From NCBI GenBank assembly GCA_903901225.1, contig CAIUQE010000037.1, positions 39,885 through 103,884 on the forward strand: a stretch of 64,000 bases of DNA. Reading direction: 5' to 3'. The position numbers were made by a program, and so were the translations under genes. This DNA comes from Candidatus Omnitrophota bacterium. Its GTDB lineage: Bacteria; Omnitrophota; Gorgyraeia; Zapsychrales; Fredricksoniimonadaceae. Positions 1 to 64,000 of this stretch are shown here, piece after piece (within the stretch, counting starts at the first letter, position 1; every line of letters starts with the position of its first letter). The notes under the pieces are model-generated. The model was not told the DNA's origin. It saw nothing but the letters and a program-made list of their open reading frames with translations, and ran no database searches.

Positions 1-67
1 CACAATGATCACACCGTAAAAGAAACCGCTGCTTGAAAAGACCCGTTTGACAGCCGGCAGGAGACCA

Positions 68-2206
68 TTAAAACGCATCGTCATCCCCTTTCCCCGCGTT
101 GAATCCTTCCCGACGGGAAAGAAAAAGAACAGCCGTCAGGGTAAACAGGAACAAAGCTCCCAGGAAATAAATATAAAAATAATGCGCTGGTGTCAGGAAC
201 CGGAACAGAACTTCGCTTTTACCTTCGGGCAGCCATACGCCCTTGAACGAATAGTCAGCTCTTAACAGGCGCGCCTCTTTTCCATTGATGAACACATGCC
301 ATCCGGAATGGTAATTGTCGGACCAGACAAGGAATTTAGGGCCGGGCAGGTCGATCGTCAACTTGACCGTATTCGCGTCAAAAGACAATATTTTGAAGAA
401 AGGCGTCTTATTATCGATGGCCTGCGCCGGCACATTCATGGGCCTCAGGGAACGGACATCCTGCGGTTTTGAAGCACGCGCGGGCAGCAACGCAACGTTC
501 ATATTATTCTGCCAGACCTGCGCCAGTTTAATGAAACCATCTTCGGCCTCATCGTCATACGTGACCGTGTTGTCCACCAGATAAAACTTGGATGACGTGA
601 ACATTAATCTGACCGCCGGTGGCATATGGACAAAAAGTTCCTGATACCAGCGCGTACCGCAATAAATGCCCGCGCCCGTGATGTCTGAGTCAAAAGAGCT
701 TCTTTTCAGATCAAAGCTTGTTGATGCTAAAGCCTGATAACGGCTGACCTGGTCATTCTTACCAGCTTTAAGGGTGTTCCGGGGTAAATAATTTATCAGC
801 GCCACTGATTGGATCATGACCGCTGCGAGCAAAAAACAACCCAGGACTTTGTTGCTCCACTGCCCGCGGAGGACGCCCGCGAAAAATAGGAACGATGCCG
901 CAATCGCGATCCACGATGTCAGGTTCACCCCGTTCTGCGTCAGCGCCCACGCGCCGAACAAAAGGTGCACAACGAGGATATAAACGAAAATTAACGGTTC
1001 GCGTCTGCCGCGAAATTTTACCAGGAATATTTCAAGTTGCCATGCCGCGAAAAGGACCGCCATCGGGAATGCCGCGATCCAGAAGAAGAAGGACATCATG
1101 CGCATGTATTTGAAAATAAAAACATGGTCATACAAAACCTTGTACGCCGGCGTCGTGTCCGTGATCGAAATGACGACCAAAAACAGGACATTCAGCAGAA
1201 GGAACGCGGTGCGGCGCGACAAAGGGTTGATGAATGAGACCAATACCATGAGGAAAAAGAAATACGTCACAAAGAAATCAACAGCTGTCATCTCATTGTG
1301 ATCCGCAAAGACCCTGTCAAAATACCCCTGCGCCATCAAGTCGCCCACCTTGATATGGTTCATGCTGACGGCAAGGGTGGACATTTCAGCTGTCCCCACG
1401 TTACGTCCGGGCATGACGAATTCCCCATGCCTGGAATCACGGAAAAACACAGCTTCAGGCGCCAGCGCCAGCATAAAAAAGATCACGCCGGCGAGGACGA
1501 ACAACTTGTTACCCCTGATAAAAGCCGCGGTATTGGTAAAAAACTCAACAGCCTCGCGCCAGAAAAAAAGAAGGGACAAACAACAAAAGGCCAGTACCGT
1601 TGTGATGAAAAAGAACGGGATATAGGTCGTGAGCCCGATCGCCGTGAAAAGAAGGACGCCGAGGAATTGATGTTTCTTGCGCTCGAGCGCGAACGCCAGG
1701 AAGAAATAAAAGAACCAGACCAGCGGGATGAACAACAGGATGATGTAATCAGAAAAAACCCTGCCGCCCCAACCGGAGAACAGAAGGATCAGGAACGCGG
1801 CCGTATACGCCAGCCTTTCCTTCAAGAAAAGACGGGCAATGAGCCAAAAGCCGACAACCCCCAGAAAATAGTAAACTGTCAGGAAAAAACGGTACGCGAC
1901 AAAATCCGTCGCTCCTATAAGCTTGGCCCCGGCAACAAGCAGATAGAACGGGTTGCCGTCCCCGATCCGCCTCAAAAAGAAACTGTAAGGAAAGCCGTAG
2001 CAATACGTCGGGTCCCACTGCGGATAAACACCGCGGATCAGATTGTTCACAAAGAAAAGCGTTTGCTGATAATACGACCCGTCACCAACATCAGGCAATA
2101 AGCGCGCGGTAATGAATCCCCAGAAGACGGCCATCCACAACAGGAAAGGAAGGACCACCAGGAAAATAAATTCGCGGCGAATGGGTGTGGAAAGAAAGCG
2201 GTTCAT
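68..2206 (-). CDS. YfhO-family polytopic membrane protein (GT-C type glycosyltransferase candidate)
   Basis: 712-aa ORF with many hydrophobic helices and a large C-terminal soluble part; N-terminal motif GVYPQWDPTYCYGFPY resembles the YfhO GslPlWNPy signature; start ATG overlaps the gpsA stop (ATGA). Confidence 0.5.
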   Translation of the reverse strand: MNRFLSTPIRREFIFLVVLPFLLWMAVFWGFITARLLPDVGDGSYYQQTLFFVNNLIRGVYPQWDPTYCYGFPYSFFLRRIGDGNPFYLLVAGAKLIGATDFVAYRFFLTVYYFLGVVGFWLIARLFLKERLAYTAAFLILLFSGWGGRVFSDYIILLFIPLVWFFYFFLAFALERKKHQFLGVLLFTAIGLTTYIPFFFITTVLAFCCLSLLFFWREAVEFFTNTAAFIRGNKLFVLAGVIFFMLALAPEAVFFRDSRHGEFVMPGRNVGTAEMSTLAVSMNHIKVGDLMAQGYFDRVFADHNEMTAVDFFVTYFFFLMVLVSFINPLSRRTAFLLLNVLFLVVISITDTTPAYKVLYDHVFIFKYMRMMSFFFWIAAFPMAVLFAAWQLEIFLVKFRGRREPLIFVYILVVHLLFGAWALTQNGVNLTSWIAIAASFLFFAGVLRGQWSNKVLGCFLLAAVMIQSVALINYLPRNTLKAGKNDQVSRYQALASTSFDLKRSSFDSDITGAGIYCGTRWYQELFVHMPPAVRLMFTSSKFYLVDNTVTYDDEAEDGFIKLAQVWQNNMNVALLPARASKPQDVRSLRPMNVPAQAIDNKTPFFKILSFDANTVKLTIDLPGPKFLVWSDNYHSGWHVFINGKEARLLRADYSFKGVWLPEGKSEVLFRFLTPAHYFYIYFLGALFLFTLTAVLFLSRREGFNAGKGDDDAF

Positions 2207-3207
2207 TCAGATTTTAATGACCTGGCCATAAGGCCGGCGACGGCTTTAAGCGGGTTTTTGCGGGCGTAGAGAACCTGATAAACGGCGTCCGTGATCGGCA
2301 TCTCAACGCCAAGCTTTTGTGCTAACCGGTGTACGGATTTGGCCGTGACAACACCTTCAACGACAGCATCCATCGATGAAAGGACCTCTTTGACAGGCCT
2401 GCCACGCCCGATCTCACAGCCAGCCGAACGATTGCGGCTATTAGGGCTGAAACATGTGGTGGCCAGGTCCCCCAGGCCCGCAAGGCCATTGAACGTGGCG
2501 GGATCAGCTCCCATCTTTCTACCAAGACGTTTCATTTCAACAAGCCCGCGCGTCAGGATCGCGGCCTTGGTATTGGTCCCGAAACCCAGCCCGTCGCAAA
2601 TACCGCACGCCAGGGCAATGATATTCTTCACGCTGCCGCACAACTCCACCCCGAGGATGTCGTTGTTGGTGTAAATGCGGAACGTTGCCGAGCTGAACAA
2701 AGCCTGGACATAAGAAGCCAGGCGCGGGTTCCTGGCGGCGGCCACGGCCGTGGTGGGGATGTTCTTCGCGACCTCGATCGCTATGGTTGGCCCTGAAAGG
2801 ACGGCCACGTCAACATCGCCGAGTTCCCTGACGATCAACTGCGACATGGTGTCAAATGTCCCCAGTTCGATGCCCTTGACCACGCTCACAAACGCTTTAC
2901 GCGCATGCTCATGGCGGTGGATCTTTTTCAATGTGGACGCCAGGAACTGCGACGGGACCGCAAGGACAATGACATCATTCCCTTCAACAGCGGCACCCAG
3001 GTCATCCGTCAACGCCACCGCGTCGGGTATCCTGATCCCGGGAAGGAATTTCCTGTTGACGCGAAGCTTGCGGGTCCGCGCCACATTCTCCGGAAAAGCG
3101 CCCCAGATGGTAGCATGATGGCCGTTACGCGACAAAAGGATGGCCAGCGTGGTCCCCCAGGCACCGTCACCGATAACGGCTATTTTAGCGGGTGAAATAT
3201 TCATCAT
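2203..3207 (-). CDS. gpsA: NAD(P)H-dependent glycerol-3-phosphate dehydrogenase
   Basis: N-terminal Rossmann motif AVIGDGAWGTTLA and full-length similarity to GpsA; ORF extends to 3258 but the ATGATGA at 3201-3207 overlapping the upstream stop is the likely start. Confidence 0.85.
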   Translation of the reverse strand: MMNISPAKIAVIGDGAWGTTLAILLSRNGHHATIWGAFPENVARTRKLRVNRKFLPGIRIPDAVALTDDLGAAVEGNDVIVLAVPSQFLASTLKKIHRHEHARKAFVSVVKGIELGTFDTMSQLIVRELGDVDVAVLSGPTIAIEVAKNIPTTAVAAARNPRLASYVQALFSSATFRIYTNNDILGVELCGSVKNIIALACGICDGLGFGTNTKAAILTRGLVEMKRLGRKMGADPATFNGLAGLGDLATTCFSPNSRNRSAGCEIGRGRPVKEVLSSMDAVVEGVVTAKSVHRLAQKLGVEMPITDAVYQVLYARKNPLKAVAGLMARSLKSE

Positions 3208-3908
3208 TTCCAGGCAAACTTCTCTCGAAGTATCTCCCAATAGTACGCCGCGCCCCATTTCAGGACCTGGAGCTTGCGTTCTCCCCCGTCGCGTTTTGGT
3301 TCATCACCGGGGATCTCGGATATCCTCAATTTACGTTTGGCGGCACGGACGGACAATAACGGCTCCCAGCTGACATGGGTCCTGAATAAACGCTCTTCAT
3401 AAGAAAAACTTTCATCCTTATCCAGGTCAAGTTCATGGATCAGCCCCTTACGGTAGATCCTGTAAATGACCATCGCATCCGTGTAACGCGCGCCGTGAAA
3501 GAAATTGATCGACCCGGTAAAGAGCCAGTTACCGAAAGCCGTGACAATATCATCATCGTAACTTTTCGCGCCGGGAGCATAGCGCGACACAATGACCATG
3601 TCGCGACCCTTATTGAATTCCTCGATGCAGGGCCCCAGCAATTCAGGGATCGAGTTGCCGTCAGGGCTGAAGGTCAGGATGGCGTCGCCCCTAATAAAAG
3701 GAAGGGCATCCATGTACGCACCGCGGATGCCGGGGCTTTTCTGGATGACAACGTCATACCCCATACTCCGGGCGACCTCAACGGTCTTGTCTTTGGAATT
3801 GCCATCGACCACAAGGATCTGCTCAAAAAGCGAATGGTCGACGCGCGGCATGACATGGCGCATGCCGGTCTCTTCGTTCAATGTGGGTATAAGCAACGTT
3901 ACTTTCAT
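3204..3908 (-). CDS. GT2 family glycosyltransferase (polyprenol-phosphate sugar synthase-like catalytic domain, no C-terminal TM)
   Basis: LLIPTLNEE...VVDGNSKD...SPDGN motifs typical of GT2/DPM1-like enzymes; 234 aa. Confidence 0.7.
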   Translation of the reverse strand: MKVTLLIPTLNEETGMRHVMPRVDHSLFEQILVVDGNSKDKTVEVARSMGYDVVIQKSPGIRGAYMDALPFIRGDAILTFSPDGNSIPELLGPCIEEFNKGRDMVIVSRYAPGAKSYDDDIVTAFGNWLFTGSINFFHGARYTDAMVIYRIYRKGLIHELDLDKDESFSYEERLFRTHVSWEPLLSVRAAKRKLRISEIPGDEPKRDGGERKLQVLKWGAAYYWEILREKFAWK

Positions 3909-3943
3909 TGAGACCTTACGGAAGTGTATACTTGTGTCATTAG

Positions 3944-4017
3944 TGGAGCGAGAGACCGGAATCGAACCGGCGTCACCAGCTTGGAAGGCTAGGGTTCTAC
4001 CACTGAACTACTCTCGC
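3944..4017 (-). tRNA. tRNA-Gly (anticodon TCC), CCA encoded
   Basis: Reverse complement GCGAGAGTAGTTCAGTGGTAGAAC...CCTTCCAAG...GGTTCGATTCCGGTCTCTCGCTCCA folds as a cloverleaf with anticodon UCC. Confidence 0.85.
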
Positions 4018-4039
4018 GCAAATCTAAAATATTCGTCGA

Positions 4040-4050
4040 ATTATACCACA
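4040..4050 (-). promoter_or_regulatory. extended -10 element (TGtGGTATAAT) about 20 nt upstream of tRNA-Gly
   Basis: Minus-strand sequence TGTGGTATAAT with perfect TATAAT; no good -35; same TGTGGTATAA core as the divergent tRNA-Thr promoter. Confidence 0.35.
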
Positions 4051-4156
4051 GAGACATTTTCGGATACGGATTTTTGTAAAAAATGACAAAATACCCTTTG
4101 GGGCGGATCTTTCTAATGAAAAATCCGGATTAAAATATGCTTTTCCAAAAACATCC

Positions 4157-4185
4157 TCGACATGGCCATGAAGGTGTGGTATAAG
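4157..4185 (+). promoter_or_regulatory. sigma70-type promoter for tRNA-Thr/tRNA-Tyr (TCGACA-17-TGgTATAAG)
   Basis: -35 TCGACA (5/6), 17-nt spacer, extended -10 TGGTATAAG ending about 10 nt before the tRNA-Thr 5' end. Confidence 0.45.
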
Positions 4186-4194
4186 ATTCATCTC

Positions 4195-4267
4195 GCCGAC
4201 GTAGCTCAGTTGGTAGAGCAGCTGATTTGTAATCAGCTGGTCGGGGGTTCGACTCCTCTCGTCGGCT
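4195..4267 (+). tRNA. tRNA-Thr (anticodon TGT)
   Basis: GCCGACGTAGCTCAGTTGGTAGAGCAGCTGATTTGTAATCAGC...GGTTCGACTCC...CGTCGGCT cloverleaf; anticodon loop TTTGTAA. Confidence 0.85.
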
Positions 4268-4288
4268 TTTTTTGACAAAATTTCATGT

Positions 4289-4374
4289 GGGTAGATACCC
4301 AAGTGGCCAAAGGGGACAGACTGTAAATCTGTTGCGCTTGCGCTTCGAAGGTTCGAATCCTTCTCTGCCCACCA
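4289..4374 (+). tRNA. tRNA-Tyr (anticodon GTA), long variable arm, CCA encoded
   Basis: GGGTAGATACCCAAGTGGCCAAAGGGGACAGACTGTAAATCTG...TTCGAAGGTTCGAATCCTTCTCTGCCCACCA; closely resembles bacterial tRNA-Tyr. Confidence 0.85.
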
Positions 4375-4388
4375 TTCTTTCTCCATAG

Positions 4389-4430
4389 CAAAAGACCTCT
4401 TACCCGAATGGGAAGAGGTCTTTTGCTTTT
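4389..4430 (+). terminator. rho-independent terminator after tRNA-Tyr
   Basis: AAAGACCTCTT-acccgaatggg-AAGAGGTCTTT perfect 11-bp stem (extendable) followed by TTTTGCTTTT. Confidence 0.55.
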
Positions 4431-4521
4431 GAAGGAGAAAGAATGGTGGGCTCCCAAATGGGCGGACATAAAGTCCGCCCCTACGCCTAATATTCTTCCC
4501 GGACGCGTGCGTGAACTTTTA

Positions 4522-5319
4522 TCAGTACGTCTTGAAATTCTTCCAGGTCGAATTCCTGAGAGTTACGGTGCCGTACAGGTAGAGCATAGACACATCGGCG
4601 GCAGACAAGGCGCGGTTGTAAATGCGGACGTCGTCCACGAAGCCTTTCCAGCGGTTACTCGCTGAACCTACATATCTACCTATATATCCAGTCACAGGAT
4701 TTGGAAGAGATAATACATCATTGCCTGGAGATGCTCTTTTTATCCCATCCACATAAAGACAAGCTTGAGTGCTATCCCAAGCTGCTACAACATGATGCCA
4801 ATTGTTATCATCATAATTGGGACTGGAAGAAACTATATCTCTGGCACTCCCTGAAACGACATAATATGCGTGCAAATAACTCCCTATGCCACTTGAAGCA
4901 ACATCTGCCATGAAAATCCCAACTCTATTAGAGCTTGTTCCTATCTCTACAATTCTTGCGTTTGTATTTGTTTGTGTCCCACCCTTAATCCAAACACTGA
5001 GTGACCCCGTATTTACAACCTATGCTGCGGAAGACGGAATAGCCACGTCCTGACTGCTCGCCGGATCGAAACTCATCGCACCCTGCCCGATCTTCCCCTT
5101 CACATAGGTCGGGCCACCTGTACACGTCCCCGTGTTACCGTGATTGCTGGCATCCACGACCGTTGCGCCGGCGCAGGTACCCGAAGAGGCTTCGTCAAGC
5201 TTCCAATACCCTACCAGCCCCGACCATATATCAGCATAGCAAGGGATAGACTGGAAGAAACAAAACGTGAAGATCAAAAGTATTAAAAAAGTTCTTAGGG
5301 AAGGATGTCGGCTGGCCAT
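4522..5319 (-). pseudogene. secreted LamG / concanavalin A-like lectin domain protein interrupted by one in-frame TAG (at 5020-5022)
   Basis: ORFs 5020-5319 (signal peptide + LamG N-terminal part) and 4522-4911 (LamG C-terminal part with DDVRIYNRALS motif) are in the same frame; the 36 codons between them have no stop and read VVNTGSLSVWIKGG..., which is LamG-like; the single TAG sits where Leu is expected (TTG to TAG). Confidence 0.6.
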
Positions 5320-5329
5320 AACTTTTTAA

Positions 5330-5358
5330 ATCATACGTCAATGTGGCTCACTTTACAA
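5330..5358 (-). promoter_or_regulatory. candidate promoter for the LamG gene (TTGTAA-17-TATGAT)
   Basis: Minus-strand TTGTAA, 17-nt spacer, TATGAT, about 10 nt upstream of the ATG at 5319. Confidence 0.3.
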
Positions 5359-5371
5359 TTCCAAAATGCCT

Positions 5372-5400
5372 TTTCAAAAATTTGCGAACAACGCTATACT
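5372..5400 (+). promoter_or_regulatory. candidate promoter (TTTCAA-17-TATACT) placing the TSS at or next to the ATG at 5407 (leaderless mRNA candidate)
   Basis: -10 TATACT ends 6 nt before ATG 5407; no Shine-Dalgarno sequence upstream. Confidence 0.3.
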
Positions 5401-5406
5401 GAACTC

Positions 5407-5670
5407 ATGGCTGAAAACTCTGAACTCCTTAGCGGTATACCTCTTCCCCCCGGCACCGCCGCCATGTTCTCCCCCGCGCTGCTCATCGGAGGGCTGATCT
5501 TTGGCTCAGTGGGCGCGTATGCCTTCATCCACGGCTGGAAAACCAAGGCCTGGCGCTCCCTGCTCATTGGCAGCGCTTTGTCGGTCTACCCGTGGTTCGT
5601 CACCAACACGATCCTTTTCTACCTCCTTGGCATCGGGTTATGCGTACTTTTATTCAAATTCCGTGATTAA
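5407..5670 (+). CDS. small hypothetical membrane protein (two predicted TM helices)
   Basis: ORF 5305-5670; start chosen at internal Met 5407 (MAENSELL...) because the upstream part is low-complexity and promoter-like; hydrophobic segments LLIGGLIFGSVGAYAFI and ILFYLLGIGLCVLLF. Confidence 0.4.
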   Translation: MAENSELLSGIPLPPGTAAMFSPALLIGGLIFGSVGAYAFIHGWKTKAWRSLLIGSALSVYPWFVTNTILFYLLGIGLCVLLFKFRD

Positions 5671-5718
5671 CCTCATGGGATTGTTGCGCCGCAATTTCTT
5701 CTCTGCTATCATACGCGC

Positions 5719-7422
5719 ATGCTTGAATCACTTACCATAAAGAACTTCGGCATCATCGACCAGGTCGCCCTCGAGCTTTCCCCTCAGCTTAATATCATGA
5801 CCGGCGAAACAGGCGCGGGGAAATCCATCCTCATTGACGCGCTGCGCTTCTGCCTGGGCGAACGGTTCCAATCCAGTTACCTGCGCGACGACAATGCGCC
5901 ATGCACCGTTGAAGCCGTTTTCCGGCTTTCGCCACAACTTCTCAAGGCATTGCCCTTGCTCGAAGACTTCCCTTCCGAAGATGGCGTAACTATCATCCAG
6001 CGCAGTGTGAGCGCTGACGGCAAGAACCGCGTCAAGCTCAACGGCCTTTCAACCACTGTCGCGCAATTAAAAGAGATCGGTGATACGCTCATCGATTTTC
6101 ATGGCCCCCACGACCATCAGCAATTACTGGCCGAGCACCATCATCTGGAGATCATTGACGCTCTGACCGACCTTAAAGATGTCCGGGCGGAATACGCCCC
6201 TTTATACCAGGACTACCTCCAGGCCCAGGAAAAACTGCGGCATTTGACCGAACTGGCCCAAACCCGTGAACGCGACCTGGATCTATTGACCCATCAGGTC
6301 AAGGAACTGGAACAAGTCCCCCTTGACGAAGAGTCTTTTGAAGCCTTGCAACGCGACCATGTCAAGATCAGCAATGCGTCTAAACTTTATGAAAACATCT
6401 CCCTGGCGGTGGATTGCCTCGAGAACGATGAGGCTGGTGCGAATGCCACGCTCGGCCGCGCTTTCAAGCCTCTTCAAGCCCTGACCCGCATTGATGAGAA
6501 GGCATCTGAATTTGTCGACACTCTCGCTGCCGTCCAGGAACAGTCCGCCGCCCTCGCCGCCAGGCTCAAGGACTATTCCGACTCGCTGTCATTCGATCCC
6601 GGGTTTGCTGAGGGGATCAATGAAAAATTCGACATTTATCACCAGATCCAGCGCAAATACGGCCCGACACTCAAAGACGCGCAACTTTTTTATACCCAGG
6701 CCGCCGAGAAACTCGCCCTGCTGAGCGACTACGAACACAACACCGAGGTCATTCGCGAAGAGATCAAGGACAAGGAAGACACACTGTCCAAACTGGCCCA
6801 GACCATTTCCCTGCGCCGCAAAAAAAGCGCCGGTCTACTCAAACAAACCATTGAAAAAGAACTTCAGGAACTTGGCTTTAAAGCGGTCATTTTTGAAGCC
6901 CATGTTAACAAGAGCTCCCTGGGGCCTTCGGGGGCCGATACCGTCACATTCTTTATCAGCACCAACGCGGGTGAAGCCCTTAAACCGCTGGCAGAGATCA
7001 TTTCTTCGGGTGAAGCGGCACGCGTCATGCTGGCCGTCAAACGGGCCCTGATGAAGGTCGACCCGGTGCCTGTGCTCATTTTTGATGAAGTTGACGCGCA
7101 GATCGGCGGCCGGCTAGGCACCGTCATCGGCACAAAACTCAGCGAGATCGCGGCCCACCGGCAGGTCATCCTTATCACCCACTTGCCACAAATCGCCGCG
7201 TTCGCCCAGACACATTTTAAAATATCCAAAGTTGTTGAAAAAGGACGGACAAAGACCACGGTAACCCCCATAACCGGCCAGGACAGGGTCAATGAGCTGG
7301 CTCATATGATGGCCGGTGACACCATGACCGGCACGGCGCTGAAACATGCCGAAGAAATGCTCAGGAACGTGGATCCTGCTGTCACGGCCACGGCGACAAA
7401 ATCAAAAAAAGGACGCCTCTGA
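5719..7422 (+). CDS. recN: DNA repair protein RecN
   Basis: N-terminal MLESLTIKNFGII...MTGETGAGKSIL Walker A, coiled-coil middle, C-terminal SMC-like signature; 567 aa. Confidence 0.9.
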   Translation: MLESLTIKNFGIIDQVALELSPQLNIMTGETGAGKSILIDALRFCLGERFQSSYLRDDNAPCTVEAVFRLSPQLLKALPLLEDFPSEDGVTIIQRSVSADGKNRVKLNGLSTTVAQLKEIGDTLIDFHGPHDHQQLLAEHHHLEIIDALTDLKDVRAEYAPLYQDYLQAQEKLRHLTELAQTRERDLDLLTHQVKELEQVPLDEESFEALQRDHVKISNASKLYENISLAVDCLENDEAGANATLGRAFKPLQALTRIDEKASEFVDTLAAVQEQSAALAARLKDYSDSLSFDPGFAEGINEKFDIYHQIQRKYGPTLKDAQLFYTQAAEKLALLSDYEHNTEVIREEIKDKEDTLSKLAQTISLRRKKSAGLLKQTIEKELQELGFKAVIFEAHVNKSSLGPSGADTVTFFISTNAGEALKPLAEIISSGEAARVMLAVKRALMKVDPVPVLIFDEVDAQIGGRLGTVIGTKLSEIAAHRQVILITHLPQIAAFAQTHFKISKVVEKGRTKTTVTPITGQDRVNELAHMMAGDTMTGTALKHAEEMLRNVDPAVTATATKSKKGRL

Positions 7423-7425
7423 CAC

Positions 7426-8175
7426 ATGGATCTCTGTGAACGGACTTCCAATACTATTCGCCATCCCTGGGAAACGACCCGCGCGCGCATGATCTTAAAG
7501 CTTCTCGCGCGGGAAGTACCTGATGAAACCCCGTTGCGCGTCCTTGACGTCGGCTGCGGCGACGGCTATTTCCTGAAACTGGTCAAAGAAAAATTCCCGC
7601 GCGCAAGCATTGACGGTGTGGATCTGAACATCGATACCGCGGTCAAAGAAGACCTCAGCCGGCATGGGATCGGGACGGCCAGGGATATCCGGGACCTCAA
7701 AGGCCCGTACGATGTCATATTCCTGCTGGATGTCATTGAACATTTGAATGACGACGCATCGCTGCTTGAACAGCTGGTCAAAGGATACGCAGGCAAAGGA
7801 TGCCTTTTCATCATCACGGTCCCCGCCCATCCCGCGCTGTTCTCATCCCAGGACCGTTTTCTGCGCCACTACAGGCGTTACCAAAGGCACACTTTCCTTC
7901 GACTGGTCCGTAACGCGGGCCTGAACATAGATCAGGACGGGACAATGTTCGCTTCATTACTCTTCCCCCGATTGGCAAGCTGCCTGGCAGAAAAATTTTT
8001 GCGCCTGCAACCCCGACAGCACGCCGGCCTTGGACAATGGCGGCATGGCGCATTCCTAACCATGATGGTCGAGGCGCTGCTTGATGTTGATAATAATTTC
8101 CTGTTTATTGTCCGGCGGATGGGCCTAGCCCTTCCCGGATTAAGCCTCTGGGCTTTCGCAAGGAAAAACACATGA
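7426..8175 (+). CDS. class I SAM-dependent methyltransferase
   Basis: VLDVGCGDGYFL motif I and downstream acidic motif DVIFLLDVIEHL; 4 nt after recN, ATGA overlap with next gene. Confidence 0.7.
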   Translation: MDLCERTSNTIRHPWETTRARMILKLLAREVPDETPLRVLDVGCGDGYFLKLVKEKFPRASIDGVDLNIDTAVKEDLSRHGIGTARDIRDLKGPYDVIFLLDVIEHLNDDASLLEQLVKGYAGKGCLFIITVPAHPALFSSQDRFLRHYRRYQRHTFLRLVRNAGLNIDQDGTMFASLLFPRLASCLAEKFLRLQPRQHAGLGQWRHGAFLTMMVEALLDVDNNFLFIVRRMGLALPGLSLWAFARKNT

Positions 8176-8927
8176 ACACAACGGTCCTGGTCATTCCATG
8201 TTTCAATGAAGCCGCCCGCCTCAACGGCGACGCGTTCACGGCTTTTCTTCAACGGCATCCCCATATCCATTGCCTGTTCGTCAATGACGGCAGCACGGAT
8301 ACCACGGCCGGGATACTTGATAGCCTGGCCCAAAAGTCGACCAACATCTCCGTCTTGCATCTTAAAACAAACTCAGGAAAGGCAGAGGCTGTCCGACAAG
8401 GTTTTATTAAAGCTTTTGCCATGAAGGCGTCCGCGGTCGGGTTCATTGACGCTGACCTGGCCGCCCCGCTGGAATGCGTCCCTGAACTTGAACACTACCT
8501 CATCGAACCAAGGACCGAGATCGTCATAGGCGCGCGTGTCGCGCTTTTAGGCCGTCGCATACAACGTGACGAAACGCGGCACTTTTGCGGCCGTGTTTTC
8601 GCGACGCTGGCTTCCAGAGTGCTTCATCTTCGTATTTACGATACTCAATGCGGCGCCAAACTGTTCAGGGTCACGGACCGGCTAAAAAAAGTATTCGCGG
8701 CTCCATTCTCGGTCAAATGGATCTTTGACGTGGAGATCCTCGCGAGGTTCATGATCACGGAAAAAGACGGTTATACCCTGGTGCGGGATATCTGCGTTGA
8801 ACACCCCCTGCAAACATGGACCGATATCAAGGGGTCCAAGCTCCGCTCCAGGGATTTCTTCATCAGTACGCTTGACCTGTGGAAGATCTACGTGTTAATC
8901 CAAAAAAATACCTTGCCGCCGTATTGA
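8172..8927 (+). CDS. GT2 family glycosyltransferase
   Basis: VLVIPCFNEAARL...FVNDGSTD...IDADL motifs of GT2 nucleotide-sugar transferases. Confidence 0.7.
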   Translation: MNTTVLVIPCFNEAARLNGDAFTAFLQRHPHIHCLFVNDGSTDTTAGILDSLAQKSTNISVLHLKTNSGKAEAVRQGFIKAFAMKASAVGFIDADLAAPLECVPELEHYLIEPRTEIVIGARVALLGRRIQRDETRHFCGRVFATLASRVLHLRIYDTQCGAKLFRVTDRLKKVFAAPFSVKWIFDVEILARFMITEKDGYTLVRDICVEHPLQTWTDIKGSKLRSRDFFISTLDLWKIYVLIQKNTLPPY

Positions 8928-9027
8928 GCGCGTGATAATTTAACCTCTACTTTCCGCGGAACAACAGGGTGTGTCCAGCCCACCTTATATCGTTAACTTT
9001 GAGACGAACAACACAAGGAGTTCCTGT

Positions 9028-10233
9028 ATGAAAAAGATCGGCATCCTCACATCAGGCGGCGACTGCGGCGGGCTTAATGGCGTTGTCAAAGGCGCGGCCC
9101 AAACAGCTAACAGCCTCGGGATCACCCCCTACGTCATCCCCAACGGTTACGCAGGCCTTTACAACCTCGTTGAATTTGACAAACTCACCGCGCTGACACC
9201 CGATCGCGCGGACAAGATCGATGCCAACCTGGCCGGGTCCGAAGCCGGGCACTCACGCGTGAAGGTGAAGAAGATCGAGGATCCCAAAAAATACGAACGG
9301 ATCAAGGAAGGCATGAAGAAGTTCGGCATTGACGGCCTGGTGATCTCCGGCGGCGATGACTCAGGGTCGGTCATGGTCGATCTGTTCGAACAGGGCATCA
9401 AATGTGTCCACGCGCCCAAGACCATGGACCTGGACCTGCAAACCTATTCCGTCGGAGCGGACTCCACGATCAACAAGATCGCCCAATACGTTGAAGAACT
9501 GAAGACCACCGCCTTGACCCATAACCGCGTCCTTATCCTTGAAGTATTCGGCCGCTACGCCGGTCATACCGCTTTTCGCGGTGGTGTTGCCGCTGACGCG
9601 GACGCCATCCTTATCCCCGAAATACCGACCGATTTCGACGTGCTTTACGACCACATCAAGGAACGTTATTTCGCGCGTATTTTAAAGAGCGATGTGATGG
9701 CCGGCAATTATATGATCGTTGTCGCTGAAGGCTTACGCAACATTGACGGCTCTGATATCGTGGATGAAGCCGCGGGCATTGACGCGTTTGGCCACAAAAA
9801 ACTTGCCGGCGCCGGGAAATACGCGGTCCAGGAGATCACCAGGCGCTTCAAGGCGGACCCCCAGATCAAGGACCTGATGAAGCAAACAAAGATGTATGTT
9901 GAAAAAATGAACGAGATCCCCGAGATCCGCTCCGTCGTCCCTGGCCATCTTGTCCGTTGCGGGCATTCTTCCGCGTATGACGTGTGTTTCGGCAAGGAAG
10001 CCGGCGCCGCGGCCGTCATGCTCCTTCACAAGGGGCTGGTGGGTGTCACGATCGTCGGTATTGACGGGGAAAATATCCGCTACATGGAATCAAAGAAAGC
10101 CATTGTCCAGCGCCATGTGGACCTCTCCCAGGTGGAGGTTTATGAGCAGATGGGCGTTTGTTTTGGCCGCAAGCACGGAACCTACAAACCGAAGTTTGAA
10201 CAAGTTGAAGGCAAGATAACCCGGCACCTGTGA
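9028..10233 (+). CDS. pfp: 6-phosphofructokinase, probably pyrophosphate-dependent (PPi-PFK)
   Basis: PFK family GILTSGGDCGGLN and ISGGDDSGS...APKTMDLD; residues aligning to E. coli PfkA G104/G124 are D and K, the PPi-specificity determinants; start moved to ATG 9028, which follows AAGGAG. Confidence 0.75.
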   Translation: MKKIGILTSGGDCGGLNGVVKGAAQTANSLGITPYVIPNGYAGLYNLVEFDKLTALTPDRADKIDANLAGSEAGHSRVKVKKIEDPKKYERIKEGMKKFGIDGLVISGGDDSGSVMVDLFEQGIKCVHAPKTMDLDLQTYSVGADSTINKIAQYVEELKTTALTHNRVLILEVFGRYAGHTAFRGGVAADADAILIPEIPTDFDVLYDHIKERYFARILKSDVMAGNYMIVVAEGLRNIDGSDIVDEAAGIDAFGHKKLAGAGKYAVQEITRRFKADPQIKDLMKQTKMYVEKMNEIPEIRSVVPGHLVRCGHSSAYDVCFGKEAGAAAVMLLHKGLVGVTIVGIDGENIRYMESKKAIVQRHVDLSQVEVYEQMGVCFGRKHGTYKPKFEQVEGKITRHL

Positions 10234-10260
10234 TCTTTGTTGCTTCGCCAGCAGTCGTTC

Positions 10261-10296
10261 TTCACAGGCAGGGTTATTCCCTGCCCTGCCTGTGAA
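10261..10296. terminator. 13-bp perfect GC-rich hairpin between convergent genes; contains the stop codon of the DUF2079-like gene
   Basis: TTCACAGGCAGGG-ttattccctg-CCCTGCCTGTGAA; no U-tract on either strand. Confidence 0.35.
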
Positions 10297-11689
10297 AAAG
10301 CTTTAATCCCCCCCGCTGTTCCATCAATTTCCATCCGTCTGAAAAAAACTTCCTGATACGGATCTTTTCCGGCTGAGAATCCGTCATCCACGGATCATGG
10401 GTATCGACCAAGGCGTATGTGACATCTTCCGGAAGCTCAAATATCTTGCCCATAGCGAATTCAGTGTTTCGGGATTTTTCCGGATCCTGGAATTTATCAT
10501 TATAAACTTTATAAAATGAATAAGCTTTCAGGCGCGAGGACAAGGGCGCAAGCACATCGAACGAAGTAACAACGCCTGCCTGGGGCGGTATCTTTTGAAT
10601 AAGTTCCCAGCGAAAAGCCACCTCCGTATCCGAAAAACGCCGGACATCCTGCCATAACACATTCTTATAACGAATAGCACCCACGCCGCATCCCATCATG
10701 AATAACACCAAAAACACAACGAACATCTTCCTGCCGAACCTGGAGCCTACCCAAGCCAGTGAATCAATGAGCGCCACGAAAATGAAAGGTGTCATGGCAA
10801 ACCCGTAAAAATAAAATATGCTGTGTTCCGTGGGGTGGATCGAGAGCGCGTGCAACAGGAAAATCGGCACCCCCAGGACAAGCGACGCCGGAGAAATAAA
10901 AGCGATCGCCCCGCAGGGGCTGAAAAGATCTGCCAGGAACCGCGCGTTCCAGGCTGAGAACAAAGACTGGCCCATGGCCATCGGCGCGGCAAAAAGATGC
11001 TTGTACCTTAACCAGGCCGAAACACCTTCCTCTCCGCGAAAACATTTGACCGTGACCATGGCCATCGCCAATCCCACGCATGAGAACAGGATCGCACCCC
11101 AATTCCAGGCGAATGAGCGGCGCTGGATTAGTCCATACATCCCGAAAGCCATGACAACAAGGATCAGGTTTTCTTTCGTCAGGCACAACAACACGGCAAC
11201 GATCCAAAAGAGACGCAGATCCTTGCGCCGCCAGGCGTCAAACATCATAAAAATAAAGAGCGGCGCGAAACACTCCATGCTGAACTCGTACAAGAGCGCA
11301 AAACAATTCGGCACAAAAAAGGAGAACAGCAAAACGATGGCAACAGCCCCCGCATGGCCAAGTTTTTCATGGGCCAACCGGTAAAGCCAGTAAAGACTCA
11401 AGGCAAAGGCGGCTGCCTTGATATACAGGAGTGTGAGCGGCGACGGGAACAAGGCATACGCAGGAAGCAGAAATAAAACAATATATGAAGCATGGTCGCC
11501 CAGGAAATTATACCCGAAGATCGAACTGTACTGACGCCCCTGGATCATGTTCCAGAAGGACTGGTTGAAAAAAGCAAGGTCCCAATCATAAAAACCAAGA
11601 TACAGGTACTTATACGTGAGTACGGCGGCCCATAACAGGAAAACAAAGGCCATGATCCAGAAGATGCCGGTGTTGGAGTTCCTGTTCAT
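10274..11689 (-). CDS. polytopic membrane protein, DUF2079-like (GT-C fold candidate)
   Basis: 471 aa, about 12 hydrophobic helices, N-terminal GFYDWDLAFFNQ motif like DUF2079 proteins. Confidence 0.4.
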   Translation of the reverse strand: MNRNSNTGIFWIMAFVFLLWAAVLTYKYLYLGFYDWDLAFFNQSFWNMIQGRQYSSIFGYNFLGDHASYIVLFLLPAYALFPSPLTLLYIKAAAFALSLYWLYRLAHEKLGHAGAVAIVLLFSFFVPNCFALLYEFSMECFAPLFIFMMFDAWRRKDLRLFWIVAVLLCLTKENLILVVMAFGMYGLIQRRSFAWNWGAILFSCVGLAMAMVTVKCFRGEEGVSAWLRYKHLFAAPMAMGQSLFSAWNARFLADLFSPCGAIAFISPASLVLGVPIFLLHALSIHPTEHSIFYFYGFAMTPFIFVALIDSLAWVGSRFGRKMFVVFLVLFMMGCGVGAIRYKNVLWQDVRRFSDTEVAFRWELIQKIPPQAGVVTSFDVLAPLSSRLKAYSFYKVYNDKFQDPEKSRNTEFAMGKIFELPEDVTYALVDTHDPWMTDSQPEKIRIRKFFSDGWKLMEQRGGLKLFHRQGRE

Positions 11690-13185
11690 GGACCCGCCTT
11701 GCTAAGCGCAGGAGGATCATAACGAAATACCCATATAACCTTATGGAATTCTTTCACCAGCACAAAACCTGCCTTTTCTAGCGCAGCTTTTTTGATATCA
11801 TCGAACGGATAAAGCCAGTCCGGTTGGTGAAAAAATTCCCATCGGTCCACGACGAGATACGAGGCTACCCGTTGCGTCCGGACCGGATGGAACTGCTCTC
11901 TGGGCATACGCACAGGGAATATCCGTCCGCCATCCTCGCCGAATCCGATCCCGGTAACATATCTCATCTGACGACGGGAACCGGCAAAGATGATGTCCTG
12001 CGGCGCAACATGGCTCCTGATCCAGCTCCCCGCCTCCCCATATCCTGTATAACCACGGTCCGACAAAAATTCGTCTTTATGTTGAAAGAAAGGCACAAAC
12101 AATAGTAAAGACGCCAGAAGGACGACCCATTTGACCACACGACGGTGGCCGGGATCGCGCACACACAGATCTACCACACCTTTTACCCCAAGCCCGCCGA
12201 TGATCGCGAGCAACGGCACAACCGGCAGGATATAGCGGATGTCTTTTTCGGCTCCAAAAGACATGACGGCGAGTGGCACGATCAACATGATATAAAAAAG
12301 AGACCTGATGCCCGGTAAAGCCGCGAGAAAATAAATACCCAAAACGAAAGAAACAAGCTGCAGCGGACCACCGGGAAGGACATTAAAGATCAACGGATAA
12401 TATCCCGCCGGCTGGTTAAAGCAAACACCCGGTCCGCCGGTTGTCCTCAAGAAATCGACCGAAAGGATGAACAACGGCAAAAGTGGTAAAAGCCCAAAGA
12501 AGCAAGTAATCCCAAGGCTCCTGGCACGGTCCACGATCTTAAGGTCCTGGAAAGCAATGAAGAAATACAGGACAAGCACCGGAAGAACAAGAAAAACGCC
12601 ATATCCTTTACAAAGGCACACGAAGATGGCCGCAGCAGAAATACCTGCGAGAGTTCTTTTGTCAGTAAGATCCCCAGACAGCCGGGCATTCAACAACGCT
12701 ATCGCCAGAGAAAGGTATGCAACGGTCAATAATCCATCGATAAGGATAAGGCCGGCATGTTGATAATAAATAACATTCACGGCAAGGAACACGGCCCCCA
12801 ACGCGCCCGAAAATAGGCCTGAAGAGCGCCGGGCCAGTTCAAAGACCAGGACAATGCCCGAAAGATTGATCAGGACCGTTATCGCGTGGAACCCGGCCAT
12901 GTCGGGTGCGAAATATCGCCCCAGTGAAAGGATAATCGGGAAAAGGGGCGGATGCCCCGACAATATGACCGTGCGAAAGATGCTGGAGGGATCGTTCAGG
13001 AACCATTGAACGAATGTCAGGTAAAGCGCTTCGTCGGGCCACAGGCGCTCAATGAACAAGCACGGAAGACGGGCGATAAACGAAAGGATCAGGATAAAGG
13101 CAATAAAACACACCGGCCCGTAACGGAACCAACCGGCCCTTCCCCCATCATGGCCAGGTGATGTCATACCCTTCCTGACGCGCAA
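11686..13185 (-). CDS. ArnT/PMT-like (GT39/GT83 family) membrane glycosyltransferase
   Basis: 499 aa polytopic protein; N-terminal loop with DEALY motif typical of dolichyl/undecaprenyl-phosphate sugar dependent GT-C enzymes. Confidence 0.5.
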   Translation of the reverse strand: MRVRKGMTSPGHDGGRAGWFRYGPVCFIAFILILSFIARLPCLFIERLWPDEALYLTFVQWFLNDPSSIFRTVILSGHPPLFPIILSLGRYFAPDMAGFHAITVLINLSGIVLVFELARRSSGLFSGALGAVFLAVNVIYYQHAGLILIDGLLTVAYLSLAIALLNARLSGDLTDKRTLAGISAAAIFVCLCKGYGVFLVLPVLVLYFFIAFQDLKIVDRARSLGITCFFGLLPLLPLFILSVDFLRTTGGPGVCFNQPAGYYPLIFNVLPGGPLQLVSFVLGIYFLAALPGIRSLFYIMLIVPLAVMSFGAEKDIRYILPVVPLLAIIGGLGVKGVVDLCVRDPGHRRVVKWVVLLASLLLFVPFFQHKDEFLSDRGYTGYGEAGSWIRSHVAPQDIIFAGSRRQMRYVTGIGFGEDGGRIFPVRMPREQFHPVRTQRVASYLVVDRWEFFHQPDWLYPFDDIKKAALEKAGFVLVKEFHKVIWVFRYDPPALSKAGP

Positions 13186-14036
13186 CCATGACTTTTAAGG
13201 ACACGCGGCATCTCATCAAGGATGTCTGTCGCTATCATGGCTATCATGGTCTTACGCCGCGCCGCGGCATCCCCTGCCGCGCCATGGATCAACGCCCCCC
13301 ATTTGGCCGCGTCAAAGGGTTCCAATCCTTGCGCCAGGAAGGCCGCGATCATGCCGGTGAGCACATCCCCGCTGCCCGCCGTCGCCATGCCCTGGTTCCC
13401 CGTTGTGTTGACGTAAGCCGCGCCATCCGGCCTGGCGACAACCGTGCGGTGGCCTTTAAGGACCAGAACACACTTGAATTTTCTTGAAAATTGAACGGCC
13501 GAAAGAACCCTTTCCGACGCGGCGGGAGGCCGGGAAACCCCCAGCAAACGCGCCATTTCTCCGGGATGAGGTGTGAGTATCCTGGGCCCTTTTGCTTTCA
13601 AGAGAATTCCCGGGCATCCGGCCAGCGCGTTGAGTGCGTCCGCGTCGACCACCATGGGCAAAGGACATTCCACGATCAAGCGCATGACAAATTTTACTAT
13701 TGAAGGCTCCAACGATAGTCCGGGGCCGAGGGCCACAGCTGAGAACTTCGAAATATCATTAAGGATCTGATTTGCGGCGGCTGAGGAAAATGTCATCGCC
13801 TTTTTCTGGAGCACCGGAAATGTCATGACAACATGCGACAATTTTTCCTGCAGTGTGAGATTAAGGCCAGCGGGAATCGCGGCAGTCACAAGCCCGGCGC
13901 CTGAACGCATCGCCGCCAGTGAGGTCAGGCAAGGGGCGCCAAGCATGCGCGGCGAGCCCGCCACGACGAGGACATGGCCGAAATTGTTCTTGTGGACGTT
14001 AGTCCTTCGTCTCAACAACGGCGCTGGCAACCGCAT
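13164..14036 (-). CDS. nnrD: ADP-dependent NAD(P)H-hydrate dehydratase (YjeF C-terminal domain)
   Basis: HVLVVAGSPRMLGAPCL...GSGDVLTG motifs of the carbohydrate-kinase-like NnrD fold. Confidence 0.75.
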   Translation of the reverse strand: MRLPAPLLRRRTNVHKNNFGHVLVVAGSPRMLGAPCLTSLAAMRSGAGLVTAAIPAGLNLTLQEKLSHVVMTFPVLQKKAMTFSSAAANQILNDISKFSAVALGPGLSLEPSIVKFVMRLIVECPLPMVVDADALNALAGCPGILLKAKGPRILTPHPGEMARLLGVSRPPAASERVLSAVQFSRKFKCVLVLKGHRTVVARPDGAAYVNTTGNQGMATAGSGDVLTGMIAAFLAQGLEPFDAAKWGALIHGAAGDAAARRKTMIAMIATDILDEMPRVLKSHGCASGRV

Positions 14037-14346
14037 AGAATTTGGAATGGGAGATTGAAAGATGGACCCTGTGCTTCAACCCTTTGATATGGCATTCAGG
14101 CTTGCCCTCGGGGTTGTTGATGACGGTTATGTCTTTCCAGGAAATTTTCTTATTACCCAGGGCCTTGTAGATGGCTTCTTTGGCGGCAAAACGGCCGGCG
14201 TAATGCTGATAGGGTACCGTATGCGACTTGGCATACGCGATCTCTTTGGGATTCAGCACGCGCGTAAGGAACCTGTCACCCCAGGTCTTTACGGCTGAAC
14301 GGATGCGCTCTATCTCAATGATATCAATCCCGGAGCCGATGATCAC
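13999..14346 (-). CDS. acpS: holo-[acyl-carrier-protein] synthase
   Basis: MIIGSGIDIIEIERI...FAAKEAIYKAL...LSISHS; classic AcpS, 115 aa. Confidence 0.85.
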   Translation of the reverse strand: MIIGSGIDIIEIERIRSAVKTWGDRFLTRVLNPKEIAYAKSHTVPYQHYAGRFAAKEAIYKALGNKKISWKDITVINNPEGKPECHIKGLKHRVHLSISHSKFYAVASAVVETKD

Positions 14347-14357
14347 ACATGGCCTTT

Positions 14358-15083
14358 CTAAACGCCGTTCACTCTCGCCAGGGCCAGCATATCTTTAACG
14401 GCCTGGTACAACCCCGTATCGATGGCGTGAGCAATGATCGAATGGCCGATATTAAGCTCGTGGATACCGTTGATCACCGCGACCGCGCGCGTGTTCTGGT
14501 AATGCAGGCCATGCCCCACATTCACGACGAGCCCGGACTTTCGGGCATAGGCCGTCATCGCCGCCAATGCCTTCAACTCCCTGTCCCTCGCCGTTTTCGT
14601 CGGCGCCAGCGCGTAAGCGCCCGTATGGAACTCAATGATGCCGATCCCCAGTTCCAGGGTCTTGTCGATCTGTTGTTTCTCGGGATCAATGAACAGGCTG
14701 ATCGCGATGCCTTTATCCCGCATCCTGGCACAGGAGGCTTTTAAACGTTTGAATTGGGCCACGACATCAAGCCCGCCCTCCGTCGTGACCTCCTGACGGC
14801 GTTCAGGCACCAGCGTAACCTGCACCGGCCTTAAACGACAGGCAATATCAACGATCCCGGGCGCGATCGACATCTCCAGGTTGAAGCGGACGGAAAGTTC
14901 TTTTCTCAGGCGGATGACATCATCATCATTGATATGGCGGCGATCCTCACGCAGGTGAGCCACGATCGAGTCGGCTCCGGCTTTTTCACAGATCAGCGCG
15001 GCGCTCACGGGGTCGGGATAGGCACATCGCCTGGCCTGGCGCAAGGTCGCCACGTGATCGATATTGACACCCAGTAATGGCAT
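14358..15083 (-). CDS. pdxJ: pyridoxine 5'-phosphate synthase
   Basis: MPLLGVNIDHVATLRQARR... TIM-barrel PdxJ; start set at the Met preceded by GAGGTAG. Confidence 0.9.
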   Translation of the reverse strand: MPLLGVNIDHVATLRQARRCAYPDPVSAALICEKAGADSIVAHLREDRRHINDDDVIRLRKELSVRFNLEMSIAPGIVDIACRLRPVQVTLVPERRQEVTTEGGLDVVAQFKRLKASCARMRDKGIAISLFIDPEKQQIDKTLELGIGIIEFHTGAYALAPTKTARDRELKALAAMTAYARKSGLVVNVGHGLHYQNTRAVAVINGIHELNIGHSIIAHAIDTGLYQAVKDMLALARVNGV

Positions 15084-15088
15084 AAAGG

Positions 15089-15187
15089 CTACCTCAGGAT
15101 CTCGCCGTTGACATAGATCCACGTGATGATGGCAAGGCCGAGGGCGATGATCTTCAGCGGAATATTATTCGTGAAAAAAGATCTCAT
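15089..15187 (-). CDS. 32-codon membrane mini-ORF overlapping the cdaA stop (possible CdaR/YbbR N-terminal remnant)
   Basis: ATGA overlap with the cdaA stop; translation MRSFFTNNIPLKIIALGLAIITWIYVNGEILR resembles the N-terminal signal-anchor of CdaR; too short for the ORF track. Confidence 0.3.
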   Translation of the reverse strand: MRSFFTNNIPLKIIALGLAIITWIYVNGEILR

Positions 15188-15957
15188 TTTTTGCCTTTCG
15201 TGACGGAGATCAAGATGTCCCTGAGAATGGCCTGCAAGCGTTCCGGCCCGGTGACGGGGATGAATTTACCGTCACAGGCAATGGATATTTCCCCCGTTTC
15301 CTCGGAAACCAGAAGGGCCACGGCATCCGTGTGTTCCGTCAATCCCAGGGCCGCGCGATGGCGCGTGCCAATGATCTTGCTCAGGTTCTGGTTATCGGTC
15401 AAAGGGAACAGGCACGCCGCCGCGACGATCCTCTGCCCGCGGACCACAACACCCCCGTCGTGGATCGGCGACACGTGCTGGAATATCGTCTGGATCAATT
15501 CCGACGTGACCACGCCGTCGATATAAACACCGCTTTCGATATAGGCGGTTAATTTCGTTTCACGCTCAATGGCAATGATAGCCCCGGTTCTTTTTTCGGA
15601 CAGTTTGAAAACCGCCTCCGAAAGTTCACTGATGACCGCGACAACTTCGGACTCCTCCAGGAAAAGGCTGAACAGATGCCCCCGGCCCAGGCGGGCAAGC
15701 CCGTGACGGAGTTCCTGCTGAAAAAGGATGACCATGGCGAGGATGGAAATGGCGAAGAACTTCATCAGCAGCCAGTTGAGCGTGTCGAAACGCAACAGCT
15801 GGGCCAAAAGGAAAATGATGGCAAGATACGTGATCCCTTTCAAAACCTGAAAAGCGCGCGTCCCCTGAAAGAATAAGAGGATACGGTAAAATATCCACCA
15901 CAGCACGAGGATCTCCAGGAACGGCTTGATCAGTAACCAAAGTTCAAAAAAATTCAT
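15184..15957 (-). CDS. cdaA: diadenylate cyclase (c-di-AMP synthase), membrane-anchored
   Basis: Three N-terminal TM helices then a DisA_N domain with the GAIIAIE, DGGVVVRG and RHRAALGLTE motifs. Confidence 0.85.
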   Translation of the reverse strand: MNFFELWLLIKPFLEILVLWWIFYRILLFFQGTRAFQVLKGITYLAIIFLLAQLLRFDTLNWLLMKFFAISILAMVILFQQELRHGLARLGRGHLFSLFLEESEVVAVISELSEAVFKLSEKRTGAIIAIERETKLTAYIESGVYIDGVVTSELIQTIFQHVSPIHDGGVVVRGQRIVAAACLFPLTDNQNLSKIIGTRHRAALGLTEHTDAVALLVSEETGEISIACDGKFIPVTGPERLQAILRDILISVTKGKK

Positions 15958-15969
15958 CCCAACCTCACG

Positions 15970-16836
15970 TTAATTCGCCCCGATAACGGCATCGGCCATC
16001 TGTGCCGCCTGTTTCATGGCCTTAACATCATGCACCCGCAGGATATGCGCCCCGGCGGCGATGGCCAGCGCGCATGTCACCACAGTCCCCGTCAACCTCC
16101 CGTCGACATCGACATCGAGCGTCCTGCCGATGAATGATTTGCGTGATGTACCGACAAGGACCGGACGACGCAACGTGGCAAATTCACGCAACCGATTCAA
16201 CAAGAGAAGGTTCTGCTCAACGGTCTTTGAGAACCCGACACCCGGATCAACTACGACGCACGCTTTTTTTATACCGTATAAAGAACAATTATCCAAGCTC
16301 TTTTTAAGTTCATTCCTGACGTCCCGGACAACATCCCCATAACGGCAATGCTGTTGCATGGTTCGCGGGGTCCCCCTCATATGCATGAGAACCAGGCCGG
16401 CACCGCGGCGGCCGACACATTCAAGGATACGCGGATCCGCCGGCGTTCCCTGGACCAGATTAACAATAGAAGCCCCCGCGTCCAGGGCCAGACGCGCGAT
16501 CTCGGGCTTGCGCGTGTCGATGGCAATCGGGACTTTAACAGCCTTCGCCAGAGCCTTGATCAACGGCAGGACACGAGCCGCTTCTTCTTTCAACGATACC
16601 AGACGCGCGCCGGGGCGCGTTGATTCACCACCGACATCAATGATATCCGCGCCGTCATTAACAAGCTGTCGCGCGTAACGCAGTCCAGGGACTTTTTCCC
16701 TGATCCTCTTAACCCTTACACCGTCGCCGCTGAAAGAATCCGGCGTCGCGTTGACGATCCCCAGCAGCAGGGTCCGCTCGCCTAACTTCATCCGGAAGGC
16801 CCCGGCATACCACACGAACTTTTTTCTTAAAGCCAC
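15970..16836 (-). CDS. folP: dihydropteroate synthase
   Basis: GIVNATPDSFSGDG pterin-binding signature and full-length similarity. Confidence 0.9.
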   Translation of the reverse strand: MALRKKFVWYAGAFRMKLGERTLLLGIVNATPDSFSGDGVRVKRIREKVPGLRYARQLVNDGADIIDVGGESTRPGARLVSLKEEAARVLPLIKALAKAVKVPIAIDTRKPEIARLALDAGASIVNLVQGTPADPRILECVGRRGAGLVLMHMRGTPRTMQQHCRYGDVVRDVRNELKKSLDNCSLYGIKKACVVVDPGVGFSKTVEQNLLLLNRLREFATLRRPVLVGTSRKSFIGRTLDVDVDGRLTGTVVTCALAIAAGAHILRVHDVKAMKQAAQMADAVIGAN

Positions 16837-16839
16837 GTG

Positions 16840-18768
16840 TTACGCGTCCTCTTTGGGTGCCAGCGGCATGCCCAGCAGCGTCCTGGCTTCCTCGATATCC
16901 ATGACCTCTTTTTCGATCAGGCGATTGGCGATAATATCCAGCTTGTCGCGATGCTGCGCGATAAGGCCGCGGGCGCGCTGGTAAGCGGCATCGACAAGTT
17001 TTTTGACCTCACCATCGATCTCCTGCGCGGTCGCGCTGCCGTAGTCCTTCTCTTCAAAAATGTCACGGCCCAGGAAAGCCGGATGGGTGCTGCGGCCATA
17101 CGCGCGCTTGCCAAGCTGGTCGTTCATCCCGAACATGCACACCATGCTGCGGGCAAGCGAAGCGACTTTTTCAAGGTCATTGGAAACGCCCGTGGTCGTA
17201 TCGTTCATGTAGACCTCTTCGCCGACGAGCCCTCCCAGGAGGACTGTCATTTGGCCAAAAAGTTCGGTCTTCGTGTAATAGTGCTTGTCTTCCGTCGGTG
17301 GTGTCAGCGTGTACCCGCCCGCCATGCCTCTGGGGATGATAGAAACCTTGGAGAAGGTATCAACTTCATTGATCATGAGGCTCAGCAACGCATGCCCCGC
17401 TTCGTGGTGGGCCGTCATGGCTTTCTCTTTCTTGGATGTGGCATGGGATTTTTTCTCCGGCCCCATCGTGACGCGTTCAACGGCGGCAAGGAATTCAGCC
17501 ATCCCGACGCTCTCTTTAGTACGGCGCGCCGCCAGCAGGGCGGCTTCATTGCAAACATTGGCCAGGTCCGCCCCCGAAAAGTAGACGGTCTGCTGGGCGA
17601 TGCGGCGCATATCAACATCCACGTCGAGCTTGATATTGCGGCAGTGGACCTTCAGGATGCCCTCCCGCCCGTTGATGTCAGGCAACCCCACGACGACACG
17701 GCGGTCAAAACGACCCGGGCGCAGCAAGGCAGGGTCGAGCGTGTCCGGCCTGTTGGTCGCGGCCATGACAATGAGGCCGCTGGGAGCGTTGAACCCGTCC
17801 ATTTCCACAAGAAGGGCATTCAGCGTCTGTTCACGCTCGTCGTTGCCGCCGCCGATACCGGCGAAGCGCTGGCGGCCTACCGCGTCGATCTCATCGATGA
17901 ATATGATGCAACCCTTGCCTGATGTGCGGGAGGCTTTCCTCGCCTGCTCAAAAAGGTCGCGCACGCGCGAAGCCCCGACACCGACGAACATCTCCACGAA
18001 ATCAGATCCGCTCAAAGAAAAGAACGGAACGTCCGCCTCTCCGGCCACCGCCTTCGCCAACAGGGTCTTGCCCGTTCCCGGAGGCCCCACAAGAAGGACG
18101 CCTTTAGGTATCTTTCCGCCGAGGCGCTCGAATTTCTTCGGCTCTTTCAGGAACTCAATGATCTCCTGCAACTCTTCCTTGGCCTCATCCACCCCGGCGA
18201 CGTCGCCGAAGGTGATCTTGTTCTGGCCTTTCTCAGAGACCTTGGCGCGTGATTTTCCGAATGACCAGATCTTGTTTCCCATTTCCGCGCCCCTGCGCCC
18301 CAGGAACCATATGAAAAAGATGATCAAAAGGACGGGCACGAAGGAAAAGAACGCCTGGCTCCAGAAGGTTTCCAATGGCTGGACGGTCATGTCCTCCACA
18401 TTCTCGCGCATCAGCGACAGCAGGTCCTTGTCGTCATTGGGGATATTCAGACGGAACTCGGCCCCGTCTTTCATCGTGGCCCGGATAACATTCTCCGCGC
18501 CTTCAGACATGATGATCTTTTTGATGGCCTTGGTGTCCTTGTTCGTTTTCAGGGTGCCGTAAAACTGGCTGTACGTCATCTTGGATGCCGTCTTACTGAC
18601 CGCCGTAGGCTGGCTGGCGATGATCAAAAAGATACACACAATGATAGCCCAGAATATCCAGACGCCGCTGCCGTCCTTGTTGCCGCCCGGGATCATCGGG
18701 GCTTTGGGTGGCCTTGGTTTCTTTTGTGTGGGTGACTGTGGTAACGCCATATCATCTCCTGAATGCAC
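16840..18768 (-). CDS. ftsH: ATP-dependent zinc metalloprotease FtsH
   Basis: Two N-terminal TM helices, AAA+ Walker [18 protein letters not shown] zinc site. Confidence 0.95.
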
Positions 18769-18788
18769 CGGCGATCGTTGTCGCCTGG

Positions 18789-20009
18789 TTAATAGTTCTG
18801 CTCAAAATCCTGTTTGCCTCGTTCATCAAAACCCTTACGCTTGACCTTAACACCACCGAGGTATGTGTCAATGTAGATAAGGTTCCCGTTCTGCTGGAAT
18901 ATACGGGCATCGCCTTCCAATTTGCCGGCGACATAATTCTGCTCGCTGGACAACTCTCCCGTGCTATAAAAAGTTTTAGCGACGCCTGCCTGGATGCCGT
19001 TGACGATCTCCCACTGGCGCTTGATATTGCCACCCGGATAGAATTCCCTCATCTGGCCGTTCTGGCGGCCGCTAGCGTAAGTAACTTCCATCCAAAGCAC
19101 GCCGGATTCAATATACTCACGGGCCAAGCCCTGTTTTTCCCCGGCTTTATAGCTCCAGTCAAGCCATAACTTGCCGTTGGGATAATATTCCCTGCAACTG
19201 CCGTCTTTCTGCCCTTGCTTGTACATACATTCGCTTTTCACGACCGCATTCTCATAATACTCTTTAACGAAACCATTGTACTGATTGCCGGAGTATTCAG
19301 CATCCAGGGCCGGCCCCCCGCTGCGGAAGAACTTCTTGCCGGGACCGGAAATATCCCCGTCCTTAAAGGTCAGGACCCACTCATCCTTGCCATTATCATA
19401 AAACGTGCGGGATACGCCTGACTTTTGGCCATTCTCATAATTCCATACGGCCGAAAGCTGATGATCACCCTTGAATTCCCTGGTTTCACCATTGAGTTCA
19501 TTATCGCGGTAATGGATAATGCTGGTCAGGGCCCCGGACGGGCCGTATTCCCGGCTCTCGCCGTTAAGTTGCCCACGGGTAAATTCAAGCGTGTACTTCA
19601 ATGTTCCGTTCTCGTAGAAATATTTGCACAAGCCTTCCAAGGCATCGTAACGGAACGTCTCGACGCTCTTGGGACTGCCGTTCTCAAAAAATTCACGGGC
19701 AAGGCCATGCTGGACGCCATTGACGTAGTTTTTTTCGACGAACAAGGTCCCGTCGCTGTAATAGGACTTGTACAGCCCCTGCAGCAGGCCGTCTTTATAA
19801 GTCCCGACGCTCAATATCTTCCCGTCGGGATAATATTCACGAAAAGCGCCATTGAGCTTGTTATGCGCGTAAGTTTTTTCTGTCTTTACCCGGCCGTCAT
19901 CAAACAATTCTTTGGCCGTCCCATCCGGAAACTCCTGGGCGGATGACGGACGCGCGTAACACGCGGCGGCACAGAAAATAACAATGAAGACCGATACGAT
20001 TTTTTTCAA
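18789..20009 (-). CDS. secreted MORN-repeat protein (MORN_2 / YwqK-like repeats)
   Basis: Signal peptide, then about 14 repeats of the [FY]Y.NG.L......Y.G...G pattern. Confidence 0.6.
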   Translation of the reverse strand: MKKIVSVFIVIFCAAACYARPSSAQEFPDGTAKELFDDGRVKTEKTYAHNKLNGAFREYYPDGKILSVGTYKDGLLQGLYKSYYSDGTLFVEKNYVNGVQHGLAREFFENGSPKSVETFRYDALEGLCKYFYENGTLKYTLEFTRGQLNGESREYGPSGALTSIIHYRDNELNGETREFKGDHQLSAVWNYENGQKSGVSRTFYDNGKDEWVLTFKDGDISGPGKKFFRSGGPALDAEYSGNQYNGFVKEYYENAVVKSECMYKQGQKDGSCREYYPNGKLWLDWSYKAGEKQGLAREYIESGVLWMEVTYASGRQNGQMREFYPGGNIKRQWEIVNGIQAGVAKTFYSTGELSSEQNYVAGKLEGDARIFQQNGNLIYIDTYLGGVKVKRKGFDERGKQDFEQNY

Positions 20010-20021
20010 AACTTCCTCACC

Positions 20022-20978
20022 TCATCCGGGGTGCTTCATATCCTGCCTGATACTGAACAACGGCCTTTGCTTGACCTCGGTGTAAAGCCTCCCGATATAT
20101 TCGCCGATCAACCCGAGCATGCACATCTGGACACCATTCAACAGAAGGATCGGCAGGACCGTCGACGTCCACCCGGGGACGACCGTCCCGACGGCCTTGC
20201 AATGGATGACCCATCCGATGGCAACAAGCGACATCAAAAACAAACCCAACCCCAGCAGGGATGCCAGGCGCAACGGGAAATACGTGAACGAGACGATCCC
20301 GTCGATAGACAAAGACGCCATTTTCGCGAGATTGAACTTTGAATACCCGAGCTTCCTGGGTTCACGTTTGTAGGTAACAACCGCGTAATGGTTGTCCAGT
20401 CGCAATACCAGCGCGCGCAGGAACCTGTTACGCTCGACAAGGGCGTTATAATCATTGATCAGCGCCCTGGCCATCAGGCGAAAATCCCCGTGGTCTTCCA
20501 CGACATCGGCGCCCATTGTCTTCAGGAGCCTGTAAAACATCCTTGCCGTAAACCTTTTGAAGAACGTATCCGAAGACCTGTCGGCGCGCACACCAAGGAC
20601 CAGGTCAAATCCCTGGCAATAACAGGCGATCATTTCCGGTATCTTTTCGGGAGGGTCCTGGAGGTCCGCGTCGATGGTGATCACCGCGTCGCCCGAAGCG
20701 CGCAGCAGCCCGGCGGAAAGAGCCCCCTGGAAACCAAAATTCCTGCGCAGTTCTATCACCCTGACGTGCTCATCCTTGCGAAACAACTCCTTGAGGATGC
20801 CAAGCGTTGCGTCTTTAGAGCCGTCATCAACATAAACGATCTCATAACGGCCCATTTGCCCCGCGCGCGCCGCCGACCGCAGGGCATCTGTCAGTCGCGC
20901 GTGCGATACAAGGATAGTCTCCGCTTCGTTGAAACAAGGAACCACAACAGAAAGATAATCAAGCTGTCTTTGGAACAA
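20022..20978 (-). CDS. GtrB/ArnC-like polyprenol-phosphate glycosyltransferase (GT2 with two C-terminal TM helices)
   Basis: VVVPCFNEAE...YVDDGSKD...IDADLQDPP motifs and a C-terminal TM pair; TTG start. Confidence 0.75.
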   Translation of the reverse strand: MFQRQLDYLSVVVPCFNEAETILVSHARLTDALRSAARAGQMGRYEIVYVDDGSKDATLGILKELFRKDEHVRVIELRRNFGFQGALSAGLLRASGDAVITIDADLQDPPEKIPEMIACYCQGFDLVLGVRADRSSDTFFKRFTARMFYRLLKTMGADVVEDHGDFRLMARALINDYNALVERNRFLRALVLRLDNHYAVVTYKREPRKLGYSKFNLAKMASLSIDGIVSFTYFPLRLASLLGLGLFLMSLVAIGWVIHCKAVGTVVPGWTSTVLPILLLNGVQMCMLGLIGEYIGRLYTEVKQRPLFSIRQDMKHPG

Positions 20979-21041
20979 GTATCACCTCGATAGACTCTGA
21001 ACAGGAATGTATTTTACAATAAGAAGTGTATATTAAAAACG

Positions 21042-22028
21042 TTATTTATTTTTGTATAGAAGGATGTCCGCGCCTTCCAGTTCCAATACGAGGTTATTCT
21101 TGAGCGAGAGCCTCACACCGGCGGGGCCTGACACCGCTTTGACAAGGGCATCAATATTCTCGAATTCCAACGCGGCGCCGATACGGCGCAACGCCTCACG
21201 CCAGACGCGATACTGGAATGCCGGCGTGAGCGCGGCATACCTTTGGCGCGACAGCACGACCCCTTTGCTGGCTTTGCGCAGCACCCCCGGCAATTTCTTC
21301 ATGAACTCACTTTCAATATATTCATGATCAAACGCGGCGAGAATAGCCATCTCGGCAAGTTTTTTCTTTATGGCCGGAGCATAATTTTTGGCGATGTAAG
21401 GCAGAAGAGACCGCCTGATACGGTTGCGGAGAAAAAGATCGCTGGCATTGCTGGCATCCTCGACATGAGGGATACGCCGCGCGCGCAACAGGCCTTCCAG
21501 TTCACGGCGGTTGAACTCCAGCATGGGCCTTAAGAAAACAACCCCCGTGATCCGGCGTGAATAAAGGATGCTCCGCAGTCCGGCCAGCGATGCCCCGCGA
21601 AAAAGCCGCATCAGGACAGTTTCGGCAAGGTCATCCTGCGTGTGCCCCAGGACAACAGCCGCCGCCTTCAGGGAATGCGCGGTCCTGAGAAAAAAATCAA
21701 AACGTTTCTCCCGGGCGAATTCTTCAATGGAAACACCATCAGGCGGGCGGGCCTTGTTACGCTCCCAGGCGTATTCAAGGCCGAGTTCCCGTGCCATATT
21801 TTCGACAAAGACCCTGTCCCGGGCTGAGCCCTTGCGAAGGGCGTGATCGTAATGGGCTACGACGATGTCAAGCGCAAGCTCATGACGCAGGTCAAAAAGA
21901 AGATGCAACAACGCGGTTGAATCAATGCCGCCGGAGACGCCAACAAGGATGCGCGCGCCATATGGGATCACACTCAGGCGCAGTATCCTGTCTTGCAACG
22001 CTAGCGCGGCAACGGTTTTTTTTACCAT
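21042..22028 (-). CDS. tilS: tRNA(Ile)-lysidine synthetase
   Basis: PP-loop VGVSGGIDSTALLHLL and TilS substrate-binding region. Confidence 0.85.
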   Translation of the reverse strand: MVKKTVAALALQDRILRLSVIPYGARILVGVSGGIDSTALLHLLFDLRHELALDIVVAHYDHALRKGSARDRVFVENMARELGLEYAWERNKARPPDGVSIEEFAREKRFDFFLRTAHSLKAAAVVLGHTQDDLAETVLMRLFRGASLAGLRSILYSRRITGVVFLRPMLEFNRRELEGLLRARRIPHVEDASNASDLFLRNRIRRSLLPYIAKNYAPAIKKKLAEMAILAAFDHEYIESEFMKKLPGVLRKASKGVVLSRQRYAALTPAFQYRVWREALRRIGAALEFENIDALVKAVSGPAGVRLSLKNNLVLELEGADILLYKNK

Positions 22029-22573
22029 TCCCCCTGCATCCCCCTCATTTCATGGCGGGCTTCCTGATACGCCTTGCGCAGGTCCGGCGCGTATTTCATG
22101 TTGGGCGGGACAAGTTTGATGTTCGCGTAACCGAACCGCAGCAACTCGGCGTTAAGCAGTTTACCGTCGGGAAGAAAAACATAGGCTTCCACCAGCCCCT
22201 GGTCATTACGGCGCTGGGTGTCGAACTCAAGCCGCACGGCCTTGCCTTCGACGAGGGCCTTCGCGTAACGCATGGCTTCAACCTCGAAAGGGACCTCGGG
22301 AACTTCGTCGGGAATGATGAACCCGTGGACGTCACGTTTGACATCCACCTGTTTCGGAGGCCTGGGGCCCTTGATCCCGATCAGCGCGATCTTTTCATCA
22401 TCATCCAGAAGTATCCTGTCAACAGCCAGGACACGGGCGACCCGGATGCTCTGATATTTCACGGACGGGGCCAACAGGGGGTTCAGGTCCGCGGCCAGGA
22501 CCGGGGCCATGAAGGACGCCAACCCCAGCACAAAGAGGAACATCGACGGAAAAATTCTTTTTTGCATGGCCAT
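22022..22573 (-). CDS. secreted staphylococcal-nuclease-like (SNase/OB-fold) protein, active site possibly degenerate
   Basis: Signal peptide; VARVLAVDRILLDDDEKIALIGI...AYVFLPDGKLLNAELLRFGYA matches the SNase fold but DGDT and RxxGIDAPE are replaced (DDDE, IGIKGP); overlaps the tilS start by 7 nt. Confidence 0.45.
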   Translation of the reverse strand: MAMQKRIFPSMFLFVLGLASFMAPVLAADLNPLLAPSVKYQSIRVARVLAVDRILLDDDEKIALIGIKGPRPPKQVDVKRDVHGFIIPDEVPEVPFEVEAMRYAKALVEGKAVRLEFDTQRRNDQGLVEAYVFLPDGKLLNAELLRFGYANIKLVPPNMKYAPDLRKAYQEARHEMRGMQGEW

Positions 22574-22662
22574 ATGACCCCTTCTTGCCTGGAGGACCAG
22601 CCGGTCCCAGGAAACCCTTTGGATAAATGTAGACAGGTGCTGTTAACGGAACCGGGATGAAA

Positions 22663-22708
22663 CTATCCTGCGCCGGGAAAACCCCGTTCTGCGGCCGGCG
22701 CAGGATAG
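22663..22708 (-). terminator. 14-bp perfect inverted repeat immediately 3' of tRNA(CAT)
   Basis: CTATCCTGCGCCGG...(18 nt)...CCGGCGCAGGATAG; followed on the transcribed strand by TTTCAT. Confidence 0.4.
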
Positions 22709-22711
22709 AAA

Positions 22712-22788
22712 TGGTGGCGGCGACTGGATTTAAACCAGTGACACAGCGGGTATGAACCGCTTGCTCTATCGGACTGAGCTACACCGCC
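22712..22788 (-). tRNA. tRNA with anticodon CAT (elongator Met or tRNA-Ile2/lysidine substrate), CCA encoded
   Basis: GGCGGTGTAGCTCAGTCCGATAGAGCAAGCGGTTCATACCCGCT...TGGTTTAAATCCAGTCGCCGCCACCA; G1-C72 paired (not initiator); D-loop A19 with T-loop U56 looks like covariation of the G19-C56 pair. Confidence 0.75.
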
Positions 22789-22813
22789 ATGATCAGGAAA
22801 GAAATAATGCGGG

Positions 22814-22842
22814 ATTATAAGGCAAACCCACCGGAAATTCAA
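22814..22842 (-). promoter_or_regulatory. sigma70-type promoter for tRNA(CAT): TTGAAT-17-TATAAT
   Basis: Perfect -10 TATAAT, -35 TTGAAT, 17-nt spacer, about 25 nt upstream of the tRNA 5' end. Confidence 0.5.
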
Positions 22843-22867
22843 GCAGGAAGATCAAAAATCCATGACC

Positions 22868-23173
22868 TTACCTGGTAAAAAAGATTATGAACAGCAAAAC
22901 AACGACAACAACAAGAGCCCCGATATAAAAATCGTTGTAGGCCAGAAGATCCCGCAGGCGCTCCTGGGGCGTATATGGAAATTTAACGGTTTCGGACGCC
23001 ACATGGCCGGAACTCTTCAGGCGCTGAATATCCTCGCGTTTGAAACGCAAGTACTGTTGCGCGATACGATAAGCCTGCAGCTTCTTCTCATCGACAAGCG
23101 ACATGATCCTGCCCTCGCTGACACCAAGGATCTGCCCCGCTTCTCGGACGGTCACATAGGGGTTGCCCGTCAT
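22868..23173 (-). CDS. membrane-anchored excisionase/MerR-type HTH (HTH_17-like) protein
   Basis: N-terminal VTVREAGQILGVSEGRIMSLVDEKKLQAYRI helix-turn-helix; C-terminal IGALVVVVVLLFIIFF TM helix; ATGA overlap with the upstream bactofilin gene. Confidence 0.5.
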   Translation of the reverse strand: MTGNPYVTVREAGQILGVSEGRIMSLVDEKKLQAYRIAQQYLRFKREDIQRLKSSGHVASETVKFPYTPQERLRDLLAYNDFYIGALVVVVVLLFIIFFTR

Positions 23174-23715
23174 TTAACGGCCCCTGCCGCGGCCCAATGG
23201 TCGATCTGCGCGCGCTCGAACTTCACGGATTCTCCTTCACGGGTCACGGGGATCTTGCCATTATTGACAAGTTCCCAGATGACACCTTCCTCGATCTCAA
23301 GGTAAGCCGCGAGATCCTTAATGGTGAACCAGTCACCCGCGGGAACATCATTGAGGGCCATATGGCACATGCCCTGGAAAACAGCGCCTTCCACCACATT
23401 GAGTTTGGGGGCGTGGATATCGCCCAACAGCACGGCGGACGGCATCAGAGTCAAAAGCTTGGTCGCGTGAACATGCCCTTTGACCTTGCCGGCAATAACA
23501 ACATAATCGCCCGTGATATCAGCCTCTACATTGGCGCGGCCACCGACGGTCAAAGACCCTCTCACATCGAGTTTTCCCGTGAATTGACCATTGATCCTAA
23601 GGTCAACAGGCTCCTTGAACGAAAGCGTTCCGTTCATTTCGGCGTTAAGCTCGATGAGGTTCAGGGAAGGTTCCGTGGCCGTTGCCTTGGCTGGTTTTTT
23701 CTCTCCGAAAGCCAT
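23170..23715 (-). CDS. bactofilin-domain protein fused to a C-terminal excisionase-type HTH domain
   Basis: Residues ~20-125 show the bactofilin beta-helix repeat (GTLSFKEPVDLRINGQFTGKLDVRGSLTVGG...VEADITGDYVVIAGKVKGHVHA...); C-terminal FTIKDLAAYLEIEEGVIWELVNNGKIPVTREG is HTH_17-like. Confidence 0.6.
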   Translation of the reverse strand: MAFGEKKPAKATATEPSLNLIELNAEMNGTLSFKEPVDLRINGQFTGKLDVRGSLTVGGRANVEADITGDYVVIAGKVKGHVHATKLLTLMPSAVLLGDIHAPKLNVVEGAVFQGMCHMALNDVPAGDWFTIKDLAAYLEIEEGVIWELVNNGKIPVTREGESVKFERAQIDHWAAAGAVK

Positions 23716-23757
23716 ACTTATCTCCCGATAATATTAATACCGTTCAAGAACCCACAT

Positions 23758-23786
23758 AGGATAACAAAAGGAAAGCTCGACGTCAA
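23758..23786 (-). promoter_or_regulatory. candidate promoter for the bactofilin-HTH operon (TTGACG-17-TATCCT)
   Basis: -35 overlaps the tsaD stop codon; about 45-nt leader with a GGGAG RBS. Confidence 0.3.
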
Positions 23787-24790
23787 TGAGAAGAACGTGA
23801 CGCTACATAAGCAAAACCGGCCACCATCGCCGCGTTATCCATGCACAGATCAAGCGACGGGAAATTAACATTGATCCCCGTTCCCTGTGCCAGGGAATGA
23901 AGCCTGGCCCGCAAACCACGGTTGGCCGCCACCCCCCCGCCCACAAGGAGCGTGCGGCATTTCCGTTTCAAGCAAGCCTGGATGCTCTTTTCCGCCAGAA
24001 CGGAAACAACGCTTTCCTGGAATCCCCGCGCGACTTGCGCGACAGAATAATCTTTGGCCCCGGCATGCTTGCGGACGTAATAAAGGACGGCGGTCTTGAC
24101 GCCGCTGAAGCTGAAATCATGCGTCCCGGCAAGCTCTGCCCTTGGGAACGTCACGGATCGGGGAACAACGCCGGCGGTGTGCGTCGCTTCCGCCTCGTGC
24201 GCCATCCTGTCGATGACAGGGCCGCCTGGATATTCCAGGCCGAGTATCCTCCCCACCTTGTCATAAGCCTCTCCGGCGGCATCGTCGCGCGTCTGCCCGA
24301 TCACCTTAAAATTCCTGAAATCCTTGATGGAAAAAAGGGTTGAGTGCCCGCCGGAAACAGCCAACCCTACCGCGGGCAGGGCCAGTTCGTCGTAGACAGT
24401 CGCGAAACGCGCGGCGCCACGGGAAACAAGATAATTCGCGTAAATATGCGCGTGGACATGGTTCACGTCAACCACCGGCTTTTTCAAGGCATACCCGAGT
24501 GAGTGCGCGAAGGTGATCCCCACCAAAAGCGATCCGATAAGCCCCGGCTTTTGCGTCACCGCCACCGCGTCAATATCCGCCAGTGTCAAGCCCGCGTCTT
24601 CAAGGGCTTTGGCGGTAACGATATTGATGTACTCCAGTTGCTTGCGGGAGGCGATCTCAGGGATGATCCCGCCGAATTTCTGATGCTCCTTGAGGCTCGT
24701 GGCAACGACATTGGAAAGAACCTCCCTGCCGTCGCGCACAATGCTGGCCGAGGTTTCATCGCAGGATGTCTCGATCCCCAGGATGTTCAT
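23783..24790 (-). CDS. tsaD: tRNA N6-adenosine threonylcarbamoyltransferase
   Basis: MNILGIETSCDETSASIV N-terminus and full-length Kae1/TsaD similarity. Confidence 0.9.
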   Translation of the reverse strand: MNILGIETSCDETSASIVRDGREVLSNVVATSLKEHQKFGGIIPEIASRKQLEYINIVTAKALEDAGLTLADIDAVAVTQKPGLIGSLLVGITFAHSLGYALKKPVVDVNHVHAHIYANYLVSRGAARFATVYDELALPAVGLAVSGGHSTLFSIKDFRNFKVIGQTRDDAAGEAYDKVGRILGLEYPGGPVIDRMAHEAEATHTAGVVPRSVTFPRAELAGTHDFSFSGVKTAVLYYVRKHAGAKDYSVAQVARGFQESVVSVLAEKSIQACLKRKCRTLLVGGGVAANRGLRARLHSLAQGTGINVNFPSLDLCMDNAAMVAGFAYVASRSSH

Positions 24791-25635
24791 TCGTTACGCG
24801 CCTTGATATAGTCCCTCAAGGGAATAAAAACATACCCTTGCAGTTTTAGCTTGCGGATCTGCTCACCAACCACCTGCAGCGTCAAGGCGCGATCATGGCC
24901 GATAGCCAGGGCAAAACCTTTTTCTTTGGCGATGCCCGCGGCCAGGAGTAGCTGCCGTTCAATGGAAGCGCGATCCATGCGGTTATCTATAAAGATATCC
25001 CGGCGCGCGAAAGGGATATTGACCTTTGCCGCGACCTGAGAACCAACGGTCTTGTCACTGGTAACGCTGTCAACAAAGAATAGCCCGCGGCGCTTCAGTT
25101 CGGTCAATACCGTCGTCATCAAAGCAACGTTCTCGGTGCCTTTTGATCCTTCATGATTATTGACGCCGATGATACCTTTCATGTTATCAAGCGTTCTTTT
25201 CATCGACCGCCTGACCTCTTCGGGTGTCATGGCGACGGTCAGGAAATAACCGCGGGGATAAGTCTCGTGGATGACATGCGGTTCAATGGGCAGATGCAGG
25301 ATGGCTTCATGGCCGCTGGCATTGGCGCACTGGATGATATCCGTGGAATACTCAAGACCGGGCAGGACGGCCGCGGTCACGGCTCCGTCAAGGGCGGCAA
25401 GCTGTTTGCAATGCGCGCGATTGTAGCCCCAGTCATCAAGGATGATCGTGATATAACCCGCCACTTTGACGGGTGCCGGCCTCGCCACAGGCTTTACGGC
25501 CACAGGCCGGACCGGCGGCCTTGGGACGGGTTTCCTGGAAAAATGGAACAACCCGATCGCTCCCGCCAGGAGGAGGATAAGCGAACCTCCGGCGAACCAC
25601 CAGAAATAACCGTCTTTTTTCTGCGAAGACATCAT
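24787..25635 (-). CDS. divergent polysaccharide deacetylase family protein (YibQ-like)
   Basis: N-terminal TM, ITIILDDWGYN motif of PF04748. Confidence 0.65.
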   Translation of the reverse strand: MMSSQKKDGYFWWFAGGSLILLLAGAIGLFHFSRKPVPRPPVRPVAVKPVARPAPVKVAGYITIILDDWGYNRAHCKQLAALDGAVTAAVLPGLEYSTDIIQCANASGHEAILHLPIEPHVIHETYPRGYFLTVAMTPEEVRRSMKRTLDNMKGIIGVNNHEGSKGTENVALMTTVLTELKRRGLFFVDSVTSDKTVGSQVAAKVNIPFARRDIFIDNRMDRASIERQLLLAAGIAKEKGFALAIGHDRALTLQVVGEQIRKLKLQGYVFIPLRDYIKARNE

Positions 25636-25642
25636 AAAAATT

Positions 25643-27088
25643 TCAATTGCCTGACGCTGTTAATCTTTTGTAGACCCGGATCCCCTTGATCACGCTGATA
25701 GAGCTCTGGATCTGGTTGTCATCACCCATGCGCTTTTTCAAAAGGTCTTCCTGTTTGCGTTTCTCAACCTCGTGAGGATCCGTGACTTTCTCCAGTTCGA
25801 TCTTGTCAAAGACCTCTTTGGCGTTCTTTTCTTTCTTCGCGCCTTTCGCGACTTTTGCCTCAGTATCCCCTTCATTATCCAGCGTGTCTTCATTCTCACC
25901 CTTGGGATAAATACGCTCAATGACAATATCCGGGGTGATGCCGATCTCATGGATACAGACACCCGATGGCGTGAAATATTTGCTGGTCGTCAGGCGCAAC
26001 CCCGACCCGTCAGGCATGGGAATGACGGACTGGACCGAACCTTTGCCATAGGATTTGACGCCCAGCGTGACAGCCCGCTTGTTGTCCTTGAGCGCGCCGG
26101 CCAGGATCTCGCTGCCGGAGGCGCTCCCCTCGTTGATGAGCACAACGATGGGCCACTCCGCGAACTCATTGCTGGTATTACGCGACACGCTGATCGAATT
26201 CTGCGAAGGATGCCGGCCCCTGGTCGAGACAATGGTCTTGCCGTCGGGAAGGAATAATTCGCTGATCTGAATGGCCACATTCAGGAGCCCGCCGGGATTG
26301 TTGCGCAGGTCCAGGATCAGGGCCGTGGCGCCATCCGCCTTGAGCTTCTTGAGGGCCTTGCGCATCTGTTCGCAGGAATCTTCGCGGAACTCCACCAGCC
26401 TCAGATAGGCGATGTTATCAGAAATGATGTGCGGATCCTTGATGTCATGGACATGGATGACCTCACGGGTTATGTCGAATTCATGCAGCTTGAATTCAGA
26501 CTCGCGCAGGATGGTGATATGGACACTCGTCCCTGGCTGGCCGCGCAATTTTTTCACCGCCTGGCTGAGGGTCATGTCGCGGGTCAGCTCTTTCTCGATC
26601 TTGACGATCCTGTCTGCCGAGCGCAAGCCAACCTTCCAGGCCGGCGTATCTTCGATCGGGGTCACGACCGTCAAAAGCCCGTCGCGGATGCTGATCTCGA
26701 TCCCGAGCCCGCCAAACTTTCCCTGCGTGTCAGTTTTTAACTCTTCATAATCCTCAGGCGTCAGGAACTGGCTGTGCGGGTCGAGGGAACTCAACATCCC
26801 CGTCAAAGCGCCGTAAATGACATCCCTGGCCTTTTTGGGTTCAACATACTCTGCCATGATCGTGGTCAAGGCATAGCTGAAAAGTTCCACCTGGGAATAC
26901 AGGTCATCCGCGCCCTTGGCCCCGGCCGTGGCTTCATTATCCGATGCTGCCGCTGCATTCACCGCGGCATTAACAACAGCTTGCGTCCGCTTGCCCTGGG
27001 ACTCGCCCGACTGGGACCTGGCCAAAGAAACAAAGCCGGCCAGGATAACGACGAACGCAATGACAAAAACAAGGTTTTTCTTAAACAT
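25643..27088 (-). CDS. ctpA: carboxyl-terminal processing protease (S41)
   Basis: Signal peptide, PDZ domain (GKFGGLGIEI), S41 catalytic region. Confidence 0.85.
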   Translation of the reverse strand: MFKKNLVFVIAFVVILAGFVSLARSQSGESQGKRTQAVVNAAVNAAAASDNEATAGAKGADDLYSQVELFSYALTTIMAEYVEPKKARDVIYGALTGMLSSLDPHSQFLTPEDYEELKTDTQGKFGGLGIEISIRDGLLTVVTPIEDTPAWKVGLRSADRIVKIEKELTRDMTLSQAVKKLRGQPGTSVHITILRESEFKLHEFDITREVIHVHDIKDPHIISDNIAYLRLVEFREDSCEQMRKALKKLKADGATALILDLRNNPGGLLNVAIQISELFLPDGKTIVSTRGRHPSQNSISVSRNTSNEFAEWPIVVLINEGSASGSEILAGALKDNKRAVTLGVKSYGKGSVQSVIPMPDGSGLRLTTSKYFTPSGVCIHEIGITPDIVIERIYPKGENEDTLDNEGDTEAKVAKGAKKEKNAKEVFDKIELEKVTDPHEVEKRKQEDLLKKRMGDDNQIQSSISVIKGIRVYKRLTASGN

Positions 27089-28517
27089 CCTGCAATCTCC
27101 TTGAAAGGATCTCGTTTATTTTCTTTGGATTGGCCTTGCCCTGCATTCTTTTCATGGCCTGTCCGACGAGAAAGCCGACAGCGCCGGCCTTGCCGCCCTT
27201 GATCTCCGCTACAGCCGCGGGATTGGCCGCGATGATCTCATCAACAACCTTCCCGATCGACTCATCATCGGAGACCTGGGCCAAACCATTTTCCGCGATG
27301 ATCGCGTCGACAGCCTTGCCCGTGTCCAGGACAATGGCGAGAACGTCCTTGCCGACGATATTGCTGATAACACCGGCCTCGACCTTCTGGATGATAGCCA
27401 CCATTGCCTGCGGTGTCAAAGACATCCCCGTAAAAAATATCCTGCGTTCATTCATTTCTTTCATCAACGGGCCGATAAGCCAGTTCGCCACCTTTTTGGC
27501 ATCGGCAGGAAGCTTCACGCAAGCCTCAAAGAAATCCGCCAGTCCCTGATCCTGGACGAGAATAAAGGCATCATAATGATTTAACCCGTACTGGGCCATC
27601 AGACGGGCCAGTTTCACGTAAGGCAATTCCGGGAGACTTTCACGCACAGCCTGCACCTGCCCCTCGTCAAGCGTAAAAGGGACCAGGTCCGGCTCTGGAA
27701 AATAACGGTAATCATGCGCCTGCTCCTTGCTGCGCATGGCAACAGCCGTTCCCTGGGCGTCATTCCACAGCAACGTTTCCTGGACGATATGACCACCTGA
27801 AAGGATAACGCCCGTCTGACGGACAACCTCAAATTCGACCGCGCGCTTCAGGGCGCTGAACGAATTCAGGTTCTTCAACTCGGTCTTGGTACCCAGTTTC
27901 TCCTGCCCTAAAGGACGGATAGAGACGTTGGCGTCGCAACGCAAACTTCCTTTTTCCATGTCGCAATCGGAAACACCCAGATAAGAAAGGGTCAGTTTGA
28001 GGGCGGTCAAATATTCATAGGCTTCCTGCGACGAGCGGATGTCCGGCTCGGAAACGATCTCGACGAGAGGGGTCCCCGTCCTGTTATAATCCACCAGCGA
28101 ACAATTGTTCACCGCGTCATGGACAAGCTTCCCCGCGTCTTCTTCAAGATGCGCCCGCGTAATGCCGATCCGCTTGGACTTCCCTTCAACAACAATATCC
28201 AGATACCCCTGCCGGGCGATCGGCAGGTCATACTGGGATATCTGGTACCCTTTGGGAAGGTCGGGATAAAAATAATTTTTGCGGTCAAACTTAACAAAAT
28301 TGTTGATCGTGGCCCGGAGGGCCAACCCGACTTTAACACCATCGAGAAGGACCTGACGGTTAAGCACAGGCAGCGTTCCGGGAAGGCCCAGGCAGACCGG
28401 GCAAACATTGGTGTTGGGCTCATGCCCGAACTCATTACGGCAGCCGCAAAAGATCTTGGTCTTTGTCTTAAGCTGAAGATGCACTTCCAGTCCAATGACG
28501 GTCTCGAACGTTGTCAT
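27081..28517 (-). CDS. gatB: Asp/Glu-tRNA amidotransferase subunit B
   Basis: [27 protein letters not shown]-terminus; full-length GatB. Confidence 0.9.
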
Positions 28518-29941
28518 AGCACAGCCCTTTCACGATGCCATCCCGTGGCTTGCTCATACGCGTACGCCGCGCGCAACAGGACATCCTCGGCGAACGGCCT
28601 GGCCATCAGTTGCAAACCGACAGGAAGCCCCGCCTGGTCAAAGCCACAGGGAAAGGATATCGCGGGAATGCCCGCCATGTTCGCCGGTATGGTGAACACA
28701 TCCGAAAGGTACATGGCCAAAGGATCGGATATCTTCTCGCCCGCCTTGAACGCCGTAGTCGGAGACGTCGGTGAAAGCACAACATCACAGGCGCTGAAGG
28801 CATTCTCGAAATCCTGCTTGATCAGGGTGCGCACTTTCTGAGCGCGCAAATAATAGGCGTCATAGTAGCCCGATGAAAGGACATAGGTGCCGAGCATAAT
28901 ACGGCGCTTCGCTTCATCGCCAAACCCCCTGGCGCGGGTCTCTTCATACATGTCAAGGAGCGGATTCTTGCGCGCCTTTGGCGGCACCGCGCGCAGGCCA
29001 AAGGCCACGCCGTCGAAACGGGCGAGGTTCGAACTGGCTTCCGCCGTCGCGATAATGTAATAAGTCGCCAGGGCGTATTCGGTGTGCGGAAGGGAAACAT
29101 CAACGATAATGGCTCCCTGGTCGCGATAAAAAAGGATCGCTTTGCGGACCGCGGCCAGGACATCCGGCTCGATCCCGTCGATAAAATATTCTTTAGGCAC
29201 CCCGATCCTCAACCCTTTCACGTCCTTCGTGAGGGCTTCGGTGTAATCCGGCACAGGCACCTGGAGGGACGTGGAATCCCGTTCATCGAATCCCGCGATG
29301 ATGGTCAGAAGTCTCGCGCAGTCCCGTACATCCTTGGTAATGGGGCCGATCTGGTCAAGGCTGGACCCGAAAGCGATAAGGCCGTAGCGCGACACACGCC
29401 CGTAAGTTGGCTTGAGACCGACCACGCCGCAAAAAGACGCTGGTTGACGGATAGACCCGCCCGTATCGCTGCCCAGTGCCCATACAGCCTGCCCCGCGGC
29501 CACGGCGGCCGCGGAACCGCCCGATGACCCGCCTGGCACACGATCGAGGGCCCAGGGGTTCTTCGCCGGGCCGAAAGCGGAAGTTTCGCAGGATGACCCG
29601 AAAGCGAACTCATCCATATTGGCACTGCCGAGGATCACGCCTCCGGCCGCCTTGATCTTCTCGACGACACAAGCGTCATAAGGCGGGCGAAAACCGTCAA
29701 GTATCCTGGAGCCGCAGGTCGTCAGTTGGCCACTGACACAAATATTGTCCTTGATGGCGATGGGGACGGGGCAAGCGCCTCCCCGGGCATTGACCTCTGC
29801 CGTCAAACGGATAAACGCGTTGGTTTTAGGATTGATCTCCACGGCCCGGCGCAACACGGCATCCGCCGCCGCCTGGGCGGTTGCCCGGCCGGTTTGAATA
29901 AGATCCAGCAATGCGTGAGCTGTAAGGTCAAAGAGGTTCAT
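28514..29941 (-). CDS. gatA: Asp/Glu-tRNA amidotransferase subunit A (amidase)
   Basis: Amidase signature [12 protein letters not shown]; 475 aa. Confidence 0.9.
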
Positions 29942-30222
29942 TCGATGACCCTCGGGACCTTATAAGACCCGTCGCGTGTGTTTTCAGAAATACCGAGGGC
30001 CTGTTCCCGGGAAAGACCGGGCTTTATAACATCATCACGAAAGACATTCTCGACATCCAGCACATGGCTTGTCGGCTTGACATGGACGACATCAAGCGCG
30101 CCCAGTTTTTCAACGTAATGAAGGATCGCTTCCAGTTCGCGGGCAAACTTCGGCTCGTCGGCCGTTTCAATATGCAGGCGCGCGAGCGAGGCTATATAAC
30201 GGACAATTTTTTCATCAACCAT
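29938..30222 (-). CDS. gatC: Asp/Glu-tRNA amidotransferase subunit C
   Basis: 94-aa protein with similarity to GatC ([19 protein letters not shown]-terminus); first gene of the gatCAB operon. Confidence 0.85.
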
Positions 30223-30251
30223 GATCTTTTCCAGTTTTTTGATGACTCAGA

Positions 30252-30280
30252 ATATAACACCCGTCGCGGGCGGGCACAAG
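30252..30280 (-). promoter_or_regulatory. candidate gatCAB promoter (TTGTGC-16-TTATAT)
   Basis: Only 60-nt gap upstream of gatC; weak match. Confidence 0.2.
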
Positions 30281-30282
30281 CG

Positions 30283-31932
30283 TTAACTCTCCGATGTCGC
30301 CTCCAGCTGTTTAAGCCCCCTGGGGATCGTGAAATGGAATTCCGCCCCCTGCCCGACATCCGAAACGATCCATATCCTGCCGCCATGGTCATCGACGACA
30401 CTTTTAGCGATACTAAGGCCGGCGCCGGTGCCTTCAAACTTCTCGGCCCCTTGAAGGCGTTTGAATATGGCAAAAACCTCGTCGTGGTCCTTGGGCGCGA
30501 TGCCGATCCCGTTATCTTTGACAATGAATTCGCAATGGGCATCTGTTTCAACAAACCGGATGGAGATCGCCGGTTGCACGTCGGGCCGTCCCGATGAGAA
30601 CTTGATCGCGTTGGTCATAAGGTTAAGGAACAGTTCCTTGACCTTGATCGGGTCGCAAACAATGACCGGCATCCCGGGTTGGACAGACAGATCAACCTTG
30701 TTCTGCCGCAGCTTGTACTCCAGCGTCGCCGTCACATCTTCAATAAGTTTTCCTGTCTCGCACGGCGCGTACGGATTTTTAACGCGCGATATCCTGGTCA
30801 GCGCCAGCAGGTCATTGATAAGGGCATTGGCCCTTTCCACGCCGCGGCAAACCCCGTTGATGCTGTCCTGGCCTTTCTTGTCAAGAAGTTCAAAATGGTG
30901 ATTTTTCAGGAAATCCCCGTACCAGGCAATGCCCATCAGCGGCGAACGGATATCGTGGCTGACCGTATGGACAAAACGGTCAAGCTCGTGATTGACTTTC
31001 TCAAGGTCTTTTTTCTGTTGCGCCATAAGATCGAGATTGGACCGGAGTTCTTCGCTCTGTTCTTCCAACCGCCGCCTGGCTTCCGACAACTGGGAGGACA
31101 TCCGGTTGAACTCGCGGCTCAATTCCCCCAGTTCATCACGGGATGCTTCGGGAAGCTTGATCTCGAGATTCCCGCCCCCGATCTCGTGCGTGGCCTTCAA
31201 AAGCTGGCGCATCGGACGGTTGATCCCGCTGACAATGGACAACGCCAGCCCCATGCCAACAAGGAAGCTGAAAATGAAAACGACCCAGAGGAATTCTTCC
31301 GTCGTTAACTCGTAATTCCTGGCGTTTATTTCCGAGGTTTTTGCGAACGTCTGGACCTGCGTGAGCAATTTTTCAAGTTCATTGCTGAGTTTGCGCTCAT
31401 CCGAATGGATCTGGTCAATATCCTCAACGGATATCTCATAACGGCCTTCCCTGACCGCTTCAAATATCTGCCCCGCCATCGCGTCATAATGGATATGCGC
31501 TTTTTCGATCTCCTTGAGGATGTCCTGCACACGGACAAGATCTTCCTGTGTTCTCGGCGACTTAACGGAGCGCAGGGACTCGGTGATGAGCTGTTTGCTG
31601 TTGACGATATTGATCGCCCCCTCTTTGGCCAGGGCGTCAAAATCCTTCCTGGCAAGCTGGGTATGGAACAGCAGATGTTCTTTTCGGGCCGGTGAAACCT
31701 GCTGGTACGCCAGCTCCTCGGCGATACGGCGGAGCCTTTCAAAAATGACGGCCTTCTGCAATTGATGTTTGGTCACCGTGGTCACGGTCTGCATCAAGGC
31801 GACGTCTTTCTTGACAACCCCGTGCAATTCGCTGCTCACGCTTTTGAGCAGGCCAAAGCTGATGATGCCGTTGACCGCCAGGACAACCAACAGCAGCGAG
31901 ATCAACGCGATGATCTTGGTGGATATCTTCAC
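30283..31932 (-). CDS. sensor histidine kinase (TM - sensor region - HAMP - HisKA - HATPase_c), no adjacent response regulator
   Basis: H-box HTVSHDIRSPLMGI; N/G1/G2 boxes (NLMTNAIKFS, DNGIGI, GTGAGLSI); two TM segments flank a ~180-aa region. Confidence 0.8.
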   Translation of the reverse strand: MKISTKIIALISLLLVVLAVNGIISFGLLKSVSSELHGVVKKDVALMQTVTTVTKHQLQKAVIFERLRRIAEELAYQQVSPARKEHLLFHTQLARKDFDALAKEGAINIVNSKQLITESLRSVKSPRTQEDLVRVQDILKEIEKAHIHYDAMAGQIFEAVREGRYEISVEDIDQIHSDERKLSNELEKLLTQVQTFAKTSEINARNYELTTEEFLWVVFIFSFLVGMGLALSIVSGINRPMRQLLKATHEIGGGNLEIKLPEASRDELGELSREFNRMSSQLSEARRRLEEQSEELRSNLDLMAQQKKDLEKVNHELDRFVHTVSHDIRSPLMGIAWYGDFLKNHHFELLDKKGQDSINGVCRGVERANALINDLLALTRISRVKNPYAPCETGKLIEDVTATLEYKLRQNKVDLSVQPGMPVIVCDPIKVKELFLNLMTNAIKFSSGRPDVQPAISIRFVETDAHCEFIVKDNGIGIAPKDHDEVFAIFKRLQGAEKFEGTGAGLSIAKSVVDDHGGRIWIVSDVGQGAEFHFTIPRGLKQLEATSES

Positions 31933-32321
31933 GGGGCCTCCAGTCTGGAACGCAGATCTTCCGGCAAGGGGTGTGGTTTGAAGTCACGGCTAAGGCAAAC
32001 GAGGGATACCTCGGCCTCCACGAGGACGCGCTCGTCAAGGGCGGCGGTCACCTTCTGCCGGAAAAAGATCTGGACCCCCGTCACTTTGAGGACTTTGGCG
32101 TCGCATATAATGGTGTCACCGTAACGCGCGGGGCTTTTATACTCAACATGGCACTGGCGCACGGCATAAATAAGGCCCCTGTCGGAAAAAGCCTTCACGC
32201 CAAGGCCGAGGTCCTCGAAGAACTGCGTCCTCGCCTCTTCCATGAACTTCAGGTAATTGGCATAATAAACGACGCCACCGGCGTCCGTGTCATGATAATA
32301 AATTTTGCGCTGTATAGGCAT
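31929..32321 (-). CDS. hotdog-fold acyl-CoA thioesterase (YbgC/4HBT family)
   Basis: YHDTDAGGVVYYANYLKFMEEAR signature; 130 aa. Confidence 0.7.
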   Translation of the reverse strand: MPIQRKIYYHDTDAGGVVYYANYLKFMEEARTQFFEDLGLGVKAFSDRGLIYAVRQCHVEYKSPARYGDTIICDAKVLKVTGVQIFFRQKVTAALDERVLVEAEVSLVCLSRDFKPHPLPEDLRSRLEAP

Positions 32322-33111
32322 TGGCTATCCTCGCGTAATCGCTGATCGTCAAGTCACCTGCCCTCAACTCCGGCTTGACGCCGGCCTGCTCGAGCACAGC
32401 GGCCGTTTGTTCCTTGGAACAAAGGGACGCGAGTGAGTTCAATATGTTCTTGCGCCGCTGCTGGAAAGCCTGGCGAACCACCCGCGCAAAAGCCGCCTCA
32501 TCCAGGACGGGTGCCGCGGGTTTTTCACGCAGGTCAAAACGCATGAAACAGGACACGATCTTTGGCGCCGGCCTGAAGGCCATCGGGCTTATTTTAAAAA
32601 GCATCACCGGCACAGCGAACATCTGCACAAAACACGTCAGGGATGAATAATCCCTGCTGCCGGGACTGGCAATGAGGCGCGCGCCAAATTCATACTGCAC
32701 TGTCATAAAGAGCGATGTGAACATTGCCCGCTGCTCAATGGCCATGGCAATGATGGGCGTCGAAATATTGTACGGAACATTGCCGACGACCTTGACCGGA
32801 CTTGCTCCCAATCGGGAAAGGTCAAACTTCAAAATATCCTCATGGTAAACCTCAACGTTCCTGCCCGCGAATTCCTCTTCAAGGCGGGGCGCCAGGGTCC
32901 GGTCAGCCTCAACAGCGATGACCTTCTTCACGCAGGGCGCTATCAGGCGCGTCAAAGCGCCCTGGCCAGGGCCGATCTCCAGGACCGTCTCATCGCAGTT
33001 AAAACCACATGCGTCTATAAGACGGGCCATGACCCTCTGATCCACAAGGAAATTCTGCCCCAGGCGTTTCTTGGGAAAAAAAGAAGGGTCAATGCCGTCA
33101 AAAAGCTTCAC
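32290..33111 (-). CDS. rsmA: 16S rRNA (adenine1518/1519-N6)-dimethyltransferase
   Basis: LGQNFLVD, EIGPGQGALT motifs of KsgA/RsmA. Confidence 0.9.
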   Translation of the reverse strand: MKLFDGIDPSFFPKKRLGQNFLVDQRVMARLIDACGFNCDETVLEIGPGQGALTRLIAPCVKKVIAVEADRTLAPRLEEEFAGRNVEVYHEDILKFDLSRLGASPVKVVGNVPYNISTPIIAMAIEQRAMFTSLFMTVQYEFGARLIASPGSRDYSSLTCFVQMFAVPVMLFKISPMAFRPAPKIVSCFMRFDLREKPAAPVLDEAAFARVVRQAFQQRRKNILNSLASLCSKEQTAAVLEQAGVKPELRAGDLTISDYARIANAYTAQNLLS

Positions 33112-34049
33112 ATGATCTCCATGGCCTGTTCTATGGCCGCTTTCATTGAACCGGGATCCGCCTTTGACCTGCCGGCAATGTCAAAAGCCGTGCCGTGGGC
33201 TGGAGATGTGCGGACGAACGGAAGCCCCGCCGTAACATTGACAAGCCTGTCAAAATAGCTGGCCTTAAGAAAAGGCAACCCCTGGTCGTGGTACATCGAG
33301 ACAATGAGATCAAACCGCTCACGGATATGCGGCTCGAACACCGTATCAGCCGGAAAAGGCCCCTTGACATCCAGACCCGTGGCGCGCAGTTTCCTGATAG
33401 CCGGAATGATCCGGGTTATTTCCTCCCGGCCCATATGCCCGCCTTCTCCAGCGTGCGGGTTCAATCCACAAACAGCAATACGGGGCCGCCTGATACTATA
33501 CCGTTCCCGAAGGAAAGCGTTGGCTGTGGTCACAACTGAACACACCCTGGCTGCTGTTACCTGTGATGGAAGCTCTTTGACAGGCACATGCCGGGTGGCA
33601 AGGACCACCCTGAGATCATCAGCGACAAACAACATTTCAACATTCCTGCAGGAGAACGCCTGTGCCAGGAATGTCGTATGGCCTTTGAAATCCGGAGAAA
33701 AAGGAATGACCCATTCTTTTGAAACAGGGGCTGTCACCAAAGCTCCCGCAACGCCTGAGCTAAGAAGTTTTACCGCCTGCTTGAGATACAGCAATGAATC
33801 AAGCCCCGCCGCTGCCGACGGTTTTCCGGGACGATGTGCCGTTTTATTGGTGCCGGCAACATGCACGACGGAAACAAAAGATGCCTTCTTGCGAAAATAC
33901 CGCCGGAGAATATCTTCATTACCGATAACGATGAAGTCGTGCCCTTTTACCGAAGATAAAGCGTCAAGCGCAGCCGCCGTGACCTCAGGGCCGACCCCGC
34001 AAGGGTCCCCCATCGTGACGGCGATCACCCGGTTATTTGATCTCGACAT
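33108..34049 (-). CDS. pdxA: 4-hydroxythreonine-4-phosphate dehydrogenase
   Basis: IAVTMGDPCGVGPEV N-terminus, HDQGL and TSPAHGTAFDIAG motifs. Confidence 0.9.
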   Translation of the reverse strand: MSRSNNRVIAVTMGDPCGVGPEVTAAALDALSSVKGHDFIVIGNEDILRRYFRKKASFVSVVHVAGTNKTAHRPGKPSAAAGLDSLLYLKQAVKLLSSGVAGALVTAPVSKEWVIPFSPDFKGHTTFLAQAFSCRNVEMLFVADDLRVVLATRHVPVKELPSQVTAARVCSVVTTANAFLRERYSIRRPRIAVCGLNPHAGEGGHMGREEITRIIPAIRKLRATGLDVKGPFPADTVFEPHIRERFDLIVSMYHDQGLPFLKASYFDRLVNVTAGLPFVRTSPAHGTAFDIAGRSKADPGSMKAAIEQAMEIM

Positions 34050-34980
34050 ACGCCTTCTTCCTTAACTTCTCGATCCAGGCGCTGAAAGCCTCCTTGAACT
34101 TGATCTCGAATACTTTCTGGTAAATGTCCTCTTTGAGCTCCTGCAAGGTAGGCGTCACACCCGCGGTGCGCCCTGTCAATTTCAGGATATACAGGCCTTC
34201 CGGGACCCTGAGGATATCCGTGACATTGCCAACGGACATGGTGTCCACTTTCGCCTTGAACTCGGGACTAAGGCTCGAATCGAACACCTCCCCGATGTCA
34301 GGCATCTCGGAATAGATCTTAGCCACCGTCTTGAAGTCTGTCCCGGAGCGTAACTTTTCAAGCGCGGACCGCATCTTTAACATCGCTTCATCATTGCCGG
34401 CATCCGCCTTGATGAAGATCGACTGCAGGTACACCCTCGCGGAACGGCTGTAATCCTGAAGATGGGCATTATAAAAATCGGTGACGTCCTGGGGATTGAC
34501 CGTGATCTTGTCGCGGACTTCCTGCGTCACGATATAACGCGCCTTGAGCTGATTCTCGATCTTTTTACGGATATCCGAAATAGTGACGCCCTCCTTGTTG
34601 ATCTCGGCAAGAAAATCCTGGGTGGCGGGATATTTTGCCTTGATCTCATCCATCCGCTCATCGACAGCCTTGAGACGGATCTGCATGCTCTGACGGTTGG
34701 CCTCGGCAAGGATCAGTTTGTCCTCGATGAGCTGCCCGACACCTTTGCTCTGGTACTCATCCATGATCTCCTTGATATCCTTCGGGCTTCTGCCCTCGAT
34801 GCGCAACTGGGCATAAATGCTGCGCAGGTAATCCTGGAGGTCCTTGGCCGTTATCACGTCACTGTCCACGACCGCGATGATACCATCCTCAAGAGCAAGC
34901 ACCGGAGCTGCGCTGAAGATCCCGATAACAAAAGCCGTCATGAACATGCCAATAATGGTTGAGCGGTATTTAAATGACAT
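34033..34980 (-). CDS. SurA-like periplasmic chaperone / parvulin-type PPIase
   Basis: Signal peptide, SurA-N-like helical domain, parvulin-like C-terminal segment; conserved surA-pdxA-rsmA synteny. Confidence 0.55.
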   Translation of the reverse strand: MSFKYRSTIIGMFMTAFVIGIFSAAPVLALEDGIIAVVDSDVITAKDLQDYLRSIYAQLRIEGRSPKDIKEIMDEYQSKGVGQLIEDKLILAEANRQSMQIRLKAVDERMDEIKAKYPATQDFLAEINKEGVTISDIRKKIENQLKARYIVTQEVRDKITVNPQDVTDFYNAHLQDYSRSARVYLQSIFIKADAGNDEAMLKMRSALEKLRSGTDFKTVAKIYSEMPDIGEVFDSSLSPEFKAKVDTMSVGNVTDILRVPEGLYILKLTGRTAGVTPTLQELKEDIYQKVFEIKFKEAFSAWIEKLRKKAYVEIK

Positions 34981-34998
34981 CCCTGGTCTCCTGTTGCG

Positions 34999-36921
34999 TT
35001 ACGCCGGTTTTACGCCGGACTTGATATTTTCGATCGATTCCTTGAGCAGACGACAATAAAGATCAAAGCCGATTGAAGAAATATAACCATGCTGTTGCTG
35101 GCCCAGCAAATTACCCGCCCCGCGGATCTGGAGGTCCTCAAACGCTATATTAAACCCGGCACCAAGGTCACTGAACTTCTCCAGCGCCTCCAGGCGCCGG
35201 CGCGCGACCCCGGATAGAAGGCCGTGTTCAGGAACAATGAAATACGCGTAAGCCTTGACATCCATCCGCCCCACGCGCCCTCGCAACTGATGAAGGTCCG
35301 AAAGGCCGAACCGGTCCGCTTTGTTGACAATAAGCGTATTGGCGTTGGGTATATCAATGCCGGATTCTATTATAGTGGTGCACACCAAACAATCAATCTG
35401 CCCTTTAAGAAATTGAAGCATGACCTTTTCAAGCTCCCGTCCCGGCATTTGCCCGTGGCCGACCGCCAGCTTCACCCGTGGCACAAGCCGCTGGATGATC
35501 TGGGCGACAGGCATGATATCGTCGACATGATTATGAAGGAAAAAGATCTGCCCGCCGCGGTTCAACTCCCTTTCAACTGCTTCCCGGATAATGTCCTCAT
35601 CAAAATGGATCATGTGCGTGGCCACGGGGACCCTGTTCTGGGGTGGTGTGGATATCACGGACATGTCCCGGCAGCCGGCCATGGCCATGTATAGCGTCCT
35701 GGGAATAGGGGTCGCCGTCAAGGTCAGGACATCCGCCAGGAGCTTCATGTGTTTCAGGCGTTCTTTCGCGGTCACGCCGAAACGCTGTTCTTCGTCGATA
35801 ATGATAAGCCCAAGGTCCTTGAAAGATACGTCCTTTGATAAAAGCCGGTGCGTCCCGATAAGGATATCGATCTTGCCTTCCCTGGCCTCCTGAAGGATAC
35901 CCATCTGTTCACTATGGGTCCGAAAACGGGACACCATCCCCAATCGTACGGGAAAATCTTTCATGCGGCGTGAGAAATTATAATAATGCTGCTCGGCGAG
36001 GACCGTGGTCGGCACGAGGACCGCTACCTGTTTGCCGCCCATGACTGCCTTAAAGGCGGCGCGCATGGCCACTTCCGTCTTCCCATACCCCACGTCTCCG
36101 CATAACAGGCGGTCCATAGGCCGCTGGGCTACCATATCAGCCTTGACCTCAGCCGTGGCCTTGGTCTGGTCGGGCGTTTCCGTGAAGGGGAACTTCTTCT
36201 CGAATTCTTCCTGCCACGCGTTATCCACGGGAAAAGCGAACCCTTTAAGGCTTTCCCGCGCGGCCTGAACGTGGAGCAATTCAGCCGCAAGATGCTGAAG
36301 GCGCTTCTCTATCTGACGCCGGACCTTTTCCCATTCACGGCTGCCGAGCTTGAAAAGGCGCGGCGGCCTTTTGGAAAAACCAATATATTTCTGGACCAGG
36401 TGAAGGTCATGCCGCGGGACAAAAAGCTTATCGCCTCCCTCGTATTCAATGACAAAATGCTCGAGGTCCTTCTGGTCGATCGCGATATCTTCAACACCCA
36501 GGAAACGCCCGATACCATGGATGTTGTGGACGACATAATCCCCTTTCTCGATATCGACAAAATTGCTGAGGGGCATCTCCGACCTGAAAGAAGCTTTCCC
36601 CCGCTCTTTGGCCGGCAGGATAATAACCGCCCTGTGCTCCCAGATGTTCTTGCCCGAAAGGATGTTGAACGTGTAAATGCGACGGACCTTCTCATCGTCC
36701 ATGTCGATCCTGACAGGCGCGTCAAAGTTGACAGGAAAAATATCAATGATCCCGCCGCGAACAGCAAATTGCCCCGCCTCGGCAACGGCCTTTGACCGGG
36801 TATAACCAAATTGCGTGAGATCACGGATGATGTGCTCGGAAGGAATGTTCTGAAGTAGGAAATACTTGAGGGACCTGAACATAAGCAGCCACGAACATAA
36901 AACCCCCGGCTCCGGCAACAT
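34999..36921 (-). CDS. mfd: transcription-repair coupling factor, compact form (partial D2 - RID/D4 - translocase D5/D6; no D1a, D3 or D7)
   Basis: AVRGGIIDIFP (UvrB-homology piece), RID region GDYVVHNIHGIGRF...FPFTETPDQ, SF2 motifs LLCGDVGYGKTEVA, DEEQRFGV, TRG motif; 640 aa versus about 1150 in E. coli. Confidence 0.75.
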   Translation of the reverse strand: MLPEPGVLCSWLLMFRSLKYFLLQNIPSEHIIRDLTQFGYTRSKAVAEAGQFAVRGGIIDIFPVNFDAPVRIDMDDEKVRRIYTFNILSGKNIWEHRAVIILPAKERGKASFRSEMPLSNFVDIEKGDYVVHNIHGIGRFLGVEDIAIDQKDLEHFVIEYEGGDKLFVPRHDLHLVQKYIGFSKRPPRLFKLGSREWEKVRRQIEKRLQHLAAELLHVQAARESLKGFAFPVDNAWQEEFEKKFPFTETPDQTKATAEVKADMVAQRPMDRLLCGDVGYGKTEVAMRAAFKAVMGGKQVAVLVPTTVLAEQHYYNFSRRMKDFPVRLGMVSRFRTHSEQMGILQEAREGKIDILIGTHRLLSKDVSFKDLGLIIIDEEQRFGVTAKERLKHMKLLADVLTLTATPIPRTLYMAMAGCRDMSVISTPPQNRVPVATHMIHFDEDIIREAVERELNRGGQIFFLHNHVDDIMPVAQIIQRLVPRVKLAVGHGQMPGRELEKVMLQFLKGQIDCLVCTTIIESGIDIPNANTLIVNKADRFGLSDLHQLRGRVGRMDVKAYAYFIVPEHGLLSGVARRRLEALEKFSDLGAGFNIAFEDLQIRGAGNLLGQQQHGYISSIGFDLYCRLLKESIENIKSGVKPA

Positions 36922-36952
36922 GCCGGAACCGGGGATAAGAACTAGTGTGCTA

Positions 36953-39151
36953 TTACTGCCACTTCTTCTGGCTCAAAAGGACCAGCGGCGTCACAATGAA
37001 CATGGTCGAATAGACACCGCAGACAAATCCTATCATAAGGACCAGCGAGAAGGTGTTGAGCACTTCACCGCCAAAAAGGAACAAGGCAACAACAACGAGC
37101 AACGTGACAAACGTGCTCAAGACCGTGCGCCCGAGGGTTTGATTGATACTGAGATTAATCACCTCACCCAGGGACAATTTGCGGTTCTTGAGCATATTCT
37201 CACGCACACGATCAAAGACAACGATCGTGTCATTGACCGAATAACCCGCGATGGTCAACAGCGCCGTGACCACCAGGAGGTCGATCTGCCGTCCCATGAT
37301 GACCGAAAGGCCCAGCGCGACAAGGATATCGTGCAGCAACGCTATCACGCCGGCCGCCGCAAATCCGAAATTCTTGAAACGGATCCCGACGTAAATGAGG
37401 ATCGCGGCCAGTGCCAGAAGGATGGCCCAAACAGCCTTTTCACGTAAAGCCTTACCAACAACAGGCCCGACTTTCTCGATACGCAGGGTCTCGAACTTGT
37501 TGTCCTTGAACTCTTTCTTGAATGTCGCGACAACGTTCTCATAACTGTCTTCGCTCGTACGGACAATGACATCCTCGGGATTCTTGTCGAACTGCTGGAT
37601 GACAGCGTCCTTGATGTTCGCGTCCTTGAGCGCCTTGCGGATCAGTTCGGCGGAAACAGCCGTCTGGAAACGGTACTCCTGCACCTGCCCGCCGGCAAAA
37701 TCGATCCCGTAGGCGAGGCTTCCCTTGGAAATGATCGCGAAAGCACCTGCCGCGGTCACGATGCCCGACAGCAGCAAGAACAGGTACATGGGCTTGATAA
37801 AATCGATCTTGGTCTGTTTGAAAAGACGCATCATCTTAAGCGTCGTCAATTTGCGGTTCTCCAGGAGGTACTCGAACATGGCCCGTGTGATATAGACCGC
37901 CGTGAACAGGCTCGCCGCAAGACCGATGCTCAGCGTGATGGCAAAACCCTTGATCGGGCCGGACCCGAACTGGAACAGCAGGAACGCCGCGATCAGTGAT
38001 GTGACGTGCGAGTCAATGATCGCGTTGAGCGCCCTGTCATAACCGCTGGCGATGGCCGCGGCAAGCGTTCGCCCGTTCTCAAGCTCTTCCCTGATACGTT
38101 CATTGATAAGGACGTTGGCGTCAACGGCCATGCCCAGCGTCAGCACGATACCCGCGATGCCCGGCAGGGTCAGCGTGACCTGGGAACCCGGCATCATGAC
38201 ATTGATAAAACCCATCGCGCCAATGATCATCCCCAGGTTCACCAGCAGGGCCAAAGACGCGATGATCCCGCCGATCCAGTAATAAACGATCATGAACGCG
38301 AGGACGAACAATGAGCCGTACAGCGTCGCGTGGATCCCGGCATTGATGGAATCCTTGCCCAGCAAAGGCCCGATCGTACGTTCTTCTTCCACAATGAGCG
38401 GTGCGGGCAGCGAACCGGACCGGAGCGCGAGGGCCAGGACAGACGCCTCGTCATAGGAAAACTGGCCGGTGATCTCCGCCGTTCCCGTGGTGATCGCTTC
38501 ACGGATATTCGGAGCGGATAGAACCTCGTTATCCATGACAATGGCGAGGCGTTCGCCGACATGCTTGTTTGTCAGGTCACCAAAATCCTTGGTGCCTTTG
38601 CCGTTGAATGACAATGATATCTTCGGCAGCATGGTCGAAGAATCAAAATCAACCTTGGCATCAGAAATGGCGTCACCCTGGAGGATCGCTTCCGATTTGA
38701 TGAGAACAGCGTCTTTCCCTTCGCCTTTGGTGAACTTCAACTCATACCCTTCAGGAACCTTGCCCGCGAGCGCGTCCTTCACCCTGGCAGGATCGCTGTC
38801 GACGATCTTGAACTCAAGATGGGCCACCCGTTTGACCATGTCCACAGCCTTGTCACGGTCGGTCACACCCGGCAACTGGACAAGGATCTGGTCCTCGCCC
38901 TGCCGCTGGATCGCCGTCTCGCCGACCCCCATGCTGTCAATACGATTGCGCAGGATCTCCATCGCGCGCAGGACCGCGTCTTCCTTCGCTTTCAGCGAGA
39001 GCTTTGACGTGTCGACCTTGAGGATGAGGTGCATCCCGCCCCTCAGGTCTAATCCCAAATTGATGCGTTTGTTGATAGGCCAGGCGAACGCCACGCACGC
39101 GGCGATGACACCCAGGATGATGATAAAACGGTTGCGAAGGTTCTTCGTCAT
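36953..39151 (-). CDS. secDF: protein translocase subunit SecDF (fused SecD-SecF)
   Basis: 732 aa, two RND-like 6-TM bundles with large periplasmic domains. Confidence 0.9.
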   Translation of the reverse strand: MTKNLRNRFIIILGVIAACVAFAWPINKRINLGLDLRGGMHLILKVDTSKLSLKAKEDAVLRAMEILRNRIDSMGVGETAIQRQGEDQILVQLPGVTDRDKAVDMVKRVAHLEFKIVDSDPARVKDALAGKVPEGYELKFTKGEGKDAVLIKSEAILQGDAISDAKVDFDSSTMLPKISLSFNGKGTKDFGDLTNKHVGERLAIVMDNEVLSAPNIREAITTGTAEITGQFSYDEASVLALALRSGSLPAPLIVEEERTIGPLLGKDSINAGIHATLYGSLFVLAFMIVYYWIGGIIASLALLVNLGMIIGAMGFINVMMPGSQVTLTLPGIAGIVLTLGMAVDANVLINERIREELENGRTLAAAIASGYDRALNAIIDSHVTSLIAAFLLFQFGSGPIKGFAITLSIGLAASLFTAVYITRAMFEYLLENRKLTTLKMMRLFKQTKIDFIKPMYLFLLLSGIVTAAGAFAIISKGSLAYGIDFAGGQVQEYRFQTAVSAELIRKALKDANIKDAVIQQFDKNPEDVIVRTSEDSYENVVATFKKEFKDNKFETLRIEKVGPVVGKALREKAVWAILLALAAILIYVGIRFKNFGFAAAGVIALLHDILVALGLSVIMGRQIDLLVVTALLTIAGYSVNDTIVVFDRVRENMLKNRKLSLGEVINLSINQTLGRTVLSTFVTLLVVVALFLFGGEVLNTFSLVLMIGFVCGVYSTMFIVTPLVLLSQKKWQ

Positions 39152-39175
39152 GTTATCCTCGAAATATTAAAAAAA

Positions 39176-39454
39176 TTATTCCGCCTTTTTCTTCAGGACC
39201 AGAACAGCTTCTTTATCGAATTCCACGCGGACATTCTCATCCAGGCGCAGGACGACCGAAGTCTCCTTGATATTGACGACGATCCCGTGAATACCGCCGG
39301 ATGTGACCACCTCGTCATTCTTTTTCAGGTTCTTGACCATCTCCTGATGATCTTTCTGCTTTTTCTTCTCGGGACGGATCACAAGAAAATAAAATATCCC
39401 GAAAATAAGGACCATCGGGAGCAGTTGCATGATGAACGCAGGCTGTTGAGGCAT
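39176..39454 (-). CDS. yajC: preprotein translocase subunit YajC
   Basis: 92 aa, single TM, then VVTSGGIHGIVVNI motif. Confidence 0.85.
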   Translation of the reverse strand: MPQQPAFIMQLLPMVLIFGIFYFLVIRPEKKKQKDHQEMVKNLKKNDEVVTSGGIHGIVVNIKETSVVLRLDENVRVEFDKEAVLVLKKKAE

Positions 39455-39511
39455 AGAAGTATCCTTTCACGGCCTTATGCCGCCACAATGGCGACGGACC
39501 GGCTGTTGTAA

Positions 39512-39763
39512 TTACTTGGTTCTTTTTGTTTTATTGTAAAGGGTACGGACCGTGTCGGACATCTGAGCGCCGTTCTTGATCCATTTCTCGACCTTGGACG
39601 TGTCTATTTTGTAGACCGCCGGTTTCTTGGACGGATCGTAATGACCCACGATCTCCAGCACCCTGCTGTCACGGGCCTTGCACTTGCTGATGACCACGAT
39701 GCGCCAGTTGTAATTCTTCTGCGCCGGGGCCCCTGTCCTCTGCATTCTGATCTTGACTTCCAT
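39512..39763 (-). CDS. rpsP: 30S ribosomal protein S16
   Basis: MEVKIRMQRTG...RIVV...GAQMSDTVRTL matches bS16; start set at the Met after AGGAG (the ORF's 49-codon N-terminal extension looks non-coding). Confidence 0.85.
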   Translation of the reverse strand: MEVKIRMQRTGAPAQKNYNWRIVVISKCKARDSRVLEIVGHYDPSKKPAVYKIDTSKVEKWIKNGAQMSDTVRTLYNKTKRTK

Positions 39764-39794
39764 TGCTCCTGTTTCCTTTCTTCGTTCGCTTAAG

Positions 39795-41297
39795 TTAGCG
39801 CTGATGGGCCAGTTCGAGGGCCCTGATCTGCGCCTTTGCCTTGTTGACTGTTTCTTCATATTCACACGCCGGGTCGGAATCGGCCACAATGCCGGCCCCG
39901 GCCTGGACATATGCCTTATGCCCCTTGATCACAATGGTGCGTATTGTAATACAAGTATCCAGATCTTGCGAGAAACTTATGTAACCGACACATCCGCCAT
40001 AAGGGCCGCGCTTGACCGGCTCCAGTTCCTCAATGATCTCCATGGCGCGGATCTTGGGGGCGCCTGAAAGGGTTCCCGCCGGAAATGTCGCCTCCAGCGC
40101 CGCGATCGCGTCGTTCCCCGGCTTAAGGCGACCCTGCACATTGGAGACGATGTGCATGACATGAGAATATTTCTCAACGGACATAAAATCATTGACGTTA
40201 ACGGTCCCCTCCTGACAAACACGGCCGAGGTCATTACGCCCCAGGTCCACCAGCATCACATGTTCCGCGACCTCTTTCGGATCGGCCAGCAGTTCTTTTT
40301 CAAGGACCGCGTCTTCTTCAGGTGTCCTGCCGCGCGGACGGGTCCCCGCGATGGGGCGTGTTTCGACGAGACCTTTTTCGCAGCGCACCAGCAGTTCCGG
40401 CGAAGATCCGACAATGGAAAGGTCATCCATGTTCAGCAGATACATGTACGGCGATGGATTGAGAGATCTCAATGTCCGGTAAATATTTACAGGAGACGCC
40501 TTGATATCAACATCAAACCTTTGTGAAATGACCGCCTGGATGATCTCACCGGCCTTGATCTCTTCCTTGGCCCGTAAGACCATGTTCTCATAGGCCTTGC
40601 GCGTGCAGTTGGAATGGACGTTAATTTTCCCCGTGCGTGCCCGCCGGGACACCGGCGGCTTCAGCGGCTTGTCCATGTCAGCGACAAGGCGATCGATGCG
40701 CCGAAGCGCGTCCTGATACTTTTGAAGCAGCGCCGCGCGACTGTCTTTCGCCGATGTCTGAACGCAGGCCACCACTTTGATGGTGTGATGAAGATGGTCG
40801 AAGATCACCATGTCCTTGGTCATCATGAGCACCACATCGGGCAAATTCAGGTCATCGGGCCGGGTATCAGGGATCTTTTCAAAGAAACGGACCGCGTCAT
40901 AACTGAGGTAACCGACAAACCCGCCGCATGCCTGGGGCAAGCCCGGGATATTGACAAACTTCAAGCCTTCCATCATTTCCCTGACAAGGTCCAGGGGGCT
41001 GCGGTCAAACTTGCGTTTCTCGACCGTCTTCTTCCCGTTCAGGAACCGGATGATATCGGCCTGATGATGCTTGACCCGGATAACACATTCGGGGTCTCGG
41101 GCCAGAAAAGAATACCGTGCCAGCTTTTCCCCGCCTTCGACGGATTCCAGAAGAAAGGAATATTTCGAACGGGATGAAAGTTTTATATACGCGGCCACCG
41201 GCGTCTCAAGGTCGCCATAAATATCCCTGAATACAGGGACAAGGTTCCCCTGACGGGCATACGCAAGAAATTCCTTCTCCGTGACCTGTTTCATCAT
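39795..41297 (-). CDS. trpE: anthranilate synthase component I (feedback-regulatory LLESX10S motif present)
   Basis: [24 protein letters not shown] and [10 protein letters not shown] motifs of the chorismate-utilising TrpE/PabB family; 4-nt overlap with hisF; no trpG nearby. Confidence 0.75.
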
Positions 41298-42049
41298 GAA
41301 CGGACCTTCACGCCTGTGTCTTTGAGATGTTTTTTCACATCACCGATCTTGATCTCGCCGTAATGAAAAATTGACGCTGCCAGGCCCGCGTCCGCGCCGG
41401 TTTGAGCGAACAGATCGCTAAAATGCGCGCAACGGCCAGCCCCGCCGGACGCGATCACCGGGATATTGACGGCCGCCGCGACCGCCCTGGTCAGGGCAAT
41501 ATCAAAACCGTTCTTCGTCCCGTCCGCGTCCATGCTCGTCAAAAGTATCTCGCCGGCACCGAGCTTAAAAACTTCCAGGGCCCACGCCACGGCATCCTTA
41601 TCCGTTTCCCTGCGGCCGCCATGCGTGAACACTTTCCATCCAGCCTGTGTTTTCTTCGCGTCGATCGCGATAACGATACACTGGCTGCCAAAACGCGCGG
41701 CAGCCTCACGCACCAGCAAAGGATCATGCACCGCCGCTGAATTGATCGATATTTTATCAGCGCCGGCATTCAACAACGCGCGGATATCCTCAACGGAATT
41801 GATACCTCCCCCGACGGTCAAGGGCATGAATATCTGCTCGGCCGTGCGGCGAACCACATCAATGAACGTTTTTCTGCCCTCATGGCTGGCCGTGATATCC
41901 AGGAAAACAAGCTCATCAGCGCCTTCCCTGTCGTATATCCGGGCCGTCTCAACAGGATCACCCGCGTCACGCAGATCGACAAAATTAACGCCCTTGACAA
42001 CACGCCCGTCCTTGACGTCCAGGCAAGGAATGATACGCTTGGTCAACAT
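41294..42049 (-). CDS. hisF: imidazole glycerol phosphate synthase cyclase subunit
   Basis: [20 protein letters not shown]-terminus; full-length HisF. Confidence 0.9.
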
Positions 42050-42762
42050 ACCCCGGCCGCTTCCTTCAGATCCAGCGTGCCTTCATAAATCGCCTTGCCG
42101 ACAATAACGCCATAAAGATCGCTCCTTTTCAGCGCGGCAAGGGCCCTGATGTCGCCCAGGTCCTTAACACCGCCCGAAGCGATGACGCGCGCCTCGCCCA
42201 CATTGAGCATTTCTTTCAGTCCTTCAATATTTGGACCGATCAAAGTCCCGTCGCGGGGAATGTCAGTATAAATTATATATTTGAGCCCCATCGCGACAAA
42301 ATCACGGGCAAGATCAACCCCCTTGACAGCGGACAATTCCACCCATCCGCGTCGAGCGACGAAACCATTCCAGCAATCAAGGCTCACCGCAATACGGTCA
42401 TTCCACGTCAACAGGGCCTCGCGCAGGAAAGAAGGCTCATCCACCACTTTGGTGCCAAGGATAACCCTGGTGACACCCGCCTGAAGATAATCATTGATCA
42501 CCTCATGCGTGCGAATACCTCCGCCCACCTCAACGGGGATCTTGATCTCTTTCACGATCTTTTTGATGACACTTTCATTAACGCGGCTTCCCGATTCGGC
42601 CCCGTCGAGGTCAACAACATGCAGGTCGGTCGCGCCTTCCCCCTGCCAATGCCGCGCCATTTCAACAGGATCAGAGCCGTATTCCGTGACTTTATCGAAC
42701 CGGCCCTTGAACAGGCGCACCACCTTGCCATTCTTGATGTCGATCGCCGGGATTATCCGCAT
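42043..42762 (-). CDS. hisA: 1-(5-phosphoribosyl)-5-[(5-phosphoribosylamino)methylideneamino]imidazole-4-carboxamide isomerase
   Basis: [17 protein letters not shown]; start moved to an internal Met to avoid a 79-nt overlap with hisH. Confidence 0.85.
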
Positions 42763-43358
42763 ACCACAAAATTCTCCAGTATTTTCAAGCCGACCTCCTG
42801 GCTCTTTTCCGGATGGAACTGAACCCCCCATACATTACCCTGACAGACGGAAGATGTATAGGGAAAACCGTAATCTGTGAATGTGGCGATGGCCTGAAGA
42901 TCATCGGGCTTGGCATAATAGGAGTGGGCAAAATACACAAAGGCCCCTTCCCCGACATCTTTGTACATCCTGCAATCTTTCTGAACAATGCGCAACTGAT
43001 TCCAGCCCATCTGGGGAACTTTGACCGAATCAGGAAAACGTTCGACGGTCCCGCGAAGGATACCAAGCCCCTTAACATCGCCGCCTTCCCGGCTCAAATC
43101 AAATAAAAGCTGGAAGCCGAGGCAAATACCCAGAAAAGGCCTGCCGCCGGCGACGAAAGACTTGATCGCGTCAACGAACCGTAATTCCTCAAGTTTCTCC
43201 ATGGCGGGTTTCATCGCGCCAACACCCGGAAGGACCAGTTTGTCGACCCCTTCCAGATCTTGCAAACGCGTCACAATGCGCGTCGCAGCGCCGACGTTCT
43301 CCATGGCTTTCTGGACGCTGCGCAGGTTTCCCATGCCGTAATCAATGATGCCGATCAT
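42753..43358 (-). CDS. hisH: imidazole glycerol phosphate synthase glutaminase subunit
   Basis: MIGIIDYGMGNLRSV, GICLGFQLL and HSYY motifs of class I GATase HisH. Confidence 0.9.
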   Translation of the reverse strand: MIGIIDYGMGNLRSVQKAMENVGAATRIVTRLQDLEGVDKLVLPGVGAMKPAMEKLEELRFVDAIKSFVAGGRPFLGICLGFQLLFDLSREGGDVKGLGILRGTVERFPDSVKVPQMGWNQLRIVQKDCRMYKDVGEGAFVYFAHSYYAKPDDLQAIATFTDYGFPYTSSVCQGNVWGVQFHPEKSQEVGLKILENFVVCG

Positions 43359-43975
43359 CAGTCAATGATCCCTTTGGTTGACGGAACGATCCCCTCGCGG
43401 CGCGGGTCGATCTGCGTCGCCTGGTCCAACGCAAGACCCAGTGCTTTGAAGACCGCCTCAACATTGGTATGGACATCATCTGAAGCGTTCTGGATGGTAA
43501 CGCTGAGCGTCGCGCCCAGCGCGTGCGCGAATGATTCCAGGAAATGTTCAAGGTACGTGAGGGAATATTCGTCCTTGTTCTTGATCTGGAGGATCTTGTC
43601 ATCCTCGACATTAAGTTTGAAAAAACCGCGGCCGCTGATATCAATGATCACGCGCGCGAGGGTCGCTTCCATGGGCGCCCCGGCACAACCAAAGCGGCGT
43701 ATGCCCGCCTTATCGGCAAGAGCCTGCTTGAACGCCTTGCCCAGGACGATCCCTATATCTTCGTTCGTATGATGAATGTCGATCTGCGTGTCCGACTTCA
43801 GCACATCGAGCTCGATATCAAAAAGGCCATGGAACGCGAATAATTCGATCATATGGTCAAGGAACCCGATGCCGGTCTTGATGTCCGTACGGTCGCCGCG
43901 GCCATCAACGTCCAATATCAGCTTGATATGCGTCTCTTTGCTCTTGCGTTCGATCGTGGCTTTCCTGGTCGCCAT
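43358..43975 (-). CDS. hisB: imidazoleglycerol-phosphate dehydratase
   Basis: 205 aa; metal-binding His/Glu repeats (HHTNEDIGI..., HALGAT...). Confidence 0.9.
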   Translation of the reverse strand: MATRKATIERKSKETHIKLILDVDGRGDRTDIKTGIGFLDHMIELFAFHGLFDIELDVLKSDTQIDIHHTNEDIGIVLGKAFKQALADKAGIRRFGCAGAPMEATLARVIIDISGRGFFKLNVEDDKILQIKNKDEYSLTYLEHFLESFAHALGATLSVTIQNASDDVHTNVEAVFKALGLALDQATQIDPRREGIVPSTKGIID

Positions 43976-43986
43976 AAGGCCTCCTG

Positions 43987-45210
43987 CTATTTAAACCTGA
44001 CGTTCACTGATTCCGCGTGTTTGACAAGGCCTTCGGTAAGCGCCACCCGCTCAAGCGGTTCCCGCACTTTTTCAAGGGCCTTCTTCGAATACGCGATAAT
44101 ATGGCTTGTTTTCATAAAACTTGAAATGCTCAACCCTGAAGCGAACTTCGCGGTCCCCAGCGTCGGGAGGACATGGCTGGGCCCCGCGATATAATCCCCG
44201 AGCGGTGTCGGGCTGTACGGCCCCAGGAAAATCGCTCCCGCGTGCCTTATCATCCGGGCCACGCGCACGGGGTCGCTCGTCAGGATCTGCAAGTGCTCCG
44301 GCGCGATGCGATTCGCGATATCGGCGGCTTCTTCCATGTTCTTGGCGTAAATGACAAAACCACCCTGCACCCGGCCCTTTACCTGACGGATCAGTTGCTT
44401 GGATGTCGAAATCAGGATCGAAAGCCCCCCTGCGTGCTCAAGCTGGGATTCAAAATCAGCCACCACAAAATCCGGGTCACTGTAACGATTGGCGATGATA
44501 ACAAGTTCCGTCGGGCCCGCCAGCATGTCAATGTCCACATAACCGAAAAGCTGGCGTTTGGCTTCCGTCACATACGCGTTGCCAGGGCCAACGATCTTGT
44601 CGACACGGGGGACCGTCTTCGTCCCCAGCGCCAACGCGGCAATGGCCTGCGCGCCGCCGATCTTGTAAACCTCGTTGACATTCAACAGATTAGCCACGGC
44701 GAGAATATGCGGATTGACATGCCCGTCTTTTCCTGGTGGCGTCACAATGACGATACGCTTGACCCCGGCGATCTTGGCCGGGATAACGGTCATGTAAACA
44801 GAGGAAACCAAAGGCGCTGTCCCGGCGGGAATATAGACGCCGACAATATCAATGGGACGGAATTCCTCCTTAAGGACAACGCCATCCTCACTCTTGACGG
44901 AACAGGGCTTCTTGACCTGACTGCGATAAAAGGTCGTCACATTATGGATGATCAGTTTGAGCGTGGATACAAACTCAGGTTTAATGTTCTGAAACGCCCC
45001 GCTGATCTCGCTTTCCGCCACACGCAGGTCCTTGGCCGCGACCTGGACCTTGTCAAAACGACGGGTGTACTTGAGGACCGCCTCATCGCCTGATGTCCTG
45101 ACATCTTCAATGATCCGCGCGACTTTCTCGACCGTGCTTTTACGGCGATAATACATATTGCGGTCGTAAAGCTGCTGAATGTTCTTACTGTGCAATTTTA
45201 TGGATCTCAT
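43987..45210 (-). CDS. hisD: histidinol dehydrogenase
   Basis: Full-length HisD similarity; terminates with TAG, showing TAG is a functional stop here. Confidence 0.9.
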   Translation of the reverse strand: MRSIKLHSKNIQQLYDRNMYYRRKSTVEKVARIIEDVRTSGDEAVLKYTRRFDKVQVAAKDLRVAESEISGAFQNIKPEFVSTLKLIIHNVTTFYRSQVKKPCSVKSEDGVVLKEEFRPIDIVGVYIPAGTAPLVSSVYMTVIPAKIAGVKRIVIVTPPGKDGHVNPHILAVANLLNVNEVYKIGGAQAIAALALGTKTVPRVDKIVGPGNAYVTEAKRQLFGYVDIDMLAGPTELVIIANRYSDPDFVVADFESQLEHAGGLSILISTSKQLIRQVKGRVQGGFVIYAKNMEEAADIANRIAPEHLQILTSDPVRVARMIRHAGAIFLGPYSPTPLGDYIAGPSHVLPTLGTAKFASGLSISSFMKTSHIIAYSKKALEKVREPLERVALTEGLVKHAESVNVRFK

Positions 45211-45211
45211 T

Positions 45212-47839
45212 TCAGATCAATCCTTTCACAAGCCTCACCGCCATATCAACAGCGTCGGCAAGCTTCCCGGGCTCTTTCCCGCCGGCCTGGGCCATATTGG
45301 GCCTTCCGCCGCCCGAACCTCCCATGAGCGGTGCCGCTTTCTGGACAAGCTCGCCCGCTTTGATATTCCTGGCGACCAGATCATCGGTGACGGTCACAAG
45401 AAGGGCCGCCTCATCATTGACCGCCCCAAGGACATGCACCGATGACGGGCATTTTTGTTTGATGATATCCGATACGCGCCGGAGCGTCTCCATGTCGACA
45501 TCTTTGAAAATATGATGGACAATGACAGCGCCCTTGACAGTTTCCGCCCGCGCCAGAATATCATCAAGCCCTGCCTTGATGACATTGAAATTAAGGTCAC
45601 TGACCTTTTTCTGAAGGTCTTTCAGTCGTTTGGACTGAAGCTCGACCTTGACAGCAACATCTTCAGGCGTGGTCTTAAGCAGGGCCGCTGCCTTATCAAG
45701 GACATGATCCCTGCCACGGACGGCATCGATCGCCCCCGTTCCGGTGACAGCCTCGATACGGCGGATACCCTGCGCCACCGCTCCTTCGGAAATCACCCTG
45801 AATAAACCTGCCTGGCCCGTGCAATCCAAATGGGTCCCACCGCAAAATTCACGCGAATGATCGCCCGCGCTGACCACCCGTACCGTCGTCCCGTATTTCT
45901 CGGCGAAGAACGCGAGCGCCCCGCTGGTACTGGCCTCTTCCAGTGACATTTCCTTTTTCACGACAGGATCACTGCGGCGGATAAACGCGTTCACCATGTC
46001 CTCGATCTTCTCGATCTCACCTTTGGTGACAGCTTTGGGATGGATGAAATCGAACCGCAAGCGGTCGCTGTCAACCAGGGAACCCTGTTGTTTGACATGC
46101 TCACCCAGGACCGCGCGAAGGGCCGCCTGCAACAAATGCGTGGCCGTATGGTTACGCGCCACGGACATCCTCCGTTCACCGTCGATCGACGCACTGACCT
46201 GCTCGCCGCGGCGCAAAACTCCCCGTGTCACCGTACCTTTATGCGTATAAACATCCGTTAATTTCTGCGTGTCAGTTACCTGCACGCTGACAAGCTGTGT
46301 GCCAATGATCCCGGTATCCGCGCATTGCCCGCCCTGGGCCGCGTAAAAAGGCGTCTTGTCAAGGATGACCGTGACAATATCACCGGGTTTTGCCTCTTCC
46401 GCAACACCTCCATTGACAAACAATTTCAAGACGACGGCATCAGCCACCGGCTGGTCATACCCGACGAACACAGTTTTGGGCAGATCCATTATATCAACCT
46501 CTCCCGACAAAAAAACATCGCCCTGCATCTTGCTCGACGCGCGGGACCGGTCTTTCTGCTGGGCCATCAATGTTTCCGCATGAAGCCCGGCCTGGGTGAG
46601 AATAGCATCACCAAAAACCTCTTTGACCTTGGACTGGATCAATGCCAGCGGGAGTCCGTAGGTGTCACGGTAGCGGAACATCAATTCACCCACCGGCTGA
46701 GCTTCAGGCTTCGTCCGCGCGAGTTCCGCGACGAATTCAGGAACTTTCTGAGCGTTCAATTTAATGACAGATTCTTCCACGCGTTTGACCGCCGCTTCGA
46801 TCTCTGACTGCTTCCCGAGAAGTTCCGGATAAGCATCTTTCATAACGCTAATAACAACAGGGATGAGCGTGTGCCCAAGAGGTTTCGTGATACCGGCCTG
46901 AAGGAGGATGTTGGACATATCCACGATAAGCTTGCGCATCACATACCCGCGGCCCTCGTTTGAAGGGACAACACCGTCGGCAAGGCCAAAAGTTACCGCG
47001 CGCGCATGGTCCGCGATCACGCGGGTCTCCTTCAAGGATATCTTGCCGCCCTCCGCGGCCACAGACCGGGTCACGGCCTGGGTAAGGGGCACAAAAAGGT
47101 CGGTCTCAAAATTGTTGTGCTTGCCCTGCATGACCGCGGTCAGCCGCTCCAGGCCCATCCCCGTATCAATATTACGCGCCGGTAAAGGTTCGAGCACGCC
47201 GCCATCCTTGCGGTTGTACTGCGTGAACACAAGGTTCCAGACTTCGCAGAAACGGCCGCAACTGCAATCCGGATCACAATGGGGGTTCTTGCAACCCGCG
47301 ACACCCCAGTCAAAGAATATCTCCGAACAGGGGCCGCAGGGGCCATTGGGCCCGTTCAGGCGCGCGTTTGAGGGCCAAAAGTTGGACTTGTCGCCGAGTT
47401 TTACGATACGCGCTGCCGGGACCTTGATCTCATTAAGCCATATGGCATACGCTTCCTCATCATCCTTATTGACGGAAACCCACAATTTTTCCGCCGGGAT
47501 ACCCATGACTTTGGTCAGGAATTCCCAACCCCAGGCAATGGCCTCGGCCTTGAAATAATCCCCGAAAGAGAAATTCCCGAGCATCTCGAACATGGTGTGA
47601 TGAAAGTCCGTGACACCGACCTCGGTCAGGTCATCCGTCCGCAAGCATTTCTGCGATGTGGTGGCCCGCCTGAAATCCGTGACATGCCCCATGAACTGCA
47701 GCTTGAACTGCTGCATGCCGGCCGTCGTGAACAACACGGTCGGGTCATCCTTGGGGACCAGTGAATCACTTGAAATGACCTTATGGCCTTTGGACCTGAA
47801 GAATTCAAGGTATTTGGCGCGGATCTCGTGGCCTGTCAT
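45212..47839 (-). CDS. alaS: alanine--tRNA ligase
   Basis: 875 aa; class II aaRS core plus editing domain; 1-nt gap to hisD. Confidence 0.95.
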   Translation of the reverse strand: MTGHEIRAKYLEFFRSKGHKVISSDSLVPKDDPTVLFTTAGMQQFKLQFMGHVTDFRRATTSQKCLRTDDLTEVGVTDFHHTMFEMLGNFSFGDYFKAEAIAWGWEFLTKVMGIPAEKLWVSVNKDDEEAYAIWLNEIKVPAARIVKLGDKSNFWPSNARLNGPNGPCGPCSEIFFDWGVAGCKNPHCDPDCSCGRFCEVWNLVFTQYNRKDGGVLEPLPARNIDTGMGLERLTAVMQGKHNNFETDLFVPLTQAVTRSVAAEGGKISLKETRVIADHARAVTFGLADGVVPSNEGRGYVMRKLIVDMSNILLQAGITKPLGHTLIPVVISVMKDAYPELLGKQSEIEAAVKRVEESVIKLNAQKVPEFVAELARTKPEAQPVGELMFRYRDTYGLPLALIQSKVKEVFGDAILTQAGLHAETLMAQQKDRSRASSKMQGDVFLSGEVDIMDLPKTVFVGYDQPVADAVVLKLFVNGGVAEEAKPGDIVTVILDKTPFYAAQGGQCADTGIIGTQLVSVQVTDTQKLTDVYTHKGTVTRGVLRRGEQVSASIDGERRMSVARNHTATHLLQAALRAVLGEHVKQQGSLVDSDRLRFDFIHPKAVTKGEIEKIEDMVNAFIRRSDPVVKKEMSLEEASTSGALAFFAEKYGTTVRVVSAGDHSREFCGGTHLDCTGQAGLFRVISEGAVAQGIRRIEAVTGTGAIDAVRGRDHVLDKAAALLKTTPEDVAVKVELQSKRLKDLQKKVSDLNFNVIKAGLDDILARAETVKGAVIVHHIFKDVDMETLRRVSDIIKQKCPSSVHVLGAVNDEAALLVTVTDDLVARNIKAGELVQKAAPLMGGSGGGRPNMAQAGGKEPGKLADAVDMAVRLVKGLI

Positions 47840-48306
47840 ATTTTACTGATCACTTTCATGATAATGCCCATATTAAACCCCCTGCGCGCGAGATAATCCA
47901 TCAAACGTCTCTTGCGTTTTAGAGGATCAACATCACGATACTTCCCGGCTCTTTTTTCGGCGAGCCGGCGGACCATTTCAACTTCATCAACACTTTCCAT
48001 GGCCTGCCGGCACGCGGCATCGATCAACTCTTTGGGGACACCCTTGTCCGCCAGTTCAAGCGCTATCCGCCGCAAACCCATGGGTTTGTTCAACCGGTAT
48101 TGGATCCACGCCCTGGCGAACGCGACATCATCCAGAAAACCAGCCCCGGTCAGATCCTGAATGATACCCGCAACCATGCCAGACTCATAACCTTTATCCA
48201 GCATTTTACGGCGTAGCTCATCCGAACTTCTTGGCCTAAATTTTAAAAGGCGAAGGGCGTAACCCTTCGCCTTTTTTAGCTCTGTTTTTCCCGTTGAGCC
48301 ATCCAT
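47836..48306 (-). CDS. recX: regulatory protein RecX
   Basis: 156 aa helical repeat protein directly downstream of recA (conserved recA-recX-alaS order). Confidence 0.75.
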   Translation of the reverse strand: MDGSTGKTELKKAKGYALRLLKFRPRSSDELRRKMLDKGYESGMVAGIIQDLTGAGFLDDVAFARAWIQYRLNKPMGLRRIALELADKGVPKELIDAACRQAMESVDEVEMVRRLAEKRAGKYRDVDPLKRKRRLMDYLARRGFNMGIIMKVISKI

Positions 48307-48313
48307 CCCCGAA

Positions 48314-49369
48314 CTACTCGCTTTTTTTTGGCGGAACGGGCACTATCTTTGACTTCTCAATGACCAGTTTTTCTATCTTTTGGGCCACTTTGGGATTGTC
48401 CTGTAAGAACTTACGGACATTGTCCCTGCCCTGCCCGATGCGTTCGCCTTCAAAAGCGAACCACGCGCCTGACTTATCAATGACATTGTACCTGATACCC
48501 GTATCCATCAGGTCGCTCGCCGCCGATATCCCCTCGTCAAAATGGATCTCGAATTCAGCTTCCTTGAACGGGGCCGCCACCTTGTTTTTGACGATCTTGG
48601 CCCTGACACGGTTGCCGATCACCTCATCGCCCCTCTTCAATGTTTCAATGCGGCGAAGGTCGATGCGCACCGACGAGTAGAACTTGAGGGCATTGCCGCC
48701 GGTGGTGGTCTCGGGATTGCCGAACATGACGCCTATCTTCATGCGGATCTGGTTGATGAAAATAAGGCATGTGTTGGACTTGCTGGTCACCGCCGTGAGC
48801 TTCCTCAGCGCCTGGGACATCAACCGGGCGTGCAACCCCATATGGCTGTCACCCATATCGCCCTCGATCTCGGCTTTAGGGGTCAACGCGGCCACGGAAT
48901 CAATGATCACAAGGTCAACGGCGCTGGAGCGCACCAGTGTTTCCGCGATCTCTAGCGCCTGCTCTCCCGTATCCGGCTGTGAAACAAGCAGGTCTTCCAG
49001 TTTCACGCCGATCTTGGCCGCGTACGAAGCGTCAAAGGCATGCTCCGCGTCAATGAACGCCGCCACCCCGCCCTTCTTCTGGATCTGGCGGATAATGCTC
49101 AGCGTCAATGTGGTTTTCCCTGAAGATTCAGGGCCATAGATCTCCACAACCCTGCCGCGCGGGATACCGCCGATGCCCAGCGCGATATCAAGGCCGATCG
49201 ATCCCGTGGGGATCGCGTCCACATCCACGCGGGCCTGCCCGTCCAGCTTCATGATGGACCCCTTCCCGAACTGCTTCTCGATCTGCGTCAGGGCAAGATC
49301 AAGCGCTTTCTTGCGATTCTCGATGTCCGCGGGTGTCACTTTCTTCACTTCGCTCATACATACCTCCAC
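48314..49369 (-). CDS. recA: recombinase RecA
   Basis: [15 protein letters not shown] Walker A and full-length RecA similarity; true start may be the Met 4 codons in (MSEVKK...). Confidence 0.95.
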
Positions 49370-49426
49370 TACTGATAATAATTAATAAGAAGGGGTGGAT
49401 GATTATACAAAAGAGGTGCCTGATTG

Positions 49427-51208
49427 TCAACGCAGGTTCAACGAACAAACCTTTCGCGTGTCGTCGTAAACATATTCATTCAAATAATGCGCGTAAACAT
49501 ACTGCCAGATCTTTTTCGTTTCTATCGAATCCGCGCGCGCCATCTCCTGATCGAAGGCCCATGCCGCAGCCGCATACTCCGAGAATTGCAATGAAAGACG
49601 GATCATATCCTCGCCATATTTATAATCTGAAGAACCTTGAACAGCATCGGCATAAGCATGCAAGGCCGCAGCAACATCCCCTTTTTGCTCGAAAATATGG
49701 CCCAGAAGAAACATACCCACGGGATATCTGTCGACCTTCATATATGTCCTTAGATACAACTCCGCGGACATGACGTCATTCTTTGCCAAATAGGCCTTCA
49801 CCATCCCGATCACCGGCGCGCTGGGAGTTTCATCCGTAAAAGGAGCCAAGGCAATAGCCATTTCATTGTACTTAATGCCATCATCATAGTTCCCGGCATT
49901 GACCGCTGCTTCGCCGGCAACCTCATAACCTTTATGGTCTTTGGGATACTTGGCGATCCAGGCCAACCCGATCGTCATATTATCTTTCCAAAGGCGTTCA
50001 TTATAAAAAGTCGCGCTAGCGCACAACCCGATCAGTAAAACCATCCCCCAACGCGCAAGGCCTTTAAAGGCAGGGGCATTGCCTTGATAAACCTTATCGT
50101 ATAGGACGCCCAAAAGGACCCATACCGCGATCCCCGGCATATACAGGTACCTCAAAGCAATCGGATTCCACGTCGGGATAAGGTTGGACACCGGCAGATA
50201 GGTCAACAAAAACCAGAGCCCCCAGAAAACGGGCCTGTCTTTTATAACAATGGCACGGATCACCCATATGAAATATCCCGCGCATAAAAAAAATAAAACC
50301 CAGAATTCGATCGTTACGGCGGATAAAAGCCGCGGCAGATACAAACCGGGAAAAGAAATAAGGTTCGCGGGCAAACAGAAAGCCCTTAAATTAATACCGA
50401 GTGCCGTTATGACCAACCCCGCATGCTTCAACAAGGACCACCCCCCCCAAACACCAAGGACTGTCTGGTTGGGAAAAATAATGACATAACAGTAAAGATA
50501 CAGCGCCATGACAGCGCCAAATAATAGGAACCAGACACTATCTGTCTTTGCGCGAAAATTACCCGGATACAACCGGTCGTAAAGAATGAACATCAACGGC
50601 AGGAACAAAGCTGTCTCTTTTGAGAAGATCGCCAGAAAAAAAACAGCAACTGCGCCGGCGGCCCAGAGACCAGCCCCCTGCCTGCGAAAAATACACCAGC
50701 ACCCCAATGAAAGGAGAGAAAAGAATACGACGAGAAGGTCCGCCCTGTAACCTATGGCCGCCACCGCCTCGGACTGGACCGGATGGGCTGAAAAAAGGAT
50801 GGCCGCGACAAAAGCCGCCTGTGGGGAAATAAAGAACTCACTCAACAGTAGGAAGATCAGGATCGTGTTCAACAAATGCAACAGAAGATTTGTGCCATGA
50901 AGCCCCCCGGCCTTATCTCCCCATAATTTAACATCCAGAAAATAGGTAAGGCTGAGCACCGGTCGATACGCGATAGAACCTGACCCTTTATTGGCAGATT
51001 CATGCTTGATCAATACCTCCGGGCGCGTCGTATAATCTTGCGAAAATAACATGCCGATATTTGAAAAGGAACGATAAAACGTATTATTGATGAAGATGAT
51101 CGCGTCATCTCCGGCAAAACCGTTGAGAACAACACTCCCGTGGAGGATCAGCGTCAACAGGACCAGAAGAAAAAGTTTTTTGGGATATAAGGAAATGCCG
51201 GAGGTCAT
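49427..51208 (-). CDS. TMTC-like polytopic membrane glycosyltransferase candidate (DUF1736-like core) with C-terminal TPR repeats
   Basis: 593 aa; N-terminal LNGFAGDDAIIF motif, about 11 TM helices, C-terminal TPR-like helical repeats. Confidence 0.5.
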   Translation of the reverse strand: MTSGISLYPKKLFLLVLLTLILHGSVVLNGFAGDDAIIFINNTFYRSFSNIGMLFSQDYTTRPEVLIKHESANKGSGSIAYRPVLSLTYFLDVKLWGDKAGGLHGTNLLLHLLNTILIFLLLSEFFISPQAAFVAAILFSAHPVQSEAVAAIGYRADLLVVFFSLLSLGCWCIFRRQGAGLWAAGAVAVFFLAIFSKETALFLPLMFILYDRLYPGNFRAKTDSVWFLLFGAVMALYLYCYVIIFPNQTVLGVWGGWSLLKHAGLVITALGINLRAFCLPANLISFPGLYLPRLLSAVTIEFWVLFFLCAGYFIWVIRAIVIKDRPVFWGLWFLLTYLPVSNLIPTWNPIALRYLYMPGIAVWVLLGVLYDKVYQGNAPAFKGLARWGMVLLIGLCASATFYNERLWKDNMTIGLAWIAKYPKDHKGYEVAGEAAVNAGNYDDGIKYNEMAIALAPFTDETPSAPVIGMVKAYLAKNDVMSAELYLRTYMKVDRYPVGMFLLGHIFEQKGDVAAALHAYADAVQGSSDYKYGEDMIRLSLQFSEYAAAAWAFDQEMARADSIETKKIWQYVYAHYLNEYVYDDTRKVCSLNLR

Positions 51209-51948
51209 AACAGACTGCTAAGGCGGGCAAAAGCCGAAACGGCTATCGCCGCCGTATCAACCTTCAGGACAGTATCACCCAAAGAGACGGGGACCGCGCC
51301 GGCATCAACCGCCATACGGATCTCTTTTGATGTGAAATCGCCTTCAGGCCCGATAAAAAAAGCCACTTCCCTGCATGCGCCAATGCCAGCCAAGGCTCTC
51401 GCGACAGGGATCCTCTCCCCTTCAAGCCATGGGATCAGTATCTTGACGTGCTGACGGATCAATAGATGCAGGGCCATGGAGAAAGACAGCGGCTCCGATA
51501 CGGCGGGAAAATGCAGGATCTTCGCCTGCTTCGCCGCGTTGATAACAACCCGCGCGAAACGGTCTGCTTTCTTTTCATTCCTGCGGAGGTCGGCAACAAC
51601 CTCGGTCCTCTCGGATAACAGCGGAATAATACGTGTCACGCCGAGCTCCGTGCATTTCTCTATAATAGACTCGAACTTAGCCCTTTTTGGAATAGCGCAG
51701 GCGATCGTTAAACGAAGCATGTCAACGGGAGGAACGACCTGGATGTCGCGGCAGGCAATAACAGCTGAAGTGACCCCCAGCTGGTCAACGACCCCCGTGG
51801 CCAGGGCACCCTTGCCATTGACCAGCTCCACTTCGTCGCCTTTTCTTAAACGCAATACCCTGGAAAGGTGTTGAAATTCATCAGGGTCATCCAGCAGGAT
51901 CTTCTGGTCATCATTCTCGAAAGAAGAAAAAAACCTTGGTGTGGCCAT
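51205..51948 (-). CDS. rsmE: 16S rRNA (uracil1498-N3)-methyltransferase
   Basis: N-terminal PUA-like then SPOUT domain (GPEGDFTSKE). Confidence 0.85.
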   Translation of the reverse strand: MATPRFFSSFENDDQKILLDDPDEFQHLSRVLRLRKGDEVELVNGKGALATGVVDQLGVTSAVIACRDIQVVPPVDMLRLTIACAIPKRAKFESIIEKCTELGVTRIIPLLSERTEVVADLRRNEKKADRFARVVINAAKQAKILHFPAVSEPLSFSMALHLLIRQHVKILIPWLEGERIPVARALAGIGACREVAFFIGPEGDFTSKEIRMAVDAGAVPVSLGDTVLKVDTAAIAVSAFARLSSLL

Positions 51949-51950
51949 GC

Positions 51951-52580
51951 CTAAAAACCTGCAGGGCTCTGCCGGAATTTCACGACTGTCTGGGGATTGG
52001 CCGCAGTGCCGCTGGTCAAAGCAGCTCCGGAGACCGCTGCCCCGGCGGAAGGATCTTTACGATTGACAAGGGTCATGTCAAAATAATAATCACCCGTAGT
52101 TGGGGCCGTAGTTGCCAGAGGACGGGGAATGATCGTCGAAGAGATCGTAAATTCATCACTGACCAGCGTTCCTGAAAATGTGCCTGTATTATCGCAGGTG
52201 CCGGCGGAAGTCCCTGTATCACAGGCATAAACATTCGTTCCAACAAGCGTAAAACAGTGCCAGTTATCATCGATATAAATATTGGGCGTATATGTCCCCG
52301 AGACCTCAACATCCCTGCGAAAACAGACTGTCTTATTGCTGACATCGATTGAGATCCCGGAATTCGAAGTCGTAAGGTCGCCATGAACGCGCTTGACGCT
52401 CTGACGAATATAATCCTCCAGGGCCCTGGTCATCAGATAGACCTGAATATCACCTGTCACCTGCTTGCCGGTGCTGCGCAGTCCATATTCCGCGGCAAGG
52501 ACGCCCCCCACGACCACCGATACAATAATGGTCGCTATGATCAGTTCCGTCAGCGTCAGCGCGCGTAAACTTTTTGACAT
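51951..52580 (-). CDS. prepilin-type (class III signal peptide) protein, minor pseudopilin candidate; Ala at -1
   Basis: MSKSLRA|LTLTELIIATIIV: positive leader, hydrophobic helix, Glu at +5. Confidence 0.5.
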   Translation of the reverse strand: MSKSLRALTLTELIIATIIVSVVVGGVLAAEYGLRSTGKQVTGDIQVYLMTRALEDYIRQSVKRVHGDLTTSNSGISIDVSNKTVCFRRDVEVSGTYTPNIYIDDNWHCFTLVGTNVYACDTGTSAGTCDNTGTFSGTLVSDEFTISSTIIPRPLATTAPTTGDYYFDMTLVNRKDPSAGAAVSGAALTSGTAANPQTVVKFRQSPAGF

Positions 52581-52589
52581 AAACGTATG

Positions 52590-52937
52590 CTACCAGGTTA
52601 CCGTAATGACTACTTTCCGGGCACCAACGGAATTGGTGACAACATAGGACGCTGAGCACCCTGAGAAATCGGTATCCGTCAACCCGGAGTGGGTACCGAT
52701 CGACAAATTCCCCGCAGCCCAGGCCTGGGCATTGACATCCTTGCTCAATCCATCAAGGATCTTCTTGGCCATCAGGGAAGCATTCAACCTCCCAACACTG
52801 GAACTCTCTGTCTGTTTTAATTTAGCGATGGAGCCAAAAGCAAGCATCGCGGAACCGGCAAAAATAACAGCCGCCACGACGACTTCAACAAGTGAATATG
52901 CTTTATTGGAATAATAATGCCGTCTGAACAGTATCAT
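52590..52937 (-). CDS. prepilin-type protein; Ala at -1
   Basis: Start moved to an internal Met: MILFRRHYYSNKA|YSLVEVVVAAVIFAG with Glu +5. Confidence 0.45.
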   Translation of the reverse strand: MILFRRHYYSNKAYSLVEVVVAAVIFAGSAMLAFGSIAKLKQTESSSVGRLNASLMAKKILDGLSKDVNAQAWAAGNLSIGTHSGLTDTDFSGCSASYVVTNSVGARKVVITVTW

Positions 52938-52941
52938 ATCG

Positions 52942-53346
52942 TTATGGACACGATGAATTCGAGGTTGCACATGACGGGTTGGTTGTCGAAAGGTCAGCAT
53001 TCAGATCGACCGTGATCACATAATCCGTACTTCCGGCAGTTGAAGTAGCATTGCAGGTATTAACAGCCGCGGTTCCGGATCCGCACTTATAAGTTGCCTG
53101 GTTTGCAACAATGTTCAGGCTTAATGCTGTGTTAATGTCGGTTATGGATGCTGATCCAGTAAGATTTGAACCTGTTCTTGCTTTATAGATTACATTCGCT
53201 GCGCTGATCATGGTCAGGCTTGTGATCGCATCACGTGCCCTTGACCGCCGGGAAGTTTTTCCATAATTTGGCAGAGCAAATCCCGCCAGGATGCCAATGA
53301 TGATAACCACCAACATGAGTTCAATAAGAGTGAATGAACGACGCAT
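52942..53346 (-). CDS. prepilin-type pilin; Ser at -1; C-terminal Cys-rich tail ending CP
   Basis: MRRS|FTLIELMLVVIIIGILAGFALP; paralog of the 54851-55234 gene (both end ...TVDLNA...NP.C...CP). Confidence 0.55.
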   Translation of the reverse strand: MRRSFTLIELMLVVIIIGILAGFALPNYGKTSRRSRARDAITSLTMISAANVIYKARTGSNLTGSASITDINTALSLNIVANQATYKCGSGTAAVNTCNATSTAGSTDYVITVDLNADLSTTNPSCATSNSSCP

Positions 53347-53354
53347 CGGACACC

Positions 53355-53753
53355 TCACGGGCAAGCCGTATTAGGACAAAGTTTCTTTAAGGATGCGGTA
53401 CATGACGGACAAGTATACGCGCCTGCAGTTGAAACATAAAGCGTATAAGCACCACCCGTTCTGGTTATTCCGATATTTCCGGCCACCGAACCGGTGTTAC
53501 AATCGGGAGCTGTGTAATTTTGAGGGGTAACATCGACATCCAAAGTAGTGCAGTCGGTGCTATACGCCCCATTATGCTCGAGAGAATAACGGGCTTCAGA
53601 TGCATGCAGTAATTGTGCGGCGCTAATGGCTTCGGCAAAAACCGCGCCCTCTCTCGAACCCGTTAAACGGGGAAGCGCAACGGCCGCCAAAATCCCTATA
53701 ATAATGATCACCACTATTATTTCAATTAAAGTAAAGGCTTTGTTTTCTGCCAT
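53355..53753 (-). CDS. prepilin-type pilin; Ala at -1; four C-terminal Cys
   Basis: MAENKA|FTLIEIIVVIIIIGILAAVALP; start chosen at the Met with better RBS spacing (alternative 53780). Confidence 0.55.
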   Translation of the reverse strand: MAENKAFTLIEIIVVIIIIGILAAVALPRLTGSREGAVFAEAISAAQLLHASEARYSLEHNGAYSTDCTTLDVDVTPQNYTAPDCNTGSVAGNIGITRTGGAYTLYVSTAGAYTCPSCTASLKKLCPNTACP

Positions 53754-53780
53754 CTGCGCCTTCTTTCTCTTTAAATACAT

Positions 53781-53817
53781 ATCCCCTTGGCCAAGAGCTT
53801 GACTCGGCCAAAGGGAT
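53781..53817 (-). terminator. hairpin (12-bp arms, 1 mismatch) just downstream of the major pilin gene; attenuator/terminator candidate
   Basis: ATCCCCTTGGCC...GGCCAAAGGGAT followed on the transcribed strand by AUGUAUUUAAAG. Confidence 0.35.
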
Positions 53818-53841
53818 ATATATGTCAACAAAGAACACTTC

Positions 53842-54010
53842 CTACTGCTTCAAATTGGCAAAAATGCCCCCTTTGAGCTTGTTAACTGATCCATTTGTAA
53901 CATTAATTGTAAAGGTGATAACGTCTGCTGTTGAACCACCAAGCGATGCGGTTCCTAACGCAGAAGTTGCGCTCGCGCCAGCTACATATGTGTACACAAA
54001 AGCACCCGAG
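53842..54010. repeat. near-identical direct repeat, copy 1 (3' end of pilin gene)
   Basis: About 150 bp about 95% identical to 54423-54590; the same spurious opposite-strand ORF translation appears in both copies. Confidence 0.7.
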
Positions 54011-54252
54011 GTCGGAAACTGGAAACCTGACAGTTGCGCCGTTGTATCGCACTTAGTTATATCTTCAGAAGCTGTATAACATTCCATAATTTTATGCATG
54101 AGCGAGCCAAGAATACCGTAGGCTTCGGCTGCTTTTGAAACACTGACCTGGTTAGAAAGCTTCGGCAAAGCCACGGCAGCGAGGACACCAATGATAATAA
54201 CAACGATGATTATTTCAATGAGCGTAAAACCTTTTTTATTCTTTTTAATCAT
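53842..54252 (-). CDS. type IV major pilin / pseudopilin candidate with canonical Gly at -1
   Basis: MIKKNKKG|FTLIEIIIVVIIIGVLAAVALP; own TATAAT promoter and strong RBS; 136 aa. Confidence 0.7.
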   Translation of the reverse strand: MIKKNKKGFTLIEIIIVVIIIGVLAAVALPKLSNQVSVSKAAEAYGILGSLMHKIMECYTASEDITKCDTTAQLSGFQFPTSGAFVYTYVAGASATSALGTASLGGSTADVITFTINVTNGSVNKLKGGIFANLKQ

Positions 54253-54272
54253 AACCTTCCCCCTTTTTGTAA

Positions 54273-54302
54273 ATTATAACGATAAAAAATAAAAATTACT
54301 AA
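54273..54302 (-). promoter_or_regulatory. promoter for the major pilin gene: perfect TATAAT -10, weak -35, AT-rich upstream region
   Basis: Minus strand TTAGTA-(17/18)-TATAAT, then a 13-nt leader with GGGGAAGG RBS and ATG at 54252. Confidence 0.45.
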
Positions 54303-54422
54303 AACAAAATTTCAACTATCAAAAGTATAACTTAGAAAAATATCGATATCAAGGACTTCTTGATAAATTATTGCCTTATTTTTTTCAAAGCTAAATCATC
54401 GCACATATAATTTTGAAAAGCA

Positions 54423-54590
54423 TTATTGCTTCAAATTAGAAAAAATGCCCCCTTTAAGCTTGTTAACTGATCCATTTGTAACATTAATTGTAAAGGTGAT
54501 AACGTCTGCTGTTGAACCACCAAGCGATGCGGTTCCTGTCGCAGAAGTTGCACTCGCGCCAGCAACATATGAATATACAAAGTTAGCTGA
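54423..54590. repeat. near-identical direct repeat, copy 2 (3' end of pilin paralog)
   Basis: See copy 1 at 53842-54010. Confidence 0.7.
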
Positions 54591-54833
54591 CGACGGAAAC
54601 GCGAAACTTGGCAGTTTAGCGACGGCATCGCACTGATTCATATTTTCAGCCATTGTATAACATTCCATGATTTTACGCATAAGCGTGCCTAAAATACTGT
54701 ACGCTTCCGCGGCTTTCGCGACACTGACCTGGTTGGCCAATTTCGGCAATGCCGTAGAAGCCAGGACACCAATGATAATGACCACAATGATAATTTCGAT
54801 AAGCGTGAAAGCTTTCGTTTTAAGTCGGGTCAT
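54423..54833 (-). CDS. type IV pilin paralog of 53842-54252; Ala at -1
   Basis: MTRLKTKA|FTLIEIIIVVIIIGVLASTALP; C-terminal 40 aa nearly identical to the neighbouring copy; start moved to an internal Met after GGAGGA. Confidence 0.65.
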   Translation of the reverse strand: MTRLKTKAFTLIEIIIVVIIIGVLASTALPKLANQVSVAKAAEAYSILGTLMRKIMECYTMAENMNQCDAVAKLPSFAFPSSANFVYSYVAGASATSATGTASLGGSTADVITFTINVTNGSVNKLKGGIFSNLKQ

Positions 54834-54850
54834 ATAGTCCTCCGTAAATC

Positions 54851-55234
54851 CTATGGGCAATAAGTTCCAGAACAAAGCGGATTAGATGCCGTAACACCCG
54901 CGTTTAAATCAACAGTTGTTGAAAAATCACCACTCACCGTTGCCGTACAAAGATGTGACCCGCAAGAATACGACAACCCGTTAGGGATAATATTTAACCC
55001 GAGCCCGGAATTTATACTGCTTATACTGGAAACAACACCAGACGGGGCAAAATTATACCCGTTCTTTGATTTATAGATCGCGTTCGCGCCGCAGACAAGA
55101 GAAAGATTAGCGATCGAATCGCTGGCTTTGGCTCTTTTTATTGTTTTTGAAAATCCCGGCATAAAGAAAGCCGCCATGATCCCAATGATCACAACAACCA
55201 GCAACAGCTCAACAAGTGAAAAAGCTTTACGCAT
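54851..55234 (-). CDS. prepilin-type pilin; Ala at -1; C-terminal CP motif
   Basis: MRKA|FSLVELLLVVVIIGIMAAFFMP; paralog of the 52942-53346 gene. Confidence 0.55.
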   Translation of the reverse strand: MRKAFSLVELLLVVVIIGIMAAFFMPGFSKTIKRAKASDSIANLSLVCGANAIYKSKNGYNFAPSGVVSSISSINSGLGLNIIPNGLSYSCGSHLCTATVSGDFSTTVDLNAGVTASNPLCSGTYCP

Positions 55235-55393
55235 CGCACACTTCACAGACATAGCCGCCAACCTCACGGGACAACTTTGTCAAATGTCCAAATAATCATG
55301 AAGATCTAAATGCCAACAATGATACGCACATGTCAGCATCTAGCCCCATTACAAATATAAACCATTATAATGATGTTAACAAGCCCGGAACGC

Positions 55394-56626
55394 CTACCCG
55401 GTGGCCAAGGTTAGAATGGGCATGAACATGGCCGTAACGATCACGCCGATGATAGAACCCATGAATACGAGCATGACCGGCTCAATGACAGAACCGAACG
55501 CTTTCATGAATGTTTCAATGTTCTTCTTATAATAAACGGCAACATGATTCAACATTTTTCCCAATTCACCTGTTTCTTCACCAACACGGATCATTTGAAC
55601 GGCCATGGGAGGAAAAAACCCGCTTTGTTCCATAGGCTCGGCCAGCAACCTCCCCTCACGGACGCCTTCCCGGATCCGCTTGATGACTTCGGCACAAATC
55701 AAATTATCCACCAGGCGTTCTGAGATTTCCAAGGCATAAAGGATCGGTACGCCGCTATCCACGAGGATCGCCATTTGAGAGGTGAATTTTTCAACCACAA
55801 TGAGTTTGATCGTTTTGCCGAACACGGGCAAGCGAAACAAAAAAGCCTCAAATTGCCGACGGCCAGGGCCGGCGCTAACATACCCCTTGAACATGAAGAC
55901 AGCCGCTGCGATCCCTCCGGCCAGAAGGATAAACTTTTCCTTGACGACCTTGAAGACAAACAAAAGCCATGTCGTGATGCCGGGTAACGTGGCATGCATG
56001 TCATTGAATATTTTCTCAAAGGTAGGGCCGATAAATATGGCAAAGAAAAGTATGGCCGCCGAACAAATAAAACAAAGGACCATGGGATAGACCATGGCAC
56101 CCAGAATCGCGGAACGGAACGCGGCCTCCTGTTCCATGTATAACGTCAATTGAAGGAGGACTTTAGGCATGGTTCCCGAAGCCTCTCCCACTTCCACAAG
56201 GCTGACCCAGAACGGCGAAAAAACTTTTGGATATTTGGACAAAGCACGGCTGAAGGACTGCCCCTGTTCGACATCACGAATAGCGGCATCAAGAACATTG
56301 GCGAGCTCACGACTCTCAACCTGTTGCGAGATAACCGTGAGCGATCGCAATAACGGGACACCCGCCTCGATCATGGTCGCCAATTGCCGCGCAAAAGATA
56401 CAATGTCCTCCAAAGAAACACCGCCGCGAGTGAACTTCCTTATGGATTCACCCTGAGAGATATCCGCTCTGACGGCAGGGGCAAGGTCAGATTGTTTTTT
56501 TACTCCGGTAACAAAAAGGCCCTTGGCCTGAACCTCTTGAACGGCGCGATCGCTCGCATCCGCTTCAACTACCTCGTTAAAGATACGTCCGGACATGTCT
56601 TTGGCTGTTACCAGGAATTTTGACAT
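55394..56626 (-). CDS. gspF: type II secretion / type IV pilus platform protein (GspF/PilC family)
   Basis: 410 aa; two T2SSF repeats each followed by TM helices. Confidence 0.85.
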   Translation of the reverse strand: MSKFLVTAKDMSGRIFNEVVEADASDRAVQEVQAKGLFVTGVKKQSDLAPAVRADISQGESIRKFTRGGVSLEDIVSFARQLATMIEAGVPLLRSLTVISQQVESRELANVLDAAIRDVEQGQSFSRALSKYPKVFSPFWVSLVEVGEASGTMPKVLLQLTLYMEQEAAFRSAILGAMVYPMVLCFICSAAILFFAIFIGPTFEKIFNDMHATLPGITTWLLFVFKVVKEKFILLAGGIAAAVFMFKGYVSAGPGRRQFEAFLFRLPVFGKTIKLIVVEKFTSQMAILVDSGVPILYALEISERLVDNLICAEVIKRIREGVREGRLLAEPMEQSGFFPPMAVQMIRVGEETGELGKMLNHVAVYYKKNIETFMKAFGSVIEPVMLVFMGSIIGVIVTAMFMPILTLATG

Positions 56627-56636
56627 AGAGTACTCC

Positions 56637-58355
56637 TTATCCGATCGTCACGCCAAGTATCTCATCCAGGCTTGTGACACCCTCTTCAACCTTCTTGATC
56701 CCTGTTTCAAAAAGAGTCGCCATCCCGGCCTGACGGGCAGCATCACGCAATTCCGAATAAGGGGCATTCTTGCCTATCAAACGCCTCATATTATCATCCA
56801 CTAACAGGACCTCGGCAACCACCAAACGGCCTTTATACCCCGTGTGAGAACATTTATCGCATCCCTTGGCCCGGTAGATCAGGTCAGTGGCAAGTTTTAC
56901 CTCTCCTAACTCATCGGGTTTTGGCTCATACGCTTCTTTGCAACTGGGACAAAGTTTCCGGCCAAGCCGCTGAGCGACGATCATGGTCAACGAGGGCGTC
57001 AAAAGATAAGAAGGAACGCCAATGTCCAGCAAACGTGAAATAGCGGATGGGGCGTCATTCGTATGCAGCGTGGAAAGCACAAAATGGCCCGTCAAAGCCG
57101 CGCGCGCGCATATCTGCGCGGTCTCAAGATCACGCACCTCCCCCACCATGATAATATCAGGGTCCTGACGCAAAAAAGAGCGTAACGCTTCGGCGAAGGT
57201 GAAACCAATATCCGGCCGAACATGAACCTGATTAACCCCATCGATACGAAATTCAACGGGGTCCTCCGCGGTCATGATATTTTTGGAAGGGGACATGACC
57301 TCGCCAAGACAGGAATACAATGTTGTTGACTTTCCGCTACCGGTGGGGCCAGTTACAAAAAACAAACCATAAGGGGTCTGTAAGGCCTTGCGGATAATAA
57401 CCAGCTGCTTGGCATCAAACCCCAGGATCGACAGGTCTAAGCGGATGGCATCTTTATCAAGAATACGCATAACGATCTTCTCACCCCACACCGTGGGAAG
57501 AGACGACACGCGAAGATCGACCGTGCGATTTTCAAGCTTCGCCGAGATACGGCCATCCTGAGGCAAGCGCCTTTCCGCGATATCAAGCTTAGCCAGGATC
57601 TTCACGCGAGAAACTATATGCTGATGAAGATGTTTGCCGGGAGGAGGGATCTGATAAAGCTCGCCATCAATACGATACCTGAGCTCGATCTTGTCTTTGA
57701 AGGGCTCAATGTGAATATCACTCGCACGCTCATCTATGGCCTGGCGAATAATGAGATCCACAAGTTTAATAACAGGCGCTTCTTCAGCCCTGGCGATAAG
57801 CCTGTCAAGGCTGAGTTCGGTTTCAGATACTTCATCACTGGAAATACTATCGTTGGATGAGGTTGATCGCGCCCGTTCAACCGCCTTTCCCCACATAGTC
57901 GCGTTGAGATCCTCTGCTGCAAGATAAAAATCTGAAATGGCCTTGATAAGGTCCGAACGGGTCGCGATGACAAAATTGATGTCACAATTTGTCATCTTCT
58001 TCAAATTGTCGATCATGATAAGATCAAAAGGATTAAAAATAGCACAGGTCAACGAGTTGATATTGCGGCTAAGCGGGAGGACCAAATGTTCTTTCGCGTA
58101 TTCATAAGGGACAAGCTTGCCAAGTCCCTGGTCTTTCTGTGGAACAAGAAGACCGGAAGCTTTCGAAGCATAAGGGATAAGGAGCTGCGTCCCCAGGGCA
58201 CTGGCCAAATCTTCTTCCTGAATAAGGCCTTTTTTTAATAACAATTCACCCAGATGCCCTTTTTCGGACTTCTGACTTTCAACGACATCCTGAAGCTGGG
58301 CCTCGGTAATAAGGCCCTGCTTGATCAAAATTTCGCCAAGCCTTAACCTTGCCAT
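56637..58355 (-). CDS. gspE: type II/IV secretion ATPase (GspE/PilB/MshE family) with N-terminal MshEN-type c-di-GMP-binding domain
   Basis: Walker A GPTGSGKSTT, Asp box, His box, tetra-Cys CPSC...CDKC; N-terminus has two copies of the RLGxx[LVI][LVI]xxG[LVI][LVI]x4[LVI]x3[LVI]xxQ motif. Confidence 0.9.
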   Translation of the reverse strand: MARLRLGEILIKQGLITEAQLQDVVESQKSEKGHLGELLLKKGLIQEEDLASALGTQLLIPYASKASGLLVPQKDQGLGKLVPYEYAKEHLVLPLSRNINSLTCAIFNPFDLIMIDNLKKMTNCDINFVIATRSDLIKAISDFYLAAEDLNATMWGKAVERARSTSSNDSISSDEVSETELSLDRLIARAEEAPVIKLVDLIIRQAIDERASDIHIEPFKDKIELRYRIDGELYQIPPPGKHLHQHIVSRVKILAKLDIAERRLPQDGRISAKLENRTVDLRVSSLPTVWGEKIVMRILDKDAIRLDLSILGFDAKQLVIIRKALQTPYGLFFVTGPTGSGKSTTLYSCLGEVMSPSKNIMTAEDPVEFRIDGVNQVHVRPDIGFTFAEALRSFLRQDPDIIMVGEVRDLETAQICARAALTGHFVLSTLHTNDAPSAISRLLDIGVPSYLLTPSLTMIVAQRLGRKLCPSCKEAYEPKPDELGEVKLATDLIYRAKGCDKCSHTGYKGRLVVAEVLLVDDNMRRLIGKNAPYSELRDAARQAGMATLFETGIKKVEEGVTSLDEILGVTIG

Positions 58356-58360
58356 AAGCC

Positions 58361-59839
58361 TTACCTGTTATATCCCGCCCGCTCATCCGCGCGATCAAGT
58401 TCCATCTGGATAGTATCCGATCGTTGAGGCCCGGAAGTTTCGCGGTCTTGCGCATTCACGACCGCGTTCTTGTTTGCTTGGTAGCCGGCATCAGAGGACA
58501 GAATATGCGGCGTGATAAATATAACAAGCTCACGATCAGTGGTACTGACTGATTTATGACGAAAAAGACGACCCATGATCGGGATATCCCCCAAAATAGG
58601 GACTTTGGTGGATGTGGTATTGTTAACGGCACGCAATAGGCCTCCAAGAACAAAAGTCTCTCCGTCACGCACCCGCATCATCACCTTTGCCCCGCGTGTT
58701 TCGGGGTCTTTAAATCCGGCGAACGCGGAATCTCTGACCTCAATGACCTTGGGGGAAACGGCGATCATGATCTCCCCTGACAGCAGGTTGATCTGCGGCG
58801 TGACCGTAAGAATTACACCTGTTTCATAGCGCTCAGCCGTATTCGTTGTGACCAATGTCGTCCCCGAACCTGAATTGGTCGAAGTCACACCGATAACCTC
58901 ATTGGTGGATATCTGTATCTGCGCTGTTTCATTATTCAATGTCAGTAGACGTGGCCGCGCCAGCGTCTTTGTGTCTGTTTTAGTCGTCAAAAACTGCAAA
59001 GCGGCAGAGAACGCTTGGCCGTTCATAACCCCCCTCGAATAAGTTGTTCCCATCGCGCCGTTATTCAACGCATCCTTTTGGCTCAACGGCCATAAAAAGT
59101 CATTGCCACCCAACCCCTGAATGTTATAAAGCGTAGCACCAAACTTAACCCCCATCTGCTGAAGTGCCGACTTGGACGTGTCGATCATTTCAACCTGGAT
59201 AAGCACTTGCGGTATGGATACATCAAGTTTGGCAATAATGCCTTCAATAGCTGGGAAATTCTCTTCCAAAGCCGTTATGACCAAACTATTCGTGCGCAGA
59301 TCAGTCACGATCTTGCCCCCATCACCAACGACCGATTGCAATGCAGATACAATATCGCCACCTGTACCGGCACCTGCAGCCGCTGCCGCCCCGGTCGCCG
59401 TTGGATCAGTAATTGATATCGTTGAAAGAACTTTGGACCCGGGCAAAGCGGTATATTTCAAAGGATACACGCGCGTTGCTGTCTTTTTTACCAGAGTTAG
59501 TTGCGGTGTCACAAAGAAGATATTCGACCGCGCATCATATGTGAACTTAAGATCGTTTGCCGTTAAAACTTTATCCAGCGCCACCTCAACAGGGACATCG
59601 TTAAGAAGCACTGTCACAGTCAAGTTCTTAACAAGACTTGAAAGAATAAAATTTGATCCAATCTTTTTAGAAAAAACCTTCAAAACATCTTTAATATCCG
59701 CATCTTTAAAATCAAGGGATATCACCTTCGAATATTGCGCAAGAAGAAAAGGGCTGCCCTGGTCCGGATCAGCCGCAAAAGAACCCGTCACGCCAATAAA
59801 AAACAGGATAATGGATATAATGGCTGGGCTTTTCTTCAC
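58361..59839 (-). CDS. secretin (GspD/PilQ family), short form
   Basis: Signal peptide, N0-like domain (ISLDFKDADIKDVLKVFSKKIG), secretin_N repeats, C-terminal secretin domain; 492 aa. Confidence 0.85.
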   Translation of the reverse strand: MKKSPAIISIILFFIGVTGSFAADPDQGSPFLLAQYSKVISLDFKDADIKDVLKVFSKKIGSNFILSSLVKNLTVTVLLNDVPVEVALDKVLTANDLKFTYDARSNIFFVTPQLTLVKKTATRVYPLKYTALPGSKVLSTISITDPTATGAAAAAGAGTGGDIVSALQSVVGDGGKIVTDLRTNSLVITALEENFPAIEGIIAKLDVSIPQVLIQVEMIDTSKSALQQMGVKFGATLYNIQGLGGNDFLWPLSQKDALNNGAMGTTYSRGVMNGQAFSAALQFLTTKTDTKTLARPRLLTLNNETAQIQISTNEVIGVTSTNSGSGTTLVTTNTAERYETGVILTVTPQINLLSGEIMIAVSPKVIEVRDSAFAGFKDPETRGAKVMMRVRDGETFVLGGLLRAVNNTTSTKVPILGDIPIMGRLFRHKSVSTTDRELVIFITPHILSSDAGYQANKNAVVNAQDRETSGPQRSDTIQMELDRADERAGYNR

Positions 59840-59846
59840 TTTCTCC

Positions 59847-60320
59847 TCATTCGTTATTAAAAGATGTCGTAAATTTCTCTTCCTTGAATAAGAACACGAT
59901 GCCTTTTTTTTCTATCTTAAATATTTTTGCACCGGCGACAATTTCACCCTCCTGAAGCACCTGCCCATTGATAACGGCTACAGGATGCTCACCATCATAT
60001 AAAACCCCCGTGATCTTCATATCGGGAAGAACAACTTTTTGCTTGACTGGCGGCGGCGCCTTAACTTTAACAACCCGGGGTGGTATCGCCTTCTTCGCCT
60101 CCTGCATTAATTTAGTTTCACGCGCACGCCGGGCCTCATTGATACGTTGCATAAAAAGATCAAAAAGCTCAGGGACTTGGGTCTTGATGCTAAAAGGATC
60201 CATCAAGGAAGATTCTGTCTTGTCTTCAGGGGGTGGATTTTCCTGGGCTAAAGCCGACACTCCCTGTCCATGGTACAGAAAAAAGCAAAGTACGATAATA
60301 GTATATAGGCAACGCCGCAT
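59847..60320 (-). CDS. PilP/GspC-like lipoprotein-type secretin partner
   Basis: Signal peptide MRRCLYTIIVLCFFLY; C-terminal KITGVLYDGEHPVAVINGQVLQEGEIVAGAKIFKIEKKGIVFLFK resembles the PilP/GspC beta-domain; start moved to an internal Met to limit overlap. Confidence 0.45.
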   Translation of the reverse strand: MRRCLYTIIVLCFFLYHGQGVSALAQENPPPEDKTESSLMDPFSIKTQVPELFDLFMQRINEARRARETKLMQEAKKAIPPRVVKVKAPPPVKQKVVLPDMKITGVLYDGEHPVAVINGQVLQEGEIVAGAKIFKIEKKGIVFLFKEEKFTTSFNNE

Positions 60321-60324
60321 ATTA

Positions 60325-61020
60325 CTATTTTTTTTGAAGATTTTTTTTGTCATTCTCCACCAATGCGATTGACGCGACATCCAGGATCATTGACAACGAG
60401 AACTTCGTCTGATTCTCGGCAACAGCGGTCTGATCGTCCCTCATTTCAAATTCGTTGATGCTGGAGTTAATCGAACAGGAATTCACCTTAACGAAGTGTT
60501 TCCCTTTCTCCAGGTCACGCACAAAAGCCAACGCATCCTGAAATGTCATCCCTGAACACAAAAATCTGATGCTCACCGTACGAAAAAAACCGCTGGACGT
60601 TCTGCGAACGGGCTCAAATGAATTGATCTGGATATTAAGATCTGTTGCTGTTTGCGTAATAAAAGATACCAGATCAGCGTCGGATAAAGCCAGCGGGATC
60701 GTCCCCACAAAAGCCTTCCTGGCCTTGAGCGCATCCTGATACTCACGAACAGGAACCTCCTTGGCCAACAGCGCAGAAACTTTCATCTTATAATCGGAAT
60801 ATTCGCTATAACGAACATTTGCCGTAATCGCAGCCCAGATCAAAAAAACAATAACAATGATCAAATAAAGGACCAGGGCTTGCTTCTCGTTAATGAACTC
60901 CCTGAGATCTTCAGGCTTTAAGTTCTTTATGTTGTAAAGTAATTTTTTGAGATCATCGACAGAAACACTTGAGAAGCGACCGGGGTCGATCTTGAACTTC
61001 TTAAGATCAGGAGTATTCAT
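60325..61020 (-). CDS. PilO/GspM-like bitopic assembly protein
   Basis: Cytoplasmic N-terminus, single TM (LVLYLIIVIVFLIWAAI), about 160-aa periplasmic domain; position between the PilMN fusion and the PilP-like gene. Confidence 0.45.
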   Translation of the reverse strand: MNTPDLKKFKIDPGRFSSVSVDDLKKLLYNIKNLKPEDLREFINEKQALVLYLIIVIVFLIWAAITANVRYSEYSDYKMKVSALLAKEVPVREYQDALKARKAFVGTIPLALSDADLVSFITQTATDLNIQINSFEPVRRTSSGFFRTVSIRFLCSGMTFQDALAFVRDLEKGKHFVKVNSCSINSSINEFEMRDDQTAVAENQTKFSLSMILDVASIALVENDKKNLQKK

Positions 61021-62666
61021 TTCCCCTCACATGCGATCGAAAAGGCAACGATCTTATTTTGGGTAGCTTTGAATTCTTTAGCAATAACTCCGGAAAGTTT
61101 TATGTTCTTGAAAAGAGAAGACATCATGGCATCAGCTTGCAACGTATCAACAAAAACATTAACAAGCACATACGTTTCATTAAGATCACGCGAATACGCC
61201 GACCCGGAAAAGGTCATTCTTACAATTGTTTTAAGGGATGTGTAGGCCGAAACGGGCAAGCCATCCAACGCGTCGGATTGCTCTGTTGGATTTTCAACGG
61301 CGGCTGTTTTGTCATCAAAATCAACCTGGACATTTTCTATCCATATCCCCTTAGGAACAAGGCTCGCGAATCTGGCAACAAACGGCTCCATGCGGCTTTT
61401 TAAAGGCAGCTTCTTGAGTGCGGTCAGTTTTTCTACTTCTTCAAGAGTTTTTTTCTGAGCTTCTTCCTGTGTCAAGTCCGGACTGGTGCTCAAACGTTCA
61501 GAAACAGCCAGGAACTGGTCACGCACTGTCCTGACAAGCTCGCCGCCGCCCCATGAGGTCAGGACCATCAAAAACACACAGATAACCCCGATAACAACCG
61601 GGAGAATGAGCTGGCGATTCCTTTCCAGTATTTCATCTTTCTTCAAGGAAACCTGACGGGAAGCCCCTTCAGAAAGATTAAAGTCAATGACGGATGGGAC
61701 CGTGCCCGCAAGAGCTGCCCCGAAAGCAGCAACCTCACCCACGTCTGTCACATTGGACAGTCCGAGCTGACGCAAAGGATCAACAATATCGACGGGCATA
61801 CCTATATCTTCGCTCAACCCTGACCAGAAAGACTGGTTCAACCCGGAAGAAAAAATGATGATCTTGTTGATGTCTTCATTCTCATGCTGGCGCGAAAAAA
61901 ACTCAAAAGACATCCTGACCTCATTGAACAATTTCATGCGAGACACTTCTTCATTACCCTTGGGAACAGGCAACGGCAACAGCGCTGAGGCCAACTCCGG
62001 CATGATCTGGACTTTAAAATCCCGAATGAATTTTACATGGCCTTTCGAGGTGATGATCAGCGATCCGGAATCTTTGGAAGTCAGGAGGATCGCCGTCACC
62101 TGCGAAGGCTCGATCTGCTTTTTAAAGATCAAGGACCTGATCAAACTGGTCGGACCTGGCTCACTGTAAACAACGTTAAGCCCGGATTGTGAAAGGACAT
62201 TCAGATACCTTTGAAAAACATCCTTGCGAATGGCAACAAAAAGTATCCCGATCTGCCGCGCATCGCCCTTGACCAGGGTTGTTGGATAATATGTATACGC
62301 CATCTCATCGATCGGGAAAGGAGTATATTTCTTTGCTTCATACGCGACAACATCCTGGATCTCACTGGTTTTCATCCACGGAATAACAAACCAGCGGATC
62401 AAAACATCTTTGGAAGGAATGGAAAAATATGTTTCAAGGACCGAAAAGCCTTTGTTCGTGACCGCTTTCTGGATGGCATCAAGAAAAGAGGGGTCATCAA
62501 AATCGGGGTTCCCGCCCGCATCAGGCTTCAAAAGGGAGGAAAATGGCACAAACGCGGAAATTGTCGCCGCATCCCGATCCACTTCAACAAAGCTGAAGCC
62601 GGTTTCTCCCCAATGAAGACCGAGTCGTTTACGATTGCTGGGCATGTGTGTTATCCATAAAATCAA
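61017..62666 (-). CDS. PilM-PilN fusion (GspL-like): cytoplasmic actin-like domain, TM helix, periplasmic domain
   Basis: 549 aa; about 340-aa N-terminal region with the PilM/FtsA-like ATPase fold pattern, TM LILPVVIGVICVFLMVL, about 190-aa C-terminal periplasmic region. Confidence 0.55.
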   Translation of the reverse strand: MILWITHMPSNRKRLGLHWGETGFSFVEVDRDAATISAFVPFSSLLKPDAGGNPDFDDPSFLDAIQKAVTNKGFSVLETYFSIPSKDVLIRWFVIPWMKTSEIQDVVAYEAKKYTPFPIDEMAYTYYPTTLVKGDARQIGILFVAIRKDVFQRYLNVLSQSGLNVVYSEPGPTSLIRSLIFKKQIEPSQVTAILLTSKDSGSLIITSKGHVKFIRDFKVQIMPELASALLPLPVPKGNEEVSRMKLFNEVRMSFEFFSRQHENEDINKIIIFSSGLNQSFWSGLSEDIGMPVDIVDPLRQLGLSNVTDVGEVAAFGAALAGTVPSVIDFNLSEGASRQVSLKKDEILERNRQLILPVVIGVICVFLMVLTSWGGGELVRTVRDQFLAVSERLSTSPDLTQEEAQKKTLEEVEKLTALKKLPLKSRMEPFVARFASLVPKGIWIENVQVDFDDKTAAVENPTEQSDALDGLPVSAYTSLKTIVRMTFSGSAYSRDLNETYVLVNVFVDTLQADAMMSSLFKNIKLSGVIAKEFKATQNKIVAFSIACEGK

Positions 62667-62717
62667 TTAAATCTCTTGGCTGACCTAATGTCAAGGCATT
62701 TGAAAGAAACTTCATTA

Positions 62718-63065
62718 CTAATAAGAAACGGTCGTGTCGATCCTGGTCGTCCCTGAGGGTCCCGCGCTCGCTGTACTCGTGAATGTGACAGTATACGTCC
62801 TGCTGCCCGCAATCCCGCCGGTAGAACTGGGCGTGGGCTCGGAATAATCAGAGGGAGGAACACCGCCATTCTGATACCCTCTCCAGAAAGCTCCCTTGGC
62901 CAGTATTTCCGCCTGAATATGAGCCGCCTGGCTCTCCGCGATCGCGGCCTTGCTCAGGTAACGGCTTACCGTCCCTAATGTAATAAGAGACATTACCAAG
63001 ATCGCCGCAATAACAATGACCAAGACCAACCCTCTGTCTTTCCGAAAAATCCCGGCATCAAGCAT
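62718..63065 (-). CDS. GspK-like minor pseudopilin candidate (Gly -1, no Glu +5)
   Basis: Start moved to an internal Met: MLDAGIFRKDRG|LVLVIVIAAILVMSLITLG resembles GspK N-termini (RGVALIxVLLxVAxLT); short (about 115 aa). Confidence 0.3.
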   Translation of the reverse strand: MLDAGIFRKDRGLVLVIVIAAILVMSLITLGTVSRYLSKAAIAESQAAHIQAEILAKGAFWRGYQNGGVPPSDYSEPTPSSTGGIAGSRTYTVTFTSTASAGPSGTTRIDTTVSY

Positions 63066-63300
63066 CGTCTTCCTCCGTGTAGCTTGAACAAATGGAACAG
63101 CGTAATATTTTTCTGTGAAGGTAATCAACGCACACATGTCCGCAATACGGACATTGCCTGACATGGTCGGTCAAATCTGCGTTCACATCAAAATTATCCA
63201 CACCTTGATAATGCTCACACCACATCAAAGCAACATAAAAAACAACGAAAGCTGCAAAAAGAAAAGCCCCTGCCGCAAAAGAGACATCCATTTTGATCAT
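63058..63300 (-). CDS. small membrane-anchored zinc-ribbon protein (hypothetical)
   Basis: N-terminal TM FAAGAFLFAAFVVFYVALMW then CPYC...(16)...CSIC; 80 aa. Confidence 0.35.
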   Translation of the reverse strand: MIKMDVSFAAGAFLFAAFVVFYVALMWCEHYQGVDNFDVNADLTDHVRQCPYCGHVCVDYLHRKILRCSICSSYTEEDDA

Positions 63301-63716
63301 CGCCGGTCCAAGCGTAATTTTATGCCCCCTTCCAGCGGCGCCTCATCTAGATGAGCATCAGTCTTGGGCATGTTCGCCTGATCAGGTTCGACGCGCTCAC
63401 CGAGGAAGCGCGGAATAAGCTCATCGGGACGCGGCAACAAATCCTCCGCCTGGCCTGGCTTCTCGACTTGAATGCCTCGTCGCCAGTTATCCTCGTGAAC
63501 ACCATTACCGTAATAAAAGCGGGGCATCCCAAGATCGACGACGGCTGCGGGCTGAACTCTCGACGACGAAACCTCCTGATGCCTGAGAATAGCGCCCAAA
63601 AAGACATAGTTGATCCGGTAAATGTCCTGAGTTCCCCTGACCGTCAATGTAAAACAAGCTAAAACAGCCACATGGATCAAAAAAGATATGCCGGCGTTAC
63701 GGTACAACAACATCAC
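63297..63716 (-). CDS. hypothetical membrane-anchored protein (possibly a short TonB/TolA-like partner of ExbD)
   Basis: N-terminal TM, Pro/Glu-containing linker; lies directly downstream of an exbD/tolR-like gene; weak. Confidence 0.2.
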   Translation of the reverse strand: MMLLYRNAGISFLIHVAVLACFTLTVRGTQDIYRINYVFLGAILRHQEVSSSRVQPAAVVDLGMPRFYYGNGVHEDNWRRGIQVEKPGQAEDLLPRPDELIPRFLGERVEPDQANMPKTDAHLDEAPLEGGIKLRLDRR

Positions 63717-64000
63717 TCTTCTCTGTCTGTAGCCAGGTTGATGGTTGAAAAGCCAAGGCTACGGCCCATATCCCATATCTCCACCACCCTGCCAATTGAA
63801 GCGCGCCGGTCCGCTTGGATAAGAACCGACCGGGAGTCAGTCCTGGCCGAAGCAAGAAAATTTCTCAATTCCAGCAAGGTAACTATTTTATCATGAACGT
63901 ACACGATATTCTCACCTGTAACAACTATTTTTATATCTTTCCCGCTGGCCATGTCGCTCGTGATCGCTTTCGGAAGCTTAACCCCGAACGGCGTGGACAA
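63713..64000 (-). CDS. ExbD/TolR family biopolymer transport protein (5' end outside the window)
   Basis: C-terminal periplasmic domain pattern ...SVLIQADRRASIGRVVEIWDMGRSLGFSTINLAT. Confidence 0.6.
   Translation of the reverse strand: MSTPFGVKLPKAITSDMASGKDIKIVVTGENIVYVHDKIVTLLELRNFLASARTDSRSVLIQADRRASIGRVVEIWDMGRSLGFSTINLATDREE

Follow-up and report, generated by a model that had tools for sequence, protein, structure and literature searches.

An overlapping gene pair of Omnitrophota encodes a bactofilin with a predicted C-terminal winged helix and a predicted tail-anchored winged-helix protein

INTRODUCTION

The C-terminal tails of canonical bactofilins are short, disordered, poorly conserved, and often dispensable (PMC12448750). 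Bactofilins recruit bitopic clients through the core domain, near its C-terminal interface, and PbpC can replace the membrane-targeting sequence (MTS). However, client recognition by bactofilin scaffolds is poorly understood (PMC12448750). Bacillus subtilis encodes the HTH protein BacR together with bactofilins; BacR binds these bactofilins, which brings it to the membrane, and in the bound state it no longer binds DNA (PMC13649987). Bactofilins are also reported to organize chromosome segregation proteins in Myxococcus (PMC5703909).

Small winged-helix domains are found in several other systems. BldC oligomerizes head to tail through winged-helix to winged-helix contacts (PMC5859096), and small winged-helix proteins of this fold are reported to do likewise (PMC11963761). 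RacA, which anchors the chromosome in B. subtilis, binds DivIVA by a coiled coil. The cytoplasmic HTH of the bitopic membrane protein RodZ binds a cytoskeletal polymer, MreB, and not DNA.

Here, we analyzed a gene pair, A and B, in a 64,000-nucleotide stretch of Omnitrophota DNA (the window). Like the BacR (YhbD)-BacE/BacF system, this locus pairs a bactofilin gene with a protein of DNA-binding fold (PMC13649987). However, BacR is a soluble Bacillota protein of about 210 aa with a DUF4004 domain, whereas A and B are Omnitrophota proteins without DUF4004. Unlike BacR, one HTH of the pair is covalently fused to the bactofilin, in A, and the other is part of an integral membrane protein, B. Compared with the canonical bactofilins (Caulobacter crescentus BacA and that of Thermus thermophilus) and PbpC, the tail of A is a predicted folded and strongly conserved winged helix. 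In contrast to PbpC, B lacks any periplasmic or enzymatic domain; it is a winged-helix protein encoded by an overlapping gene.

The pair resembles RacA-DivIVA in that a small MerR/Xis-like winged helix is joined to a scaffold or membrane anchor, and the RacA DNA-binding domain is the best or among the best solved relatives of both HTHs. However, A and B have no coiled coil, and their anchors are the bactofilin domain and the transmembrane (TM) helix. BldC, Xis, and RdfS share an HTH module of the same fold and size, but they are free-standing DNA-architectural or recombination directionality factors. The modules of A and B are instead fused to a putative polymer or to a membrane anchor, and they have neither an integrase partner nor the key DNA-reading residues. 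The nearest functional analogue of B would be RodZ. The RodZ HTH is of the XRE type, it has a periplasmic domain, and its partner MreB is an actin homologue, whereas B has an excisionase-type HTH, no periplasmic domain, and a putative bactofilin partner.

RESULTS

Gene pair and promoter. A and B lie on the minus strand and overlap at ATGA (Table 1). A sequence-only reading of the window had drawn both ORFs and this stop/start overlap exactly as we found them, and it had correctly placed a tRNA gene beside the pair, which proved to be tRNA(CAT). In related loci, A and B overlap by -4 or -1 nt in 54 of 85 cases, and the ATGA arrangement probably couples their translation. Plus-strand shadow ORFs (e.g., 23197..23868, 223 aa; 22862..23305, 147 aa) were disregarded, because the domain matches and the conservation sit on the minus-strand genes.

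The candidate promoter proposed for the pair is also supported by comparison. The motif TTGAC-N13-17-T.TG.TA, with an extended -10 element, occurs no more than 160 nt upstream of A in 33/84 related loci, whereas shuffled sequences gave 0.02. When inspected visually and by regex, these 84 upstream regions revealed promoter elements only, with no conserved operator-like repeat.

Table 1. Features of the A-B locus, in window coordinates
Feature	Coordinates	Strand	Description	Basis
Gene A	23170..23715	minus	181 aa; bactofilin β-helix, then winged HTH	ORF, Pfam, AF2 two-domain model
N-terminal peptide of A	23686..23715	minus	MAFGEKKPAK; resembles membrane-targeting sequence	
Bactofilin β-helix domain of A	23365..23658	minus	aa 20-117	Pfam PF04519
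Acidic winged HTH of A	23185..23331	minus	aa 129-177; short linker to β-helix	HTH_17, TIGR01764, AF2
ATGA overlap (A stop, B start)	23170..23173	minus	A TGA 23172-23170; B ATG 23173-23171	Read from sequence
Gene B	22868..23173	minus	101 aa; winged HTH, then C-terminal tail anchor	ORF, Pfam, AF2 model
Basic winged HTH of B	23015..23158	minus	aa 6-53	HTH_17, Foldseek, PDB profile search
Juxtamembrane motif of B	22925..22963	minus	aa 71-83; ER.RD....YNDFY	Column conservation
Transmembrane tail anchor of B	22874..22930	minus	aa 82-100	Kyte-Doolittle, AF2 helix 81-99
Candidate sigma-70 promoter of A-B	23758..23786	minus	TTGACG, 17 nt, TATCCT, upstream TG	Consensus scan
tRNA(CAT)	22712-22788	minus (as A and B)	80 nt downstream of B	

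Bactofilin core and N terminus of A. The core of A matched PF04519 (Bactofilin/DUF583) with an E value of 1.2e-23 and 83.6 bits (cutoff, 27.9), and it is predicted to adopt a right-handed β-helix fold like that of BacA and the Thermus bactofilin. These proteins' C-terminal polymerization interface contains a Phe, F130 in BacA and F105 in the Thermus protein (PMC12448750). A has the equivalent residue: F113 in GAVFQG aligns with the Phe of GAFFQG and GAVFVG, and it is at least 90% conserved in relatives. A may polymerize via this β-helix.

The N-terminal peptide of A follows a conserved pattern, MAF..[KR]...[KR], which is similar but not identical to MFSKKKK, the consensus for the MTS of bactofilins, in which two basic residues accompany a hydrophobic N terminus (PMC12448750). 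Among 107 sequences, M1 is found in 106, A2 in 102, and F3 in 103; position 6 is K/R in all 107, and position 10 is K/R in 102. This likeness in sequence is consistent with A binding the membrane through the peptide.

Both proteins contain a predicted excisionase-type winged helix. Residues 129 to 177 of A scored 36.1 bits against HTH_17 (PF12728; cutoff, 27), and A scored 33.4 bits against the NCBIfam model TIGR01764, "excise" (cutoff, 28.8). AF2 predicted for this segment the b-a-a-b-b-a topology of the excisionase-family winged helix. The Pfam profiles thus place both the bactofilin and the HTH_17 domain above cutoff, in agreement with the fusion that the sequence-only reading had proposed, and the segment is a predicted folded HTH and not a mere bactofilin tail. 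That reading had also called the fusion undescribed; we likewise found no description of it in the searchable literature.

Residues 6 to 53 of B scored 34.8 bits against HTH_17 (cutoff, 27), and B scored 30.2 bits against TIGR01764 (cutoff, 28.8). The predicted secondary structure of residues 6 to 55 is again b-a-a-b-b-a (AF2), as in the excisionase family. The two HTHs are homologous (hhalign, 97.8%; E value, 1e-12), which supports the earlier suggestion of the same kind of HTH in both genes. This homology required profile-profile comparison; BLASTP of A-HTH versus B-HTH gave no significant match.

A profile of the A-HTH matched RacA best among PDB sequences (7e-4), followed by BldC (2.8e-3) and Pukovnik Xis (5.6e-3). 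The corresponding search with the B-HTH found Gp37 Xis at 6.4e-5. Foldseek matched the B-HTH best to the RacA DNA-binding domain (5i44, top), Pukovnik Xis (4j2n), BldC (6ama/6amk), and RdfS (8dgl); CbpM-CbpA (3ucs) and TniQ were also among the structural matches. The A-HTH has a net charge of -2 to -8 in 80/81 sequences. The B-HTH has a net charge of +1 to +6 in 77/81. Pfam searches found no DUF4004 (PF13171) match in A or B at E≤1. We rejected membership in the methylation-associated defense family MAD1 (NF047737); the scores were 40.2 and 21.8 bits against a cutoff of 80, and the likeness is limited to the HTH.

Tail anchor and juxtamembrane motif of B. The single C-terminal TM helix previously noted in B is supported by both hydropathy and the AF2 model. 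The Kyte-Doolittle 19-residue mean is 2.97; across the family, the median is 2.49, and 0 to 6 residues follow the helix. Immediately ahead of the membrane helix, AF2 predicts a helix at residues 69 to 79. Across 68 sequences, D75, N80, D81, and Y83 of the juxtamembrane motif are invariant, and E71, R72, and F82 are conserved in at least 90%. Homologues of B fall into 86 clusters, nearly all of about 100 aa, with two 78-aa fragments and a few members of up to 132 aa. Every named cluster is from Omnitrophota.

DNA-reading residues. BldC Arg30 is the equivalent of the base-contacting Arg of RacA, and the R30A substitution abolishes DNA binding by BldC (PMC5859096). At this position, A has Glu in 98 and Asp in 6 of 107 sequences (E148 here). 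At the BldC K26 and T27 positions, it has Pro/Gly and Ala/Val. In B, the equivalent position 25 is D in 28, S in 8, A in 7, E in 7, and T in 5 of 68 sequences, and the K26 and T27 positions are G/K and K. Therefore, unlike RacA with its YpG-contacting Arg, neither A nor B has the major-groove reading residues (BldC K26, T27, and R30; RacA Arg). Among divergent A proteins, the R30 position is occupied by Arg or Lys in 3/19.

However, the wing is partly kept. The equivalents of BldC R41 and R48, which are DNA-contacting wing positions, are K/R in 93/107 and 106/107 A sequences. The conserved basic residues of B are K22, R36, R43, K45, and R46, and R36 and R43 occupy wing positions that contact DNA in BldC. 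The sequences suggest that the winged helix of A has lost the usual mode of DNA reading. Because wing residues are partly kept in both proteins, wing-mediated or backbone contact with DNA could still occur, even for A, and either protein may bind DNA.

Distribution, synteny, and selection. Species genomes with orthologues of A number at least 151; all informative organism labels except two are Omnitrophota. Our first search with A returned 186 protein clusters, and among the matches listed, 112/120 have both domains according to the precomputed Pfam column. A profile of divergent A members matched 1,340 clusters at E≤1e-10. The bactofilin-HTH architecture is far above chance expectation.

B is downstream of A in 85/85 loci analyzed and likewise follows A in divergent members at 35 to 45% identity. 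The pair occupies the same chromosomal position in every Omnitrophota genome examined, in a conserved housekeeping block, gatAB-ctpA-PF04748-tsaD-A-B, that is kept across deep divergence. Divergent representatives were assigned by synteny and by names among the profile-search matches. The neighbors ctpA and PF04748 are envelope related. We found no ParA, ParB, or ParB-like (PadC) domain in A, B, or the conserved neighbors.

Purifying selection acts on every domain of A and B (dN/dS, 0.04 to 0.14). Relative to the closest relative, dN/dS is 0.044 for A, 0.14 for the A-HTH, and 0.075 for B. The A-B pair is an orthologous module under strong purifying selection. Thus, the check for conservation of the pair came out positive, and the converse idea of a degenerate mobile element failed on the housekeeping synteny, the low dN/dS, and the lack of an att-like repeat. 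A role in plasmid positioning, also raised earlier, found no footing: the locus is core chromosomal, no full-length A or B match was found on plasmids, and none was found in phage and viral collections.

Site-wise A-B covariation could not be used, as positions at the candidate interface either do not vary or are split by clade, and a mirror-tree partial correlation replaced it. In this exploratory, tsaD-controlled test of rate covariation across 71 loci, the B-HTH covaried with the A β-helix (partial r, 0.64; CI, 0.57 to 0.72) and with the A-HTH (partial r, 0.43). Inside one clade, these values drop to 0.25 and 0.14, respectively, and the test is confounded by clade structure.

DISCUSSION

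We suggest, with a rough probability of 40%, that A and B form a membrane-bound bactofilin scaffold of Omnitrophota with B as its bitopic partner; the winged helices would serve mainly in protein coupling, and B would be the sole plausible DNA contact. In this tentative scheme, A would assemble end to end through the bactofilin β-helix, and a short linker would join each subunit to an acidic winged helix, of the RacA/BldC/Xis fold, that has lost the residues for reading the major groove. The ATGA overlap would keep production of B in step with that of A, and B would be inserted as a tail-anchored protein with its basic winged helix toward the cytoplasm. There, it may serve the A polymer as a client or as an anchor. 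In both proteins, the winged helices would be chiefly protein-protein coupling modules, and A and B would make physical contact. DNA at the membrane, if any, would be held by the basic domain and wing of B, with the polymer providing multivalency.

We counted in favor of the protein-coupling scaffold that CbpM-CbpA (3ucs) and TniQ use this fold for protein binding, and that the acidic A-HTH and basic B-HTH have opposite net charges. Also in its favor are the conserved F113 and N-terminal peptide of A, the tail anchor of B, the constant A-B gene order, purifying selection on every domain, the missing DNA-reading residues, the exploratory rate covariation, and the precedents of PbpC and BacR. 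Counted against it, every one of the closest solved relatives binds DNA, DNA-contacting wing positions stay partly basic in A and B, 3/19 divergent A proteins carry Arg or Lys in place of BldC R30, and the rate covariation weakens within one clade. In addition, a folded domain 3 to 10 residues from A's C-terminal polymerization interface might be an obstacle to polymerization. If the winged helices do couple proteins, they would be a further HTH fold recruited to protein binding, after RodZ and CbpM.

On either view of the winged helices, the Omnitrophota phylum keeps a bactofilin whose C terminus is a predicted folded winged helix, together with an obligatorily linked winged-helix partner that has a predicted membrane anchor. 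Members of this phylum are often ultra-small and, to our knowledge, uncultivated or nearly so. The pair is a clade marker and an initial entry to their cell biology. As a putative scaffold-client pair, it is compact, genetically defined, and suited to heterologous expression.

Alternatively, the pair may be a direct nucleoid tether or segregation device, in which both winged helices bind DNA, and the polymer array and B hold the chromosome, for example its origin region, at the membrane or pole in the manner of RacA-DivIVA. This is unlikely. RacA is among the closest solved relatives of both HTHs and therefore is a real precedent for a scaffold- or membrane-to-DNA tether; it is the best solved match of the A-HTH profile (7e-4) and the top Foldseek match of B. 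The next matches, BldC and Xis, oligomerize on DNA, basic wing residues are kept in A and B, the recognition helix contains K/R in some divergent A proteins, and Myxococcus bactofilins are reported to organize segregation proteins (PMC5703909). However, the base-reading Arg, whose loss abolishes binding in BldC R30A (PMC5859096), is Glu/Asp in 104/107 A sequences; in B, its place is mostly taken by D/S/A/E/T. Furthermore, the A-HTH is net acidic in 80/81 sequences, and the conserved block includes no ParA/ParB-like partner. The DNA tether envisaged by the sequence-only reading survives only in part. It retains the RacA-type precedent and the predicted folded HTHs, but direct DNA binding by A is not supported; on the B side, the Arg is missing too, although the domain is net basic and keeps its basic wing residues.

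A variant of this idea is unlikely, and slightly more so. A and B might form a nucleotide-independent nucleoid-to-membrane tether in which an ordered, polymer-displayed winged-helix array and B bind DNA noncanonically, in a wing- or shape-dependent way, and so organize or segregate the chromosome with no need for a ParA-type ATPase or adaptor. If a DNA tether does exist here, a bacterial cytoskeletal polymer would for the first time be seen fused directly to a DNA-binding fold.

We consider it improbable that the pair is a membrane-sequestered transcription regulator that switches partners like BacR. In such a system, B or the A-HTH would regulate transcription, perhaps of its own operon, and polymer binding would keep the regulator off DNA until envelope stress or depolymerization. 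BacR itself is a precedent in B. subtilis (PMC13649987), the pair has its own conserved promoter, the acidic domain of A could compete with DNA for the basic domain of B, and the neighbors ctpA and PF04748 are envelope related. However, B, as a predicted tail-anchored integral protein, has no sensor domain and no evident means of release, and the recognition helices are missing the usual specificity residues. Moreover, the upstream regions show promoter elements only, with no conserved operator-like repeat, and a DUF4004 match is absent.

Finally, the idea that the pair is a remnant of an integrated mobile element, with excisionase-type genes beside a tRNA and a bactofilin fusion that arose as a lineage-specific accident, can draw on the TIGR01764-type HTH, the nearby tRNA(CAT), and a subclade in which the gene after B has a phage-integrase SAM-like domain alone and SSB comes next, but it is effectively refuted by the constant gatAB-ctpA-PF04748-tsaD-A-B synteny across deep divergence, the dN/dS of 0.04 to 0.14, a search that found neither an att-like repeat nor a compositional anomaly, the position of the pair 5' of the tRNA and not at its 3' end, and zero matches in phages or viral contigs and zero full-length matches on plasmids. 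We also rejected the recombination directionality factor class, given the housekeeping synteny, the lack of att-like repeats, and the absence from phage and viral collections. The gene with the integrase SAM-like domain is confined to the one subclade and has no catalytic domain.

Paired genes for a bactofilin-winged helix fusion and a tail-anchored winged-helix protein

The sequence-only reading had described a bactofilin fused to an HTH_17 domain, followed by a second HTH protein with a single C-terminal transmembrane helix. Both ORFs, genes A and B, lie at exactly the reported positions on the minus strand, and profile searches bore out the domains. The Pfam Bactofilin model matched aa 20 to 117 of A (83.6 bits; cut-off, 27.9). 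HTH_17 matched aa 129 to 177 of A (36.1 bits; cut-off, 27) and aa 6 to 53 of B (34.8 bits), and both proteins exceeded the cut-off of TIGR01764, the NCBIfam excisionase-domain model. In the predicted model of A, a β-helix (19 to 118; pLDDT >90) and a low-confidence linker (120 to 127) precede a winged helix (129 to 177) of topology β-α-α-β-β-α. With its HTH matches and folded winged helix, the C-terminal segment is not a mere bactofilin tail. The model of B has a winged helix (6 to 55), a linker, a short helix (69 to 79), and a long hydrophobic helix (81 to 99), the claimed transmembrane segment, which stops one residue short of the C terminus. The conserved F113 of A is the Phe of the C-terminal polymerisation interface, equivalent to BacA F130 and Thermus F105, whose change to Arg blocks assembly (PMC12448750). 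By profile, predicted fold, and interface residue, A is a genuine bactofilin, and the winged helices of both proteins are genuinely of the HTH_17/excisionase type by profile and topology. A MAD1 defence-protein identity was rejected; the NCBIfam match was far under the cut-off, and the common HTH alone accounts for the similarity.

The TGA stop of A overlaps the ATG of B in the predicted ATGA tetranucleotide, and tsaD ends 67 nt upstream. The genes are probably co-transcribed and translationally coupled. The proposed promoter was also found. The motif TTGAC, 13 to 17 nt, T.TG.TA(T/A).. occurs ≤160 nt from the A start in 33 of 84 loci (0.02 in shuffles), mainly those with tsaD immediately 5' of A. 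Because this arrangement recurs, the pair has its own conserved sigma-70-type candidate promoter, including an extended -10 element. No conserved operator-like repeat was seen in the regions upstream of A.

Features of the pair, its surroundings, and related A-B loci of other genomes (L numbers; all other coordinates are those of the window)
Feature	Coordinates	Strand	Details
Gene A	23170..23715	-	ORF, 181 aa
Gene B	22868..23173	-	ORF, 101 aa
Candidate promoter of the pair	23786..23758	-	sigma-70-type; TTGACG-17-TATCCT, TG before -10; consensus scan
tRNA(CAT)	22712-22788	-	80 nt downstream of B
tRNA(CAT) promoter-like site	22842..22814	-	TTGAAT-17-TATAAT
Staphylococcal-nuclease-like protein	22022-22573	-	PF00565, 37.5 bits
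tilS	21042-22028	-	~680 nt from tRNA(CAT), which is upstream on the same strand
MORN_2-repeat protein	18789-20009	-	406 aa; MORN_2 137 bits, most of its length
211-219-aa protein gene, subclade example	L003 2057-2704	+	PF13102
Frameshifted gene B	L032 ~6519-6830		contig 1.29 Mb
Small MgtC-family membrane-protein gene	L085 4535-4972; L087 5504-5938; L088 5256-5927; L089 5531-5965		between tsaD and A
SPOR-domain and TPR/PDZ protein genes	L086 3289-4946; L085 5984-6985; L087 6895-7869		flanking the pair

DNA-reading residues of the winged helices

The winged helices of A and B are homologous (hhalign probability, 97.8%; E, 1e-12). A BLASTP comparison was not significant, so they are not recent duplicates. 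Among solved structures, the A-domain profile matched RacA (E, 7e-4), BldC (2.8e-3), and mycobacteriophage Pukovnik Xis (5.6e-3). RacA is a chromosome-anchoring protein of B. subtilis. The closest relatives of B were Pukovnik Xis, Tn916 Xis, and BldC by sequence, and RacA, Xis, BldC, and RdfS by structure, together with the CbpM-CbpA complex and TniQ. In these last two, we read the fold as mediating protein contacts.

In the BldC-DNA structure, recognition-helix residues K26 and R30 touch bases, T27, T29, W31, and K33 touch the backbone, and wing residues H46, R47, and R48 insert into the minor groove (PMC5859096). The R30A change abolishes binding, and RacA employs the equivalent arginine (PMC5859096). 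The HMMER alignments pair the family's s-k-i-l-e-w with K-T-V-T-R-W in BldC and K-T-V-Q-R-W in RacA.

Residues and their counts in A (n = 107 sequences) and B (n = 68) at DNA-contacting positions of BldC
BldC position	A	B
K26	P57 / G31	G38 / K28
T27	A58 / V31	K57 / R8
R30	E98 / D6	D28 / S8 / A7 / E7 / T5
W31	L107	L61

At the R30 position, 11 of 19 divergent A representatives have an acidic residue and 3 have a basic one. Net charge across the A HTH region lies between -2 and -8 in 80/81 sequences; the first 55 residues of B carry +1 to +6 in 77/81. Basic wing positions are kept in A (K/R at the R41 equivalent in 93/107 sequences and at the R48 equivalent in 106/107) and conserved in B (R36, R43, K45, and R46; 68 sequences). 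We conclude that A has lost canonical, sequence-specific reading of the major groove, and B has probably lost it too. Non-specific or wing-mediated DNA binding is plausible for B and conceivable for A. Of the proposed DNA-binding bactofilin fusion, the HTH of the RacA/BldC/Xis kind stands; the DNA-reading residues are gone in A, which is net acidic there.

A proposed membrane-associated polymer with a bitopic partner

Bactofilin C-terminal tails are typically short, weakly conserved, and frequently dispensable (PMC12448750). A has instead a folded, conserved domain, 3 to 10 residues from the C-terminal polymerisation interface; the linker of the largest clade is only about LED. The A N terminus follows a conserved pattern, M-A-F-x-x-[KR]-x-x-x-[KR] (column counts), that resembles the bactofilin membrane-targeting consensus MFSKKKK. 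Two lysines and the hydrophobic residues at the N terminus are critical to that consensus (PMC12448750). An overproduced bactofilin client is able to stand in for this sequence, and the bitopic client PbpC contacts the bactofilin core close to the C-terminal interface (PMC12448750).

The B family alignment has an invariant or nearly invariant juxtamembrane motif (E71, R72, D75, N80, D81, F82, and Y83). Conservation extends into the membrane helix: L93 never varies, L94 and F98 are each kept in 90% or more of the sequences, and 61 of 68 have Ile at position 97. This conservation suggests that the tail is more than a passive anchor. Across the family 0 to 6 residues follow the helix, and B therefore has no periplasmic domain.

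Domain-wise distance matrices of 71 loci were compared in an exploratory analysis that controlled for tsaD distances; correlations were positive for every A-B domain pair. The B HTH correlated better with the A β-helix (partial r, 0.64; bootstrap CI, 0.57 to 0.72) than with the A HTH (0.43; CI, 0.32 to 0.53) in 99.8% of bootstraps. Inside one clade, these values were down to 0.25 and 0.14. This is at most a weak hint that the B winged helix is coupled to the bactofilin core of A.

In our preferred reading (probability about 0.4), A would build membrane-associated polymers, and B, inserted as a tail-anchored protein, would be its bitopic partner. The winged helices would serve chiefly as protein-coupling modules, by analogy with the RodZ HTH on MreB and CbpM on CbpA. 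Any DNA contact would be made by the basic domain of B, multivalently through the A polymer. A true DNA tether in the style of RacA-DivIVA, to which the RacA-like fold and the basic wing residues of both domains might point, seems less likely; the hallmarks of RacA are its arginine and coiled coil, and the pair has neither. Still less probable is a sequestered regulator like BacR, a bactofilin-linked HTH protein of B. subtilis (cf. PMC13649987); BacR has DUF4004, which A and B lack.

Full-text literature searches found no paper joining bactofilin and Omnitrophota and, in keeping with the claimed novelty, none describing a bactofilin-HTH fusion. In source databases, the proteins go under no other names than "polymer-forming cytoskeletal protein" and "excisionase family DNA binding protein." The pair combines a polymer and a fold that are each known; its phylum-wide arrangement of two genes is undescribed. 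It is likely to surprise bactofilin specialists and is directly testable; the host organism is uncultivated.

Distribution and conservation of the pair

With A as query, about 5.8 billion proteins yielded 186 clusters at E ≤1e-3. The best 120 were all 169 to 190 aa, 112 had both domains (precomputed Pfam column), and organism names, where given, were all Omnitrophota or Omnitrophica bar one labelled Elusimicrobia. B gave 86 clusters, with few exceptions of ~100 aa (two fragments of 78 aa and a few proteins of up to 132 aa), and those with names were all Omnitrophota. When one genome per GTDB species was scanned, at least 151 encoded a relative. Among the 80 loci listed, 46 were labelled Omnitrophota, Omnitrophica, or Omnitrophus, and 32 bore placeholder names that are probably uninformative ("uncultured Planctomycetales," "uncultured bacterium," or "bacterium"); the remaining 2 were Elusimicrobia and Elulimicrobium. 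HMMER, run exhaustively against 1.84 billion representatives, gave some 25 to 30 full-length representatives, down to ~31% identity, and the winged helix was still present in divergent A members. A profile from these gave 1340 clusters at E ≤1e-10; the best 120 all had both domains, and every named one was Omnitrophota.

We compared the window with 84 related loci. The check for conservation was positive: a B orthologue lies 3' of A in 85/85, with two B calls checked (one homopolymer frameshift on a long-read contig, one 120 nt distant). In 54/85 loci, A and B share 4 nt or 1 nt, and tsaD is 5' of A on the same strand in 79/82. The housekeeping order gatA-gatB-ctpA(S41)-PF04748-tsaD-A-B recurs in distant members, and the genes 3' of the pair vary with clade. 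Among five divergent members examined, all have a tail-anchored HTH gene 3' of A and four retain the block 5' of the pair, in some cases with an mgtC-like gene interposed before A. This insertion explains gaps of 450 to 560 nt in some loci. Against the closest relative, dN/dS was 0.044 for A (core, 0.014; HTH, 0.14) and 0.075 for B.

No att-like repeats or compositional anomaly were found around the pair, 72,556 plasmids held no full-length match to it, and phage and viral-contig collections held no match. Given this, the synteny, and the low dN/dS, it is therefore highly improbable that the pair, despite its excisionase-type domains, is a degenerate mobile-element relic; excisionases have a recombinase partner and mobile context as their hallmark, and A-B has neither.

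In L032, gene B is broken by a frameshift amid A-runs, probably an assembly error and not a pseudogene. One MAG (nDJH2bin18, JADFXX01) has two A-B loci of different clades (L013 and L026; 67% and 57% identity to window A) on contigs of similar coverage. L026 has tsaD upstream, and the short upstream flank of L013 resembles a tsaD 3' end. Either the bin is mixed or the duplication is genuine.

Neighbouring genes

In one subclade (9/85 loci: L003, L022, L023, L025, L027, L028, L033, L035, and L051), a gene for a 211- to 219-aa protein lies 3' of B, overlapping it by 1 to 4 nt in 8/9 loci and 6 nt downstream in L035. Its sole domain is the phage-integrase SAM-like PF13102 (26.8 bits; cut-off, 22.3), without a catalytic domain, and an SSB gene comes next in the contigs inspected. 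The protein may be a third component specific to this lineage, bringing together an integrase N-terminal domain and an Xis-like HTH.

The tRNA gene noted beside the pair, on the same strand, is tRNA(CAT). Its paired G1-C72 end rules out an initiator tRNA; the gene could encode tRNA-Ile2 (CAU), the TilS substrate, and not tRNA-Met. Genes related to tRNA abound in the surrounding block (gatA/gatB by synteny, tsaD, and tilS).

The staphylococcal-nuclease-like gene is the commonest 3' of the pair (a cluster of 28 ORFs), and its product is probably exported, because it has a hydrophobic N terminus (MAMQKRIFPSMFLFVLGLASFMAPVLA). The MORN_2 gene lies between a family-2 glycosyltransferase gene and ftsH; in a related contig, a 401-aa ORF without a recorded Pfam match fills the slot between tilS and ftsH. 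SPOR-domain and TPR/PDZ proteins flank the pair in some divergent lineages and, with ctpA and PF04748 upstream, give the neighbourhood a cell-envelope flavour.

Follow-up and report, generated by a model that had tools for sequence, protein, structure and literature searches.

Mfd clears stalled RNA polymerase and brings in DNA repair. In the E. coli protein, D7 covers the arginines of domain D2 that bind UvrA, and loading requires that the D1-D3 block as well as the D2:D7 clamp be displaced. This clamp and its staged unmasking are seen in the field as central safeguards against UvrA sequestration and random translocation. Experiments in E. coli have removed the UvrB-homology module as a whole (D1a-D2-D1b together).

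The contributions of single domains are partly known from engineered and natural variants. In E. coli, the D2 surface is essential for strand-specific repair and D7 is dispensable for it (PMC3025350). The engineered Mfd-deltaD7 (Smith 2007; Manelyte 2010), in which D2 is exposed, has derepressed ATPase and translocation activities and supports strand-specific repair in vitro and in vivo; repair in vivo is slower, and the authors suggest UvrA sequestration as a possible reason (PMC3025350). The DNA wrap made by E. coli Mfd comes from the relay helix, not from D1-D3 or D7 (PMC7864632). Naturally shortened, atypical Mfds occur in Buchnera, Wigglesworthia and Arabidopsis chloroplasts, where UvrABC is absent; they retain the RNA polymerase-interacting domain (RID) and the translocase together with D7 and the hook-relay interface, and lack the UvrB-homology module (PMC3488230, PMC13453472). 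Thermus thermophilus Mfd (978 aa; 6M6A, 13JQ) has an N-terminal region about 150 residues shorter than that of E. coli, but retains D1a-D2-D1b and D7 with a dynamic clamp. A 2026 paper found weak autoinhibition in Thermus: this natural Mfd is largely derepressed, and autoinhibition of the E. coli type is not universal (PMC13453472). The closest paralogous translocase is RecG, an SF2 motor with a TRG motif.

The gene described here, from an Omnitrophota genome, encodes a native Mfd in a lineage-specific minimal form that consists of D2, a linker, the RID, the relay helix, D5 and D6. It shares with canonical Mfd (E. coli, 2EYQ, TIGR00580) the D2 arginines, the RID, the relay-helix Trp, the SF2 motifs, the TRG motif and the hook, but lacks D1a, D1b, D3 and D7, all four of which canonical Mfd possesses. 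Mfd-deltaD7 is likewise devoid of D7, but it is a laboratory construct that retains D1a, D1b and D3, whereas the Omnitrophota form is natural, conserved and without D1 and D3. In comparison with the Buchnera type, D2 is kept and D7 lost, and uvrABC is found in the phylum. The clamp that is dynamic in T. thermophilus is absent altogether. In contrast to RecG, the protein has no wedge domain and carries the RID and D2, which RecG lacks. Literature searches on Omnitrophota combined with DNA repair or uvrA, on Omnitrophota Mfd and on natural D7-less Mfds found no prior description; most subscription journals lie outside the full-text coverage.

The mfd locus and its start site

The gene lies in a 64-kb stretch of DNA, the window of this analysis, on the reverse strand between genes for a fused SecDF and a SurA-like peptidyl-prolyl isomerase (PPIase). 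In the direction of transcription, the features are:

39176..39454, minus strand: yajC, further upstream of secDF (NCBIfam)
36953..39151, minus strand: fused SecDF, 732 aa, upstream of mfd (NCBIfam)
36902..36936, minus strand: terminator-like hairpin between secDF and mfd (RNA fold and sequence)
34999..36921, minus strand: longest open reading frame (ORF), 640 aa, short Mfd (TIGR00580); stop codon at 34999-35001
34999..36879, minus strand: probable true coding sequence, 626 aa, from M15 (family start MFxSLKxF, alignments A1 and A2)
34033..34980, minus strand: SurA-like peptidyl-prolyl isomerase, downstream (synteny and NCBIfam)
33108..34049, minus strand: pdxA, downstream (synteny and NCBIfam)
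32290..33111, minus strand: rsmA/ksgA, downstream (synteny and NCBIfam)

The 640-aa ORF starts 31 nt past the secDF stop (36953) and ends 18 nt ahead of the start of the SurA-like gene (34980), so both spacings given in a preliminary description of this DNA are confirmed for these ORF coordinates. Its first ATG (36921), however, sits within the 3-nt loop of the hairpin at 36902..36936. The stem of this hairpin comprises 16 bp with 11 GC pairs and is followed by a T-rich tail (TTTATGTT); the RNA fold has an energy of -41.3 kcal/mol (z = -5.4). In the family alignment, the consensus start MFxSLKxF coincides with M15 of the ORF (ATG at 36879), and a 95%-identical homolog (P0002) begins at the same position. 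Because the family start equals M15 and the first ATG lies in a hairpin loop, the true start is probably M15 and the protein would comprise 626 aa. The gap between secDF and mfd would therefore be 73 nt. For annotation, this means that gene callers place the mfd start at an ATG inside a terminator-like hairpin. Residue numbers below refer to the 640-aa ORF.

Domain content

The protein passed the NCBIfam model TIGR00580 for Mfd with 879.9 bits (cutoff 800). It failed the E. coli-type full-length model PRK10689 (675.5 bits, cutoff 1329), and models of this type thus miss the protein in annotation. A Foldseek search against the PDB returned Mfd structures as best matches; the RecG structure 1GM5 was also matched. 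An identity as RecG was rejected, since the best RecG model, with 404 bits, fell far short of its cutoff of 718 and the domain content differs; the sole other RecG-related match, to RecG_dom3_C, remained below threshold (18 bits, cutoff 26.8). The segments of the protein, all on the minus strand, are:

36601..36879: D2 (UvrB-homology module, UvrA-binding), residues 15-107 (UvrB_inter, 72 bits)
36565..36600: variable linker from D2 to the RID, about residues 108-119 (conservation, AF2)
36340..36564: D4/RID, residues 120-194, E. coli 473-547 (CarD_TRCF_RID, D4 HMM)
36262..36339: relay helix, residues 195-220, E. coli 548-573, with W197 (phmmer, tblastn)
35641..36261: D5/TD1, residues 221-427, carrying K281 (Walker A) and motif II (DEEQ) (Pfam DEAD)
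35002..35640: D6/TD2, residues 428-640, with motif VI, TRG and hook helices (Pfam Helicase_C)
about 35092..35196: TRG motif in D6, R576, R600 and Q610 (alignment)
about 35011..35088: hook helices in D6 (alignment)

In a phmmer search against the PDB, residues 31-107 matched residues 141-217 of E. coli Mfd (D2, including FAVRGGIIDIFP), and residues 111-639 matched E. coli 464-992 without a gap (E = 1.5e-170). This gapless alignment of D4-D6 spans 529 residues, and D2 also aligns to the isolated D2 chain of entry 4dfc. The preliminary description, in which the alignment runs from D2 and then jumps to D4-D6 with its TRG motif, is borne out. The same description placed the end of the protein directly behind the last helicase motif, which is not the case: D6 aligns to E. 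coli 781-992 and includes both the TRG motif and hook helices, and the protein stops exactly where D6 meets D7 in E. coli (residue 992).

Pfam found UvrB_inter (PF17757, residues 24-106, 72 bits), CarD_TRCF_RID (PF02559, residues 125-180, 60.3 bits with a cutoff of 23), DEAD and Helicase_C. The RID was also recovered by the D4 HMM (E = 7e-28) and by tblastn (36564..36343), and D5 is 63% identical to its E. coli counterpart (tblastn). The family alignment shows no or almost no variation in any helicase or TRG motif: K281, D376, E377, R600 and Q610 are fixed, and R576 is an arginine in 88 of 90 sequences. The TRG residues R576, R600 and Q610 correspond to E. coli R929, R953 and Q963. The relay-helix tryptophan W197 (E. 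coli W550) is kept in all 90 sequences, and the hook helices are conserved.

Between D2 and the RID, a linker of only 12-16 aa stands where E. coli Mfd has D1b, D3 and a D3-D4 linker of 25 aa. Residues 104-119 show a mean pairwise identity of 0.40, the lowest of all segments. The AF2 model is of moderate quality as a whole (pLDDT 76.6, pTM 0.61) and predicts a confident fold for D2 by itself (pLDDT about 90). In the linker (model residues 92-107, ORF 106-121), the means over 10-residue blocks are 50-54, with parts below 50. The segment after D2 is thus predicted to be disordered, or at least apparently flexible.

None of the domains D1a, D1b, D3 and D7 is encoded in the gene, elsewhere in the window or at the related loci. 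The protein begins at the first strand of D2, without D1a or D1b around it. Pfam did not find TRCF (PF03461) or MFD_D3 (PF21132) in the short Mfd; in the same search, E. coli Mfd as a control gave 106 bits for TRCF and 98.6 bits for MFD_D3. Direct searches covered the 64 kb of the source genome and 3-15 kb around each of six relatives (L002-L007). Over all six frames of these sequences, neither tblastn with the E. coli domains nor HMMs built from 148 full-length Mfds detected D1a, D1b, D3 or D7. Two weak hits were dismissed as chance: a sub-threshold tblastn match to D3 (14910..14999, E = 0.03) lies inside a PdxJ-like ORF, and a D2-like HMM match in L007 (E = 0.0025) belongs to a type II secretion ATPase. 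The loss of D1a, D3 and D7 that had been proposed thus stands, although the list was incomplete, as D1b is gone too. The separately encoded N- or C-terminal Mfd fragments that were to be looked for did not turn up in the window or the six related loci by either method, and the gaps between mfd and its neighbours are too small to hold a domain. A published table of Pfam domains for genome 58, an Omnitrophota genome that is 94% complete, includes PF02559 and PF17757 and lacks PF03461.

Conservation of the short form and probable repair partners in the phylum

All of the 120 best-scoring clusters at 90% identity contain the short form (614-669 aa, 64-100% identical), and the named sources among them are mostly Omnitrophota. 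The exact same protein occurs on 24 contigs from several sources. Among the best 150 representatives at 50% identity, two are short and 148 are full-length, with D7 present in every one of the latter (148/148). The short forms are monophyletic; their sister sequences, including an Auribacterota Mfd, are full-length, as are the nearest relatives outside the clade. Some full-length forms also bear an Omnitrophota label (P0125); these may represent either basal lineages or mislabelled bins. Mean column identity in the family alignment is 68%, and the start and end points are conserved. The gene order secDF-mfd-PPIase-pdxA-rsmA is kept in related genomes. A scan of a genome collection, used as a source for synteny and not as a census, gave at least six short-form loci (L002-L007); L003 has the same downstream order after the short mfd, and L002 shows unannotated ORFs with matching lengths. 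The short form is therefore real, conserved and of single origin. The earlier view that it is not a fragment receives strong support from the 120 clusters, the monophyly, the synteny, genome 58 and the lack of split-off domains, and the search for the same form in relatives, which had been proposed as a check, found it in all 120 best clusters with synteny kept.

We examined the UvrA interface by means of the three E. coli UvrA-contact residues named in PMC3025350 and PMC13453472 (R165, R181 and F185), two of which are kept. R55 (E. coli R165) is found in 89 of 90 sequences and R71 (E. coli R181) in all 90. At the position of F185, most sequences of the short family have an acidic residue (Asp in 73 of 90, Glu in 8 of 90), as do about 11% of full-length Mfds. 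Two further residues, W94 (86/90) and H96 (90/90), are conserved in the short family only; full-length Mfds vary at the matching positions, which are E204 and V206 in E. coli. W94 and H96 may belong to a new contact, either within the protein or with another molecule. Relative to D5, the identity of D2 is 0.71 in the short family versus 0.62 in full-length Mfds, and that of D4 is 0.93 versus 0.69. The ratio for D2 and the two kept arginines indicate that D2 is under selection in the short family.

Gene content points to the existence of a UvrABC partner in the phylum. Our data on uvrABC and Pfam content come from published tables on related genomes, not from the source organism. Two Omnitrophota genomes list K03701, K03702, K03703 and K03723. 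Genome 58 lists PF17760 (the UvrA interaction domain), PF17755, PF12344 and PF08459 in addition to PF02559 and PF17757, and L007, which is from the same order as genome 58, carries the short mfd. In the 64-kb window, no uvr gene was found by tblastn or by a scan of ten ORFs (the nine longest besides secDF and mfd, plus the SurA-like gene), among which AlaS, FtsH, RecN, PilB, PilQ, a PilM-like protein and the PPIase could be named.

Proposed mechanism and alternative explanations

Judging from sequence and from analogy to the E. coli variants, the short Mfd is probably a working coupling factor without the D2:D7 autoinhibitory clamp of the E. coli type. The RID would bind stalled RNA polymerase at its beta subunit, and TD1/TD2 would translocate along the upstream duplex and shove the polymerase forward or off, like their E. 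coli counterparts. A wrap around DNA should still be possible through the relay helix and the hook. D2, held beside the RID on a short flexible tether, would recruit UvrA2B. Without D7 and the D1-D3 block, a clamp of the E. coli type could not form, so that the UvrA-binding face would be permanently exposed. ATPase and translocase activities are expected to be derepressed, and the remaining control would stem from the node of RID, relay helix and hook. The constitutively open factor suggested in the preliminary description fits all of the evidence, its activity being deduced from the domain content and from comparison with known Mfds. A more specific reading is that Mfd has here been cut down to a core that performs full transcription-coupled repair, either with an exposed, RID-tethered D2 or with W94/H96 providing a D7-independent masking of UvrA; this is plausible but falls a little short of being probable.

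The short gene could also be thought to result from an assembly or deletion artefact, or to be a decaying pseudogene, as its unusual length alone might suggest. We rejected this explanation, the chance of which is negligible: an identical protein on 24 contigs, the same length throughout the best 120 clusters of a single clade, the high column identity, the intact and invariant motifs, the fixed ends and the kept synteny all argue against it. It is very unlikely, too, that Mfd is split and that separate proteins supply the missing domains in trans. The direct search covered 64 kb plus 3-15 kb around six relatives, which leaves some room for this explanation, but neither the E. coli queries nor the HMMs detected D1a, D1b, D3 or D7 there, PF03461 is missing from the Pfam list of the 94% complete Omnitrophota genome, and the gaps to the neighbouring genes could not accommodate a domain.

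Two further explanations take the protein as functional and differ in what D2 does. Through a patch such as W94/H96, the tethered D2 might have come to dock on the translocase or the RID and so bring about autoinhibition and UvrA masking without D7. The restriction of W94 and H96 to the short family and the relatively higher conservation of the RID are consistent with such a regulated minimal Mfd, and a permanently activated cellular Mfd was deemed unlikely by Smith et al. 2012 (PMC3488230). However, the AF2 model (pTM 0.61) shows a low-confidence, apparently flexible linker, and the largely derepressed Mfd of T. thermophilus indicates that such a state is tolerated in nature (PMC13453472). 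We therefore regard D7-independent docking as unlikely. Alternatively, the protein might be a translocase that displaces RNA polymerase in roadblock clearance, termination or restart and is uncoupled from nucleotide excision repair, with D2 serving another partner or stability. The change of F185 to Asp/Glu and the absence of uvr genes from the window could be read in this way, and UvrABC-independent atypical Mfds do exist in Buchnera, Wigglesworthia and chloroplasts (PMC3488230, PMC13453472). Yet those repair-independent Mfds show the opposite pattern, without D2 and with D7 (PMC3488230). In the short family, the UvrA-contact arginines are essentially invariant although D7, their other known partner, is gone, D2 is conserved relative to the motor at least as well as in full-length Mfds, and Omnitrophota genomes encode uvrABC, one of them with the UvrA interaction domain. 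An uncoupled translocase thus seems no less improbable than the docking of D2.

A working coupling factor without the clamp would represent a natural experiment that goes one step past Thermus, as the clamp is impossible throughout a clade that spans many Omnitrophota and in which the UvrA-binding domain is kept under selection. Structural and single-molecule studies would gain a small coupling factor of 626 aa that is probably active constitutively, and the short form could be used to test directly which Mfd domains the mechanism requires and which serve regulation. If the core does perform full transcription-coupled repair with a permanently exposed D2, then D1a, D1b, D3 and D7, together with the ATP-driven multi-step unmasking, would be lineage-specific regulatory additions and not part of the basic mechanism.

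Architecture and start of the short Mfd

The short mfd gene and its surroundings are arranged as follows:

34999..36921 (-), short mfd, 640-aa ORF (ORF call)
36953..39151 (-), fused secDF, adjoining short mfd on one side
34033..34980 (-), SurA-like peptidyl-prolyl isomerase (PPIase), adjoining it on the other side
36902..36936 (-), terminator-like hairpin with a 16-bp stem (11 GC pairs) and a 3-nt loop, followed by TTTATGTT

For this ORF, the gaps given in the preliminary description, 31 nt to secDF and 18 nt to the PPIase gene, are correct. Pfam recognized UvrB_inter (residues 24-106, 72 bits), CarD_TRCF_RID (125-180, 60 bits), DEAD (249-410) and Helicase_C (448-553), but neither TRCF nor MFD_D3, which scored 106 and 99 bits in E. 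coli Mfd as a positive control. In a phmmer comparison with PDB, residues 31-107 corresponded to E. coli Mfd 141-217 (D2, the UvrA-binding domain), and residues 111-639 aligned gap-free with 464-992 (D4, relay helix, D5, D6; E = 1.5e-170). The direct passage from D2 to D4-D6 claimed in the preliminary description is thus borne out. Of the losses it named, D1a, D3 and D7 are indeed absent, but the list was incomplete, as D1b is missing too. Its statement that the protein ends right after the last helicase motif has to be corrected: the real end lies past the TRG motif and the hook helices, at the D6/D7 boundary.

The protein passes the mfd equivalog model TIGR00580 (NCBIfam; 879.9 bits, cutoff 800) and fails the E. 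coli-type full-length model PRK10689 (675 versus a cutoff of 1329). The RecG models of NCBIfam could be dismissed, with scores far under threshold, and the best Foldseek matches in PDB were Mfd structures. The family assignment is not new, since databases already label such proteins transcription-repair coupling factors; new are the architecture and its implication.

The 640-aa ORF was confirmed, but its first ATG is probably not the true start. In the homolog alignment, the family N-terminus MFxSLKxF falls on residue 15 (M15, ATG 36879), and P0002, a database protein 95% identical, begins at this position. The first ATG (36921) lies inside the loop of the hairpin, which has a fold energy of -41.3 kcal/mol (z = -5.4). 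This hairpin follows the secDF stop and precedes ATG 36879, the probable start of mfd, by only about 20 nt. Judged by sequence, the actual product is most likely a 626-aa protein whose N-terminus coincides with the first strand of D2. There is no space for a promoter between the hairpin and ATG 36879, so mfd would be expressed by read-through, or the hairpin would be regulatory. The database protein P0001, at 640 aa, begins at the in-loop ATG. In L003, a related locus carrying a short mfd, the secDF-mfd gap measures only 21 nt, too small for such a hairpin.

Could the missing domains be encoded separately? In tblastn searches of the 64 kb with the E. coli Mfd domains as separate queries, D2, D4, the relay helix, D5 and D6 matched only inside short mfd, and nothing credible was found for D1a, D1b, D3 or D7. 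The best stray match (E = 0.03, within a PdxJ-like ORF) was rejected. Profile HMMs of the domains, built from 148 full-length Mfds and run with filters off on the window and six related Omnitrophota loci, each translated in all six frames, gave zero matches for D1a, D1b, D3 and D7, and the D2 and D4 profiles matched the short gene only (E from 1e-12 to 1e-30). Separately encoded pieces of these four domains, a possibility raised earlier, were therefore not found in the window or the six loci.

Conservation, phylogeny and gene order

The short form recurs in the six related loci and well beyond. The exact protein is recorded on 24 contigs (NCBI, ENA, Logan), and the best-scoring 120 clusters (90% identity) all measure 614-669 aa, are 64-100% identical and share the same Pfam set; their source names, where given, are mostly Candidatus Omnitrophota or Omnitrophica. 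Among the 150 top representatives at 50% identity, P0121 and P0130 are the only short ones. The remaining 148 measure 992-1283 aa, their matches fall into two stretches, and D7 is present in every one. In a neighbour-joining tree of 516 D4-D6 columns, all 28 short forms sampled fall in one clade whose sisters are full-length Mfds, one near sister coming from Candidatus Auribacterota, likewise of the PVC group.

The window has the order yajC-secDF-mfd-PPIase-pdxA-rsmA (32290..39454, -). L003 (908..7721) shows secDF-mfd-PPIase-pdxA-rsmA in the same order with an Mfd only 61% identical, and the related locus L002 has ORFs of equal lengths in equal order, judged by length without annotation; the conserved order spans 61-63% Mfd identity. 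In the window, mfd is inserted between Sec genes and a surA-pdxA-ksgA-like block, which resembles the surA-pdxA-rsmA operon of E. coli.

The 24 contigs, the 120 clusters of the same length, the single clade and the kept synteny exclude an assembly artefact or a pseudogene, and the view that the gene is no fragment stands. The sequences indicate one ancestral domain loss behind the short forms. P0125 (1112 aa, NCBI HIE43247.1), among the closest full-length relatives, is full-length yet labelled Candidatus Omnitrophota; the short form, widespread in this phylum, is therefore perhaps not universal, or the bin is perhaps mislabelled. Labels from other groups also occur on short forms: Planctomycetales for L002 and Elusimicrobia for P0027.

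Elsewhere in the window, three long ORFs of 712, 499 and 593 aa (68..2206, 11686..13185 and 49427..51208, all -) stayed without an NCBIfam match at E <= 1e-5. In the stretches that contain them, the plus strand has an unusually high AT skew of 0.2-0.25. The G+C content drops from about 54% to 43-50% over the last 12 kb (about 52000..64000), which hold type IV pilus genes:

56637..58355, PilB-type ATPase
58361..59839, PilQ-type secretin
61017..62666, PilM-like gene

D2 and the excision repair partners

The domains lost here are the least conserved in full-length Mfds (mean pairwise identity, n=148: D1a 0.24, D1b 0.21, D3 0.25, D7 0.26), while those kept reach 0.39 (D2), 0.44 (D4), 0.63 (D5) and 0.56 (D6). 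Within the short family, D2 and D5 have mean pairwise identities of 0.53 and 0.75. The D2/D5 ratio is 0.71 versus 0.62 in full-length Mfds, and D2 is therefore constrained at least as much as usual. E. coli Mfd R165 and R181 contact UvrA and are buried against D7 in the apo form (PMC3025350, PMC13453472); their equivalents R55 and R71 are kept in 89/90 and 90/90 short forms. At the position of the third UvrA-contact residue, E. coli F185, 81/90 of them have Asp or Glu, as do about 11% of full-length Mfds. W94 (86/90) and H96 (90/90; window position of the pair about 36634..36642, -) are conserved in the short family only, their counterparts E204 and V206 of E. coli being variable in full-length Mfds. 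This pattern may mark a new contact surface on D2.

AlphaFold2 with a 90-sequence alignment (mean pLDDT 76.6, pTM 0.61) modelled D2 at a pLDDT of about 90, with a low-confidence linker between D2 and the RNAP-interacting domain (RID, D4). The short D2 also aligns with an isolated D2, the 93-residue chain in PDB 4DFC; this entry is described as a core Mfd-UvrA complex (PMC13453472), so D2 on its own can fold and bind UvrA.

No uvr genes were found in the window; recN (5719..7422, +; TIGR00634, 454 bits) is the sole other DNA-repair gene among the window ORFs scanned. Evidence on the partners comes from related Omnitrophota genomes, as listed in the covered part of the tables that Seymour et al. 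2023 (PMC10066038) give as source data. There, genomes 58 and 231, both with a full KO list, have K03701, K03702 and K03703 (uvrA, uvrB, uvrC) and K03723 (mfd). The entries listed in the TIGRFAM sheet include at least four each of mfd (TIGR00580) and uvrA (TIGR00630) and at least three of uvrB (TIGR00631), and genomes 190 and 104 have mfd plus uvrA. Genome 58 (93.9% complete) belongs to order B26-G9, which is also the order of L007, another short-form locus. Its Pfam list in these tables contains PF02559 (RID), PF17757 (D2-type), PF17755 (UvrA DNA-binding domain) and PF17760 (UvrA interaction domain), both confirmed against E. coli UvrA, PF12344 (UvrB) and PF08459 (UvrC); PF03461 (TRCF/D7) is missing from it. 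Indirectly, this argues that these relatives of the window organism have nucleotide excision repair and that, in genome 58, D7 is missing genome-wide.

Predicted mechanism and known Mfds

The short Mfd has all the elements that structural studies place in the core cycle: an RID, a relay helix whose Trp is invariant, both translocase domains (TD1/TD2), the TRG residues and hook helices. In E. coli Mfd, the unfolded relay helix makes the DNA wrap that gives processivity, D1-D3 are an obstacle needing displacement, and D2 is hidden until late loading (PMC7864632). Deletion of E. coli D7 derepresses ATPase and translocation, strand-specific repair is still seen in vitro and in vivo, and the D2 surface is essential (PMC3025350). 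From the sequence, we infer that the short Mfd would bind stalled RNAP via the RID, translocate and dislodge it, and recruit UvrA by an always-exposed D2 on a 12-16 residue tether from the RID. It would do so without the E. coli-type clamp; remaining control, if any, would sit in the node of RID, relay and hook that Smith et al. 2012 (PMC3488230) put forward.

We regard this picture as a whole as probable. D2 might instead dock elsewhere in a new, D7-independent way, which we think rather unlikely, or D2 might have been repurposed for a repair-independent role, to which we give the same low credence. The kept arginines R55 and R71 and the uvrABC genes of the relatives speak against a repair-independent role; the family-specific W94/H96 would fit a new docking of D2.

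The naturally shortened Mfds known so far, from Buchnera, Wigglesworthia and chloroplasts, show the reverse pattern: the whole UvrB-homology module is lost, D7 is kept and UvrABC is absent (PMC13453472, PMC3488230). Thermus Mfd keeps every clamp part, loosely held (PMC13453472). The closest functional analogue is E. coli Mfd-deltaD7, which differs in being engineered and in keeping D1 and D3 (PMC3025350). In the literature searched, with most subscription journals outside its coverage, we found no description of a natural D7-less Mfd or of Mfd in Omnitrophota. The short protein is genuine and conserved, a minimal Mfd specific to its lineage, and with it nature provides a useful test of the need for autoinhibition and for D1/D3/D7.

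Follow-up and report, generated by a model that had tools for sequence, protein, structure and literature searches.

With TXSScan, type IVa pilus (T4aP) clusters have already been called in the Omnitrophota: 135 of 141 Velamenicoccia genomes have them, and so do most other classes (Seymour et al. 2023, PMC10066038), and T4a pili are expressed by V. archaeovorus (PMC10066038). In TXSScan the prepilin peptidase is a 'loner' gene, every locus of the MSH (mannose-sensitive haemagglutinin) pilus is without one, and the loss of PilT is frequent (PMC6668835). A one-protein PilMN is likewise known, from the type IV pilus cluster of C. difficile (PMC7057214). Here we describe a block of pilus genes in a window of 64,000 nucleotides, the whole stretch of Candidatus Omnitrophota DNA that was analysed. 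The initial annotation had read this block as an unusual mixture of type II secretion system (T2SS) and T4aP hallmarks; its component list was right, but the mixture is not supported. The locus belongs, as a divergent member, to a known family and is no new T2SS/T4P hybrid: it is an ordinary type IVa-like pilus operon specific to its lineage, whose pilus assembly is, to judge from the sequence, probably gated by c-di-GMP, and it is very probably one of the Omnitrophota clusters that TXSScan had called (PMC10066038).

A conserved block and its neighbours

The fourteen genes lie at the positions and on the strand first given for them (Table 1), and the block does adjoin rsmE across a gap of 2 nt, beyond which lie a gene for a TPR membrane protein, recA, recX, alaS and the his genes. 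The 80-aa zinc-ribbon protein is translationally coupled with its neighbouring genes, has no family match, is missing in 6 of 30 loci, and is possibly an accessory part of the locus. Those 30 loci, all from GTDB species representatives, contain a full-length PilMN and have a gene order in common: a TPR protein, (ExbB, ExbD, two small proteins), the 115-aa protein, PilMN, PilO, the HR-protein, secretin, ATPase, platform and 2-7 pilin-type genes, with rsmE closing the order in most of the loci whose sequence extends that far. At E<=1e-30 the representative library has 480 clusters of the PilM-PilN fusion family, and the relatives of PilMN bear the name Omnitrophica.

Table 1. Coordinates of the pilus block and its genes in the window
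Feature	Position	Strand	Length	Basis or remark
Whole pilus block	51951-63065	minus		14 genes, tightly packed
Membrane-anchored zinc-ribbon protein (CPYC...CxxC)	63058..63300	-	80 aa	alignment, 13 orthologues
Prepilin-like protein without Glu+5	62718..63065	-	115 aa	translation
PilM-PilN fusion	61017..62645	-	542 aa	PF11104 (PilM_2) and TIGR01175, N-terminal part
PilO/GspM-superfamily bitopic protein	60325..61020	-	231 aa	sub-threshold PilO, T2SSM_b
Exported protein, PilP position	59847..60320	-	157 aa	PF16537 T2SSB 29.7 bits, above gathering score
Short PilQ/HofQ-type secretin	58361..59839	-	492 aa	Pfam Secretin, Secretin_N, weak N0
PilB-like assembly ATPase	56637..58355	-	572 aa	T2SSE 458 bits, MshEN
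PilC/GspF platform protein	55394..56626	-	410 aa	PF00482, two stretches, 192 bits
Prepilin 1, KA↓FSLVE	54851..55252	-	133 aa	N_methyl, TIGR02532
Prepilin 2, KA↓FTLIE	54423..54833	-	136 aa	N_methyl; 77% identity to prepilin 3
Prepilin 3, KG↓FTLIE	53842..54252	-	136 aa	candidate major type IVa pilin
Prepilin 4, KA↓FTLIE	53355..53780	-	141 aa	minor pilin
Prepilin 5, RS↓FTLIE	52942..53346	-	134 aa	minor pilin
Prepilin 6, KA↓YSLVE	52590..52937	-	115 aa	minor pilin; weak N_methyl and ComGE matches
Prepilin 7, RA↓LTLTE	51951..52580	-	209 aa	large minor pilin

Motor, secretin and their partners

The PilM-PilN fusion has an actin-like PilM domain in the cytoplasm and a ferredoxin-like PilN-type domain in the periplasm, with one TM/coiled-coil helix between them, and its Pfam PilM_2 match is confined to the N-terminal part. 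In the AF2 model (pLDDT 73) these parts appear as an actin-like fold at residues 14-320, a helix at 342-419 and an alpha-beta-beta-alpha-beta-beta arrangement at 427-548; a conserved VIDFNLSEG (326-334) seems to resemble the PilN INLLP motif, and the C-terminal part can be aligned, weakly, to HofN. A profile of the fusion matched PilM only in the PDB (M. xanthus, 5.8e-18) and no GspL, while the ten best Foldseek matches of the model were all PilM (E 1e-18 to 1e-16), with cyto-EpsL/GspL behind them at 5e-11 or weaker. Given these PilM matches the fusion was ruled out as a GspL, and the GspL-like character first ascribed to it is one of topology only, the protein being PilM-type by sequence and fold.

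The PilO-like gene occupies a conserved place between PilMN and the secretin partner; within its family PF04350 PilO was found in 7 of 14 members and PF10741 T2SSM_b in 5 of 14, all under the gathering score, and a sequence search of the PDB gave no match. The 157-aa exported protein has a C-terminal domain of the GspB/MshK/GspC-HR type, with T2SSB found in 20 of 23 family members and PilP in 1 of 23, and its match in the PDB is the GspC HR domain (E 0.014). Of the PilO and PilP partners named by the initial annotation, the first stands as a PilO-like protein, while the second matches T2SSB and is of GspB/MshK type. It is the sole truly T2SS/MSH-leaning component, and presumably joins to the secretin N0.

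The short secretin was indeed found and is by type PilQ/HofQ, with a signal peptide, N0, one N domain and the secretin domain, and no AMIN domains in its 492 residues. It matches TIGR02515 PilQ with 202.8 bits over model positions 3-427 of 428 and HofQ over the full length, as against model positions 283-597 only of GspD, and its best match in the PDB is Neisseria PilQ (38-448 against 338-753).

At its N-terminus the ATPase has an MshEN domain predicted to bind c-di-GMP; it also contains Walker A and tetracysteine motifs. The earlier reading of an MshEN domain is borne out by Pfam, by the c-di-GMP motif model NF053729 (55.3 bits, cut-off 38) and by the PDB matches of the N-terminus, which are the N domains of PilF, PilB and MshE, with no GspE N1 domain among them. 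Two tandem 24-residue MshEN motifs are spaced by five residues, and a strict motif pattern fits both in 16 of 23 orthologues. The ATPase scores 625.7 on TIGR02538 PilB (cut-off 675.65) and 588.3 on GspE, and the full-length sequence finds its best PDB matches in PilB of Geobacter and Myxococcus (490-493 bits); the motor core is equidistant, at 424/416 bits for PilB vs 412 for T2SS EpsE. In a neighbour-joining (NJ) tree, the deep nodes of which are weak (bootstraps 7-48), the Omnitrophota ATPases form one clade (bootstrap 100), sister to the Clostridial PilB of Acetoanaerobium (86), whose own locus reads pilB-pilT-pilC-pilin. The platform protein scores 331 bits on GspF, 302 on Thermus PilC and 290 on Myxococcus PilC, each below its own cut-off.

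Could these proteins instead serve type II secretion, the pilins forming a short pseudopilus in the periplasm that drives folded proteins, such as hydrolases, through the secretin? One ATPase with no PilT within reach, the GspL topology of the fusion, the T2SSB/GspC-HR resemblance of the protein in the PilP position, an ATPase core equally similar to EpsE and PilB, and GspF as the top-scoring platform model all point in that direction, and T2SS-like loci have been reported beside giant genes in Omnitrophota, but those are different and contain RcpC. We nevertheless find secretion very improbable: the fusion is PilM-type and not GspL, the secretin has PilQ/HofQ architecture without the GspD N1-N3 array, the N-terminus of the ATPase is MshEN and not the GspL-binding N1E domain, the major pilin is T4a-type and not GspG, and there is neither a GspC with a PDZ domain nor any match to GspH/I/J/K. 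The EpsE-close motor core, the T2SSB/MshK-type protein in the PilP position and the GspF-leaning platform do count against a T4aP-like reading.

Still less credence is due to an MSH-type pilus system, even though a single locus ordered PilM/N-like, PilO-like, small K-like, secretin, ATPase, platform and pilins would suit it, a comparable mshI-J-K-L-(M-N)-E-G order being found in Aeromonas and in Legionella plasmid MSH clusters. The lack of a peptidase at the locus, which holds for every MSH locus (PMC6668835), the MshEN domain of the ATPase and the 34.8 bits between the 157-aa protein and the Legionella protein in the MshK position are also in its favour. Yet MshM, an AAA ATPase required by the TXSScan model, was found in none of the loci, the assembly ATPase lies outside the MshE pair in the NJ tree (bootstrap 100; 43% identity to that pair), for the secretin MshL gives 122 bits and PilQ 203, the major pilin has higher scores with T4a pilins than with MshA, and MshEN domains occur too in T4aP PilB and PilF.

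Pilins, peptidase and retraction

All seven prepilins proposed earlier have a class III signal peptide and Glu+5. Prepilin 1 is a paralogue of prepilins 4 and 5 (44% identity to the latter), and all three terminate in Cys-Pro; prepilin 5 is the pilin type most widely conserved in related loci. Prepilin 2 is a copy of the candidate major pilin, prepilin 3, which by its sequence is a type IVa pilin and not GspG. The 170-nt spacer before pil3 is AT-rich and contains sigma-70-like hexamers as well as a strong Shine-Dalgarno sequence. Promoter-like sites in the region number 24 vs 17.3 +/- 3.6 in shuffled sequence, which is not clearly above expectation. Prepilin 6 has Glu+5 and is kept in 15 loci, and prepilin 7 has four conserved Cys and N_methyl in 11 of 11 family members, with no other family and no PDB match.

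The 115-aa protein does lack Glu+5, as had been noted, but it is not the GspK-like protein suggested, having 115 aa vs ~330 aa for GspK and no GspK/T2SSK match. Its leader MLDAGIFRKDRG is followed by LVLVIVIAAIL..., and in 15 loci its orthologues share Gly-1 and the C-terminal motif ..V(S/T)Y, while their hydrophobic helix lacks Glu+5. The protein itself has no Pfam or NCBIfam family; PilX_N was detected in 1 of 13 family members (E 0.033), some 17 distant relatives carry the JGI name 'Tfp pilus assembly protein PilX', and all organism-named relatives are Omnitrophota. It is probably a PilX-type minor pilin.

That PilD and PilT are absent from the window, as first stated, is confirmed by Pfam annotation and by tblastn, for which three prepilin peptidases and two PilT proteins served as queries. 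Neither Peptidase_A24 nor a second T2SSE gene was annotated in contig positions 93211-171498, which are the window with ~4 kb past its 64000 end and 10 kb before its start. In 30 other Omnitrophota species, neither PilD nor PilT was found within ~10 kb of the corresponding locus, and tblastn found neither in ~663 kb of Omnitrophota DNA surrounding these loci; PilT, PilU and PilY1 do not occur near the locus. The single ATPase had been taken for a T2SS hallmark, a claim that fails, as one ATPase at the locus with the peptidase encoded elsewhere is common (PMC6668835).

The lack of a nearby PilT would also suit a pilus chiefly for DNA uptake, a competence pilus of the Hof/Com type (Pasteurellaceae, E. 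coli) working without a dedicated PilT, and the Haemophilus T4aP takes up DNA without PilT (PMC6668835). The secretin without AMIN domains aligned full-length to HofQ models, recA and recX three genes downstream, and the ComP_DUS Pfam domain on relatives of the pilin fit as well. We regard this as unlikely, with neither comEA nor comEC in 78 kb of contig and with the recA linkage belonging to a generally conserved housekeeping neighbourhood; competence is moreover a sub-function of T4aP and not a different machine, and therefore no competitor to the structural assignment.

The proposed machine and known systems

No component reaches the NCBIfam equivalog cut-offs of any canonical system, and the assignment is therefore not 'clean', but the diagnostic components all lean towards T4aP. 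We think it likely that these genes specify a self-contained machine for the assembly of type IVa-like pili in a diderm member of the Omnitrophota, and that they have spread through the phylum by vertical descent. The PilM-PilN fusion, the PilO-like protein, the PilC/GspF platform and the PilB-like hexameric-type ATPase would form an inner-membrane motor/alignment complex, which the HR-type 157-aa protein may link to the secretin N0. The filament would be built of type IVa pilin, present in two copies 77% identical, accompanied by five Glu+5 minor pilins and the Glu+5-less PilX-like protein; the minor pilins may prime it, with the Glu+5-less protein at the tip. Assembly could be gated by c-di-GMP through the two tandem MshEN motifs, known binders in MshE, PilF and PilB. 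The peptidase that processes the prepilins would have its gene at another place in the genome, and retraction would depend on a PilT encoded elsewhere or be slow and PilT-independent. A role in attachment, whether to surfaces or to host cells, has been proposed for Omnitrophota and may apply to this pilus, which perhaps also takes up DNA.

With T2SS (Gsp) the locus shares the GspL-like topology of the fusion, the GspB/GspC-HR-like domain, a single ATPase and an ATPase core ~47-52% identical to GspE; unlike T2SS, it has no GspC, GspG, GspH-K or GspL by sequence or fold, no N1-N3 array on the secretin and no N1E domain on the ATPase. The MSH pilus of the Vibrio and Aeromonas type has in common with it the single-locus organisation, the gene order, the peptidase-free locus, an ATPase N-terminus predicted to bind c-di-GMP and the MshK-like small protein, whereas MshM and MshN are missing here and ATPase, secretin and pilin are non-MSH by score or tree. 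The type IV pili of Clostridia share with it the single PilMN, found in the C. difficile primary cluster (PMC7057214), and the Acetoanaerobium PilB is sister to the Omnitrophota ATPases (bootstrap 86); unlike the present host, Clostridia are monoderm, without secretin or secretin partner, and their clusters include PilT and PilD. The T4aP clusters of Seymour et al. (PMC10066038), for which that paper gives no component-level description, belong to the same phylum and were called in most genomes of every class, although the type 2/3 F-ATPase often beside them is absent in the 78 kb examined here. From canonical T4aP (Myxococcus xanthus, Geobacter, Thermus, Pseudomonas, Neisseria) the locus differs in joining PilM and PilN in one polypeptide, in the non-lipoprotein GspB/MshK-type protein in the PilP position, in a secretin without AMIN domains, in having no PilT, PilU or PilY1 nearby, and in one operon that holds all but the peptidase and any PilT; it shares with them the PilM fold, the PilO-like partner, the PilQ-type secretin, the MshEN-bearing PilB, PilC, the T4a major pilin and a minor pilin set that includes a Glu+5-less PilX-like member.

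Layout and neighbourhood of the pilus locus

By its sequence, the pilus locus is an ordinary but divergent type IVa pilus (T4aP)-like operon of the Omnitrophota, of a kind already reported at survey level, and the interpretation offered in the initial annotation, a mixture of type II secretion system (T2SS) and T4aP, was correct only in part. The locus is transcribed from 63065 to 51951 on the minus strand of the window, with gene starts following the public annotation of the identical metagenome contig (ENA ERZ18660404 scaffold_14, 201 kb), and its genes either overlap or are spaced 0-170 nt apart. Translations and gene calls confirmed the inventory that had been proposed, and the claimed gap-free run into rsmE and the recA-alaS-his string also held: the last prepilin gene is followed, after a 2-nt gap, by rsmE, a multi-TM TPR protein, recA, recX, alaS and the his genes.

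Genes of the pilus locus in transcription order, in window coordinates
Feature	Position	Strand
X115, prepilin-like, 115 aa	62718-63065	-
PilM-PilN fusion (PilMN), 542 aa	61017-62645	-
PilO-like protein, 231 aa	60325-61020	-
Exported protein (HR-protein), 157 aa	59847-60320	-
Secretin, 492 aa	58361-59839	-
ATPase, 572 aa	56637-58355	-
Platform protein, 410 aa	55394-56626	-
Seven prepilin genes (pil1-pil7)	55252 down to 51951	-

The GC content of the whole pilus locus lies 4-8 points below that of its flanks, with a minimum of ~0.36 at window 54200-54800, across pil2, a 170-nt spacer and the start of pil3, against ~0.54 for the window. The AT-rich spacer is only suggestive of a putative promoter that pil3 may have of its own. 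An Rfam scan of the whole window found four tRNA genes, at 3947-4371 and 22715-22788, three of them clustered and none within the pilus locus; apart from tRNAs, no family reached its gathering score. Window 49427-51208 encodes a 593-aa protein, rich in TM helices and with TPRs at its C-terminus, that several related loci also have beside rsmE and their pilin genes. This protein, whose membrane part has no Pfam hit, may be GT-C-like, and a putative role in pilin glycosylation is conceivable.

All named relatives of PilMN belong to Candidatus Omnitrophica/Omnitrophota. When the GTDB species representatives were scanned with the PilMN family alignment, 30 loci with a full-length PilMN were recovered, at 21-81% identity and nearly all labelled Omnitrophota, together with Patescibacteria loci that match the PilM part only. 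Local blastp mapping revealed a gene order conserved across the 30 loci: UvrA, an 830-aa TPR protein, a variable group (ExbB, ExbD, a small membrane protein and a zinc-ribbon protein), X115, PilMN, the PilO-like protein, the HR-protein, the secretin, the ATPase, the platform protein and 2-7 pilin-type genes, with rsmE closing the order in most of the loci that extend far enough. Across loci whose PilMN proteins share only 21-50% identity, the ATPase is 57-84% identical. An exhaustive PilMN profile search returned 480 clusters (50% identity) at E<=1e-30, and the best 150 of these are almost all 500-540 aa and match end to end; PilMN thus represents a large family passed on by vertical inheritance rather than a rare construct. 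In distant loci (L022, L023, L026, L028, L031, L032, L034 and L035, at ~8600-10000 in each) two extra conserved small genes flank the X115-like gene, one for a 68-aa cytosolic protein (MIIEIGITAGEIWHFLDQ...) and the other, directly before PilMN, for a 61-69-aa excisionase-like HTH protein (MSRLIDIDELADYLKL...), which could be a dedicated regulator.

The block upstream of X115, which spans window 63058-64000 and beyond (stretch L001:1081-5298), encodes in order UvrA, the 830-aa TPR protein, a TolQ-like ExbB, a TolR/ExbD-like protein, a 139-aa membrane protein and an 80-aa protein with a TM segment and a zinc ribbon (CPYC...CxxC). The 830-aa protein is exported and consists of about nine YbgF/CpoB-type TPR units (TIGR02795, 228 bits), the ExbB is nearer TolQ (85 bits) than ExbB (55 bits), and the ExbD is likewise TolR/ExbD-like. 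Within the window, overlaps join these genes to each other and to X115, so that co-transcription is probable, and in most lineages the pilus operon is translationally coupled to the TolQ/TolR-like genes, a coupling that could in principle be functional. An integral, PMF-driven role of the TolQ/TolR-like genes in the machine was considered and discarded on two grounds: 6 of the 30 otherwise syntenic loci lack the four genes that lie between the TPR protein and X115, and conservation extends over the entire neighbourhood (UvrA ... RsmE, RecA). The TPR protein itself is found in every related locus that reaches far enough upstream (25/30).

The envelope-spanning proteins and the motor

The N-terminal part of PilMN matches Pfam PilM_2 and TIGR01175 pilM, and in profile searches of the PDB its family found only PilM (M. 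xanthus 5.8e-18, T. thermophilus 1e-10, P. aeruginosa 2e-4) and no GspL. The AF2 model (pLDDT 73) has an actin-like domain at 14-320, a long TM/coiled-coil helix at 342-419 and an alpha-beta-beta-alpha-beta-beta domain at 427-548, a PilN-type TM and ferredoxin-like domain being fused onto PilM. Its ten best Foldseek matches are all PilM (E 1e-18 to 1e-16, target-normalised TM-scores 0.58-0.71), followed by FtsA and then by cyto-EpsL/GspL at 5e-11 to 1e-8. Just ahead of the TM helix, the invariant peptide VIDFNLSEG appears to resemble the PilN INLLP peptide that binds PilM, and a weak alignment with E. coli HofN covers the TM/coiled-coil and the beginning of the ferredoxin-like domain. Alignments by hhalign of Omnitrophota profiles with single sequences of E. 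coli GspL, HofM and HofN and of Aeromonas MshI were weak and of low probability, and are hints only. The PilM matches in sequence and fold, the INLLP-like peptide and the HofN-like segment together identify PilMN as a pilM-pilN gene fusion which, as far as can be seen, has the topology of GspL without visible GspL ancestry. The GspL-like fusion of the initial annotation thus keeps its topology, but PilM stands ahead of GspL by both sequence and fold. The pilus cluster of C. difficile likewise has a single PilMN (PMC7057214).

The alignment proteins PilM, PilN and PilO of T4aP are all represented, with Pfam, NCBIfam, PDB profiles and Foldseek agreeing on PilM. In the PilO-like family PilO matches occur in 7 of 14 members and T2SSM_b in 5 of 14, all sub-threshold, and a PDB profile search with this family gave nothing meaningful. 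The GspL and GspM pair of T2SS was not found, the GspM/T2SSM_b matches lying below threshold. The 157-aa HR-protein, named for its GspB/MshK/GspC-HR-type domain, had been described as PilP-like and does occupy the position of PilP, but of the 23 members of its family 20 match T2SSB, 11 CdsD_C and one PilP. No lipobox Cys follows its signal peptide, and the locus holds no PilP lipoprotein of the sort that links to PilQ. Against the PDB the HR-protein gives weak matches to the GspC HR domain, and it matches the MshK-position protein of a Legionella plasmid MSH (mannose-sensitive haemagglutinin pilus) cluster with 34.8 bits. Because of the HR-type domain, its role is probably analogous to that of PilP.

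The secretin is of the PilQ type: the whole TIGR02515 PilQ model aligns with it at 202.8 bits, below the cut-off of 284, HofQ models align full-length, and the closest solved structures are PilQ of Neisseria and Vibrio. The GspD model TIGR02517 covers only the C-terminal half (model positions 283-597), and MshL scores 122 bits against 203 for PilQ. By Pfam there are no AMIN domains and a single N domain after N0, one Secretin_N domain in place of the N0-N3 series of GspD.

For the ATPase the best NCBIfam model is PilB TIGR02538 (625.7 bits against a cut-off of 675.65), the GspE model following at 588.3 bits, also below cut-off, and the best full-length PDB matches are PilB proteins. Taken alone, the motor core is as close to V. 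cholerae EpsE (412 bits) as to the PilB proteins of M. xanthus (424) and Geobacter (416). Over its N-terminal 150 residues the ATPase matches the MshEN domains of PilF, PilB and MshE and no GspE N1 domain. This stretch carries two tandem RLGxxLLxxGLIxxxxLxxxLxxQ motifs of 24 residues each, at 5-28 and 34-57 with five residues between, and the c-di-GMP motif model NF053729 clears its cut-off of 38 with 55.3 bits, so that the MshEN domain proposed earlier stands. Among 23 ATPase orthologues a strict motif pattern finds both motifs in 16 and at least one in 22; the motifs are conserved throughout the phylum. The N-terminus of the locus's only ATPase is therefore, as shown by sequence, a predicted c-di-GMP-type receptor domain. 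A PilZ-domain protein of 127 aa is encoded on the same contig, ~1.1 kb beyond window position 1 (L005:13265-13648), and c-di-GMP signalling is therefore plausibly present; a CdaA-type diadenylate cyclase lies at window 15184-15957.

The ATPase phylogeny that had been called for, run as a neighbour-joining tree on 378 core columns, groups the Omnitrophota sequences in one clade (bootstrap 100), sister to the Clostridial PilB of Acetoanaerobium (86), whose locus reads pilB-pilT-pilC-pilin. Both the pair of MshE sequences (100) and GspE lie apart from the Omnitrophota ATPases, on a tree whose deep nodes are poorly supported.

Pilins and the genes missing from the locus

Each of the seven prepilins starts with a short basic leader and has Gly, Ala or Ser at -1; position +1 is aromatic or Leu, and position +5 is Glu. 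A type IVa major pilin (Gly/Ala-1, Phe+1, Glu+5) is among them. The candidate major pilin, pil3, is 77% identical to its copy pil2. The major pilin profile aligns full-length with T4a pilins (PAK at 71 bits, PilE, Thermus PilA), and over the N-terminal helix only with GspG (52 bits) and MshA (49 bits); the AF2 model (pLDDT 85.5) is one long helix with a four-stranded sheet, and relatives carry Pfam Pilin, Pilin_GH or ComP_DUS and never T2SSG. Neither GspG nor a set of GspH-I-J-K pseudopilins was found. Three of the minor pilins, pil1 (54851-55252), pil4 (53355-53780) and pil5 (52942-53346), are paralogues with 4-6 Cys, each ending in Cys-Pro, a type present in 1-4 copies in related loci. In pil6 and pil7 the N-terminal methylation motif is the sole recognisable feature.

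X115 has the leader and Gly-1 and does lack Glu+5, as first described; the label GspK-like fares less well, since JGI gives the name PilX to about 17 of its distant relatives. No curated family matched X115, every relative bearing an organism name is from the Omnitrophota, and PDB profile searches with the X115 and pil7 families gave nothing meaningful.

The claimed lack of a prepilin peptidase and a retraction ATPase in the window was upheld by Pfam hits and by tblastn. Among the Pfam hits for every called gene at contig positions 93211-171498, which is the whole window with ~4 kb past its 64000 end and 10 kb past its start, there was no Peptidase_A24 (PilD) and no second T2SSE-family gene (PilT). 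The window, its flanks and the 30 related loci (663 kb) were then probed by tblastn with the prepilin peptidases of A. baumannii, Geoalkalibacter and E. coli, two PilT and two MshM (Aeromonas, Legionella). The peptidase probes found nothing in the 663 kb, and the PilT probes found only the PilB-like gene itself and, a long way upstream of the pil genes, two marginal matches (E 0.008). No MshM was detected in these Omnitrophota loci, the sole match to its probes being a marginal one of 72 residues (E 0.006) inside the PilB-like ATPase gene of the locus L036. None of the 30 related loci has a second ATPase or a peptidase within ~10 kb.

That the peptidase is missing from the locus is normal for such systems, because it is a "loner", exchangeable gene in the TXSScan models and is lacking from all MSH loci; PilT is frequently lost, or pili retract without it (PMC6668835). 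PilT has been reported in some Omnitrophota MAGs, and the sole literature remark found on pilT or pilD in this phylum concerns PilT ORFs common to UBA12090 Omnitrophota and Patescibacteria MAGs.

Relation to known type IV filament systems

PilM, PilQ, a T4a pilin, the MshEN-type, PilB-like N-terminus of the ATPase and the PilX-like protein place the locus with type IVa pili, and since none of its components attains an equivalog cut-off it counts as a divergent member specific to its lineage. The TXSScan survey of 421 Omnitrophota genomes by Seymour et al. 2023 (PMC10066038) is in accord: T4aP clusters were found in 135 of 141 Velamenicoccia genomes and most members of other classes, and expression of a T4a pilus by V. 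archaeovorus was noted. The "symbiotic" F-type ATPase that the same authors find beside T4aP clusters was not found in the window and its ~4-kb and 10-kb flanks.

In TXSScan GspC is mandatory for T2SS and the MshM AAA ATPase for MSH. The claimed T2SS component of the locus fell away, as no GspC, GspG, GspH-K or GspL was found by sequence or fold, and the secretin has no N1-N3 array; where a GspC with HR and PDZ domains would be expected, there is no T2SSC or PDZ protein and just the T2SSB-type 157-aa protein. An MSH system was ruled out too. Neither MshM nor MshN was found in these loci, and there is no MshE-clade ATPase, MshL secretin or MshA pilin, the ATPase falling outside the MshE pair in the tree and MshA standing at 49 bits against ~70 for T4a pilins.

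Two plasmids carry whole type IV filament clusters. That of Allomeiothermus silvanus plasmid pMESIL02 (L063:4119-11611) is a Thermaceae set with a PilF-like ATPase (832 aa), PilT, a 509-aa hypothetical protein, PilO and a secretin, and that of a Legionella adelaidensis plasmid (L064:1-6863) is a complete set of the MSH type that includes MshL, MshM and an MshE-like ATPase. Two further PLSDB "plasmids", L057 and L058 (NZ_AP026896.1 and NZ_CP154629.1; 4.9 Mb and 2.6 Mb, essentially unannotated in PLSDB), carry chromosomal genes, namely an msh cluster beside mreB and a pilB-pilT-pilC locus, and are probably mislabelled chromosomes.

By analogy with known T4aP machines, PilMN, PilO and PilC would form an inner-membrane platform onto which the ATPase docks, and c-di-GMP bound to MshEN would license assembly. 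The HR-protein would touch the secretin N0, the minor pilins with the Glu+5-less X115 would prime the filament, and the fibre would be built from the products of pil3 and pil2, the prepilins being processed by a peptidase encoded elsewhere. Such a pilus would serve in attachment to surfaces or host cells, and possibly in DNA uptake.

No Omnitrophota are in culture; most are ultra-small and they probably depend on hosts, and pili are a leading candidate for their attachment to other cells. The analysis gives a component-level description of their conserved pilus operon, in which the fused PilMN, the short AMIN-less secretin, its GspB/MshK-type partner, the c-di-GMP-domain ATPase and the PilX-like protein are concrete targets for cryo-ET, metatranscriptomics and heterologous biochemistry. 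We think it unlikely that the Omnitrophota have a minimal diderm T4P with a single c-di-GMP-gated motor and no PilT, in which one ATPase drives both extension and retraction, as one ATPase does in the Caulobacter Tad pilus. Were this true, the Clostridial-type PilMN and the GspB/MshK-type secretin partner would make the system a living intermediate between the T4aP, MSH and T2SS architectures. The operon reveals no new kind of machine; its likeness to MSH lies in the single-locus gene order and the MshK-like protein, and it adds a diderm example of the PilM-PilN fusion, which bears on how GspL arose.
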